From the NCBI GenBank assembly GCA_015680685.1, contig MNCI01001882.1:62001-126000 (forward strand): a DNA stretch of 64,000 nucleotides. Direction: 5' to 3'. Position 1 is the stretch's first letter. Every line of letters begins with the position of its first letter. This document shows positions 1 to 64,000 of this stretch, piece by piece. The stretch comes from Gnetum montanum (taxonomy: Eukaryota; Plantae; Gnetophyta). The notes beneath the pieces were generated by a model. It was not told where the DNA came from, ran no database searches, and saw only the letters and a list, made by a program, of their open reading frames with translations. A program made the translations under genes and the position numbers.

Positions 1-87
1 ACACCTCTAATCTCGATTGGTTTGGTGGGCCCTATGATCGTCTTTGTTTCTATGGTCATCTCCATCATGGTCATGTCATTTGTGGCT

Positions 88-771
88 TCATTCGGATCTA
101 GAGGAGGAAGAAGAGGATGATGAAGGTGAAGAGGAAGGAGGAATAGCATTGTGGTGCCTACCACCTCCTCTTCGATGGTCACAACCATGATCATCATCAT
201 GATGCTTGCCCCTGTCCTTGCCATGACTCCCATCTTTGGATCCTCCATGATCATGAGATCCATTCTTTCTTGAACTAGGATTTTTTATGGTGGACTGTAA
301 GTTTTGGTTCAAGCCCCCTTCATCAAAACCAATGGAAGAAGAGTTAGTGAAATGAGAACCCTCAAATACGAGATCCTCACTATCTTTTTGGCCTAGCAGG
401 AATAAGGAGTTATTGAACCATTTCCCCTTCATAGCTTCATGGTGCTTCTTCTGTTGCCAATTGATTTTACATTATGCCTCAATGAGATGGTAGTCCTTAA
501 AGTTGTGGTCCTACACAACATATTTAGCATGGAGCCCCTAGATGTCCAACCTTATAAGAGTTTGTTGAAGCATCATAGGAACTAATTAATCAGGTAGCAA
601 CACAATGTTATCCTCCATGTTCCTCCACTGCATCTGATCATCCTGATGTAGGATGAAGGTGAAGTCAGGAACATACTCATCAGGATGAGTATATACCACT
701 TGGCATTGTTGGGGAACTAGTTGATTTGATTGTTCATTCCTTTGATTATATGTGTGCTCAAATTTTGGCAA
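88..771 (-). pseudogene. Degenerate low-complexity (His/Asp/Ser-rich) ORF fragments, possibly the N-terminus of a gypsy gag
   Basis: RHHNAIPPSSSPSSSS and HDHDGDDH resemble KHRHGDGSPSSSPSSHH and HDRDDHD at the start of the gag at 26071-26398. The similarity is compositional only. Confidence 0.3.
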
Positions 772-1309
772 AGAATTATCCTGTGGGAAGAAGTCATTTT
801 GGATTAAAAAAATACCAGTGTGATTTTTATGATTATTATTGTTATTTGAATGATTTCAACTTTAAGGTTCAATCCAATAATGTTGAATAAATTTCACATA
901 ATGTTGAATAAATTTCACTAAGTCCTAGATAGCACATGTATCAAACTAGAGAATCAATGCAAAGTCATTGAAAATGGTTGGTTTTGATATGGACTAAGGA
1001 TGGACTTTATCGAGTCATTTAAGCACAAAATCCACAAGGGACTTCATGTGACCACAAGATGAACTCCATTCCACCTTCTCTCTCATCCATTAATGCTTCT
1101 TGTGATTCACCTCACTATTGGTTTTCCATGTCTTGTTCAATGTCTTAGTTTGATATGTTAAAATTCTTAGGTAGATTCTTTTGTATTAGGTTCTTAATTG
1201 GTGCAACCAAGAGATATGCAATTGGATCCTCCTCATAGCAGGCTCATACCCTTTTTGCTTATGCATACCCTCAAATCTAAGGAGGTCCAAAAATCTATGC
1301 CTAAGTGTT

Positions 1310-3851
1310 AAACTTTGGACCTTTCTTGGAGTTTGTGCCTCTAGAAGTCAAAGCCCAATTCCAAACCTCTCCCATGTGGTCCATCATCACTTCAAGTGAG
1401 AAGTGGTACAAGGGAGAGACACATATTTTCTAGAACAATCAATAGGCCAGTTCAATCATCAAAATCAAGGACATTTCAGTGTCCTACTTGGTGAAAGAAA
1501 TTTCAAAGGTCCTTGGATTACCAAAAATTAGGGCCAATCTTGCTAATATTCCAATGTAGGTAGATCCTAACAACAAGAAAGAATGGACACAACAATTCTA
1601 TGGAGTATATTGTAAGGATTTTGGTGCACTTACCATGGTAAAACATGCATATTTCAAGATTGTAGCTTTTCACCTCAATCCAACTATGAGGCCAAGAAAA
1701 ATCACAACTTTCTCCACTTGTGTGTGTGCCACTCTAAGTGGTAGATTCATGATAAACCTTCCATAGCTGATTTATCTTAAGATAGAGAAGAACTTAAAGG
1801 AAAACAAATGTGGAAGGAAGACACTTCCTTTTCCATGCCTCATTAGAAAACTTTGCAATAGGGGAGGCATAACCTGGTACACAAATGATGCTTTCCAACA
1901 AGCTTCAACCACCACCACTTGGGTGAAAATGATAAAGGACAAGGTACATGAAAAAGTTATTTAAGAAGAGTAGCAACCACTACCTCCACCACCCACTCAC
2001 AAAATAACATTGAAGACCCACACTACCATTGAATGCATGCATAAACTTTGAGAGTAACTCTTGCAACAACAATAATAGTAGTAAGCAAGAATGAGTCATG
2101 GAGATCCATCTGTGTATAGATCAGCAATGAGCCACCTTAATGAAGTTGCTTGAGCCATAAGCTAGATAAAAGGTAGGGTGCAAATTTTCTTAATCTAAAG
2201 AATGCATATGCCTACAAGGTTAAATCCAAGTACGTGAGAGCTAACGATATCCCTCTCACAATAGCAGCAATTCCCAGAAATCTCTAAAACTCTTGCTACC
2301 TTTTTAGTGCATTTGGAGAAGGGTGAGAAGGCAAGTATCCTAGTGATGTAGCACAATGGATACATTATGGTGGCTGAAGTGGTTGCTAACAAAGTGATTG
2401 AAGTACTTAATGCACCTACAATGTCTATACTAGATATTTCTATACTCAGAGATGTGTAGACATTTATAGGAACTCTCAACCATTGATTGAATGTAGCCCA
2501 ACATGGGGAATTTTTGGATCAATTAATGGAAATTGGACAACTAATTTCAAATTTCTTTGATCTTTTGAAAACCATCACTGCAACCTAGTTGGAAATGCTT
2601 GAGGAAATCAGCAATTGCATTATCTTGGAGGGGCAACTTGAAATAGCCAGATCACAAAACCAATGCTTGGCTACAAAAGTTGTCAATTTAAGAGTCCATC
2701 TAGTTGATCTCGTGCTTCTCAACCAATTAATAACACACAATGAATATTTTCAATAGTTTCAAAAAAGACTTAAAGAGGTTAAGGATGCTAAGGAGTTAGC
2801 AGTCATTAACTAGTCCTTGGTCAATGCCATAACGTATAACATCCAAAAGGACTTGATCCAGACTCATTAGAAGAATGAGGTCCTGACCATAGAAAATCAT
2901 TGACTATAGAATGTTGATGCATAGAAGTAGTAAATATTAGAATTCATCCATCAACAGTAGCTTAAGCTAGCTAGTGTGAACGTAAAATTGAGAAAATTGA
3001 TAGTAGAAAATAGAAACCTCTCCATGAAGGAATTCCGTGGCTTGCACGAAAAATATTTAATCAAGATTGTCACTTGGAAGAATGAGGTCCTAAAGTTTGA
3101 AAGAGTGAATAATCACTATAGGAACTAGGTACGATTGTAGAAGTAAATCAATAAAAAGCAAATCCAAATGATAAAGGAAAAAGTCAATGAGGCCCTCTAA
3201 TAGCTCAAGGAAGGAGGTGACATCTAGCAGCCTATCTTTGATGGGCTAAATAGCTACAACAAGGTAGAAATTCACATGAAAGAGTTGCAAATTGAGGAGA
3301 TGACTAAATACATAGAGCTTGTCAATCTTTGTTATGAAAACCTAGTGATGCTAATTGCTAGAAGGTTGTGGTCAGAGTTGGAAAAATAAGTGGCCAGCTC
3401 GTACTTATTGTACAAGGTAGAGTTCATACATCATAAAGAGACTAAGAAAAAGCTTGAGATTGTGAACGTAGAACTTAAGGTTCTCAAGGTGAAGTTCACT
3501 AATCAAAGATCAACTGTTGAGGACCTAGCAAAAAGAATGAACTATTACAAGGAGGTACAAAATGCACTTAGAATGTTTGACATTGAATGCAAACAATTCT
3601 CTGATTGGTTTGTGAATGTGAAGGAGCTATTCTCTACAATGCACTATCATTGGGATATTTCCATTTTGGCCCATATTAGTGAAGCCATGTGGACCTTCAA
3701 TGATCCTTGGAGTAAGGAGGAGAAGATGAAGGCACTGTTGGACACCATTAATCTTCTACCAAAATTTGCAACTATTGTAGGACAACCACAACAACCACCT
3801 CAACCACTGCATGCACTTGAAGCAGGAGAAGGTTCTTCAAAGCCTCAATAG
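1310..3851 (+). pseudogene. Degenerate extra ORF of a non-chromovirus gypsy element: putative plant transposon protein (Transposase_32-like) followed by a long coiled coil
   Basis: Manual translation gives ...KEISKVLGLP...FKIVAFHLNPT...INLP*LIYLKI...KTLPFPCLIRKLC (LPFP.LI..LC motif). A K/E/L-rich helical region runs to the stop at 3851. There are many in-frame stops, and it lies directly upstream of a PPT-like tract and LTR. Confidence 0.65.
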
Positions 3852-4100
3852 CCTCCATCTCCTTAGAACAATTAAACTTCATCATCTTCATGCCATTCAA
3901 GGAGTTGTGTTTATTAGTGTTGTCATGGTGTTCAATTTTTTTTCCTAAACACCAAAATTTTATAATGATTGTAAAACCATACACTTGGGCACCTAGTTTT
4001 TTTATGTTTGTTTTGTATGTCTGTAGTCAATCAATAATCCCATACCTTTTCAAACTTTGTAAAGAACTCAAGGACAAGTTTTCATTCAATTATGGAAATA

Positions 4101-4881
4101 TGATTTGTTAGTCATTGGGCCATGTTGATGTAATCCTGTTGATGTAGAGTTTGAACTGTTGATGTGTACCCATCAATGGGACACCATATTTTGGCTTATA
4201 AATGTGTACCTAACCACCACATTTATGGCATTCCTTTCATAGTTGTAATGAAAAGCTTGCAGTTTTTCCTCTCAAAAGTTAGAATATTTTCTAAGTGCCT
4301 ATAGTAGGAGTCAAAGAGTGTATAGATCTTTATTCAAGCACTATTGTACCTAAGCTCTTCAATGTGGACAAAAATAAAGATAAGTTTTTTTGATAACAGC
4401 ACTTGCACTAGATTAATTATTTTACTTAAGAATTTAATGTTTAAGAAATTTACTTCAATGTTTTTAAGTAATTAAGTAATTAATTAACTAATAATGATTA
4501 AATAGTAGTAGATAAGTATGACGACTTCGAGCATACATATAATGCTTGGTAATCCCTGTAACACTTAATGATTGATAACCCAGTAGCACTATATGTGTTC
4601 AAGATTTGTATGATAAGTGGGCGTAGATGCTTCTGTTAGGATTAGATAAGTGATAAATAGTTATTAGATTAGTTAAACATTAAATTAATTTATTCTTTAT
4701 TCTTTTTCTTAGGTGATTTATTTCATAAAAGAGAAAATGATAAAAATCATATACCTTAGTTACACTTAACCATACACTTGCACTTCACAAGTGGAACTAA
4801 AGTCTATGGAATTTGACTAGATCACTAAGTTAACTCTTGTGATTCATATGGTTGGACATAGGGTATACTCGCTACTCATCA
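4101..4881 (+). mobile_element. 3' LTR of an Athila-like Ty3/gypsy element (same family as LTR 21097-21707)
   Basis: Termini are TGAT...CTCATCA with a TATA at ~4197. The upstream AACTCAAGGACAAGTTTTCATTCA matches the sequence before the other LTR. Internal blocks (TAGAATATTTTC..GTAGGAGTC, TCTTTATTC..TTGTACCT, TTCATATGGTTG..CTCATCA) align with the reverse complement of 21097-21707. Confidence 0.8.
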
Positions 4882-7870
4882 AATGTAATACTCTATACCT
4901 ATAGGATGCCCATATGCGCATGTTAGACTATTCTATGTGATGTTCATGATAGTCAATGTTTAGTTTGATCAACTAATTCACCATACATGAATGGTATGAT
5001 AGAGTTGGTTGATCATCTGTACATGTTATGTTCTCTAATGTGACCTTATCAAGCATCCATGCTCATCTATATCTTTGTCTTAGTTATATTAATTGTGAAA
5101 ATAGTAGGTTTCTCATCCATGCATGTTCATGCATGAGTGTTATTTTAATCATGATATGACATGTAATAATCTATCCCTATAGTATTCTCATGTCAATATT
5201 GATTTAGATGTAATACTTTATGCTTATAAAATTCCTATCCATGCATGTTAAACTAATCTATGTGAGGTTCATGATAGTTCATGCTTAGTTCAATCAACTA
5301 GTTCACCATGCATGAACAGGAGGATAGGGTAGGTTTCTTGTCCATGCATGTTATGTTCTTTGATGTAACCTTATCAAATGTTCATACTTATCTATATCTC
5401 ATGCCTAGTTATATCAACTGTGGAAATAGTAGGTTGCTCATCCATGCATGTTCATGTATGAATGTTATTTCAGTCATGTTATGGCATGTAATAATCTATC
5501 CCTATGGTATTCCTATGTGAGTCTTGATATTATATATAATACTCTATACCTATAGAATTCTTGTCCATTTATGTTAGAATATTCTATGTGAGGTTCATGA
5601 TAGTTCATGCTTAGTTTGATCAACCAATTTACCACACATAAATGATATGATAGAGTAGTTTTCTCATTCATGTATGTTCATGTATGAATGCTCTATGAGT
5701 CATGCCTTTTTATGTTATGTCTTCTAATGTGATCTTATTGATCATTCATGCTTATCTATATCTTTTGCCTAGTTTGATTAATAGTGGAAATAGTAGGTTT
5801 CTTATTCATGCATGTTCATGTATGAGTCTTGTTTGAGTCATGTTGACACATATAATATACTATCTGTTGGCACATTTTGGCCATTTCATGGAACAGGTGG
5901 ACTATCTTATCAAAAATTGGAACACCTTGGTGTTGGTACATGATAAAAATATGAAAATGCATAGGGTAAAACTAGAGAAGAGTGCTCATCAAAATCAAAT
6001 GTAGATGATGAACATGATGCTAGCAATTAAGAAGAGTGGGTAAACAGTGAATCAAAATAAGAGAAGTGATATAGATGATGCATCGCTGATGCGGAAGCAA
6101 GTGCTATAGCTCTTTAAAAAAAACTGGTTCCATATGGGTTGAAAGATTTTTAAAAGAGTGTTTCAAGTGAGGATGCTGAAGATAATAAAGCATCCAAAAA
6201 TTTGTTCAATAAAGTTATGTGAGTAGCCATATCTATACAATTTTTTATTCTTGAAAATGAAAATTCAAGAGATATTATAAGGATACCATGATTATAAAGA
6301 ATGGTTATAAATAACAATGGTTTGGAAGACCACTTTTACGAGTGAAAAAATCGCCAGCCCCGTGGTGCTTATCGCAGCGTAGCCGAGCACTAGGAAAACC
6401 ACCATCGCCATGGGCATGGCCAAGTCCCTGGGCAATGAAACCCCCTTTTCCATGAGGGTCGGCAGTGAGAGATGAGAAAAATCAAAACCCTCATCCACAC
6501 ATATCATACACAGAAATAGAGTTGCGTTTCGTTGAAACCCCAGTCTCATTACCAAATTTTCTTGCTCCCATTGATAATATCAAGGAATCTCCATCAAATT
6601 AAACTACCCCATTCTCTAGCATATCACATGCCTGTTATGATCACACAACACTTGGGGGGGACTACTAAACAACACTAGAGCACACACTTGGGGGGGACTA
6701 CTAGCTCACACTTGGGATCACTCACTTTGGCTCTTGGAAGAGCATTTGTAAAGAAGAAATCGTGAAAGATTGCTTGTAAGATGACTAGCTAAAGAAAAGA
6801 TTTCAGCCTCTTTTTCATAGTCCTGTGAGTTATGTTTTATTTTTATTTTGTTTAAATTGTTTAGCTAGTGGTTTAGATAGTATCATCCTTGGCAAGTAAT
6901 TTTTGGATTTTTAGATTGCTCTTATTGTTCTTGTTGCATAATTGAAAATTTCTATTAAAATTTTTCCATAGAAGCGCTTGTGTTTGAAATCCTTAAGAGA
7001 ATTTTAGTAGTGAATTTGATTATTGCGCAACGTATAAGAACTACTATTGGGATTGTTGTAAGAGAGCCTCTGCTTGTAGTCATGCCATTGAATGATTCAA
7101 TAGTCAAGAGGGTTCAAAAAATATTTGGTATTTTGATGGGACCAGAATAGCTTCTTTTATCTTTAAAGTGAATCTCCGTGGTATTTTAATCAAAAATTGT
7201 CAAGTCTTTTGAAGGTTTTGTTGAATGCAATTGTTGACATCCATTATCTAGTCAAAATGGAGTCTCGTACGTGATAGTTTACGCAGCAATTTTTTGGTAG
7301 CATAGTAGGATTGTCTTGAAGAAATTGCTTATTTGAGCCTTGAAAGTTTGAACAATTTGTAGTTATTGAATTTGGGATAGCCTTACTGTGAAGTGTTTAC
7401 TCGTATCATTTTACCTTGTTTAAACATTTGAGGTCTTAACACAAATCTNCATTAAATACTAAGTCTATTTGGAGGTATTTGGGCCTTGGTATTGCCAGAG
7501 ACCAGCAAGCACCTAAATCCTGTTTAAGGACACTCGTTGGTGGTCACGTCCCAAACGGTCGCCAACACTATCCCTATGATATTCCTATCTAAGTCCTCAT
7601 ATGAGATGTAACACTCTATACCTATAGGATGCTTGTTTTGATATGAGATGTAATACTCTATACCTATAGGATTTCCATCTGTGCATGTTAATCTCTTCTA
7701 TGTGAGGCTTATGATAGTCCATGATTAGTATAATAAAGTAGTTTACCACACATGAATGGTATGATAGAGTAGCTTGCTCATCATGTGTTCATGCATGTAT
7801 GGTTTGCAAGTTGTTCCCGTTCATGTTATGTTCTCCAATATGACCTTATCAATCATTCATTCTTGAATGA
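4882..7870. repeat. ~325-bp tandem repeat (units start ~4883, ~5209, ~5535; resumes 7568-7870), interrupted by a solo LTR
   Basis: Recurring blocks ATGTAATACTCTATACCTATAG..., GTGAGGTTCATGATAG..., CATGCATGTTCATG. The register continues across the insertion (CTATCCCTAT). Confidence 0.85.
5865..7567. mobile_element. Solo LTR (~1.7 kb) with 5-bp TSD
   Basis: 7-bp inverted termini TGTTGGC...GCCAACA. TSD CTATC at 5860-5864 and 7568-7572. No coding domains inside. Confidence 0.9.
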
Positions 7871-8189
7871 GTATTTAGTAGATCAAATACCAAATTGCAT
7901 AATGCTTAAACTTAGTATATGTTATGACATGAACTAAGTATTTTTCATATATTGAGGTTTCTCAAATTAGAAGCATTATATATTTTACAATAATATATTC
8001 CTTACGACCTTATATATGCTATCTCATTTCTATCGTTTATGTTAACATGCTTTCTTGGAGTGGATATTACAACAATAGTTACATTTTATCTTTTCATTTT
8101 TATACTTTCATCACATGAATTTATTATGTATACATAACTTAGGTTGCTCAATTATGCACATTGAAAATCATTTTTTTCTCAATGATAAT

Positions 8190-8445
8190 GTTTGAACATC
8201 CATCTCATCACATAATCATTTTATTTTATTTTCTAATGGTTTTCCTAATCATGCATGTTATGATATACTTATGTTGGACCATATCAATTGTGGGTTGTCA
8301 TAGCGTCCATTTTTTCAAGATACTTGATCATTTATATTATGAAATATTTTTTAAATAATGTACTTATTTCAACTTCCATCTCATCGCATAACCATTTTTC
8401 TTTATTTCCTAATGGGTTGCTCAATCATGCATGTTATGATATGGG
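8190..8445. repeat. Degenerate direct duplication (~75-bp core, ~175-bp period)
   Basis: CCATCTCATC(A/G)CATAA..TTTT...TAATGG...AATCATGCATGTTATGATAT occurs at ~8200 and ~8375. Confidence 0.65.
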
Positions 8446-11400
8446 TGATGATGTTGAAATAGTTTGATTTTCTTTGTTAGAGGATCATATTGGAAAAATT
8501 GTAAAGAATGTAAATACTAAAATGAATCCAACTAAATCATGGTACTTGTTAGCAATGAAACTAGAGGGATGACATAAGGATGCATATAATTTTATAAAAC
8601 ATATGGACAATCATTCATACAAGGATTAGGGAATTATGATGATGGTAATTGTTGAAAACAATGAAATAATTTATATTTAGTTAGAAATACTACATAGTGG
8701 ATAGTTTATTCTTAGAACTATGGACATACAGAGAACAAAGTCAAGTGTCTTCATGAGAAAATAAGGCATAGACAAGATTGACTCAAACTTTTCTGAGTAA
8801 GAGGTTGTTTCCTATGTCAAAATATTCCTATAGTAGAGTAGGGTTATGAAAACATCATTGGTTGTATTATAGATGCATAATCATAGAGCTAGAGAGGGAA
8901 ACTCTAGTAGATTATAGAAAAGCTAGCTCTAGATCTATTGTTAAATTATATTTACATTATTAACAAGGACCTATGATAAGTCATATTTGTAGATCTTGTA
9001 TAAATCTCATTAGCAACCAACAATTTTTCTTAAGATTTGGAGTTTATTTGGGAGATCAAAGCTATAGAAGAATCCTTTCTACAATGCTACCAATTTTTGG
9101 TAGGGTAAATTTGGTTTTTAACTCTTGTTAATGGGTTTTGATAAATTTTAATTTTAGGCCCATATATCTTTTTTTGATTTTTTTTGTTTAAAACCTATTT
9201 GTTAAATTTTCTAAATTCTTATATTTGAATATTTTATTATTTATTTTTGCAATTTTATTAATTTCAAAAATTTATTTTCATGCATGGAATGTTAGTTATT
9301 TTTTGACTAAGTTTGACTACATTTTAACTACTTTTGACCATGTTTTATCTTTATGAAAATTCTATTGAAATTTCACCTATAGAATTATAGTTTCAAGCTT
9401 TTCTTCTTTTTTGGTTCATGGATTAAAAGATAATGTTAACCATCATTCTGACATGAATCCCAAGAAAAATTTCATAGTTCATTGAAACCTATTTTTGAGG
9501 TTGTAACATAGGTCATGGTGGATGATGTCAACATTTTTGGACACATGATGAAAAATTCAGTAACTTTTTGTAAAGTGATGTCTAGCCTCCAGGTATCTAA
9601 GAAAATAGTGAAAACATAGCTTTTAGAACTTGAAATGTCTCAAAATCTAAAAATAGTCACTAATGATATTCTAACATTTTTAGTGGCTTAGAGGCCTTTA
9701 GAAGCTTAAATTACTTTATAGGCATTTTTCTACATTGTTAGACATTCATTTGAACTCACCTTTTAATCTTACCTTAGTTTTACCTTTAGAACATTGACAA
9801 TTTGATTCTTGATCTTTGAACTCTTTTTTTTTTCCATATAAATGTTTGGATATGTCTTCCCACCACCTAGGAATTTGTTTGTTTATTGAATTTTATATTT
9901 GATTATTTAACATTAATTACAGTAATAATATATGGTGACTATGCATGAAGCATATCATAGTATTAGGCCAAATACTTATGTGTGAAGCATATCATAGTGA
10001 GCATCATCTATCTATAATGACTATAGTTGAAGAATATCACAGTGGTGATTTGAGTACTTATGCAGTTAGCATATCTAAATAAGTAAAAATTTGTTTAGTA
10101 GATTTATTTTATGGGTTAATGGATTGTGGTGGAATTTTTAGTTTTTTTAATTATTTATCAAATTTTTATTATCATTATTATTTGTTCTCTCTTTAGTTTT
10201 TATTTGTATTTGTTTGACTAACATTTGTTGGCAACTATCTCATGTACATGACTACCTAGCTACCTGATACCTCCAACAAAATTCATAAAGTATTTTGACA
10301 GTTGATTATCTTAAGTATTAGAATTAATTCCCTTGGTAGCTATCTTAGTTGTGATGTGAGGGATTTAGAGGAGGTAGTTGATTAAATTTCTATGTTAGTT
10401 CTAGACTACTTTTACTATTATTAAGTCATGATTCTATGTTGTAATGTTTAGCTATGATTGGTAAATTTACTATCTTATATATGAATGTTTATTGTTCTTT
10501 GTTTTTCCATGGTGTAGGTTAACTTTATTTTGATCTTTAATTACATTACATTAATTACTATGTAGCTATTAGAATTTGACTAATATTTATTCAACATTAG
10601 AGCCCAATGCTATTTTTAATGTATTAGAAATTTCAACATTATATTTATATGTAATTCTATATTTTATTTCCACTATAAATTTCTAACATTGTTATTATAA
10701 TTTTTGGCTTGGACAATAGGGTATGTCATATTCTTCTTAGTGTAAAGTTAGGTTTTGTTTACATGGGGCTACTATCACTATATTTTTTATAGCATTTTAC
10801 TTTTTACAGTGTTTTTCTTGCCCCTATGTGCATACTTCATGGATGTATACTAATTTTTTATTTAAATTTTCTTTTCATTCATTTAATTTTTATTAAGAGG
10901 AATTTTATTTTCCCACATTTTTACATTTTTGTCTAAATCATGGTTAGTGGGTGCTATACTAATGTATAATATTTTCACATGCATTATAATGATGGGAATG
11001 GCTCAGATGCTATAGGAGATATTCTATCATATGATTGATGTTATGTTCTTATAAGCTCATTTTTTATTATGTTATAAATGAGTGAGATGTTGTTTGTAAG
11101 TGTATGAGGATGGGATGATGAGCTATTGGGGCATGTGAGTTTTGGTCTTTGATGTCATTAGACAAACATTATTTACTTTTATGTGCTAGTTTCTTCTATG
11201 TCATTTCCTTTTACTATTTATGCCTTATATGCTTTCTAGTAAATTATCTAAACTATTTTTTAAGTTATCTCTCATATTTATTATAATGTACATATTTTAT
11301 ATGTTGGATTGTATAACTACTAAATTTCATACTTTTCTCCTTTACTCTAATTAATTATGAGTATAGTTTTGAACATAACCAAAATAGAAAGAGATTGAGA

Positions 11401-12229
11401 ATATTAATTTTAGTATATATTTTAAAACTTGAAAAATGATAATTTCTTAATTGTATCTTTATTTGACCATTTTTTTAGGTGGCAAAAGAGTATATGTCTT
11501 TATAATGAAAGGCATATTTGGGAGTTATTTTTATGTTGTAACTTTCAAAAGCAATTTAAAAAGATGTCTTGTTAAATTTCAACATAGTATTAGTCAAAAG
11601 CACTTTACAAAGTTTTGTAATACATTAAGATCTTTGAAAAAAATAATTTTGTAATCAACAATATTCTTTTCTTTAGATAAATTTATTTTATAACTTGGTA
11701 TTCTTTGACCTTTTGATCATAATGATTTGTTCCTTAATTATGAACAAATGTACTTTTCTTCTTTCTTTTTTATTAAAAATAATACATATTGACTTGGTAC
11801 TAGCAAAACCTTTAACATGACAAGGGATTACAACTCATTATAATCTACACAACACTTCGTTATGATTTGTAATGCAACATTCTAACTAACTCAAAATTTG
11901 TTACAATTTGTAAGAATGATTAACCTTACAAATCCTAAGATATTCTTCTTACTTAACTGATCTAACTTAACAACTATCACTTATGAATCAAGATAATATA
12001 TGAATTACTATCAAACACTCTTCCTTAAGTCATACTTTTTTTTCTTGAATTCCTCATGCTCTATGTGAGCAATGTGAAGTGATAGAAATATGATAGAGAT
12101 GTTGAAGGGCATCTTCTCCAAGCACAATATCAAATTCCTTTTGTAGTCTCTATAGTCTCATATTCACTTTAGATTGTAAGGTAAGGATATCAGTAAATGA
12201 TACTTTTGGAAAATATCAAATGATTGTTT

Positions 12230-13530
12230 AACAAGAGATTTTCTAAAGCCATCAGATTACTAGGATTTGCTAGTTATATACTGGACATGCATATATTTCT
12301 TCACATATTTCTCTCTTACGAAGTGAATGTTTGTTTTCATATGTTTACTTTTCTCATGATAGACTAGATTCTAAACAATTTTGATTACTACTTGATTATT
12401 TTAATGAATCATGATAGGTTTCAAAAGATCAATACAAATCTTTGTGAGGACTTTTTCTATCCATATTACATCTTGAATGGTTTCTTGTAATGCGTAGTAT
12501 TTAGCTTTTATGAATAAGAGAGATATAACTCTTTGTTTACTACTCTTTGAACTTATAGGATGTCATAAACTTGAATTATAAATCATGTATTGGAATGTCT
12601 ATCAATCATATCATCATCATAGTATATATCTATATATACTTCATGACTTTTGATGATGATGCTTTAAAGACTAGACCATGAGTCAATGTGCCTTTAATGT
12701 ATCTTAGCATTATGAATGCTACTTGAATTTTATGATAATTTGGTCTTTGTAACACCATGACTAGTTGATTTATTACATATTAAATTTTCAATCTCATGTT
12801 CATAAGATACATAAGAGCTTTAGTGACTTATCAATATTGAGTGGGGTTAATACTTTCTCATGCAATACTATCTTAAATCTAAGGATCACTAGAATATTAG
12901 ACTCTTTGCATTCAACCATACTATATTTTTCCAATAGATTAGTTGTATACTCATTTAGGCTAATGTTATATCCTCTAACTTTTGTCTTAATTCCATTCCC
13001 AAGTAATAATATGCAAAACCAAGATTTGAGCTATTAGATCATAAGGACAATTAATGCTTGGATTTTTCTATGACATGGACCTCCATTGTTGCTAGTAATG
13101 TGTTGTGAACATGAAAGAATAGAAGCATTAGAATCTTTTATTCCTTCTTAAATATATAATATTACTATCGTTTTAAGAATTAATAAAATAATAATTAATC
13201 AAGAACTAATCAATCTATTGGTACCATAATCTTGGTGAATGTTTTAGTCCATAAATAACCTTTCATAATTTGCATACAAGCTTTTCATCTTTTATAAATC
13301 CTTCAGGTTGCTCCATATAAATTTCTTCTTGTAAATCTTCATAAAATAAGGACAATTTAACATCAACTTGATGAATTTTCCATTTTATCTTAGTATTCAA
13401 GGAGGTGACTATCCTAAAGGTTATATTTTCTCATAATCAATTCCTTTAATTTTTGAAAATTCTTTGGCTACCGATCAAGCTTTATATTTATCTAGTCTTT
13501 TATCATCTTTTAATTTGGTCATAATGATCT
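12230..13530 (-). pseudogene. Ty1/copia reverse transcriptase-RNase H relic
   Basis: Minus-strand translation gives LDKYKA*SVAKEFSKIKGIDYE and WKIHQVDVK...EDLQEEIYMEQPEGF...LVCKL*KVIYGLK.SPRLWY, with a decayed RNase H (SSKQ.VIS, HFVREK). Confidence 0.85.
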
Positions 13531-14231
13531 AGTGATTCTTAAGGGGTTTTCTCTATTTTGAATAGGGTACAGATTCACATACTCCTCTCTTTTGAGTTAA
13601 AAAAGTTGGATAATGTTTTTGAGCATTATATACACATTGGTGGCCGAATAATGTTGTTGCAGTGAACAAATTTTGAAACCCTAGAAACACTCCTGATGCT
13701 GTTGCAGCCATTGTGGGCCTGAACCCACCTATCGCTGCCATTGCCCTATGTGCCCTGTGTAGGCTGAAGTTGCCCTGGGCGCAGTAGCTGGGCTCTACCT
13801 GCGTGCTACCGCTAGTGGTAGTCTACGTGTTGCCACTGAAATTACTTGTGTGTGCGCTACCACCGCTAGAGAATCCAACCTGAGCATCCCCATCCTCCCA
13901 AGTGTTCTTGCCACAGTTGCCATGGTTTTTGAAAGGATCATTTCCAATTACCAATATTCAAAAAACCTAATTTAGTGTAGGATCCACGCGTTCAGGTTTT
14001 GGTTTTTTGGCAGGGCCACGGTGGCTATGGTGTGCCCATGTGGCATAGTTCCACGCTACATTTTTCATTCTAGTTTTTTTCGAAACAAAAAGACACAGTG
14101 TCTAGGAAGGAAACAATAGACAACCCCAGATCTAGGTAGATTTGACTGCAGTGCTTGCCATTTTGTCTACCGTTGATCTTTAACTCAGGATTCTGGTGCT
14201 TTACGGCCAGATTACCAATGTTGAGCCTATT

Positions 14232-15146
14232 CAAATGGACGTGGAGCTTCTTTCATGCAAGGGTATGGATGAATCCTCAATGGCTACTACTTATTCACTT
14301 TGGGGAAGTTCTCCTAACTTAGAATCTTTGGATTTTCTTATACCTGATGATATCATTGAATCTATTTCTCAAGATTTTTCTGCACGCTTTATTTTTTTCA
14401 AATAGTGGGTTTTCTACCTAGATCATTAAGTATCAATTTGCATGTTAAAAATATTTTACAATCCCACAGGATACAGGTCCTACACGCTCGATACTATGCT
14501 CATAATTTTGTCCTTGCTAAACTTTTTGAGGCTTCTCACATCAAGAAAGCTCTCTCTCTTCGGATTTTTCCTACTCGTAATGCTACACTTATCGCCTGGG
14601 CCTGGAAATTTGATTTTTACTCAAAAGGTAGACTATTTTTCTCTTCCCAACTCTTGTAGCTACTACCATTGTGCAGAGCATCACATTTCTACTTGTCCCT
14701 TTCTAGTTAAGAAAAAATCCCAAAGCAATCCTCCCAAATCTAGTCCTGTAGTCACTCCTTAACCTAACCCACCACTTGCTCCCATTAAGTTTGGTTCTAC
14801 TTCTAACAATGCTCCACACCTTTCTTCCTTGTCTGCTCCCTATAAGGCAAGAGTCTTCCAATCCCATTCTCTCATCAAGGCCAGGTCCAAGGCACCAATC
14901 ATCCAATCACAATCAATCAAAGATTCACTTTTACATGATGAGTTTGTAATGGTAGGGGGAAGGAAAAGGGACAAAGGATCTAAAATCACTACTCCCCCTT
15001 CCTCTCCTTCGCTCAAAACTAACCCAGCTTTAACTATTAATACAAGAAACTCCTTTACCATTCTTTCCACTACTATGATGACCGACATTCCTAACCCAGA
15101 TCCCTCTACTGCCTTGTCACTCATAACATCTAGAGCTTCTCCATGA
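14232..15146 (+). pseudogene. LINE ORF1 (gag-like, zinc-knuckle remnant), disrupted
   Basis: CSYYHCAEHHISTCP is a decayed CCHC knuckle, followed by an S/P/T-rich tail. The TGA stop overlaps the ORF2 ATG (ATGA 15143-15146). Confidence 0.7.
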
Positions 15147-18100
15147 ACCTTCTTTCTTGGAATGTCCAAGGCCTAACTAACAGGTTTCATTGCAAAAGAG
15201 CCAGAAACTTCCTCTCTAGTCTAAATCTCACTTTGGATTTCCTCCTTCAAGAAATTAAGATCTCAGCTGACCAATTATCTCTTTGAACCCATTGGTTTCT
15301 CCCTCAGACTTCTGTGCTCGCTACTTCTCATGAGTGTGGCAAAGGTGGAGCAGCGATTCTTTTTCCAGCCTATTGAAAAGACAAACTCCTACAGCATGGG
15401 TCCAATTTAGGTCATAGAGTGGCCTAGGCTATTTTCTCCTCCTCACATGGTCCCTTTGGAGTTTTTTCTATTTATTCTCCCAATGACTCTACCGAACGGG
15501 CCCGATTGTGGCATGAACTCACTCATAGCCTCCCTTCTATTCCTTGGCTTTTTGGTGGTGATTTTAACATGATGGAATTCTCTCATGATAAGCTTGGGGG
15601 TGTTTTCTCTCAACTTTCTCATCATGAATATCAAGCCTAGTCAAATTTTAAGAAACGTTTTTATCTTTCAAACAACATCGCAGACACTGCTAGTGGCTCT
15701 CTAAATAGCTTCACTTGGAACAATCTTCGTAAGGGACAGGATCACATTTATAGTCAATTAGATAGATATTATTTTTCCACTCTTTTTTTTTGACATACCT
15801 TTCTACTACTAAAGTCCACCAACATGAAACCTTATCAGATCATTTCCCCATTACTTTATCTATGAAGATCCATAATGACCACCAACGACGGAATTATCAT
15901 CTCTTTAGGCTACATAGTCAATGTTTCTCTTCTCCTCCTGCCCAACAACTTCTTTATAGCCTTTGGAATGCTGAACCTAGACCCTTAGGTCAAAAGGGTT
16001 GGATCCACTAGTAGAGTTAGGAATCTCACCCATCATTTTGATAAGGAAGTTGCCTCTCGTTCTTGACAAGAGTACACCAACATATGCTCTACCATTGACC
16101 ACCTTACGACCAAACTAACTGATGATCCCTTCAATAGTCACCTATAAGGGGAGCTTGCCAGAGCCTGTATAGCCTTTCAACATTGGGAACTATATAAGGA
16201 ACAATGTTCCTTGATTAAAAGCTGACTCACTTGGCTAAACATTCAAGATGAGCACTGTAAGGAATTCTATAAGTGCCTTAATCGGTCCTCCCCTTTGCGC
16301 TCTTTAGATAAACTCTCCATAAATGGATCCATTATCACTGACCAAAATAGTCTTCTCTCTTATCTTAAGGAACACTTTGAGTCCTTATTCACCACTACTC
16401 CTATGGATCCCGCATCCTTCATGGATGCCACTCTAAATTATCCTAGATTGGTTAATTCTTCTATGCTAATAATTTTAGAAGATGATATTACTCTAGCTGA
16501 GCTTTGACAGGCTTGCTTTAACCTAAGTCCTGCAAAATCCCCTGGTTATGATGGTTTTCTACTCAAATTTTTCCAAAAGCATTGGGATTTGGTAGGTTTT
16601 GACCTCTTCCATGTTATCAAAGGGGCTACACTTACTGGTTCTTTGGGGCCAATCTTAAACTAAGGGATTATTTGTCTTCTCCCTAAATCGGGAGATCCTA
16701 CTTGTATCTCCAATTGCCAGCCTATCACCTTACTTAATGTGGTTTACACACTTTGGGCTAAATGTTTGGCTTTGTGATTAAAGAAAATCCTTGATCTTAT
16801 TATTTATCCCTAGCAAATTGACTTTGTCCCAGGAAGATACATATTAAATAACGTGGTGGCTGCTTGGGAAGGTCTTAAGTGGGCTGAGTAAAAGGGTCAA
16901 GATATCCTCCTAATGAAGCTTGACTACACTAAAGCCTATGATAATATTAAGTGGGACTGCATTATCCAAACCATGACTAAATTGGGTTTTGGCCCTAAGT
17001 TCATTCATATGGTAGAATTCTTATTCTCAGATTCTACTGCACGAATCGTGACTACCTTCGGCATCACTTCTCCCTTTCCTATTCATAGGTCTTTTAGGAA
17101 AGGCTTCCCACTTACTCCTTACCTCTTCATCATTGTTGCTGATTTTCTCTATCATCAAATCAACTTGGATATTCAAAATAATTTTTTATCTGGGGTTCAT
17201 CTATCTTCTCCTCAACATCACCTCCTCAATATGCATTTCGTTGATGACTCCTTTTTCCTTATTCAAAACAATGTTGTTAATGTGCAGTGTCTCTTGTCTC
17301 GAGTGGAGCAATATTGATCCCTCTCTGGATCTGTTACAAATTGGTGTAAATCTTTATTTTATAGCTTCACCAATAACTATAGCCATTTTCCCAATTATAG
17401 TTGGATGCATACTCAAGATCATGAAATCATTAAGCTTTTGGGAATCCCTTTTCGCTTTAGAGGCCCAACTTCAGAGCTCTAGGACCAAGTACTTTCTCGA
17501 ATTGAAAGGAAAATCGAAAAATGGAAAACCAAACCCCTCACCCTCACTAGTAAGTATATCATATGTAAGTATATTTGTGCTTCTACCCATGTTTATTATT
17601 CGTCATGTTGGGCCCCTTCCCATGCTTCTTATCAAAAGCTTGAATGATTATTTCAAGACTTCATGTGGTCGTCTAAAGACTTCCAAAAAGGCTTTCATCA
17701 TGTTGCTTGGAATATAGTAACTCTTCCTATGAACAAAGGTGGATTGGGCCTTTTGAACTCCTTTAAGAAAGGTCTGCCCCTTATTACTAAGTGGTTGGTT
17801 CAGCACCTGGATGCCCCCAACATTATTGGGAATGTTCTTCAGTTAAGGCTTCGACAAGCATTCCCTAAGAACAAGTCCATCTGGAAGGGTATCCACCCTA
17901 TTAATTGGATCTTTTCCCCTCATGAAATTATCATTCTGGAACACATGTTTTCAAAAGCATTTGGAAGGCTTGGCAGGTCTTACATTCTCATGTGAATTGG
18001 AATAATGTTCATATCAATCCTACTCTTCTTTCTAAGATTTTCCCTTGCTAGCTACCTCTATCACTTGCTCCTCTAGCCACCTCAAATGCTAGGATAGCCA

Positions 18101-18990
18101 CCATTTGGTTTCAAAAGGGAGTTTTTTCCCTTAGTTTTCTTTGTCTCACCAATCAGTGGATTACTTGGGATATGTTTGAAAACTTATATGGGGCTTCCAG
18201 AACTATGCACCATTGCCTTGATAGACTTTATCACTTCATTCATCAATACTTTCATTTGAATGCTTCAGTTTCTAGTCTCTTCCATGGTCTTCAGTGGATT
18301 AATGGACTGAGCCTTCTACCCTATAAACCACATGTGCCCTTTCAGTTGTTGCATGACTCCTCTATGATTGTTAATTGCTGCAATAGATCCTGGCACAAAG
18401 ATGAGTCTGAACAGTTTTGGCTCTCCCTCTTCTCATGAGTTTGGAGCCTCCTGACTCTTCCAAAAATTAAACATTTTCTTTGGTGCCTCCTTCATCAAGG
18501 CCTACCTATCAGCAAACATCGTGAATACCTTGGGATTCCAAACCCTAATTTCCCTCTCTATCGAGGCCCTGATGATTTTGTCCATGTTTTTTGGCATTGC
18601 CCTTTCACTCATTCTTCATGGAAGTAGGTTTCTAAATTTTTCCCTTTGTGCAAGTTTTCCCATGAGGATATCTTGTTTGGCTTTCTAGCCATCCCCTCTA
18701 CTAATCTTCAGTTTCTTTGGGAAGTTATTAGGCTCCTCGTTCTTTACTATATATGGAAGCGCAAATGCACTATTCTTTTCTAGAATATTGATTCGTCTAA
18801 CTCTAACCATTTAACTATTATGGAAAAATCTCAAATTCTTTGCCTTGTGCATTTCCAAATTATATCTCACACTTCTAAGTTAAATTTGGATACTAATCAG
18901 TTATTTTATTGTTTGCAACCTTGGAGCAGATATACCAATTCGTGCACTCTTCCTCATCTCGATCTGCTACATCGGAGTGTCTCATAATAA
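15143..18990 (+). pseudogene. LINE ORF2: APE endonuclease, reverse transcriptase and zf-RVT, disrupted
   Basis: Endonuclease: MNLLSWNVQG, PWLFGGDFN, SDHFPI. RT: KSPGYDG, PITLLNV, KLDYTKAYD, GFPLTPYLF, HFVDDS. zf-RVT: PKIKHFLW...LP and HVFWHCP. Confidence 0.95.
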
Positions 18991-20369
18991 TTTTGAGCAT
19001 TTTTAGCTCTCTATTGTTCCCTTGGTCTTATTAACTTGTAGTTCTTATTCATTCCTAGCATGAGGTTTCTCTTTGGAATGTACTCCCACACCTTGTGAAG
19101 GATTATGTATCAAGATGTTTTCCTTCATCATCTGCATTTGACATTGTTCTTCTCCCTATTTAATCGTCAATATGTTCAGATGTTGATCATGTACTTAATC
19201 TCATTTAATTAATAAAATTCTCTTTTTGGGGTCNCCCCCCCCCCCCCCCCCCCCCCCCCCAACATATTCCTCTCTTTTCCATCATTTTAATTTCAGCCTC
19301 CATTACTAAAACACCTCAAGGAAATTTCATGTTTCAAATAGAGAAGCTTGGTAGCTAGATTTTTTGTAATTTTGATGGAATTCAAGGGCAAAAATAATTT
19401 CCTCATTTTCCCTTCAAAAAATATTATCTCATGACCTTGTGTTGGAAAAATTTTAGGCCATTTTTAATATGTAAAATGAAATTCATGGCCCACAAGCTAT
19501 GAATTTTATTATGCCAACATATGAGAGCTAAAAAGTCAAAAAGCTAGTGGCTTATACACTGCACTTTTGGGCCATGAAAATAGCAAAAATTTCTAGTATT
19601 CCAAGGGAAAAAATCTAAAAATGGTTGTGCCTCATACGTTATACTTTTGAACCATGAAAATCACCAAAACATTGGTATTCCAAGGAAAAATAGTCAAAAA
19701 CGCTGGTAGCCCATATGCTACAATTTTGGGTAATGAAAATGGCCTAAATACACTATGTAACTATCCAAAATACATGTGGAAGTGTAACCAATGTAGTAAT
19801 AGCAAATTTTAGGCCTATATAAGCTAGATTGAACACCATTTTTTGGATCTTTTGACACATATTTTTTGTAAAAGAAACAATTCCTTGGCAAAAAGACATC
19901 TATTTTTAGCAAAGAGTAGAGAAGTAATTGCAAATTTTGTAGTTCTTTTTAGTGTAGATGACTCAGAGTCAAAGGAACCTATAAAAACATTTATTGTAGA
20001 ACAAATCAATCAAGAGATAAGTGTAGATTCAAGTGTAGAACACACCTTGCATCCTACACTTGATTTTAAAGATATTTTTTGTACTCTCAAGCTTTTTGAA
20101 AGCCTCAATCTCTACCTTTCTAAACCTCTATTTTACAACAAACTTTACAACATTAAATACAAATATTTTTAGTTGTTTTGTTTGTCATATTTTTACACAT
20201 TTCATACATCTTCCATTCTATTCTCAAGTCCAATGCTATATCATCTTTTCATACATTGTAGTTTGTTTTCATTTTATCTTTCTTGGAAATAGATTTAAGT
20301 CCTTAGATGATCGATAAGACCACCTAAGGCACCATAGATACTTTAGAGGCCCATAAATCCTAAGTTTAA

Positions 20370-21096
20370 AAGTATGTGTATGGATTATTTTGATTTGTCA
20401 ATGTCAATTTTTTCCATTATTATAGTTTCCTCTTTTTAGTATTCCATTGTAAGGGCTTGAGGAAATATCTTTAGAATTTCTTTATTGGGTATCATAATGT
20501 TGGAAATAATATCATTACAATGCACTTCATGATACTAACTTATTATTAGTCTTAGCTCAATAATATCTAAGTTTTTCCATTCTCAAGTACCTTTCATCAT
20601 TTGATCCCATTCTTTAAAACTCATAGGTATTTCTTCATTATTATTATCTTCATTTTCTTGAGAATCAAGATTTTCAAAAGTTTGATTGACTTGTTTATCC
20701 TCATCATGAAGTTTATGTGAGCTTGCTATAGGGATATGATCATTATCATAATCATTGTCATCATCATGATCATTATTCATAGGACTCTCATGAATCAATT
20801 TATCTTCATTAAATACCACATCTCTTATAATTATCAATTTTCTTCCTGTGGGTTCTAAATCTAATAATCTTTTATATGGAGTTAATATCTTATGAAATAT
20901 CCTTATTTTTATTTTAGACTTGATTTGGTTTAAGGTATGATATGATAGTATACTTTTCAGCCAAAGACTCATAAATGTCCCAAGTTGGGCTTTCAACCAT
21001 TCCATACTATATTTGAACAGTCAAAATGAAAATAGAAAGTAGGACCTTTATTAATAATATTAATTGCAATTCATATTGCTTCTTCCCAGAAGGTAT
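20370..21096 (-). pseudogene. Ty1/copia integrase C-terminal region/linker relic (same element as 12230-13530)
   Basis: YKRLLDLEPTGRKLIIIRDVVFNED is the copia post-integrase SRDVxFxE motif, followed by an acidic linker. It is truncated at 21096 by a gypsy LTR. Confidence 0.75.
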
Positions 21097-21707
21097 TGAT
21101 GAGTGGTGAGGTACCCCTACACTCAACCATATGAAATGAGCGTAGCACGCACGATCCGGTCGAACTTTGTAGACTAAATGCCTAAATGCCCCATGGAACA
21201 CTTGGGGTTAATCATTCGTTGTCTTCCTAGACTTACTTGTTGTTGTCATGGTGTATGGTTAAGTAAGTCTGAGGTATATGATTTTTTTGGTCTTTTCTGG
21301 TTTATCTCCTATGCTAAGGGGTGAAGGGTTGAGAGAACTAACTACTCTNNNNNNNNNNNNNNNNNNNNNNNNNNNNNNNNNNNNNNNNNNNNNNNNNNNN
21401 NNNNNNNNNNCAAGGTTTATCCACAAAGCTCGTCTTTATTGCCGTACACAACTTGCGTTCAGGTACAAAGCTGCTCGAATAAAGAACCGTTCACTTGGGG
21501 GACTCCTACTGCGGGCACATGGAAAATATTCTATCTCTGGGGTGATCAATCCACCAGAGCTTCACTACTTCTAACCTCTATATGGAAATGAGGGGAGTGC
21601 CGCCTCTTATTTATAGATTTGACAGTGGACCGCGATATCGCGTACGCGTCGCAGGGGATGCAATATCCCTACATGATATCGCAGCTTGTGCATATCGCGT
21701 CTCATCA
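21097..21707 (-). mobile_element. 3' LTR of a minus-strand Athila-like gypsy element (contains assembly gap 21349-21410)
   Basis: Termini TGATGAG...CTCATCA. Minus-strand CTATAAATA at 21608-21616. PPT-like AGTCATGGGGGTA is adjacent at 21708-21720. Homologous to LTR 4101-4881. Confidence 0.85.
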
Positions 21708-23600
21708 TACCCCCATGACTGAATGAAAACTCATCCTTGAGTTCCTTACAATAATATTGGGAAGGTATGGAATTCTTGAGGGGAATGGAAGTAATGGGAT
21801 GACATGTGAATGGATCATTATTACAAGACTTGACAAAACTGGTGTTCATGACAACAAAGGTGAACACCTTATTACAATGACATCAGACCTTTGTTGGCAG
21901 CTTGAGAGAAAGAGAGAGATAGAAAGAAGTGTTGCTGCTGCCAACGCCAAGATTGTGACTTCGTTGTCCATCCATAAGTGTGCCCTTGATCTTTCTCCTT
22001 GCATAGCTACTTCAGCGTTGCTCCATTCCAAATGTTTGCTCCAGATCCAATCCGTTGTTGTATGATTTCCATCTGCACACACAACAAAATCATATATTAG
22101 CAACGGTAATTGAATCATTAAGTAAATAATACCTTGCTTCGGTGTAAGTCCATTGGCTAGGTTGTGGTATGGCTGATATGGACCTGGGAAGATGTAGTAA
22201 TGATGACTACCGAAGGTGTAGGGGTTAGGATGAAAATCAAAAATTTCGGGGCTAGGAGAAAATCAAAAAAAGTGGGTCCCATACCCCCATGACTAATCGC
22301 AAACCTCCAGTAGCATTAGAATGAAGAAGGGAAAGGAGTAAGAAAGATAGATAAAAAGGGACAACTGAAAACATCAATGAAGTAGATGTCAAGATGGTAA
22401 TGAACAAAATAATAATTAATTCCAAAATGTTAAGGAAAGAAAGTTAACTAATGCTCCAAATAGGAATGTCAGTGGATCCTCCCCAAAGCAGGTGCATGCC
22501 ATTAATGCCTTGATAGACCCACATTCAAAGAGTCCGTAGGCTCTGGGAATGTCTTTTGGAACAAGAGTTAAAGTCTTAACCATAAGAATTTACCGAAAAT
22601 AAAACAATGCATCAACCAAAATATATACACTAATGATACAACCAGCAATGAGGTGAACAATGGAGAGAAGGATGGAGAAGAGAGAAGAGAATGGAATGGA
22701 TCCTCAAGAATAAGGTGGTGTACAGCCCCTTGTGTGTTTGATGATTAATGTGACTTGGCAAGTCTCATTCCAACTCCGACCTCAAACCGACCACTTCTAG
22801 TGACGTCGCATCAATGCATTTGGCTAAACCATCCACTTGGATAATGAGGATGCATCTTCAAAGAGCCACCACCATTCTGACGAAACAAAGGAGACAATGG
22901 GAAGCGAGAAGGGCCTTAGTTAGAGGGAACACTTTTGGTTCCATAACCAGTGCTTGTAGCCCAAATTTTATTTCGTCTAAGAGGTGTGCTTTGAATTCTC
23001 ACTTTCTTTGTTTTTTTTTGTGTTTTTATGCATGAGAACCACACCATGCAAAGACTTCTTATTTTTATTGGCTCAGCTTCCGATAATTTGGTAACATCAG
23101 AACAGTAAGAAAACTCAAGAAGAAACATCTAAACACCCAAGAGAATGACCAACACAAAGCATCAAGTTCCCTTGAAGTCACACCCTTTGCAATCCTTGAG
23201 TCCTTCCTTAGTTTGAGAAATACCCAGTCACCGATTCGTTAAAGTTCTTATTAGAAGGGGACTGTACATTTCCAAGCCAAGAGAAACCATAGAAATTACC
23301 TGTCATATCAAAAGAAACATACCTTAGTATCAACATTGTGAATTAAATGTAAAAACCAAACATTAGCAATCAATATGAAAATAGTTCATACCATCGGTCC
23401 GAACACTTATTGGGTGACGAACTTACATGGTGGATGGCACACACACACGCACACAAAAAATAGAAAAAGTGTAATGATGTTGTAAAACAAAAATTAGAAA
23501 AGTTAAATAACTTTGTAAAACAACAACGTGTAAAACAAAAACATTGTAAAACAAAAATTTGTAAAACAAAAATTGAAAAAGAACTGAGGGCTCCATATGA

Positions 23601-26398
23601 TTAGGATAGGTGGCCATCTCCCCCATGACTGAGTTGTAAGGAAGAGATCTGAAATAATGCCATGGGGTATCTATTTCTAAGAAGTTCCCAACCTCTCCCA
23701 ACTGATGATCTTAACTTGAGGGGTGAAATTTGGTGACACTCACATTCCAATGTGTCTATGCCATGGTTGTTGACATGAGTTGTCTCCTTAGTTCGTTTCA
23801 TGCATATTTGTTTGCTCCTTCGAGTGGCTGTCAACCATGGGGTATCTACTACTAGTTGCGTGGTTGCTACATACAGGCATCTTTGTTTCTCATTCTCATA
23901 GGCACACCTCTCACATGGAGACATATCCTCCATGTCATCACCCGATGAATCATTGTATGTGATGCATGGAACTTTCCTCTTCTCAATCTTTCCATAAATA
24001 TTCATCTTAGAAATTTGCAAGGAAAGATCATGGATTCCTAGGTATGCATCTACGGTACTTAGCCATGGCCTTTCCATTATAATGGGGAAGTGCCCTTCGT
24101 TGCTAACCTCAAAAACCAGGAAATCAATTGGGTATGACCACCCACACATAGTGGTGATGATGTCCTCCACCAATCCTAAGGGAATGGTGATGGACTGGTC
24201 AGCTAGCTCCAGTTGTATGTTACTCTTCTTAAGTTGGGGTAAGTTTCAAGCTTGATACATCTTTTGTGAAATTAGGTTGACTCCAGAACCTGAGTCAAGA
24301 AGAGCTCGATGTGGTGCATTTTTGATGATCTGTAAATGAATTAAGGGGTTCCTAGGGTCAGATAGTTTCCTGGGAATGTGGCCCACCTTTATCCAGTTAG
24401 TTATAGTATGTGTCAACATAACCGTTTGCCTACTTAGTTGTTGGACTGAAGGGTTCTCCGAAGCGTTAGTGGTTAGAGGCCTATACATGTGCCCAACCGC
24501 TTGTTTTTGTGAGAGTTTGTCTGGGCTCCTAGTTCTGAAGAAGGATCTTTTCTTTGTATAGTTGTTAGAACTAGCACTCAGTTGGATATTTACATGCTAA
24601 ATATTTATAGCTCTCGCGGCGTTACGTTGCTGTGGTTGGATAGGTAATTCCCCCTACATTGTTGGAATAGGTTGTATGGGAGCTACAGGTGGAAGAGGTG
24701 TGGGTGGAATTAGAGGATGGGCTGAATGTGAGATATCTCCCGAAGGAGAAGGAGTCCTCTTGAAGTACTCCTAAACTTGGTAGTGACGTTGGGGAGTAGT
24801 GTGATCCATAGAGTCACCTGGAGAAACTGGCTGCTGCACATAATAACCATAAGGATCAAGCTGCCAGTAAGGGTACTGATGTGTTGGTGGTGGCATCCCC
24901 CATGACTTTGGGTATTGCCACTGCTGATGTTGTTCAATAGGCTGTGGAGACATTCCACTTGGGTAATATGTTAAGGGTTGGTGGAACTGCGTTAGGTTAC
25001 CTTGTGGATAAGGTAACCTTCGGGGTGTTTGCCATTGACTACCCCTTGGATTTAATGCATACACCCAGACTCCTACAGATGTGAGATAATTGGGCAACCT
25101 CCCTTAGGATGGTCATAGTAACAGACTTCACATCCACTATCATCATCTGAATCAGAATTCACAGCCTCATTGGATATAGGAATTTTTCTCTTACCCTTGT
25201 TATGTGCAGGGCTTAAGTTTCTCCACTTGGTTTTGCCTTTGTCACTACTTTGTTCTACCTTAGACTCTTCTACAATTTTTACGACTATTTCTATTCTTGA
25301 GTCTAAGGAATCCCACATTTGATCTACCTTAGCCAATACCTCGGTTGTTAACTTTTGGATTGGCAAGGTTTTCCGATTCACCAACTCTTCGAGTGGTGAC
25401 TCATCTTCCTCATCATAGAATTTCACTCCCTTCTTGCAAAGGGAGGGTTCACGGTTGTATTCTTCCGTACTTTCCCTCTTACATAGCTCACCCTCTTCTT
25501 ACGCTACTTGTTCCAACAAACTTTCAACTTCATGGGCTCTCAGTTGGGAAAGTCTCCCTTGGGCGTAAGTCCCAAGAGTTCTTCTCATTTCATTCCTTAG
25601 CCCATGCATGATGTGGCGAAGTTGATCCCGCTTAGCGTACCCATGGCCCGAGCAATGATGTAGCAGTGTATAGTAATGGGCGATGGTAGCATCCAAGGGT
25701 TCATAAGCACCTTGTTTCTAGCTTTGGATTTGCTTACACAAATTGGACACTCTGGAGTACATTTGATATTTGTTGTTGAATAGTTCGAGCATCGTACTCC
25801 ACCTCCTAATGGTTTCCAGTTCTAAGGACTGATACCAGCTCTCTAATTCTTTGGTGAGTGTCCTTGGAAATAACTTAAGCTTCTACCACTTGTTATCTAT
25901 ATTTTGCAAGGCATAGGCATCATGGAATGCTTGTAAATGATGTTGAGGATCAGCGTTGTATCCCCCTTCAAAATGTGGGATATTATTTATGTCCAAACGC
26001 TTGATCCTGCTATCTTCTAAATGCCTTGTGGGGATCCTAATTGCCTCTGTGATGTCTAGCATGCTTTGGGTTGCGAGTAAGGGTTCGTCATGATCATCTC
26101 TATCATGACTTCTGTGATGTCTTCGTGGTGGTTCCCTACTCTCCCTACGTCCTTACCCTTGTCCTAACTCCCGACCTTCCTGTCGAGGTCTTTCATCTTC
26201 CTTACTTTTACCCTCTCCATTGTGCTCACGATGGTTGCACCCAAATGTGGAAGGAGAGTGTGAATGGTGAGATGAAGGAGAAGAGGAAGGGGATCCATCA
26301 CCATGGCGATGTTTCTTACCTTCTCTGAGGCTACTTCGGCCCCAATCGTTGTAATGATCTAAGTGTCTATCCTTAGTGTGAGTGGTTGTTCCTACCAT
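23601..26398 (-). pseudogene. Gypsy gag plus aspartic protease (Athila-like), disrupted; no RT/RH/INT follows
   Basis: Gag: IPHFEG...DPQHHLQAF...LKLFPRTL...SWYQSL...W..MLELF. Protease: ALLDSGSGVNLI, LELADQS..IPLGLVEDI, PIDFLV, PIIMERPWL. Confidence 0.9.
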
Positions 26399-26451
26399 GA
26401 ACAGTTGGTGTTCACGGGGATCAGAGCCTGTAGCATGTACAGTTGATCGAA

Positions 26452-26464
26452 GGCTCTGATGCCT
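26452..26464 (-). promoter_or_regulatory. Possible degenerate primer-binding site (tRNA-iMet type)
   Basis: Minus-strand AGGCATCAGAGCC matches consensus TGGTATCAGAGCC at 11/13 and lies ~55 nt upstream of the gag ATG. No LTR is adjacent. Confidence 0.35.
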
Positions 26465-26486
26465 AACGTTATATGCTATGTTGGGA

Positions 26487-29400
26487 TTAAACTTGGGGAG
26501 AGTCTAGCTCTGTCAAATTTGGGGGTAGATAGGGAAGGCCTTCCTTTAAATGATGGAGGATTTGGTCCTCCATCATGTTGAGCCAATCAATATCCCCAAG
26601 ATCAATGCCAAAAGGAATGCTTGATCTATCTATAGAAGTCCAAGTAGAAGGCTCATAAGTAACAACAACTAGAGTAGTCTCACCTACAATGGTAGTGATA
26701 TGAAGAGTAGGAAATTGCTCCACCTTGAGAGTGCTTTTAAAGAGTTGATAAGCACTCTCTACTTAGATCCCCTAAATGAACAGCTCTCTCTTGTGTTGTT
26801 CAACTAACTCTTCCGCAAGCCATTTTAAGTAGGTCCCATGATCAACCTTATATTAATGTTTGTGGACCTTTTGTGTCTTGCCCCACTCTAATATCCAAGT
26901 GCAGTGATTCTTCCAATCCTCAACCTTTTGTAAGAAGAGGTCCATTTGCATATGTTGCTCCACCATCTTCCATAGGACCTCTACTTTGTCTTGAATAGCA
27001 TGCCAATAGCAGGCCCAAGTGATCTCCTTGGTCTATAACTCTCTTGAGTTGGCCACTTGGGCTTCCACAAAGGCTTTATGGTCTTGGAGATTCCTACCTT
27101 TGAACCTTTTCCCTCAAGGCCACAACTTCCTTCCATAGGGATTTGTTGGACATCTCTAGCTCCCATGAAGCTTTTGCACACAACATTTCTAAATTAATGG
27201 TAGTGTTATAAAGCTTCACAGGTACACTAGAAATGTTAGAGTGAAGTCTAGGCAAGGAGTATGCCTCCATGTCTCTACTGGAATTCCACTCCATTGACCC
27301 CTTAAATAGCCATAATACAAAGAAAGCATACAACTGAATCACATAAAAAAAATCCTTACCTATCTCAGGTGCAACTTGATGTAATTGATCGATGATGTAC
27401 ATAGGCATTCCACATAGGAACTGCACTTTTTCTAGAGTCTCTATGCATGGATTTGCATCAAACTTAGGGATGGAAGCTTGTGCTAGTGGCTTAGGAACTA
27501 CCATAAGCATAATAATCATTGAAAGGGTAGGACAACGAAATATAACCAATAATATATAATAAAAATAGTGAGGAATAAGCGTACCTAGATCCTCCTCCTT
27601 TTTTTCCTCTGGGATGATGATGGGAGAGGTACTTGGTACTGTCTTATCAAACAAGACATTTGAATCATCTATACATGCATTAGCAAGTCCTTCAACCATA
27701 GGTTGCTTTAGGATTGCCTCCTCTACATGCCTTTTTTTTTTCCTTCATAGTAGCTTGGGTTGTAATAACTTAATGCTTGTCTACAACCATAGCACATAGA
27801 AAATGAATTAACACATAAAACCATAAAATAACCATAAAATTTTAAAACATGAAAATATCAAAATTTAAATAAAGCATACCTATTGTGATGGCTTAAGCTT
27901 CTTCAAGGCAAGTTGATCTAATGTTGGGGGTGCCTCCTACATAGTCCTCTTGAGTTTCTCTCTAGCTACCCCTTTAGTCTCCATGTGTTGTTGTTTAGCA
28001 TTGTAGACATTTGTAGGAAATGAGAGGAACTCATCATCATTAGTACTATCGAGAGACTCATACTTCCTAACATCAAGATTCTTAGTGGTGGTGGATAATG
28101 TCTCATCCACCCCCTCTAGTGGGTTCTAAGCTTGCACTGTTGCATAAATATGTTTTATCCAAGGCGTAGAAAGTTGGATTGGGTCTTGGGAAACCCATCA
28201 TCCATTCCTATATACCACCAAAAACGCTACAAACCTCTTTAGATAACTTGCAAACAATGCAGAGTGCCTATGGATTATTGTATAGGTGTTAACACGAAGT
28301 CTAAGAATCTCCTCTCAAAGCCTAGTAGCCCAATCAAATTTGATGCCCTCCATCAAGACCTTCTTAAAGGTCCACCCCTATGCTAGGTTGATTAGCTTCT
28401 TTTGTGATAGTAGTTTGGGGAACATACAAGACCTAAACAAAGGATATGATTCCTTTGCATTAGGATTCATGAAGCTATCCATCAAAATTCTAGAGTGGCC
28501 CATGCACTATCCATCAAAATTCTAGAGTGGCCCATGTTGGCACCAAGCCACTCTAGAACTTCCTCATGATGGCCTAATTCCCTTACTATCCTAGTGGGAG
28601 CCTTGGCCCCATCAGTAGGAATCCCAAATAAGTCATGAAAAAGGCTAGCATCTACATTAATGTTCCCCCTAACACCTTAGATGATGGTGCTAAAGTGACC
28701 AACCTCCTCATCAAAGGAGTCAATAACATACAACATCTTTGCAACCAAAATAGAAGGAATAGGTGCCATAAATACATCAAGCAAACCTACATGCTAGATG
28801 TTTACTTGAACATATCCAAGTGCCTACCCCTTTAGCTACTCGTGCGCTAATGCCACATCACCAAGCTTCAAGATGAGGGTTTCCTTATGATGTGAACATG
28901 AAAGTGGTATAGTGACATCAAATAAGGTGTAAGGTCTTATGAAGTAATAACCAAAGGTTAGTATCCATATGAGAAATTTCAACAACTAAGAAAAACAATA
29001 AAATGCTTAACACCAAAAAACACTAGAAGCTACATGTTCAGCTTTACTTTTTTTCTATGATGTGGAAGTTCCAGCTATAAGGGTCTAATCTATCTTATTG
29101 GCATCTAACCACAAACTATTTAGCCACTGTCAAGATTTGATAAGTAATGATCAATCCCTGATCATTAACATTGTACCTATAAGAAGTTAAATTAATGAAG
29201 TTACTTAAGGTAATTAAGCCAAAACCATAAAAATTTGCAATAACTATGTTTATCCCTATAGACGATACACAGTGCTAGTGGATTTTGGAATAATGTGTGG
29301 GCTCTATGTGCCACCATTAGGGTATTATTAGTATTATTTTGAATATACTTTGGCATCATCCAGATCTCTGAAAGTTAGTGTAAACTGATGACATTTTCAG

Positions 29401-31310
29401 GTCCCCTTGTGATCTTAGGAACTGATTTATCGATAATATACCTAGTAATCAGTCCAAATTTTTTAGGCAACAAGGCCTCCACAACAACCCCAGCTACATC
29501 CACAGACAAGTGTGACCACAACATCACATTGAAGCTCCTATGGAGGTAGGCAAGAAAGTCCCTTGCCACAGGCTAAAACCACAATGAGAGCTACCCAAGA
29601 GGCATGTTGTGTGGTGGAGTATTAGTTTTGGGATGACCAATGTAGCACAAAATGCCAACTAGCTCCACTATAATGAGAATAGGCCGTAAGAAGACTCTAC
29701 ATGAAACAAAACAAAATCATTATGACCAATTAGAATTTCTCAAAAATTTAGACAAAACATCTAGTTGGGGGTGAAATTAGCCTATGTAAAAAGCTCTAAG
29801 GTGTTTATCTAAATTGGCTTAAGAAAATCCATAAAAAGCATCATTATAACCTATTAGAGTTATTTAAAAAATTTAGACAAAACATGTAGTCAGAGGTGAA
29901 ATTAGCCTCTATAAAAATCTCTAAGGTGTTTATCTAAATTAGTCTAAGTAATTTCACAAGAGAAAAATATTACAACCTAGCATATCCTTGCATCATGACC
30001 AATTGAAATTTCTCAACAAATTTAGAAAAAACTTTCTAAGTTAGAGGTGAAATTAGCCTTTGTAAAAAGCTCTTAGGTGTTTATCTAAATTAGCTAGAGA
30101 AATTCCATAAAAGCATTGTTACCATATTTCATAACCTTTATAGCCAAAAAATTATAGCCAAAACTATGTCTTAGTCTAAATTATGCATAAATTTAGAAAA
30201 ACAATGTTAGGAATGCATAAATCTGAAAAAAAGCAAGTATTAGAGAAAAGCATCTAAAATTACACAAAGAATGCATAAATTTTCTCTTATTAAGCCATGA
30301 AGCCATAATAAAAACTTATTTAAATAGAAAATCCTTTTACTCTTATTAAAAAAACAAAATTAAGCATATTAATCACTTCTATTTTGGGTAATGTACTACC
30401 AACGTGAGTTTTTCCTTGATTCACACAACCTTAGCAAAAAAACTCATAAAAAATTTATTTCAAGTCCAATCAAAGTGATTCCACCTTTTTTGGAAAGCTA
30501 AAGCCAAAGCCTATGCAACCATGACGGGAAAATACCAAAAACCTTTTCTATTCTCTTAGAAAATGTTTGTAAATCTACATGAAATTACAAAAGCGGCACA
30601 AACAACCTAACTGTGCAATGTTAGGAAAATAGCAATAACTCTGTCATTTCAAAGACAAATTAAATGAGAAAAAAACCATTGGAAATTTTAAACAAACGGC
30701 TACAAACCCATGACCTTTAAGTTTACAAATTGTAAGGCCTAGATCTTGGCTTTCTTTTTGATAGCAAAACTTCAAAAATCCCAAAGCCTAAATTTCATAT
30801 AGCCATTAAAATGGTCAAAATAGTCAAAACAATTAAAACCCATTTAAATTCACATCACAATAATAGGGTAAGATTTTGTTAAAATTTAATTTTAACAAAT
30901 ATTAAGGCCTAGATCTGAAAGAAAATTACCATACCCCAAGATTTTGAGAAAAAAGCACAAAACAACAAGACTTATTTAAAAAATCTAATATGCAAAAGCT
31001 AAAACAATAAAACAAGTATAGATATACATGGGAGTAGCCAAAATAGGATATGGGATTTTATCAAAATTTCATTTTAATCCCTCCACTAGAATAGATCTGA
31101 AAAATGGCCTCAACATCTAAAAAGAAAAAGAAAAAAAACTAAATCACAAGAAACAAAGGCAAAAAGAGGTAGAATTGCCTACCTTGGAGTAATGACAAAT
31201 GGGGCCTAAATGGAGATAGGCTTGGGAACCTCTGAGAACCCCCTTGAATGTTCATCCACCCTCTAGATTATGGGGTTCTTGCTCTTTCCTCCTCTCTATT
31301 TTCATGCCAT
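26487..31310 (-). pseudogene. Element A antisense multi-exon accessory gene (NIF/FCP1-like + PMD/Transposase_32-like + coiled coil), 3'-truncated
   Basis: Exon 1 31310-31183 (donor GTAGGC, phase 2). Exon 2 29696-~29254 reads RPILIIVELVGIL...WF*PVARDFLAYLHRSFNVMLWSHLS. Later exons contain IDSFDEE..FHDLFGIPTDG and EPSTWTSID..DLGDIDW. Homologous to copies B and C. Confidence 0.8.
29730..30115. repeat. Three tandem copies of a ~120-150-bp unit in intron 1 of antisense gene A
   Basis: AAATTTAGACAAAACAT.TAG..G.GGTGAAATTAGCCT.T.TAAAAA.CTCT.AGGTGTTTATCTAAATT at ~29745, ~29870 and ~30020. Confidence 0.85.
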
Positions 31311-34099
31311 GGCAAGCTCAATGTTGAGAAAGAGAGAAATTAGAAGAAGATGAGAGTTCTATGCTAGTTATAGGGGAGATGGGAGGCTTCCACATTGAAG
31401 ATTAGTTGTGGTTGTGACAAGAATCTTTGTCAGAGCTCTCCTCCAATGCGCTATTGCTAAAAGATAACAATTATGATAAAAATTTGCAAAATTTGATTTA
31501 TAAAACCCATCTAAAACCTAAATGACACCCTAGTTTCTAATTTAGTGCACCATGACTACAACTGCACTTAAGAAAAAGGGGGAAATGTTTAGTTCATGGT
31601 AGTTTTAGGGGGGGAAATAACTTCACTTGTCAAAATTTTAAATTTTTCGATTGTGGGATCCACCTTGCATCTTCCTTTTTAGCCAGAATTTGAATCAACA
31701 CTAATATTTCTTACCAATTTTAACACTTCAAACATTATGAAAACCTTGATTTAACACTTCCATGCTGGGAATGCCATGTCCATGCACATGCATTGTCAAT
31801 TGAAGTTAAAATTGGGATATATTTGAGTTTTATGGTATCTCCATGGTAGGAATTCCACACTCCATGTTGCTCAACATGGAAATTAAGGGGGAAACCCATT
31901 TCAAATCCATAGCTACATTAGAAAAACATTAACCAAGTTTGTATGCACTCTAGGACCTTGCTAGCATCATTTTGAGCTTTCAAACTTTAAGAAGCTAATG
32001 TCATAAGGTCAAAACTCCATTCCCCCTTTTATTTCATGCTAAGCTCTACATCTCTAGTGTGAAAAGAAGGGTGAAAGTCCAAAAAACACTTAGAAACACT
32101 GAAAGTTTCCAAAACTTGATGCCAAACCCTAGTCCTCAACCCTGATGGCACCAAAAACTGACATGCATAGTTGATTGAGGTTAAAATTGGCCTAGATCTA
32201 AGTTGCATGGTTCTTCCATGCTAAGGATCCCTTTTTCCATGGTGAGGGTAGTATCCCTAGCATGGAAAATAAAAAGGGAAATATGTTTGAAGCTCCTAAA
32301 CACTTTAAGATAACATCAAATAACCTTTCATGCGCTCTAGAACCCTAGTAGCAACTCTCGGAGCCCTTAAACTTCATGAAACTGATCCTGGACTATTAGA
32401 ATTTCATTTCCTCTTATTTTATACATTGAGCTTTCCATCCCCAATGTCGATGAAAAGGGTAAAGCCAAAAAACCTCTTAGTAATGTCCAAAACTATCCAA
32501 ATTTAACATGGATCCATAGCCCTTAACCTTGGCAATTCCAGCAGGTAACATGCATGGCCGATTGTAATCCAAATTGGCCAAGATCTAAGATTATTATTTC
32601 CTCCACATTGGAGTAACTTTTTTCCAATGTGGAAGGAAAAGGGAAAGTTTCTTTTCCACTTTTTGAAAGTAGATGACACTTGCAGAAGTTAAAGATCTTT
32701 GCCAAAGAAACCTAGGACCTCATAGCCTCAATATTTCACTTGTTTGACCTCATTTCAATCCCAAAACCTATTCCCCCTATTCGTCCATGCTGGAGTAACT
32801 CTCCTAGTGTGCAAATATGGAGGGCGATGGGGAAGACCTTAACTAACCTTAAAAATCCTTCAAGCATGCCCAAAATCAGCCAAAAACTTGTAGAATCAAA
32901 GTTTGTAGCCTCAAGGACCTAGAAACTTGGTCAAAGTGCCTCAAAATCACTTTGAATCCATCAAATATGGTGTTCCCATATTTGTTCACACTAAGGATAC
33001 AATTCCCAACGTGGAAAAATGGGGGGAAGTTATTTCAACACCTATTGACCCTCAAAATGGTCTCAAATTGCCTTAGAACAAAGCCAAGAGATGCACAAGT
33101 TCCAAATTTGGACTCCAACCACATGTTTGACTATGGTTAACCTCATTTTTACTTGGATTTTGGTTCCCCATGTTGGAGCCCCACTTTTCCATGCTAGCTA
33201 GCATGGAAACAAGGGGGGAAGACTTCAGAACCTGCTTTTTGACCCTTATAGACCTCCAGGAAGCCCAATTTTGATGGATCTAACCTTATGCTACTGTGGG
33301 AAGATCTTGGGACCTTAATTTTGGACCTTTGAGTAGCACAAAACCTATTTTCCATAGTTTTCATACTAAGGGCCCCTATTTCCATGCAAAGTCTAGCATG
33401 GAAGCCTCAAAACCCTAGATTTTTGAGTTTAAACATCCTAAAAATAAGCCTGATTGATGCTTAAACTCACCTAACAGCCTTGTAGCCTCCAAAAATGGCT
33501 TTCCAAGGCCTAAAATTGGCAAAAAATAATCATTTTTAGCCTATATTAACCAAATTTTATTATATGTAGCCTATTTTGCTTGATTTTTTATGTAATTTTT
33601 TGACTTGTTTTTGGACTTATGTTGTCTAGATTACCTTGTTGACCTTATATGGCCTCTATACATCATTATATGTTCTTTTTTTCCCTATTACATCTCTATT
33701 TATGTTTATTTGGCCTTAAATCATATCAAATAGTGAGGTTTTACCTTCTTTGACCACTATTTGACACCATATGACCATGGCCTGCTAAGGCCTTAAACTA
33801 GCATCATAGTTCACCAAGAATTTAAAATGGCATCATAACCAACTAAGGCCTTAAACTAGCAAAATTGTGACATTTATTAATCATTTGTGGCCTTACTCCT
33901 TATTCTTTCCCTTTTTTGACCTTTATGTGACCTTTATTTTCCCCTATTGCATTTTTCCAAATTGACCTTATTTAATTGATGATCTTGGATGGCCTTGCTT
34001 GCATTAGATTTGCATGTGTTTATGACATTTTAATATTATTTATTGAATTTTACCTAGGTGCTACTTAATATACTTTTTGTTGATATGCAGGATCAGAAT

Positions 34100-37000
34100 A
34101 TGACTACCTAGGAGCAAATCAGTTTGCCTTTGTGTCTACATGGACATCGCATTGATATTAAATAGTGTATTAACCTTGATTGCCTAGATCTTGAGCTTGA
34201 GAGTCTTGTAAACCACATAGCCTTAATAGAGAAACCTCTTGAATGGCTTGGAAACCTAGTCAAAACCCTTGACTTAGAAGTAGCAGACATAACCAAAGAT
34301 CCTCTAGTTGAAATTCCTACCACAACATACCATGGTGAGGAAAAAACCCTTAAACTAAGTTCCTTGTTAAAGCCTCAATGTGTCTAAGACATTACTAAAG
34401 TCTTACAAAATAACAGTAAGGCATTTTCCTAGTCATATGAAGATATTTTAGGCCTAGATCCATGTCTAGTTCATCATAACATCATACTAGACCTTCGCAT
34501 TAGACCAGTTAGAAAAAAAGTATGTAAGATTAGACTTGATTTGGCCTTGGTAGTTTGCGATAAAATCTCAAAGTTCTACCAAGCAAGTTTCATTAGGGCT
34601 ATTGATTATGCAAAATGGAGATCCAACATGTGGTAGTCCCTAAGAAAAATGGGATTATCCATATTTGCATCAATTTTTGAGACCTAAATAAAGCAACTAT
34701 CAAGGATGACTTCCCTTTGCCTAGTATTGATCAACTTATCGATACTACAACTGGACATGCCTTGTTGTTCTTTATGGATGGATTCTTAGGACATAACCAA
34801 ATTAGGATCAACCCAAAGAAACAACTTAGCCCAACCTTTATGAACCTATGAGGTAATTTTTGTTATACCATGATGCCCTTTGGCCTTAAAAATACCAAAG
34901 AAACATACCAGGAAGCCATGACCTATATCTTCAATGATTACATGTTAGATTTGCTTAATGATTATGTAGAAGACATAGCTGTGAAGTCTAAGATAGTTGA
35001 TGACCATGCTAATGACCTAGATATTATGCTTAAATAATGCCTCAAATATGAGCTTAGGCTTAATCCTAAGAAGTATGTCTTCAGTGTCAATACCAATAAG
35101 ATGCTTGGCTTTTGTAGTCTCTGAGGTAGGGATACATATAGATCCTTCTAAGGTTAAGGTCATATCCAAATGTTTAGCACCTACCAACCTTAAGGAGCTC
35201 TGGGGATTACAAGGTAGATTATAGTTTATTTGTAGGTTTATTGCTAGGCTTACAGATAAGTTATAGCCCATGCAACGTTTACTTAAGAAAGAAGTTTACT
35301 ATGAGTGGATATATCAATGCCAAGAGGCCTTTGAAAACCTTAAGCAAGAGTTGATACAACTACCAATATTCTATCCCCCACAAGAGGGTAAACCATTTTA
35401 CATTTATCTCACCATCTCTCATACATCCATTTCCTTTCTAGTTTTTCAGAAACATGATGATGAGGTAGAAATGCCTATATACTACCTTAGCCATGCATTA
35501 GTTGTCCATGAAACCCAATACACTGAAGTGGAGAAGTATTGTCTAGCACTAGTCTTCTCTCTAAAGAAATGGAGACACTACCTCTTTAGAAGACAAGTCA
35601 ACATAATTTGCAAGGACAACCTACTTAGATTCATAATGACCAACATCTACAAAAGTAGCCACAAAGCCCAATGGAAAGCCATAATTTAAGAATTCAACCT
35701 TCATTATGTTTCTCAATCCTCAACAAAAGGTTAGGCTATAGTCATACAACTCATAATTTCACCTATTGATGACCAAGTGGTCATAGACCCTGAATTTCCT
35801 AATGAACACATTAACATAGTTAGCCAAGTGTATAAGGGTTATGAGGTATTCATGAAGTTTGACCAAGTTTCAACAACCCATGGGGCTAGTGCTGCTGCCA
35901 TCATAACATTCCTGTTTAGTGAGATCCAACCCTTTTCTTATCATTTTGGGTTCTCATGTACCAAAAACATAGAAAAATATGAAGGTTTAATCAAAGGGAT
36001 GATGGTAGTTCATAACCTAGGAATTAGATGCCTAGCCATCAAAGGAAATTTACAACTCGTGGTTAACTAAGTAACTAAAGTCTATGCATGCAAAGCTAAG
36101 CATTTACAACCTTACTATGACCTAGTGAAGTAATTATCACAACAATTCATAGACATTGATATCCAACACATATGATAAAATGAAAATTTCATAGATGATG
36201 CAATTGCAACACTAGCCCTTAGTGTGATTGTAGTTGTGTTTAGTAAGTTACCTGTCTTAACTGTGGACCACACTACTCCCATCACACAGAACATTGAGGA
36301 TACCTTTGTGGTTTTTTTTCATACTGCTCCTCCCAAGGAGTGGTATGATAATATGAAATATTACCTTATGCATGGTGAATCCTCACTAGGCTTGACTACT
36401 TCTCAGAAGGATGCTATATTCAAGTGATCGAAGTCGTATGTCATCATAGGTGATAACACATTATGTTGACGATCCTATGATGGCATACTCCTAAAGTTCT
36501 TGTGTAAAACCAAAGCTAGAATAGTCCTAGAGGAGGTTCATGAAAGCGTTTGTGAAGGACATATAGGACCTAGAGCCATGGTCACTAAGATTAGGTAGTT
36601 AGGTTACTATTGGCCTCATATGGAAAATGATTGCCTACAAAAGGTTAAGTGATGTGACACAAGGAAATGATATAGCAACTTGATACATCCATCACCAACT
36701 AAGTTACATATGACCTAGATAACATGGCCATTTCAATGATGGAGGTTGTATATCATTGGACCTATAATGCCTAAGTCTACCACATGTCATAGCTTCATCA
36801 TTACCATAACCAAATACTTCACCAAGTGGATTGAGGCTATTCCTCTAAGGAAGATCATGTCTGAACAAGTTTGTAAATTTATCCTAGATAACATTGTAGC
36901 TTTTTTTGATGTACCCATGACCATAGTTATGGACAAAGGACCTCAATTTAGTAGCCAAGAATCAAAGGATTTTTGTCATGACCTAGGCATTAAGCATTCT

Positions 37001-37428
37001 TTCTCATCACCTTACTAACCTCAAGCCAATGACAAGTAGAAGCAAGCAACAAGGTCATCATCAACTTGCTCAAGAAGATGCTCAACAACAGTAAGAAAAA
37101 GTTGCATGAGTGGCTTGTTTGTGCACTATGGGCATACATAACAACCTATCACATGGCAACTGGCATGATCCCTTATAGCCTTATTTATGGTTCTAAAGCT
37201 ATTTTACCTCTTGAATTGTAGGTGCCCTCACTTCAAGTAGCTTTGATGGATTTCATTAATAATGAGCAAAGCAAGGAGTTGTGGATAACAACATTGGATT
37301 TGGTGGAGAAGTAGCATATGCAGGTGCTTGCTCATAGTGAGCACTATTAAGAGATGCAAAAGTGAAAACATCACCATAACTTGACCATGCACAAGATCAA
37401 GGAGGGGGGCCTAGTTCTCAAGGCCATC
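34100..37428 (+). pseudogene. Element A pol: RT - RNase H - archaeal-type RNase H (aRH) - integrase, Tat clade Ty3/gypsy, disrupted
   Basis: RT: SYEDILGLDP, KDDFPLP, FMDGFLGHNQI, MPFGLKN, DYVEDI. RH: PIYYLS..YTEVEKYCLALV. aRH: FD..CTKNIEKYEGLI.G...IKGNLQLVVN. INT: H..CEGH..YYWP..C..C, FTKWIEAIP, DKGPQF. Cut after EGGLVLKAI by an insertion. Confidence 0.95.
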
Positions 37429-38868
37429 TGTAAGTACATTGACAAAGTAATACATAGTTTAAACTTATATGAAAATCTTCTTAAATAGAAACAAACCTTT
37501 CTTTATATAGTAATCTAGAAATTGTTAGATAGTAATATATAGAATAGAATCCTAGAGGACCAGAGAAAAACAATAAAGTATTAGCCTAGTGGTAAGACTC
37601 TTGATTTGAAATCATTAAGTTATGAGTTTAATTCTAATGAGTAATGATAAGTAATAAACTTCTACTTAAAGTTCTACCAAAGTTTCATATATGAGTATAT
37701 GTTCTAGGGGTGTATATAGTGTCTCAAGAAGTATTAAAATCCAAAACCTTTTCTTAAATAATATTTATGATGAGGACATCACTCTACCTTCTTGATGTAT
37801 TTCATAGCCCTAGTATATTCTATGAGTTATTAAGAGTCTATTTTGTTTAATTCACATGATTTGGATATGTTTTATGGATTTTTCCAAGTTTTGATAGGTA
37901 GGTATAAGCTATTGCAAGTCACAAACAACCATACCTAATTATCACCTAAATTATAAGTCCTAATCCATTCAACTAGAAACAAATAAAGGAAAAAAAATAA
38001 ATTTTTTTGGGGTTAAAATCATTGTGCAAGATCATGGAGGACATAGGAGGCCATAACAACTCATTATAGTTTTATTTGAGTAGTGCCAACTTGCAACCAC
38101 TTTAACAATGTTTTTGGATTTTACTCCAAACAATAGTTTGAGTCATTAAGGGTCGTAATCAATCATAGCTTAGAAAATTGGAAATAGATGCAAGTCATAG
38201 CTAGTGTTAGCTATTCGCAATCTAATGAAAATTTTTAAAATGAAGCATCATGAATAGGAAGTATAATGCTTGGGAAACCAATATAAATATGAAATAAGGG
38301 CTAAATATCAATGCTATTTTTTGAGTCTTAAGCTCTAAGCATTGTATGAGTGTTTTGGGCTCTTCTTGAGCAATTAAGAGAGTGAACAATAGTAATCTTC
38401 TATGGTGAGTTCGTGTGATGTAAAGATTTTTGAGGTACTTGTCTATCCTTGGGATGTTTGTTTTCATTTTCATTTGTAATTTAATTTACTTTAAGTAAGA
38501 ATAAAGATATTTTTTCTTTCTTGTCTAATTATAAATTTTTTTTGAAGTTGTTGAGTTTTCATTTCTTGAGAGAGCTTGAATTATGGAATCCAAGGAAACT
38601 TCTTGTCACCTAAATATTAGACAGTAAGAATTGAAGACAAGTTAACTCAAGCAAAAAAAAATTTCATTATTATAACATAAGGATTCACTCTTCTCCATTG
38701 TATTCGGTATATAAAGCCATTTCTTTATTCAATTAGGGTTTTTTTAAACTCCTTTTGGTTTATTAATTGTATTGGGTATTGAAATTTATTTTTGTTTGAG
38801 ATACTCATTAGTTTTGATTAGCTAGAGTTTCTTTTAATTAGGTGTAACTCAACTAGGATTTTGATACA
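37429..38868 (+). mobile_element. Probable LTR of an old gypsy element inserted in the integrase C-terminus of element A
   Basis: TGTAAG begins exactly where integrase homology stops. TATATAAA at ~38708, ends ...GATACA, and a gag relic follows. Confidence 0.45.
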
Positions 38869-38944
38869 CTTTATTGGGTATTGTTAGATACTCCAAATTT
38901 GTTTGCAGATATTTATGTATTTTTTTTTAAATCATTTTGATCAT

Positions 38945-39587
38945 TACCAAATAATAAGATAGTCCATGCTTTGGCTAAGAACATAGAGGAAATTAAGAAT
39001 TCCTTTAAGTATATTATGCATAAACTTGAAAATCTAGAACAAAAGAAATATTAGCATCCATCGCTAATGGCATATAGGTAAGATTTCATTTCAAGAATTT
39101 CTTCACTACGAGCTTCTTTAGTAAGGCATTCATCCATGTTATATCTTAAAGATGATTTTCCTTTTGAGGATAAAGAATTTGAAGAGAATGAAAAAAGATA
39201 GGATATTCCTCATGCTGAAATAATTGCATCACGATCTTAAGGATTTAAAATTCTAAGAGAAAGAAATCATGGACCTACTTTGAGATTTGAAAATAATTTA
39301 AGTAAAGAGATTAAGATTACTTATACAAAGGAATTTAGATAGGTTACTAGATTGCCTCATATGAAAGCTAATATGTTTAATAGAATGGAAATAATTGAAT
39401 ATTTTCTCTCAAGGATGAAGGTGTCGAACAAGTACTTTGAACTGGAAGATGTTGAAGATCATTAAAACGTATCATTTGTTGAAATAAAAATTAGGGTGTA
39501 TGACATAATTTTTTTGAAAAAATGAGATTCATTATTATCTAGTAAGAAATGGTACTCTTATTAAGAAATAATAATTGATATAACTCA
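38945..39587 (+). pseudogene. Highly decayed gypsy gag N-terminus
   Basis: MKANMFNRMEIIEYFLSRMKVSNKYFELEDVEDH*NVSFVEIKI resembles the gag 'P.F.G...W...ME.YF....KV.FA..KL' pattern. It is cut at 39587 by LTR B. Confidence 0.45.
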
Positions 39588-40940
39588 TGTTGAAGCAAAT
39601 ATTTAAAACGATTCAGCATCAGTAATGAAACACCACAAAATTTTGAGCTTAGTACTCCTCCGACAAGAATCAAGCTAAGTCATGATGCTCCCCACCATGA
39701 CTGAAGCTTCAAGGCCTCATAAGCAGCTTCAAACAGAGTTGAACCGAGCAAGAAATGGTTCCCAAGACCCACATAAGACTATGGAAACATCTAGAATTAA
39801 ACCTGCCATTTTTAGCTCAAAATACTTGGTTTTATTGAGTATGCAGCATATGCGCCCAGCGTGCACGCCCAGCATGCAACTTTAAAGATTACCCAAAACA
39901 GGCACTCCAGAGCAAGATTGTCACAAGGTGTCAACTCTTAGAGATAGAGCAATTGTCACATGCCGAGCATGTACATCTTGTACGCCCACCATGTATGCCC
40001 AGTGTGTACGCCTGGCATGCACCATCTAGCATGCAGCACAACATACATCCATAGAAGACATCAGCAGAACCATGTCAGATTAAGTCCAAGAATATCCACA
40101 AGTAACACTCTCGTGATGCCCGAGCGCAACTCTGAGGGCTGAATTGAATACTTCCTATTGTAATAGTAGTTTTTAAAAAAGAATTCTTTTGTTTTAGTCA
40201 AGTCTGTACGCTGAATTCACATGCCAGCGTGTACACACTGGCGTGCAGCAGTACATGTTGGCATGCAGCACGCTGCACACTTGTAAAGTTTCATTCTTTG
40301 CACCCAGGCAACATAGCCATTTGTCACATGATCCGAAATTCCAGCATCCCACCTCAGATCCAAATTTAATGCCCAAACTTGTATAAAAATCTAGATTTTT
40401 GACCAGATCAGGGTTCAAAAATCAGAGGAAATCTTGGCAAGAATCTGGGCAATCCACACTGAGAACATTCATGACATCTACCCTATACGTTGGACTTGGA
40501 CCCTACACACTAAGCATACAGCCTCTACACTGTGCCTACAATCTGAACCAACATGCTATCACATCCCTACATTCACTGGGGCTCTTCGTCTGCCTTGTGT
40601 CAGATCCACAACTGCGTCTAGACCGGTGCATTGTAATTTTTATTATCCAATAGTATTGGTGCATTTTCAGACAAAATTTGTCACAGTTTTTGTTCACTTT
40701 TTTTATCTCTCGCTTACATTTATGCGCACTGATTTACATTTTTCATAACGTTTATGTATAACCTGGCATATTGCGCATCGGCATATGTTTGGGGAAATCC
40801 TTATCTGATCCACGTGAAAACCACCCAAGGTACTCTACCTTTGTTAGCTCTAGCTCACCCTTAAGTGAAGGTAGAGTCTTCTATGTCTATCTGTAAATCT
40901 CTCGGCATATACTTCATTCCAGCCACTGAAGATTTCAAAT
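39588..40940 (+). mobile_element. 5' LTR of element B
   Basis: Starts TGTTGAAG at an abrupt compositional change and ends just before a clear PBS. The exact 3' end is uncertain. Confidence 0.75.
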
Positions 40941-40951
40941 AGTATAGAAAT

Positions 40952-40968
40952 TGGTGCTAGAAGGAGGG
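40952..40968 (+). promoter_or_regulatory. Primer-binding site complementary to plant tRNA-Asn
   Basis: TGGTGCTAGAAGGAGGG matches TGGCGCTAGAAGGAGGG (reverse complement of the tRNA-Asn 3' end) at 16/17, a PBS type seen in Tat/Retand elements. Confidence 0.85.
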
Positions 40969-41089
40969 CCTGAAACTGTCTAAATTTAACTTGATCTCAC
41001 ACACCTACTCCTTGTACTACCGATCTACTACCGGGTACCCTCAGACTCAGTAATTTTGAACCTTCAAAATCAGTATCCTATTCTGCAAT

Positions 41090-41490
41090 ATTCTTAGCAT
41101 CTACACGCTGCAAACCCTCTCAACGTCTACATGCTGCAAACCCTCTTAGTGTCTACACGTTGCAAACATTCTTAGCGTCTACACGCTGCAAACATCTTGC
41201 TCGCAGTATAGACCCTCCCTACACGCTGCAATCATCTAAACTTGTACGCTGTAGACTTAGTCTACACACCGTCCTGTAAACTTGTACACTGTAGACTCTT
41301 TGTACACACTGCCTTGAAAACCTACACGCTCGCCATTCTATCTACACGCTGACAGTTGCAGCTTGCACGCTATGACCTTGGTTTACGCGTTGTGACCAGT
41401 TTCAGTACTCTAATTACTGAAGTCTGTACGTTGGGACCCAGTCCACATGCTGTGCCAACAGGTCACACGTTGTTAACTTAGGTGTACACT
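41090..41490. repeat. Short tandem TACACGCTG(CA) array in the 5' UTR of element B
   Basis: More than 12 degenerate copies of CTACACGCTGCAAAC / GTACACTG spaced ~20-27 bp apart. Confidence 0.85.
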
Positions 41491-41583
41491 GATAAGCACA
41501 CCCTTTCATACTTAGCCAAGTACTTACCTATATGTCCTGACATTGCATCTTTTCCATCGAGTTACATTTACAACCCTTTCACC

Positions 41584-44500
41584 ATGAATACCGCCAACAC
41601 CAATGCTTCGACCAAGTCCATTCCGGATGTCATGGACCCCACGACGATGCCAATGCCTATTATGAAACCCATCAGAGCCCATGCTAAGGTTAATCCCTGG
41701 GGGGGACCTCATCGATCTCTTAGGCTACAAGGGAAAAATCTGTCATTTAACGTTATCACGCAGGAATAATATAATTTTATATGCATAAAAATTCAAGCCA
41801 AGCTAGCAGTGGATCAAAATAAAATGGAGGCCAAGAGACAATATGAACTATTTCACAGGGGAGAGCATGAATTCATCCCTTCCCCATATGATGTCATCCC
41901 TCTTCCAGAGCACTACTCTAAGATCGTCTCGCAGCTCCTCTTAGCTAGGAATCAGTCTTTTGAACAGTCTATGGCAAATCCTCAATTGGAGGAGGAGGAT
42001 GACTTTGCAGCTTAGTCTGAACATGAAGATTCATACCATATCCTTAGCCTCCAAACTTACGCTAACAAGTTGTTCCACCCCTTTACAGGGGAGACTATGT
42101 CCCTCCATTCATTTAAAACCACTCAAGCACTTGTGCCCCAATAGGAAGTCTCCACCCTCATTCCCACTCTCCCTACGACTGATAACCAATTCAACATAGC
42201 CATCGCCATTATCCCTCTAGTCACCGCATTACGCCCCCCCCCCCCCTCTTGCAAATACAACCCCAACAACAACGTCCTCAAAATAATGTAGGAGTGACCT
42301 TCCCACCCCGAGTGATCAGGATGCCATATGCGATACCAGCTTCTACATCCGCACACTATATACCATGGATCCAAACTCAAGGAGCTTCCTTCACCACTTC
42401 AACTCAACAAGTTCAGGGTGTTCCTACACAAAACGTGACCAGACAATGAGCTGGGACTGGTACACAAGCACATCAACCGCATAATTACAATGTACCAACT
42501 CCTACAATTCCACCCATAAACATCCCTCAGATACAACAACAATAACAACAACAACAACCCTTTACTTATAGTATGCCACCCTTAGCAGCACCTACCATAA
42601 ATATTTCGCAAGCCTAAGCCCCAATCACTCAGCTCTGCTCTTTCCCGCCCGCCATCCAACAATCTAACTTGTATACTACACCACATAATCAATCTACCAT
42701 CTCACCTAGTGTCCAAGATTGGGTTGATACTAAAAAACTCATGCAAGAGCTAACTGACGAGGTTAAGTGCCTCAAAACCGCCACCGACGAAGAGCTTAAG
42801 ATAGTGGATTTCTATCAAGATGACCCTATCAGCACTTCAGTTCCACCTCTAACATTACCTAAGGGTGTTTCCTTACCTATGTTGACTAAATACAACAGAG
42901 AGATAGATCCCAATGCCCATCTCATAACGTTTAGATTAGAATGCACGTTACTTCAGGCGTGGCCACATGCCATCTTGCGAGTATTCCCCATGTCCCTCAC
43001 AAGGAAGGCGCTTGACTGGTATCGGGCTTTGCCCTGAAACTCCATATATTCTTTGGGAGATCTACTACACCAGTTTGTCACTAGGTTCAAGTATAACTTG
43101 AAGCTTGAAGCAACACTTGACAGCCTGATACAAGTCAAGCAAGCACCACTAGAACCTGTTCAAAAATTTATTCAACGGTGGAGTGCTACCCTCAATGAAC
43201 TACATGAACCAATCCCAGAGACTTATCTCCTCCCTATTCTAAAGGGGGCTGTGAATGATTTCATGAAGTCCAAGCTATACTACCTTAATTCATGCACGCT
43301 CAGTCAAGCATTTGTACAAATAAAGAACATAGAAGAGGTAGCCCAAAACAGCCATGACCTTGCCTATTCGGCCTTCAAAAATCAACACAATAAGAAAGAC
43401 AAAGAAAAGGCTAAGGAAATAATAGCAGCAGTAGCAGAAACATGACAAACGAGTATGGGGCAACAAGGTAAACTGCCTACTTCCCCCACTAACTATGCTA
43501 GACCTCCTCCCGCTACTGCACCCAAACCATCCACATGACAAAATCCTACACTAGGTCATACGAGAAACTTCGAGAGGAGAGACCCCTCTCAATACACACC
43601 ATTGCCCATGAAACCCTTGCAATTATTTGACCAACTCTTGAAGGCTGGGCTAATGAAACATAAATAATTGTCCCTGGTAGCAATCCAAAGACATGATCAA
43701 TTCTATCAGTTGGTTGAGAACCCAAGCTTGGCAATGCCCAACGAGCCTCCAGTTCCAAGAGGGTTTAGAATAGACCGCTTTTGCGATTACCATTAATGCA
43801 ATGGGCATGGCACTGATTATTGCTTCACCCTGAAACAAGATATCCAATAGATGATCGATGGAGGTGAGATTACTTTCAATGAAGCCAACCCAGTCAAGCC
43901 ACAAAACCAGGCTATGGGAATATATAAGGATCCTCTAAATACTAAGGAGGCTCCATATGTAATTAACACCATCTACCTAGACAGCGAACAAGAAACACCT
44001 AGAATTAGCAACATTTACTCAGATAACGAATAGCAAATACCTACAAGACCCTTTGTAGTTCGTATTCCTTCTACTGCACAAACACCCACATCCCAATCAT
44101 CATACTCTCCATGTAATCCGCCCACCCCGCAAAGACCCTATGTCATCCGGATACCCCCCACGGTGGTAGCCTCTACCATACCACCAAAACCATATGTGGT
44201 GCGTATACCTCCCACTGCTATAAACATGCAACCTCCTACCCGACCCGCATCCCATGTAGTCCAAATGCCACCTGTAGTTGCAACTACGATGGAACAACCA
44301 TCAACTAGAACAACTCCGTATGTTGTTAGGATACCCAAACATCCTGATAACCACCAACCTTCCGCCCTTTCAACACAAAATAAACCAACCCCATATGTTG
44401 TTAGGGTGCCTAGGCAGCCTGACATTCAACCACCGTCAACCATCCAATCGCAACCTCAGCCTACTCCATACATCATATGGGTTCCAAAGCAACCGTACAT

Positions 44501-45846
44501 TCAAAAACCAAATGTTCCCCCCACGCCACATGCGGGAACGCCTAGCAGACAGGCTCACACAAGAACGATTGGAGAAAGAACGTCAACAGCTTGCCTTGGG
44601 AACCCCTAAGCCTACTCCAGTGGGTGTAATACCCATGGCATCACTTGATAATGAACCAAACGCTAAGGGAGAACCATCGGGAATGAATGATACATCCAAA
44701 TCAATAATTATGGAAGAAAAAGGCAAACTAGCTACACATGAGATAAAACTGCTAGTCTTGATGGACCAAGTAACCATTAACAAACATACTCCTAACAGTA
44801 AAGATCTAGTAATAGCTCTAACATAGGTCACGTAGGCACTTAAACAGAAAAATACCTCATTAAGCCTATATGACCTGATATTAACTTCTCATGCTCATCG
44901 CGAAGTGCTGGTACTCATGTTAACATTGGTCCCAGTAAGTGAGGACTTACCTCCAAATGAACCTTCAATTCATGCGGTAATGTATTCGCCTCAAGGATCG
45001 ACTTCTAAATCACTACATTTCCACACTGAAAACATCAAAACTGATCAGAGAACCAGAGACGTCACCTACGCACCTATGTTCATAACAATACAAGTAGGTT
45101 AATTCCAAATACATCGGGTGCATGTAGATGATGGAGCCGCCACAAATGTAATACCCTACCTCGTCATCGAACAATTAGGGCTCACGCAACTAATTAAACC
45201 AACTTCCACCACATGCTTAAAATCGTTTAGTGGATCACACGTAGTGGTAAAAGGTACTATAACTTTGGACTTTATAGCAGGGGATCGATTCCCCACATTA
45301 GCTAACTTTGTTGTCATCGACAAAATGTGAGGGTTCAATTTAATATTAGGAAGACCCTAGCTAGCCCAAATCAAAGCAGTCTCTTCCCCTATACACCAAG
45401 AGATCCACCTGCCTTACGAATGTGGTGAAATCATCATACACGGGGAGGCTGCTACACCTACCAGTTCATCGCATACAAATACAGACCAAGGCTCAAAGGT
45501 TAGGTTTGAAAAGCCTAAACAAGATGACACAAAAAGAAAACAAAGTTACACGCAACCAGTAAACAATGATCCATTAGACGTAAACGAAACTTTACCTAAC
45601 ATAGAAACACCCAGACCTAAAACTGTACCTACACTGCCTAACCTAGAAATTACAATAGATATCGAAACTACAGAACATATGGAAACACTAGAAGACACTA
45701 ACATAGAGCATATCCCATCAGACGTCCCTTGGGCTAAATTACCATTCAACGTAATCAGCGAAGGGGACGCTGAGTATAGAATCACACCTATTAATATCAC
45801 TCCTAATGTTAAATTTCGAAAAATCAAAAAATTACTAAACCATTAA
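41584..45846 (+). pseudogene. Element B gag-protease (Tat-type), disrupted
   Basis: Gag: LTKYNREIDPNAHLITF..RVFPMSLTRKALDWY. Knuckle: FCDYH*CNGHGTDYC. Protease: RVHVDDGAATNVIP, FNLILGRP. Terminates with TAA at 45846. Confidence 0.92.
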
Positions 45847-46607
45847 ACTACATGCTTCGTCCGAAATGACGTTAAACTACCACATGTCCACAATGACATG
45901 AAACTAGCCTTGGTCAGAAATGGTCGGTTTATCAAGGAACTCACCAGTGTCATTTGGAACTTCTCTTGTTTACATGGGGCCCGAAATGGCCTTAAACTAG
46001 TGCATGGGGCCCAGAATGGCTTTAAACTAGAACATCAAGACTACAGTTTGTCATGACTTTAAACTGACACATATGTGCCCATGGCCCAAAATGGCCTTAA
46101 ACTAGAGTATTTTTCTTATATTGCTTTGTTCTCAATTTAAGTTTACAGTTCATGTTTACCCTGTTGTGTTGTTACATTACCAGCCGTAGTTTCTTCAACA
46201 TCCCCTATCTCTGTTCCTACTTCACGCATTAAACTTAAGCAAACAATGAACAAAAACATTTTACATTGCTGCATCGCATTTACATTCAAGCCCAAAAGAT
46301 TTCCACTTTAAATTTTCACTTACCAGTATTCAAATAAAATTCAAACAAAAAAATGAATAAATAGAAAATTCAATAAAGAAAGTATAAATGTATCAACATC
46401 AAATTACAACTTAGTGTAATGTCCTCACACGATACATAGATCGCATGCATAATCATTTTAACAACAAACAAGAAATATATACTCATATACAAATAGACAA
46501 TTATAGTGGTTAACCAATCCCATCCATTAGTTCATATACAATCCAAAACAAAACATTCTGCTTGCAGCTCGTATAAAACATGGGCAATCCTAAAACCAAA
46601 TTTAAAG

Positions 46608-49600
46608 CTAAGCATCAAGGTCGGGAGGGGTGTCCCCCTCAGACTCCTTGGCCCCATGGGTCCCTGCTCAACTGGGGCCACCCTCTTGACCATTGCCATC
46701 GCCCTGACCCTACAAAAAGGTAAAAGAAAATGATGAATACAAAAAGAAAAGAGAAGAATCCCAAAAGTTAATAAACAAAATTCACAACTTTAAATTACTT
46801 ACTGAAGAGGATCCTCCTAGACCGAACTCCAACTAATGAAGGATTTATTCTTTGGAAACACTTGCCCAGTCAGTCCCATCAAGGCCTAAATCAACATTGG
46901 TCAAAGCCTTCCCTTTGTCCACTGCAGACCAAGTGGGACATTTTAGAGGAAACTCCCCCACAGAAACCTCCCCAGAAGCCGTGGTGATTACCCTCTTGGG
47001 TGATTCCATCTCCACCATAGTATGCTTGGCAAATGCATCAAATGAGGAGCACAGGCCTAAACACTCAACAAAAATTTCGAGCTAACGCTTCTCTATAGAT
47101 ACCACTTTTAACAACTTTTTATAATGATACTTATGGGTCTTCTCATCTTGACCCCATTTTCATACCTTAGAAGCGAAAGCCTTCCAATCTTGACATTTGA
47201 GGTTCAGTAAATCTATTTGTGCTTTACGCTCTGCTAACTCCCGAGTCAACGATACTTGGCAATTTAACAAATTCCAATATCTATCATAATTAATTTTAGA
47301 AGTTCATCAAGAGCGATCAACTATTAACCTTGCCAAGGCAAACTCATAGCATGATTTGAGATCATCCCACTCTGCTGATAGCTTCAAAATCTCTTTTTCT
47401 CCTACCTGAATCTGCACCCATAGCCTCTTGATGGAACGCCTACATATCCAAAGAGACTTGGCATTCTACACAACGCACTCTACCACTTCATCATAAATTT
47501 GTCAGGGCACTTGCTCAATTTCTAGGGGTAGCGCAGGTAAACTATCAATACCAGTGGCCTTAGCTGAATCCCATTTCAGTTTAGCCCCTATTCATATGAG
47601 GAAAACATACATTAGACATTGGATAGTAGCAACAGATAAAAAAAATCCCAAAGGATACATACCTATTCCAGGGTGAGCTTGCTCAATATGATCAACCACT
47701 TCATCAATGACACCAGTTATAAAATCCATTTTACTTGGCATTTCGATCCAAGTAGAAGGTTCATGTATAGGAGACGGGTTAACTTCGGTGGTCGTTTTTG
47801 TAGAGGCCTTCATCATGGGAACTTCTAAATGAATGTTAGGGACCATCCTAGTCTCAACATTTTTTCCTGGTAGCAGTAAAAGCATGAAATAAAAATTTAG
47901 AATGATGGAAAGCATAATTCCAAAGGCAAATGCCATAATAAGGAGAACATACCGGAATCTCTGACCTCTTTTGGATTTAGAGGATCACCAAGGTCTAGTC
48001 TCCCTCTAAAGAAACCATCGAACATCTCATCAACACCATCCTGATCATCGATGTTACCCTTTTCCGTTGTGTCTCCCTCCTGATCTTCCATTCCTCCCGT
48101 CTCGTCCCTGCCTGCCTCATCCTCCTCGTTTAAGTTCGTTGAGGCCTCTTCCTCCTCGATGATTAGTGCTAATATCTCTTTTCTTACTCTAGAAGTCAAC
48201 TCTAATGGCATTCATAGGTTCAACATCAAGCATGGTATAAACCAACAAAAAATGAAGTAAAAATAATGGTGATGATAGCAAAACAAGGACAAATCAGTAA
48301 ATCAAGATTACCTCGTACAGGCATCTTAAACCGCATACATTTCACCCTTGGTTCATCTATGGTTAGAGCAACCTCTTTAGGATGTTCACGCTTCTGAACT
48401 TTTGCCTTTCCTTTTCTGATTGTTTCCTGGATAACCCAATCAGCTCTCTTAGCAGTGTAGGGCACATTATATGGTTCCAACCCTACGCTATCATGCATGT
48501 GAATTGACTGACCAAATGACCCCTCCGTTGTGATAGAAACTGAATCGTCAATCCCCTCAAGAGCATCTTGAGATTTAGCCACCTCCAATAAGTGGCAAAT
48601 CCACGGGCGAGATAGTTAATGGCGATCCCTTAACATGTACTTGTTATCCACGTGAACAACCAGAAATTCAGCCAGCTGGTGCAAGTAACCAGGAAAGAAT
48701 GCAAAAGTGAAATGAGATTGCACCTCAATGTTCGAACGCAACCTCACTATCTCCCCATGGAAACCTGAAAGCAAAAACTGGGCCTAGTTATAACGTATCT
48801 CAGTCTCTAAAATAGTGTGCATGATGTGCACAGGTTCTACCCCAAAACTTTTTACTTGAGACAGAGACTTGGGAAACACTTGCGCCCTGAATAAGGGATA
48901 TAACTCATTGACTTCTTCCCCTTTGAGCCCTTAGGGACACCCAACCAGTTCTCCAATTCACAAACCACATGGATTTCCCTCTATGTCCTATCCAAAATCA
49001 CTTTAATTCCAGCTGCTGGTACACCAAAGAAGTCCAAAAAGAACTCCTCTGATAGATGGAAAACCACTTTGACACCCTTGATGTGAGTGCTATAGTAGGC
49101 GATAGACTAGTCGAAAGAATCAATGATTCCAATCATCTCCATCACATAAACATTAGGGCTTAGGGCAATAAACAAATCCATGAGGCCCACATCACTCAAA
49201 CGACTGATGATATGTGGCGATGCCTTTGTATGTAACCATCGCTGTGCGTCATTGACTTCCCCAAATTTCATGGACAGAGTGCTCTCAGTCCACCTAGTTG
49301 TGATAGTGGCTCCACTAGATGGGGCGTCCACTACATGCACAAGATAATCCCAGCAAGTCAACATAAATAATGATGTAGCAAAACAAGCAAACTGAGGTGT
49401 CAAAAATACCATTACTTATCGTCAATCGATGTATTCAGATCGCTAGGAGCCAAATCGGCATCACATGGGAAAACTGGCCCAATATGAGACCAATCCCCAT
49501 GCAACCACCCCCTAGCCTCGCATTGTGCAAGTGCCCTCAAGTACCATTTATGGAAATGAACAATGTCATGCTTAGTCTAGGCCAACATGGCACCACAAAG

Positions 49601-50692
49601 AGTGGGGCCTTCCATGAAGGCCTCCAAGGCGGTACGAGCCAAAGCGAGCCCATCATCGCCTACGCACACTCCTTCTTTATCGAACTGAGGCTTGCAAAGA
49701 GATGGTGATCAATATGTAAACCACTACTAAGCAGCAAGGCAAAAAAAATAGTAAATTGAACAACCTTACCTTCCTACTCGGTACACTATTCCATGAGGGT
49801 TTTGGAACAAAGTATGTGCACGAGTAGCTAGGAACAAGGTGTTATTGATCTGGTAAGACCCATGTGACAATAAGTCCCACACACGTGATAATGGATGGCT
49901 AGATCTGGGTCCCCCAGAGGGACCGTCCTCAATCGTAAGTGGTCCCTCATCAATGTCCACCACGAAAGCCATAACGCCATTTGAAGACCCTGGTAACATG
50001 ATCTCGAGCACACTCAATGCTAATTGTTCACTTAAATACGACCATATTACCATGTTGAATTTGTCTAAGATGAAGGCAAGGAATTCACAAGCCCCTTCTC
50101 TAAACCATACCCCATTACGATAAATTGTCATATTAGGAATTGGCTCATCAGAATCAATCAGACCAAACCATGTCAGGACTCCAATGAGCTCGACCACCAA
50201 GAGGAAAGGTTTGGCATCCCTGCATGTATTCAAAAAATAGGGTGAATAAGCCATGTAAAAATAAAGTTCTACACTAGGGAGCCAACACTTAGAAAAAAAA
50301 TTTCAGCATCAAACTTAGCATGCATGCTACACACTGGAAAACTCAGCGTGCACCCTGCACCCTGGCAAACTCAGCGTGCACACTGCACGCTGGAAAGCGC
50401 AGCGTGTAGATCCTGCATGTTGCACGCTAGATCACGATCACAATAACCATACACGCTAAGTAGAGAAACCTTACGCTATGGAAATATCAACGCTATGCAA
50501 TGAGAAAATCGATAGGAACAATGGGCAAAAACACAAATTTTGATGAAGGGTCAGAGCCTACCTGCACATCGACCCTGACCATGAGGGAATCCGGGATCTA
50601 GGCAGACAATGGAGCATTGCTTCACTCTCTTAGGCAAAGATCAAGCTAGGATCCTTCCTCCCCTAGCCTTCTACCTACTTACCCTTGCTCAT
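46608..50692 (-). pseudogene. Element B antisense ~7-exon accessory gene (NIF/FCP1-like + PMD/Transposase_32-like + coiled coil)
   Basis: Exons: 50692-50562, 50219-49770, ~49690-49420, ~49368-48312, ~48220-47953, 47866-46803, 46709-46608. Donors GTAGGC, GTAAGG, GTAATC, GTATGT, GTAAGT. HAD-like LLVVELIGVL...WFREGACEFLAFILDKFNMVIWS. Confidence 0.85.
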
Positions 50693-51481
50693 CGTGGTGT
50701 TCACGAGAACCCTGTATGCTGGGGTTTTATTCCTACATGCTGCATGCCAGGGTTTAGTCCTGCACGTTGCCCTGATTCCTGTATGCTACACATCGAGGTT
50801 TAGTCCTACACACTACCTTGATTCCTACACGCTGCATGCTGGGGTTTAGTCCTACACACTGCTCTAATTCCTACACACTGCATGCTAATGCCATGGGACC
50901 AAGGTTAACACTGATGCCATGGGCTCGTCGTTCACGCTAAAACTGTCGCCTGAAATGCACGTTCACGTCATGAAATTTGGTTCATGTTCACGTTGTGATT
51001 TGGCTCAAGTTCACGCTTCCTGTGTTGACAGTTGGGTTCACGCTCAATCCATGTATTTTATACCACTACGTTGACCCCACCACCACCGCCTTGAATATTT
51101 TATTCAATTTATTCAAAATTAACCAAAGTACAAAGTATGAGCAAATGCTAAACAAAAATAATGATATAATGAACACTACCACATACCATATTCTCTTGCG
51201 AAACAATTCCGGTTGTCCACACTAAACATTTTGACGTAAACTCCTCATCTGATAGTCTCATACCCAATAACCATGTACAAATCATACAACCAACTAGATG
51301 TCATAAATTGCCACATTCGGACCGGTAAGGCCTTAAACTGCCATGTGCCCAGGTACGACGATAAACTACCACTACATACCTTAGCCACTGTTAAACGTAC
51401 ACATGATTTACATTTACTAGAAAAGTGTAACAACCCTTCCAAGCTCACTCTACTCCCTATTTATTGGCAAGAGCAAGCCCG

Positions 51482-51526
51482 ATGGATTACAAGCATCTAT
51501 TCACACCATTGACCATCAATGGACCA
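51482..51526 (+). pseudogene. First 15 codons of element B pol ORF (MDYKHLFTPLTINGP), interrupted by insertion of element C
   Basis: Homologous to the element C pol start MDANLFTPLALTGP. LTR C begins immediately afterwards. Confidence 0.75.
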
Positions 51527-53129
51527 TGCGGGCAGATCACAAGAGAAATCAACATAAATTCTATCAACTTAGATGAAACACCATGGAAATTGTGGATCGT
51601 CCTAAGGTGAAGATTCACAATTCAGGCAAAAGCTCGTAGCAAAAATCTAGAAGGCAGAACTACTCAAAAAGGCGTGCAACATCAAGTCTTCAAATTTCTT
51701 AAAAAATTCTAACTTTGTTGCTCCTTATGCTACATTATGCAATGTAGCTTCATGTCACTTAGTGTAATTCTATGTGATGTAATGAAGGTAGCTTACTAGA
51801 GCAATGAAGTCAGCAAAAATTTGGAACTTCTGCAAATATGACAAGTTTAAGGCCTAAGCAGTAGTCTATGACTTGTCGCATATTCCACCAACTCTTTTGA
51901 TTAGGACTGTATTCACGCTCCATTACGCAAAGTAGCATAATGAGCCTTGAAGAAATCAAAGTGAACATCAAAAGAAGCATGGTAGATTGGTCGCTTTACA
52001 CTTTATTATGCTACGCAACGTAAGTAAGCGTAACACGCTGAAAAGTTGACCATTTTACGCTCTATTACGCTTTGCGGTGTAAATAAGCACAAAAAATGAC
52101 TTGAGTTAACCACTTTTATGCTCTATTATGCTTTGTAGCATAAATAAGTGTAACACATGTGGAATTCATCACATTACGCTCTGCTACGCTACGTGGCGTA
52201 AATGAGCGTAATGCAGTATAAAGTCAATTAACGTAGTATTAGACATGCACTTGTTACCCATTTGCGGAAATATGCTCATCAGTGTATCGTAGCATAATCA
52301 TGAGGCGGTTTCAGAAAGAGTGGTTTACAGTGCACCTCGCCCCCAAGACGTAATGTGGCATGACCAGCTTTAACATAAAAATTGTCAAGTCAATGGTGTT
52401 TTGAAAGTTCGAGACACGTGTCATCAAGACCGTGCCTTCCCATATGATGCTGAACTTACAAATACCCCAGTTGACGAAGAAAAAGGAAAGGAGAAAGGGG
52501 GGAGGTATTTTCTTCTTTTGAAGGACATAAGGCATTGTTTGAGCATTGGCAACAGGAGCGATCAATCTTCTTGGCGAAAACATTATCCTCTTCATTGGCG
52601 ATCATTAGCATCTTTAAGCAAAGATTACCGAGGGCAAAAGGAGTAGATCAAAGATCAAGAGATCATTTGGTATGATTGGCAAGGTTTATTGATCAGAAAT
52701 AGTTGATCGATAGACATCCAGGCTTGACCTTCTTTGCATTCCACTTTTGGCTTACGAGGTAGATCAAACTTCATTCTGTTCTCCCTTTTAAACAGTTTTC
52801 TTGTTGTTTCATGTATGCTTCGCAAAAAGATAAGTGAAGTCTGCCATTGGAACATTGTATGCAATATATTCAGCTTTCGAGTCAAATCATAGATCTTGGA
52901 ATTACGCATCTTTCCTAAATTTGATCTTCCTTGTCGCATTGACGTTATCGTTATTTCAAGTTCTTTACATTGTTGTCTACTCCTTCTACGATTCACCGAA
53001 TTAATTCATTTCATGAAATATATATATCAAATATATACTATCATGATATTTGATAATTTACTGATTAAGTAAGTCCCTGTCTAATCGAACAAGACCATTC
53101 AAGGCACCTCGGATCTGTTTTCTCCAGCA
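51527..53129 (+). mobile_element. 5' LTR of element C (nested in B; left flank GACCA is the expected TSD)
   Basis: TGCGGGCAGATC starts exactly where B pol homology breaks. It ends ...GATCTGTTTTCTCCAGCA (or CCCTCGCA at 53140), and gag starts ~330 bp later. Confidence 0.75.
51905..52215. repeat. Tandem ~60-bp palindromic units in LTR C
   Basis: About 5 units of TTACGCTC.ATTACGC...GCGTAAAT.AGCGTAA. The best unit (~52172-52213) has 10-bp perfect arms CATTACGCTC/GAGCGTAATG. Confidence 0.8.
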
Positions 53130-53463
53130 TGGCCCTCGCATAGATCCGTGGTTAGGACTGTGTACACAGATCTTCGCTCGGTATTTCCAGTGACTGACAT
53201 TTTCCATCATTACAATTTTCTGGCGTTACAAGGAGGGCTTGAACCTCCGATCCATATTTTATGGGTAACCCTATAAGCAATCCATACCCACGTTCACATA
53301 ACATAAACGTAATACCTCTAGGGAAGTTTACAAAATCGTGTGGTGTAGATTGGTCACAGTAACGATTCCTTTGGAATCCTACAAGGTAGAAAGCCCAATC
53401 GTGGTTCCGTTTTGCCATCACCTTTTAAATCTTTTCATTTATTGTTATTGATCTATCTGAGAG

Positions 53464-56400
53464 ATGGATTCTACGCATACAACCACTGCTGCTATGATCA
53501 CCACTGACTTGGGTGCCACAACCATAAATCCCATCACCGTTCCTAAATCAACTTTCGGTGCAACAGGACCTCAGGGACCATCGCATTGTTCATTGAGATT
53601 ACAAGGTAGGGATCCTTCATTCACTGTCTTGACTCCTGAAGAGTATAATTTCATTTGGGTCAAGATCTAGGCAAAGCTTGCCCTTAGCTGAGCTGAGATG
53701 GAAGAAAAATGAAATTACGAGCTGATCTACAAAGGGGGTCAAGCCTTCACCCCTACTACATATGACATCATCCCCCTTACCAATCATTATCATGAACTCC
53801 TATCCCAACTGATTATGGCTAAGAATTCAATTACACAGTCTACTCTAGAGCCTCAAAACAAGGAGGAGGAGGAAGATGAATTCGTAGCTCAGTCTGAACA
53901 CATGGATTCATACCATACCCTCAACCCCCATACATATGTGAATCCCCTATTTAATCCTCTCACCGAAGAAGCTGCCCATCTCAACCCAATCATGACCACC
54001 CAAACACATATTCCCATCGTCTGGTAGGCCACCACGAAATCCTCGGTCTTGTAGGTACAAATTCCACCTTAAAATAACATGGGAGTAACCCCCTCGCCAC
54101 ATGTAATCAGGATTCCGTCGATGATACCTGCATCTACTGCCCCCCATTTCATTTCCCAAGCGTAGGTCCATACCACACCTATAACCCACCCGGTGCAAAT
54201 CCTGGTGAAAACCTTATTGTCGTAGCCCATTGCAAGGCAACAGATTGCAACCACCATTCAATCGCAGTGACCTGTTCAACAACCTACGGCTGGTTAGTGG
54301 ATCACACCTATTGCACAACACAATTAATCTGTGTTCTATGGTGTGCAACCCTTGGCTGCATCTACCACACATGTCCCGTAGGTAACTGCAGAACATCCTT
54401 ACACCTTCCATCCTACACATCCAGCGACAGCCAATTTTTTTGCACAGCCTATCGGGTGGTGGATTTCACAGGCAACTCCGTCCGTGGGGACAGTCCCCAT
54501 CACGCCGTTTGTCAGCCACGCTATTGCTTCCTTTCCATTACCTGGTACTACTCTTCCAGCCCAACCCCCTGCTCCTCCAGTGCCAACTTCGTCATCAACA
54601 AGTCTGGATCAATATTTTTTGCTTATTCAGACCCTCACCGAGGAATTTAAGAGCCTTAAAGCTGCTGGCTCTAATACAATACAAGTCATGGATTTCTACC
54701 ATGATGACCCCATCAGCCTAGTAGTCCCCATGTTGTTGTTGCCTCTAGGGATGTCTTTGCCCCATTTTACTAAATACAATGAGGAAGGTGATCCTAATGC
54801 TCATCTCGTTACCTTTAGGTCTGAATCCTTGCTACTACAACAATGGCCCCATACGATTATTCGTGTCTTCGCAATTTCTCTGGTAGGTAAGGCCTTGGCC
54901 TGGTATCGAGCACTCCCTCGCTCTTCCATCTCAACCTTGGAAGAGCTTCTAACACAATTTGTGACTCACTTTAAATACAATTTAAAGCTAGAAGTCACAT
55001 TAGATCAACTTATGGAAGTGAAACAAGACCTGCTCGAGCTAGTCCAAAAGTTTATATAGCGATGGAGTGCTACTCTGAATGAAATCTATGAGCCTATCAT
55101 GAAAGCCCATCTGTTGGCTATTTTCAAAGGAGAAGTTAACGACTTCATCAAGTCTAAACTATACTACCTTGCCCCTCGCTCCCTGAGTCAAGCCTTCACG
55201 CAAACTAACAGCATCCAATATACTGTGGAGGCTAGCAAAGACCCAGTGTATGTGGCCTATAAGAAAGCCAATAGTAAGGGTAAAGACAAAGGTAAAAAAA
55301 CAATGATGACAGTAGCTGTGCTGGCCGAGGGTGCCAAAAACAAGAATAACAAGAAGGCACCCACAGCGCCTACCGAGACCACGGCTAGTGCAAGCAGCAC
55401 CGGCCAAGAAGCACTTGCCCCTGAAAAGCCCTCACAGTCAAAACCAAACTTCGAGCGTAAAGATCATTCAAAATATACAGCCCTACCTATAAAGCATTTG
55501 GAACTGTTGAAACAATTATTAGGAGTAGGATATATTCAAAACAAAAAAATATCTGAAGAAGCTCTGGAGCGTCACAGGCGTCATTGTGAATTGTTGAAGA
55601 ACCCTTCTTTAGCTCTACCCAACGAACCGCCAATCCCTAAGTCTTTCAAGCTGGACCATTTTTGTGACTACCACCAGTTGTACGGTCATGACACCAATTA
55701 CTGCTAGGCGTTGAAGGATGATATTCAACACATGATTGACAATGGTTATTTGACATTAGACAATAGTAGTCCAACACGTCCCGAAAACTAGGTGATGCAT
55801 GTGTACAAAGACCCGTTAAATGTAAATAATGCAACATACACCATCAACATGGTAAGTACGGACAGAGAGGGGAAAGTATCACCTAAGAAACCCTTTGTGT
55901 TACATGTACCCATCAGTTCACCCTAGGAGCCGAGTTCTTCACCAGTAGTTGGCAGCGCCTCGAGGCCACCCTTTGTTATTCGGACGCCCTCTCAAACTAT
56001 AACTCAGTCTCACATTAACAATAAAGTCGTGGCCATGCCCACACCTACTCCTAAGGTGCCTTTTATCCTTAGGGCACAAAAACCACCAGCTGCCCCTTTT
56101 ACACAAGGGTGAGTCTCTAACCAAAACCATCAACCTCCATCCAACAAAAAAAGGGAAGGAGATGCGCCAATTAACGCAACCAAAGACCTCTCTACGCTAG
56201 GGTTTGCTAAGCCTAGGCCCCTAGCTTCTGTACCTTCACCTGCACCTTCTGGGCAAGGCAAAGGTACAGAAACATAGCCACCTCCCCTCAGTAGAAAGAA
56301 ATACAACCCTCCAACCAACTTTATTCTGCCTCGGGAAATTCATCTCTTAGGGCGAATGGAAGAAGAAAGAGGAGACAAGCAACCCAACTGAGAGTGGGAC

Positions 56401-57293
56401 CTCCTCAATGCATTTACACAAGTCAAGGAGGCTCTAAAATAGAAGAACACAACATTAAGCCTCTATGACTTGCTTATGATGTCTCAAAAGCACCATGAGG
56501 CTATGGTCCATATGCTGACATCCATACCTGTGGATGAAAGCTTACCAGTGAAAGAGGAAGCGATACATGCTGTCATGTATCCCCCCACCGCTGAGAGAGC
56601 TAAACCTACCCCATTGACCTTTTATGATGAATCCATCAAAGATGATCCTGAGAAAGTTTGAGTGATCACAGAACCCATGTTCATCACCATCCAGGTTGGT
56701 CAACATTGGATCCGAAGGGTGCACATTGACGATGGTGTAGCTACGAATGTCATCCCTTATCCTATAGTGGATAAGTTGGGCTTGGTCGACCAAATCAATC
56801 CTATGATAACATCATGCCTAAAGTTGTTCAACGATGCACGAGTTCAAGTCAAAGGGACAGTACATATCGATTTTGTGGCAGGAGACCAATTCCCAATAGA
56901 CGCCACATTTATCATCATCGAGGAGATGCCCAGCTTCAACTTGATTCTAGGGAGGTCCTGGCTAGCCCAACTGAGGGTAGTTTCATCACTGATACACCAA
57001 GAGATACACCTACCTTATAAAGGGGGAGAGGTAGTGATACATGGTGATGAAATAACTCCTAGAACCATCAATAACATCAAGGAAGAATGGGGTTTGGAAA
57101 TCGAAATGCCTGAAAATCAAACCCATGTCCAAATTCTCGAACAAGTTGAAATGACTAATGACAGCCTAGCCTAGGCCGACCTACCATTTCAAGGAGAGGA
57201 AGATGATGTGAAGGAGTCAGGTCATAGATCTCGTCACCCTTATGCACCACTTAACGTAAAAGCCATCAAAAAAAATTACGGGCTAGCGATTGA
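53464..57293 (+). pseudogene. Element C gag-protease (Tat-type), disrupted
   Basis: FTKYNEEGDPNAHLVTF..RVFAISLVGKALAWY, FCDYHQLYGHDTNYC, RVHIDDGVATNVIP, FNLILGRSWL. Collinear with B along its length, including the tail. Confidence 0.93.
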
Positions 57294-57899
57294 CCTGCGT
57301 GATATTTACGTGCATCTTTACACTTTCACTAGTTTTGCCATTTACGCTTATCATTTTTGACTGTCAGTTTTGTTTAGTATACATATATTTATGTCCTCTA
57401 TCAATTACGCCATTTATGTTTCCTAGTTTACACCATTTATTCTTCTTAACTCCTATTAGTTACATTAATACAATTACGCAAATATTTACACTTTTATCAA
57501 TTGCACTCTCTGACATACGTAAATGGCTCGCAACGACCTAAAACTAGTAAAGGCCTGCAACGGCCTAAAACTAGCAAAGGCCTAAAATGGCCCTAAACTA
57601 AAATATCTAATTTCTATCTTTACGCAAAAACCACTTAATGGCCCGGGACAGCCTCAAACTAGCAAATTCATCTATATTTTACACAAACACTATGTAACGG
57701 CCCGCAATGGCCTTAAACTAGCAACTCCATTCAACAGTCACAATAACGCCACCTACCCAAAACCCTCAATAATTCTATTTACGCTTTGTATAAATAAAAA
57801 CATAAAATTAAAAACCATAGAGAAAATTTCATGATTAATCATGCCAAAATTCATATTTTCTTTGTTCCATCTCATAAATAAAATCGTGCGTAATCATAA

Positions 57900-60800
57900 T
57901 TACGCATCCCCTCTAGCACCACTGTCTCCCGTATCGCTTAACTCTACTTCCAAGCCTAGCAAATCTTCTTCATATAGGCCATCGCTTTTAGGAAGTATTC
58001 CCTCATGAGGACCATCATCTTCATAGGGTTCTTCCACTAAAAATTTCTCCCCAAGGTGACGATCTGCGTCATTACACTCTCCTCCCTGAACGTACGCCTC
58101 ATCTTGTCCACCTTCTTCGTTCGTTTCTTGTAACTACATACAACAAGTATATCAGCAAAAGCCATGATAGGAAAATTCAGAAAATTCAAATTCAACAACA
58201 CTAAAACTTACTCGCGATGGCCTTGCATCAGTAGCAAAGGGGAGTTGATCTAAGCTGACCCACAGACGTTGCATAATCTCGTCTTTGGTCAATTTAGACC
58301 AAACCCCATTCCCCAAATTAGTTCTAGCCTTAACCTTTCCCTTCTCCACACTAGTCCACCAAGGTGGTTTGGGGAAGAAGGTAGGGACTGTGGTCTCTCC
58401 CCCAGGAAGAGTAATTTCTCTTTTCGGGGACGCGCTCATCGTCACCTGCTCCTGGAACTTCTCGAAGGCCGTAGACACACCAATGACATTGAGGAACAAT
58501 CGCAAGGATTGAGCTTCCATGGCAGAATTTTGATAATGCTAACGATAAGTGATACTTTCTTACTTATACAAATGCTTATGATCTTTCTACGTCTGTCCCA
58601 ACTCTTGGAAACTTGCACAAAAGTCCTTCTAGTATTAATTCTTCTGGGCCAAGAGCTCCATCTGCATCCTTTGCTCGACTAATTCATAACTGGTTTGTAT
58701 GTTGTTTCTGACTACAGTCCAGTAGCAAGCGTAGTCAATGACAGCTATACACCAGTCCTCTTCACCCGTTCGTCGAGCTTGCAGGAATTCACATCGTGAC
58801 CTTAAGTCTCTGACCTCTCTGGTTAGAGACATCCTTTCCTTCTCTGATCTCTGCAACTTCTTCTAGAGGTCTTCATTGACATTCTGACTTTCCCACAGGG
58901 AGTGGGTCCAACGTAATGCACATTTACGCATTTCCTCATAAATGTTGTGTGGCACGACCGTTGCTTCCGATGAGGGTTCGATGGTGACCAGGTCAATGGG
59001 CTCCAGAGAGTCCCATCGAAGGCAAGCTCCTAATGACAAATATTAGATCAAATGTAATTAAGCATTGTAACCTTATAAAAAAATAAGCATGCGATAGCTG
59101 CAACATACCACCCCCAGGATCGACGCGTTGTAAGTGCTCGATCATATCACCGATGATGCCTTCCATAAAGGAGAATTTATCAGGGAATTTTCCCCACACT
59201 TTGCTTACAATGGTGGCCGGGGAATCACCTCATTCATCTATGGTATAATTAATTCAAAAAATTTGGCTAATAAAAAAATCTCTTAAAAATATTAATAGAC
59301 TGATTACCTCTTCCTGTCCCAGTGGGAAGTGCGTCAACGTTCTCTGCCTCCACTCTCTCTTCACACACAAGGGTCTGTGCATCACTCACTCTAATAACTG
59401 GGGCCTCCTCTTCCAAACCTGGGGCCCCTTCCCCATGTTGTAACACCATAACCCCTGTCTCAGGGGTCAACTGCTTTGTAGGTCTCCCCATTCCTGCTAT
59501 ATAACACACTTAAATAATTCAAAACACCTTGAATAAGTTACGTAATACAACAATTACCATAACTTTTACTTTATCCTCTTACTTTCCAGGTGGAATTTTA
59601 CTCCACTGACACTTGACTTGTACAGTTCTGTCGGTGCCACCTGTCGGCTCCATAGGCGCCTCGGTTAGACGAGGCCTTTTACGTTGAACTGAAGCATCCA
59701 CTATTTCTGCTGCTAGGCACTTCCCCCATGACACATCACTGGTGTAAGAGGGAAGCACCCCACCTACACTATTAGAGCCTCGCATTCGAGGTGCCACCAC
59801 ATTCCTAGTTGTTATAGAAAATGACTTCCCAATTCCCTCTAGAGGATCTTGTGACTGGGTAGTGCCGAAGAGGTGGGAGATCCAGGGTTTGGATAACTGG
59901 TCTCAATCCTGTTACACCAAGACCCCATTCCTCTGGACCACCAGAAATTTGGAAAAACAATAGAGGAAAGCTATGAAAAAGGTGAAGTGTACATTGAAAC
60001 GAGACTTAAACTTTTGGCAGAGCTTGATCATTTTAGTGCATAACCCTTCGGCGAAATAGCTCACCCAATCAAATTGGGTCCATTCCTTTATCACCTCTTG
60101 CATGATATGGGCCTATTGTATGGTGAAGAACTTCCCCTACGAGAGTGTTCTGGGGAAGGCCCGGGCTTGGAAGAGGGGATAAATGGTCTTGGCAACCTCC
60201 AAATCGATCTTTTCACAAGGAATCTCCTTCGTGTCCTTCTTAGTCCCCAGCCACTCCTCCGACTCTTCCTGAAATTTGAGGCTTCTCCTTGACTTTTCTT
60301 CTATGGGAAGACCATTGGAAGGGACACTGAAAAGATCAGTAAATAGTTGAGCATCAATGTCAAAATGTACATGCACGTTACGCACACGCGTGCAAAAATG
60401 TTCAGTCCCCTTGCTGAAGGAGTTAACCAGGGTTAGCATTTCACTTGCGGGGACATCGAGAGTTACAACTAGAAACAAATGCATTAGCCTCGCCTCCCGT
60501 AGCTTAGTAACCAACATAGCTGGGGCCACCACGTGGCCGAGCCAGCGTTGTGCTTCCTTTATGTCACCATAACGGAAGAGGAGGGTGTTCGCCTCACGAC
60601 TGGAAATCATGATGGTAACTTCCCGAGATTCCCTAACTAATAACACAAGTCAAGATAGCAAAGACAATGTTATACAACATTTCAAACAATAAGATCCTGT
60701 AACTAATTGTAACGATGAAACCTTACTAGGTCTAAATGGCAAAGGAAATGGAGGAAGCTTCCTTTGCACGTTCGTGAGGGTGAGGGGCAGGTTCAAAGTC

Positions 60801-61952
60801 CATTCCTCATGTAACCATCTGAGGCTCTAACAATTCTTGAAAGAATCAGAGTAACGGGTGGGATACTTAAGAATATCAAAGGCCATCTACCCCATGACAT
60901 CGGCGCGTACATTGCTAGTGGACTTAAACTCATTTATCACCCTTTTGGTCAGGGATAATGTATCATTATTGTCCAATAACCCATTTTCATTGATAAAGAA
61001 CCTGTATCATATAATGCTTTACTATCTTACACTGTACAAGTTCAAACATTAGAAAACATATTAACATCACCGCAAGTAAAATGACTTAACTGCCTGAGTA
61101 ATACACCATGCCCGGTGGATTATGAAAGTAGGTTGAGACATGACGGGCTACGAACAAAGTGTTATAGGCATGATAACAACTAAATTTGGGCATCTCCCAA
61201 ATCCAACTTAAATGCCTCAATCCTTTGGCGCTAAGTTCGCGATCTTGAGGTCGACCAGTGTCAATAGCTCCGTCTATTAGGAAAGCCAAAACGCCCTGTG
61301 TAGAACTGACTAATAAATTTTCCAAAATGGCTATAGCCACATCACTCAGCAAATGTGACCAAATGATGATGTTATAGTTATGCAACAAAAACTGCAAGAA
61401 CTCCTGCGCACCCTTCCGGAACCATGTTGCTTTCTCTTGTAGGCGAGTTTGAGGGGGAGGAGCATTGGCTGCGGGAGGGTTTATACAACATAAAACCCTG
61501 ACTATGTCCAAAACAATTAGGATAGATTTCACCATTATGCTGTATAGAACATAAACATGTTACCATTAGATAAAATTCTAAATCTATATTTCATTGCATG
61601 CTTAGGAAAACTACAAATAATTCTTTAGCGATGCAGCCAAAATCACTTAAATCCTTGCAACAGTGCAAGGTTTGTCTTAGACAATGGCGATAGACGCAAT
61701 ACCACTATCTAAACCCTTGTTTTAATATAAGGTATATATCCCAAAACTCTAGTTTACGTAGATAACTCAAAAGAATAAACAAAAGAAAAAATATATCACC
61801 GAAAGCAATGCGAATAAGTGAGAGATGGCCTACTGATTCAGGGGAGTAACATCTCGTACTTCGACCAAGGCCTATGAAGCACGCTGTAGATTCTCCTACA
61901 CTTCATCGATTTTCACCAATTTGGCATTCTTTCCTCTCACCTTCGGCACCAT
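57900..61952 (-). pseudogene. Element C antisense 7-exon accessory gene (NIF/FCP1-like + PMD/Transposase_32-like + coiled coil + acidic tail), ~1,100 aa
   Basis: Exons: 61952-61834, 61539-61090, 61001-60727, 60636-59583, 59496-59308, 59237-58212, 58133-57900. GT..AG introns of ~70-90 bp (intron 1 ~295 bp; donor 2 mutated to TT). ILIVLDIVRVL...WFRKGAQEFLQFLLHNYNIIIWSH...LSWIW...NTLFV. Confidence 0.88.
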
Positions 61953-62424
61953 AGTTACAGTTCTGTAAACCTTCACAAATAACGAACTGCTATCTTTTGC
62001 TCTTTCTCTCTCTCTGCGACAGCTAAATTCGAATTCGCAATAGCCAACAACCTGTTTTCAATATGAACCGCTTACTTATAATATGCAAGAATAACCGACT
62101 TGATGCCCGATTAAAGTGGGACTTGCCTAAATGCTGGTGTTAGCATGAGATGGAACCCGAAGATCAAGGCATTAATGCAGTAGATATCGTATACATTACA
62201 GTCTGAAACGACCTTAAACTACTATACCTTATCACTTCGTAATCGAGTCACATTAATTACAGGCTGTTTACGATATTCAAAATTCAGTTAGCTCTTCACG
62301 CTCGACAATGTCATACCATACCTTTTCAAACTGTACCAAGCATCATATGCTAATACTTGCAGCATTTAACTTAGCATTTTTCTAATTGCTTTCATATTTG
62401 GCAATTTTGTAGGACAGTTGGCAA

Positions 62425-64000
62425 ATGGACGCAAATTTATTTACACCCCTAGCCTTAACAGGCCCACATGAGGGAATCGTTAGACAATTTGATCTCACAC
62501 TAGTAGAAACTAACCTTTCCCTCAATGATGCAACCATAGCCACATCAGAAACGTCTCTAGACTAGCCAGAACAATAGACGTGCACACTAGATTTGGAGGC
62601 TGGAGATGTAACCGAAGACCCCCTCAACGAGGTCCCTATGGTTACGCATAAAGGTGAGAACAAAACTCTTAAGGTTAGTTCTTTACTAGACCAAAAGGCA
62701 CATGACAATATAAAACAGGTGCTCTAGAATAACATCACAGTATTCGCATGGTCATATGAAGATATTCTGGGACTAGATCCAAGGCTAATACAACATAACA
62801 TAATTCTAGACCCGCATATTAAAGCGATTAGATAAAAAGTATGGAAAATTAAGCCAAAAATCATGCTAGCAGTACATGATGAGATCACTAAATTGTACCA
62901 AGCTGGTTTCATCCGCATGATCGATTACTCAGACTAGGTATCTAACATTGTAGTTGTTCCTAAGAAGACCGAAGGGATATGCATTTGCATAGACTTACAG
63001 GACTTGAACAAATCCACAATCAAGGACAACTTCCTGCTACCAAGTATTGACCAACTAGTAGATACAACTGTTGGGCATGTGCTTTTATCGTTCATGGATG
63101 GTTTTTCAAGCTATAATCAGATTTGCATCAACCCATAACACCAGCTGACCACAACATTCATGACACCCTGGGGGACCTTTTGTTACACTATTATGCCTTT
63201 TGGTTCAAAAAATTCCAGAGCTACGTATCAACGAGCTATGATGTACATCTTTAGTGATTATCTCCTAGGAAGACTGAATGATTATGTTGACAATATAGTT
63301 GTTAAGTCTATAAGGTCAGAAGATCATTTAGAGGACCTAGAGTTAGTCCTTAAAAGATGCTCTAAATACGACTTCCAGTTCAACCCAAAGAAGTGCGTAT
63401 TCGGAGTCAAAACTGGATGCATGCTAGGGTTTTTGGTGTTGGAAACTAGCATACGAGTAGACCCTAACAAGGTCAAGGCCATCATTGAGTTGACCACCCC
63501 TACAAATCTCAAGCAATTACGTGGGTTGCAAGGGCAGTTACAGTTTATCAGGCAGTTCATCTCGAAATTAACAGATAAATTACACCCTATGCAGCATCTG
63601 GTTAAGAAGGGGGTTAATTTTGAATGGACAGACGATTGTCAGCGTACATTTGACAGCTTGAAACAAGAACTTCAACGCTTGCCAACAGTATTCCCGCCAC
63701 AAAGGGATCAGCCGTTCTACATTTACCTCTTAACCTTAGACGTATCCCTAGCTACATTACTCTGTCAAAAGAAATGTGATAGGTCAGAAGTACCCATCTA
63801 CTACTTGAGTCATGCTCTATGTGCGTATGAAACGAGATATAATGAAGTAGAGCATAATTGTTTAGCATTAGTGTTTGCTCTCAAAAAGTGCAGACACTAT
63901 CTCTTCCGTAGCAAAGTTAATATAATTTGCAAGAATAACATCCTGAGAGCTATTACACACAACCTATATGAAAGTAGTAGGATAGCTCATTGGAAAGCTA
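62425..64000 (+). pseudogene. Element C pol ORF: RT and RNase H (continues beyond window), disrupted
   Basis: ATG 62425 is in frame with VFAWSYEDILGLDP, KDNFLLP, FMDGFSSYNQI, MPFGSKN, DYVDNI, KCVFGV and PIYYLS. Closely similar to element A pol. Confidence 0.95.

What the first reader, a model, noticed from the sequence alone, without database searches (positions are those of the whole stretch)
57900..61952. Conserved exon-intron structure in a gene carried by a retroelement
Seen: all three copies have a short, mostly basic first exon (128, 131, 119 nt, all 3n+2) ending in the same GTAGGC donor. Each has an acceptor at the homologous point before the NIF-like exon with matching phase. Exon 2 is exactly 450 nt in both B and C, exon-2 donors sit at the same position, and the B and C last exons both end ...DA*. 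One junction in C (exon 4/5) is out of phase, presumably from a frameshift. Inference: the antisense orientation protects the introns from removal in the genomic RNA, so the element can carry a fully spliced gene through retrotransposition.
Basis: partly seen in the sequence, partly recalled or inferred. Interest (0 to 1): 0.8.

Follow-up and report, generated by a model that had tools for sequence, protein, structure and literature searches.

The report
Retrotransposon carrying a backward seven-intron gene
Three decayed, distantly related plant retrotransposons in this window each carry a backward-facing gene split by up to seven intron-like segments, placed between the protease and reverse-transcriptase genes; facing backward would shield the introns during copying through RNA, so these elements likely spread a normally spliced accessory gene predicted to encode a dead phosphatase-like adaptor, although no spliced RNA was seen.

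Summary
Mostly real, and larger than reported. Three diverged Tat-type Ty3/gypsy copies (A, B, C; C appears inserted in B) carry an antisense gene of 8 exons (B, C; about 1,070-1,080 codons) or 7 (A, truncated) in a 5-5.6 kb gap between gag-protease and RT. Introns 1, 2, 3, 6, 7 lie at aligned positions; 16 of 19 donors are GT, 17 of 20 acceptors in-phase AG; donors beat 5000 of 5000 null draws; intron cores are unalignable while exons show coding-type conservation; C's gene decayed no faster than gag-pol. Corrections: exon 1 is basic only at its start and has 2-4 stops; C's exon-2 donor is TT and A's AT (11 of 11 RNA reads of relatives show GT at C's site). Exon 2 is a NIF/FCP1 domain lacking the catalytic aspartates. 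Six RNA runs gave no junction joints, only unspliced boundary reads from diverged copies. Antisense protection of introns is established logic; splicing and function are inferred. Known kind (Tat antisense accessory ORF, Ogre-like split), new variant in position, introns and cargo.

The parts
51591..53214 (+). Inferred 5' LTR of copy C (TG...CA); begins inside the start of B's pol
   Evidence: no second LTR in the window, so the bounds are inferred
53221..53250 (+). Primer-binding-site-like sequence of C
   Evidence: aligns with B's at 40952; tRNA-Asn likeness is recalled, Rfam did not assign it
53464..57360 (+). C gag-protease, broken by stops and frameshifts
   Evidence: Pfam Retrotrans_gag E=3.4e-4, RVP_2 E=0.049; 52-53% identity to B
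57523..57720 (+). Five copies of a 24-nt motif ending GGCCTTAAACTA-like, after the protease and 3' of the antisense gene
57900..58133 (-). C exon 8, acidic tail, ends DA-stop
58212..59029 (-). C exon 7, helical/coiled-coil-like
   Evidence: 33% to B over 247 aa, 30% to A over 191 aa; DMPK_coil E=0.098
59109..59237 (-). C exon 6
   Evidence: similar to B (0 of 2000 shuffles) and A (11 of 2000); donor aligned in all three
59308..59496 (-). C exon 5, not alignable across copies
59583..60636 (-). C exon 4, plant-transposon-accessory-like domain; 3' end at 59583 (out of phase) or 59602/59611 (in phase)
   Evidence: 29-39% to A and B pieces; Atlas lead DUF1985 at 0.91; no Pfam hit
60727..61001 (-). 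C exon 3
   Evidence: similar to B, 0 of 2000 shuffles
61090..61539 (-). C exon 2, NIF/FCP1-like domain without catalytic aspartates; donor reads TT in this copy
   Evidence: PF03031 24.8 bits over cut-off 21.8
61834..61952 (-). C exon 1, basic N-terminus, GTAGGC donor
62198..62221 (+). Single copy of the same 24-nt motif before pol
62375..62412 (+). Sense-strand 3'-splice-site-like sequence (CTAAT, pyrimidine tract, TAG) 12 nt before the pol ATG
   Evidence: relatives' reads keep a CTAAT although the 87 nt before it are replaced (table 5c)
62425..64000 (+). C pol from its own ATG: RT and RNase H, running off the window
   Evidence: Pfam RVT_1, RT_RNaseH_2
41584..45846 (+). B gag-protease, preceded by a PBS-like site at 40952
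46608..50692 (-). B antisense gene, 8 exons: 50692-50562, 50219-49770, 49691-49420, 49330-48312, 48201-47953, 47866-47663, 47587-46803, 46709-46608
51482..51590 (+). Start of B pol (own ATG, AG 10 nt upstream), cut by copy C
   Evidence: similar to C pol start, 0 of 2000 shuffles, best of 18 frame pairs
26520..31310 (-). A antisense gene, 7 exons left (31310-31183, 29696-29254, from 29176, 28936-27880, 27780-27585, 27497-27360, about 27300-26520); older, frameshifted, 3' end lost
   Evidence: CpG observed/expected 0.0-0.3 against 0.3-0.95 in B and C
34100..37460 (+). A pol: RT, RNase H, additional RNase H, integrase; CAG acceptor-like site at 34090
   Evidence: (RVT_3 E=4.7e-8; Integrase_H2C2 E=1.1e-8)

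Best explanation
These are three decayed members of a Tat-type Ty3/gypsy lineage whose layout is gag-protease, then an eight-exon gene on the opposite strand, then RT-RNaseH-aRH-integrase; the backward gene was likely spliced and translated while the elements were active, and its introns would survive copying because the plus-strand genomic RNA shows them only as reverse complements. Shown: position, exon-intron anatomy, minus-strand splice signals, coding-type conservation, a NIF/FCP1 domain without its catalytic aspartates. Inferred: a minus-strand promoter between exon 1 and pol makes an mRNA that host spliceosomes process into a protein of about 1,075 residues (basic start, pseudo-phosphatase, transposon-accessory-like domain, coiled coil, acidic tail); the unspliced plus-strand RNA is packaged and reverse-transcribed with the cassette intact; pol is most likely made from its own ATG behind a sense-strand acceptor. 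Function, my pick at about 0.35: a nuclear adaptor that binds a phosphorylated host partner (the family's usual substrate is the RNA polymerase II tail, recalled) without dephosphorylating it, to favour the element's transcription or blunt its silencing.
For: Introns 1, 2, 3, 6 and 7 fall at the same or neighbouring alignment columns in the copies that retain them (A's intron-3 donor is lost in a deletion). 16 of 19 donors GT, 17 of 20 acceptors in-phase AG; exceptions are AT, AT, TT, AA and two A acceptors with AG 1-2 nt off, about what 15-25% decay of stop-prone codons predicts. Donor consensus 0 of 5000 null draws. Short introns GC 0.25-0.31, T 0.45-0.51 on the minus strand; exons GC 0.41-0.47. 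Intron cores of B and C no more alike than shuffles in 6 of 6 (140-879 of 1000), while exons 2, 4, 7 show identity by codon position 0.51/0.69/0.30, 0.48/0.66/0.31, 0.49/0.60/0.35, the same shape as gag 0.63/0.76/0.32. All 14 B and C introns give a stop or frameshift if retained. Stops per stop-prone codon in C: 15 of 94 in the gene, 15 of 100 in gag-pro-pol, Fisher p=1.0; B 17 of 69 against 13 of 77, p=0.31. Relatives' RNA reads show GT at C's intron-2 donor (11 of 11) and a different but T-rich intron ending in CAG at the intron-3 acceptor (11 reads). Mechanism precedent: PMC6775231. NIF assignment.
Against: No junction joint at any intron in six RNA runs of two studies, and the reads that cross the intron-2 donor and intron-3 acceptor are unspliced; if the adaptor-like loose ends mark strand as I recall, those reads are minus-strand RNA. 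All three copies are broken (C 15 stops, B 17 plus frameshifts). Introns 4 and 5 lie in unalignable sequence; exon 1 similarity holds only for C-A; exons 5 and 8 are not above shuffles. No protein relative of exon 2 at E up to 1e-10 or of exon 4; the exon-4 domain and the function are leads only. No whole genome was held, so only three copies were aligned.
Confidence: 0.75

Rival explanations
1. Same gene, different route to pol: the whole 5-5.6 kb gap is an enlarged Ogre-type sense intron, spliced from part of the plus-strand RNA to fuse gag-protease to RT, with the antisense gene nested inside it; only unspliced RNA would be packaged. Compatible with the main reading; it differs on how pol is made.
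For: [quoted passage not shown] Acceptor-like sites precede pol in A (34090), C (62412), B (51471), phase 0 in A and C.
Against: No aligned sense donor near the protease end in B and C; each acceptor is followed by an ATG within 9-12 nt and B's is in another phase; no joint from gag-protease to pol in four runs; Ogre's gap averages 274 bp.
Confidence: 0.3
2. The gene is not cargo of the retroelement: it is a host gene or an intron-bearing DNA transposon that inserted into, or was duplicated with, these elements at DNA level.
For: Seven introns and a NIF domain related to host FCP1-type HAD proteins look like a cellular gene.
Against: Same slot and strand in three families only 52-62% identical in gag and RT protein; same decay rate as gag-pol; no terminal inverted repeat around the cassette; B and C have unlike LTR regions and C sits inside B's pol start; RNA reads come from many copies under 90% identity.
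Confidence: 0.07
3. The cassette is a passive fossil: a host gene fragment captured once with its introns and carried without being expressed.
For: No spliced reads; catalytic residues gone; all copies broken.
Against: First and second codon positions conserved while third positions and intron cores are saturated; splice ends kept; C reads through eight exons in one frame apart from single-base stops.
Confidence: 0.06
4. The minus-strand RNA matters mainly as a regulator (double-stranded RNA or transcriptional interference) and the protein is secondary.
For: Such a dual role is proposed for antisense ORFs (PMC7264820); reads of one mate orientation dominate across gag as well as the gene in X11.
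Against: Does not explain 1,000 conserved codons and seven kept introns; the strand bias is element-wide and may reflect read-through from host loci.
Confidence: 0.07

Closest known systems
Ogre elements (Tat; TatIV/V of Ustyantsev 2015; PMC6317226, PMC4408406)
   Same: Gag-protease separated from RT-RH-aRH-INT; acceptor-like site before RT; accessory ORF with a coiled coil (PMD-CC in lineages IV and V).
   Different: Gap averages 274 bp in Ogre and is 5,064 nt (C) and 5,635 nt (B) here, holding a whole gene; Ogre's intron is on the sense strand; its extra ORFs lie upstream of gag or 3' of pol.
Retand/TatVI antisense ORFs (Grande gene23, RIRE2, TRP28 ORFs; PMC11963269, PMC7264820)
   Same: Antisense accessory gene kept in all copies, own promoter inferred, short tandem motifs nearby, basic start suggesting nuclear import.
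   Different: Those lie between pol and the 3' LTR and are described as plain ORFs ('intron' occurs 0 times in PMC11963269); no TRP28 hit here; here seven introns and a NIF domain.
TatIII antisense PMD eORF of gymnosperms (PMC4408406)
   Same: Antisense accessory ORF in a Tat element.
   Different: At the 3' end, aRH after integrase; PMD not detected here.
FCP1/NIF (PF03031) HAD phosphatases, e.g. plant FCP1-domain proteins and UBLCP1
   Same: Exon 2 passes the Pfam cut-off; 26-31% identity to the four phmmer hits; weak match to UBLCP1 (3shq, E=0.56).
   Different: DxDx(T/V) reads DIVRV, ELIGV, ELVGI and the motif-IV aspartate pair is replaced in all three copies.
MAIL3 and MAIN/MAIL1-PP7L module (PMC7156037)
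   Same: A plant-mobile-type domain paired with a phosphatase-family domain, acting on transcription and TE silencing; an analogy only.
   Different: Host genes, PPP-family not HAD-family domain; PMD membership of exon 4 is unproven.
Orchid Gypsy elements with captured AlkB demethylase (PMC9289625)
   Same: Tat-type element that fixed a host-derived enzyme domain.
   Different: Active enzyme; in the passages read no multi-intron antisense gene between protease and RT.
Reverse-oriented beta-globin lentiviral vectors (PMC6775231)
   Same: Same principle: reverse orientation keeps an intron through the RNA stage.
   Different: Engineered, one gene, not natural cargo.

Membership tests
Ty3/gypsy, Tat clade | Order RT - RNase H - integrase | tested here: met
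   copy A
Ty3/gypsy, Tat clade | Additional RNase H (aRH) | tested here: met
   A 35735-36200, RVT_3 E=4.7e-8, between RH and integrase; C's lies beyond the window
Ty3/gypsy, Tat clade | RT groups with reference Tat elements in a tree | not tested
   no named reference set; best database hits 46-48% identical
Ty3/gypsy, Tat clade | Paired LTRs, target-site duplication, non-Met PBS | tested here: inconclusive
   one inferred LTR each for B and C; shared PBS-like site; tRNA type recalled, not assigned
Ogre | Gag-protease ORF separate from RT-RH-aRH-INT ORF | tested here: met
Ogre | Short (about 274 bp) non-coding gap | tested here: not met
   5,064 and 5,635 nt with a gene inside
Ogre | Gap spliced to fuse gag-pro with pol | tested here: inconclusive
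   acceptor-like sites present, no aligned donor, no joint
Ogre | Extra ORF with PMD upstream of gag or 3' of pol | tested here: inconclusive
   none of 100 codons or more between PBS and gag in B or C; 3' regions not in the window for B and C
Retand | Antisense ORF between pol and 3' LTR | tested here: not met
   gene lies between protease and RT
Retand | TRP28 (PF04195) domain | tested here: inconclusive
   no hit for C exons 3, 4, 7 or B exon 7 at E up to 1; copies are decayed
FCP1/NIF HAD phosphatase | NIF domain | tested here: met
   C 24.8 bits over 21.8, B 17.3-17.8 under it; Atlas 29 of 30 hits NIF
FCP1/NIF HAD phosphatase | Catalytic DxDx(T/V) and motif-IV aspartates (motifs recalled; UBLCP1 alignment) | tested here: not met
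   3 of 3 copies lack the second Asp and the motif-IV pair
FCP1/NIF HAD phosphatase | HAD fold | tested here: inconclusive
   model pLDDT 50.5; best Z 5.6 to a P-type ATPase
PMD / DUF1985-type transposon accessory domain | Profile or fold match of exon 4 | tested here: inconclusive
   Atlas 5 of 30 hits DUF1985 at 0.91; no Pfam hit; model pLDDT 35, not searched

The most novel reading that the evidence does not exclude
A Tat lineage runs two intron-using transcription units on opposite strands: a seven-intron gene captured from host DNA sits backward in a 5-kb gap that the sense strand bypasses to reach a separately started pol, and its product is a dead CTD-phosphatase-fold decoy that docks on phosphorylated RNA polymerase II to keep the element transcribed against silencing.
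Probability: 0.2. Interest if true: 0.85.

Novelty: new variant of a known kind. Interest (0 to 1): 0.66.

Why it matters
Reviews state that plant LTR retrotransposons generally lack introns, Ogre and EVADE being sense-strand exceptions (PMC12786077), and that the origin and role of antisense accessory ORFs are unknown, with a call to look for antisense spliced transcripts (PMC7264820). A seven-intron gene kept through enough retrotransposition to saturate third codon positions shows that such elements can carry genomic, intron-bearing genes, points to DNA-level or antisense capture as an origin of accessory ORFs, and means ORF-length screens (250 codons in PMC6317226) would split or miss them. 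A recognisable pseudo-phosphatase domain gives a testable handle on function.

Tried and rejected
No whole genome held. Word-based homolog search with exon 2 for longer proteins: 0 of 363 candidates; with the exon-4 alignment: 0 of 2894 at E up to 1. phmmer on representatives: 4 hits, none at 1e-10; the 1021-aa hit is a sunflower FCP1-domain protein alike only in the NIF part, not a spliced family member. Metagenome scans: exon 2, 0 of 152 stretches; RT, 16 loci, none with the cassette. RNA lays: no joint at any antisense intron or from protease to pol. Structure models too weak: exon 2 pLDDT 50.5, top Z 5.6; exon 4 pLDDT 35, no fold search. Rfam: 0 matches at gathering level; PBS not assigned. 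No terminal inverted repeats round the cassette. Sense donor after the protease: none aligned between B and C. A second Atlas look at exon 4 was not obtained, so that domain rests on one lead. The exon-4 3' pairwise rows (E4b) were out of frame and are dropped. First exon coordinates had three off-by-one errors, corrected. Literature: ten searches listed no paper on a multi-intron antisense gene between protease and RT, and none of the 15 rows shown holds 'NLI interacting factor'. PMC2596294 was not held; Steinbauerova 2011 and Zhao 2011 (brtn) were not seen and could hold a precedent for introns in antisense ORFs; the supplements held for PMC6317226 amount to only 17,418 characters (0 hits for NIF/HAD terms), so its full eORF domain table was likely not seen.
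Full report
Setting. The window is repeat-rich plant-type DNA. Translated self-comparison shows three related blocks. Copy C has gag-protease on the plus strand (53464-57360), a minus-strand gene (61952-57900) and pol from 62425 off the window end. Copy B has gag-protease (41584-45846), the same minus-strand gene (50692-46608) and only the first ~36 codons of pol (51482-51590, similar to C's pol start in 0 of 2000 shuffles); there C's inferred LTR begins, so C most likely inserted into B. Copy A keeps the minus-strand gene (31310-26520) and a whole pol (34100-37460) in the order RT, RNase H, additional RNase H, integrase, the Tat 'retroviral' order; its own gag is gone. The three are different families: gag and protease 53% identical (C-B), RT 62% and RNase H 59% (C-A), third codon positions at 0.32-0.43. 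RT-RNaseH has no database relative above 48% over its length.

The observation. The exon-1 lengths, phases, GTAGGC donors, the acceptors before exon 2, the DA-stop ends and the three quoted junctions check out. Three points need correction. Exon 1 is basic only in its first dozen codons and has 2-4 stops. The 450-nt exon 2 of C ends at a TT, and A's at an AT; only B has GT. The exon 4/5 phase clash in C disappears with GT sites at 59601 or 59610.

Full anatomy. B and C have eight exons; read through with X at breaks they give 1070 and 1083 residues, 29-30% identical among the three copies. Introns 1, 2, 3, 6 and 7 fall at the same or neighbouring alignment columns; introns 4 and 5 lie in unalignable sequence and are matched by order only; A's intron-3 donor is lost in a deletion and its intron 7 with the 3' end. 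Of 19 assignable donors 16 are GT; of 20 acceptors 17 are AG in phase (the script's count of 18 included an A site one base off). All 16 GT donors have A at +3 and 14 have G at +5, against 21% and 20% of 778 minus-strand GT sites; 0 of 5000 null draws reach the mean score. The short introns are 60-110 nt, GC 0.25-0.31 and T-rich on the minus strand. All 14 introns of B and C break the frame if retained.

Selection. Intron cores of B and C are no more alike than shuffles (6 of 6), whereas exons 2, 4 and 7 keep first and second codon positions (0.48-0.51, 0.60-0.69) with third positions at 0.30-0.35, as gag does. Stops per stop-prone codon in C are 15 of 94 in the gene and 15 of 100 in gag-pro-pol (p=1.0); in B 17 of 69 and 13 of 77 (p=0.31). 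So the gene was most likely intact when each copy inserted, and its splice ends were kept over many rounds of copying. Exons 5 and 8, and exon 1 for pairs with B, are not above shuffles.

RNA. Six raw-read runs from two studies were laid at 80% likeness (2 to 26 in 100 of each run read): 1329, 309, 480 and 142 reads on 53300-64000; 206, 14, 82 and 50 on 58850-61950; most under 90% identity, so from other copies. No joint at any intron was listed (threshold 3 reads, 2 starts). At 61089, 8 of 8 (7 starts), 1 of 1 and 2 of 2 reads carry the base that makes the donor GT. At 60638, 11 reads run on into a different T-rich intron ending in CAG. These support conserved splice sites in the family but are themselves unspliced. 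An 18-letter loose end seen in both orientations looks like a template-switch adaptor (recalled); if so, first-mate-plus reads are minus-strand RNA, and these unspliced reads are minus-strand. That bias covers gag as well (17.4 to 0 and 31 to 1.6 in X11), so it is not specific to the gene and may be nuclear read-through. Of 41 listed differences, 39 lie in exons: 21 at third, 12 at second, 6 at first positions; 18 synonymous; these are the best-supported rows only (40 of 247, plus one).

The protein. Exon 2 is a NIF/FCP1 domain: Pfam 24.8 bits over a cut-off of 21.8, four phmmer hits all NIF, 29 of 30 Atlas hits NIF, weak match to UBLCP1. The first motif reads DIVRV, ELIGV and ELVGI, and the aspartate pair aligned to UBLCP1's is replaced in all three, so it is predicted to be catalytically dead, and was so before the copies decayed. 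Exon 4 resembles unnamed land-plant proteins, with DUF1985 as a lead; Pfam, homolog search and folding did not confirm it. Exon 7 is helical with a weak coiled-coil hit; exon 8 is acidic.

How it works. The plus-strand genomic RNA carries the introns as reverse complements, which the spliceosome does not use; the same principle keeps intron 2 in reverse-oriented globin vectors (PMC6775231, passages). A minus-strand transcript from the region before exon 1 would be spliced normally. Pol has its own ATG 9-12 nt behind an acceptor-like site in all three copies, and relatives' reads keep a CTAAT there although 87 nt upstream are replaced; no aligned donor was found after the protease, so a separately started pol mRNA is my first choice and an enlarged Ogre-type intron the second. 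For function I favour a nuclear adaptor acting on transcription or silencing (about 0.35), by analogy with PMD-coiled-coil ORFs of Tat elements (PMC4408406, passages) and the PMD-phosphatase module of MAIL3 and MAIN/MAIL1-PP7L (PMC7156037, passages); nothing here tests it.

Comparison. Antisense accessory ORFs are known in Retand, RIRE2, Grande and TatIII, between pol and the 3' LTR (PMC7264820, parts 1-2 of 3 read; PMC11963269, passages). Ogre splits gag-protease from pol by a gap of 274 bp on average that is a sense intron (PMC6317226, passages). The RT-RH-aRH-INT order also occurs in ferns, hornworts and lycophytes (PMC13468544, abstract, outline and passages; 'antisense', 'eORF', 'intron' 0 times). 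A 2025 review says plant LTR elements generally lack introns (PMC12786077, passages). PMC9289625, PMC8365987 and PMC11728184 were seen in passages only. Ten searches listed no description of this layout; key subscription papers and full supplements were not seen. It works like a Tat antisense accessory gene in an Ogre-like split element, but fails the position test for Retand and the gap test for Ogre. An earlier, unreviewed note from another piece of this genome reports the same 5-6 kb gap with a backward gene in two families; I treat it as a lead, not support.

Verdict. Real feature; observation partly confirmed with corrections; interpretation partly supported, splicing inferred and not seen. 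New variant of a known kind; interest 0.66.

Noticed in passing
window 26560-21411, minus strand: A second, gag-protease-only element (Retrotrans_gag E=5.3e-7; Met-type PBS-like site near 26460, recalled; no RT seen) abuts the cut 3' end of A's antisense gene on the same strand, one base out of frame with exon 7, with almost no 5' LTR; likely a deletion chimera. Its LTR-like end (21096-21779) matches 4031-4882 in reverse.
   Followed up: partly
window 33712-33858, 45861-46111, 51322-51375, 57523-57720, 62198-62221, plus strand: A 12-nt motif GGCCTTAAACTA recurs in clusters on both sides of the antisense cassette in all three families although the surrounding spacer is unalignable; role unknown.
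   Followed up: partly
window 62434 (minus) and about 62200 (plus): In run X11, 29 and 20 reads carry adaptor-like loose ends in opposite orientations here, possible 5' ends of overlapping minus- and plus-strand RNAs between exon 1 and pol; number of independent molecules unknown.
   Followed up: no
window 51580-51600: C appears to have inserted about 36 codons into B's pol; the rest of B would lie beyond the right end of the window.
   Followed up: partly
window 58971-58983: Relatives' reads show a one-base insertion and a one-base deletion 12 nt apart within exon 7, a local compensated frameshift relative to C.
   Followed up: no
window 29709-30169, 31786-32891, 50311-50885, 51724-52297: Family-specific tandem repeats in A's intron 1 and spacer, in B's intron 1 and spacer, and in C's inferred LTR.
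   Followed up: no
window 14430-18440, plus strand: A decayed non-LTR (LINE-type) RT region, RVT_1 E=1.8e-10 at 16892-17317.
   Followed up: no
window 88-471 (minus) and 3390-3851 (plus): Short ORFs, one His/Ser-rich and weakly like 26193-26326, one coiled-coil-like; probably remnants of other elements.
   Followed up: no
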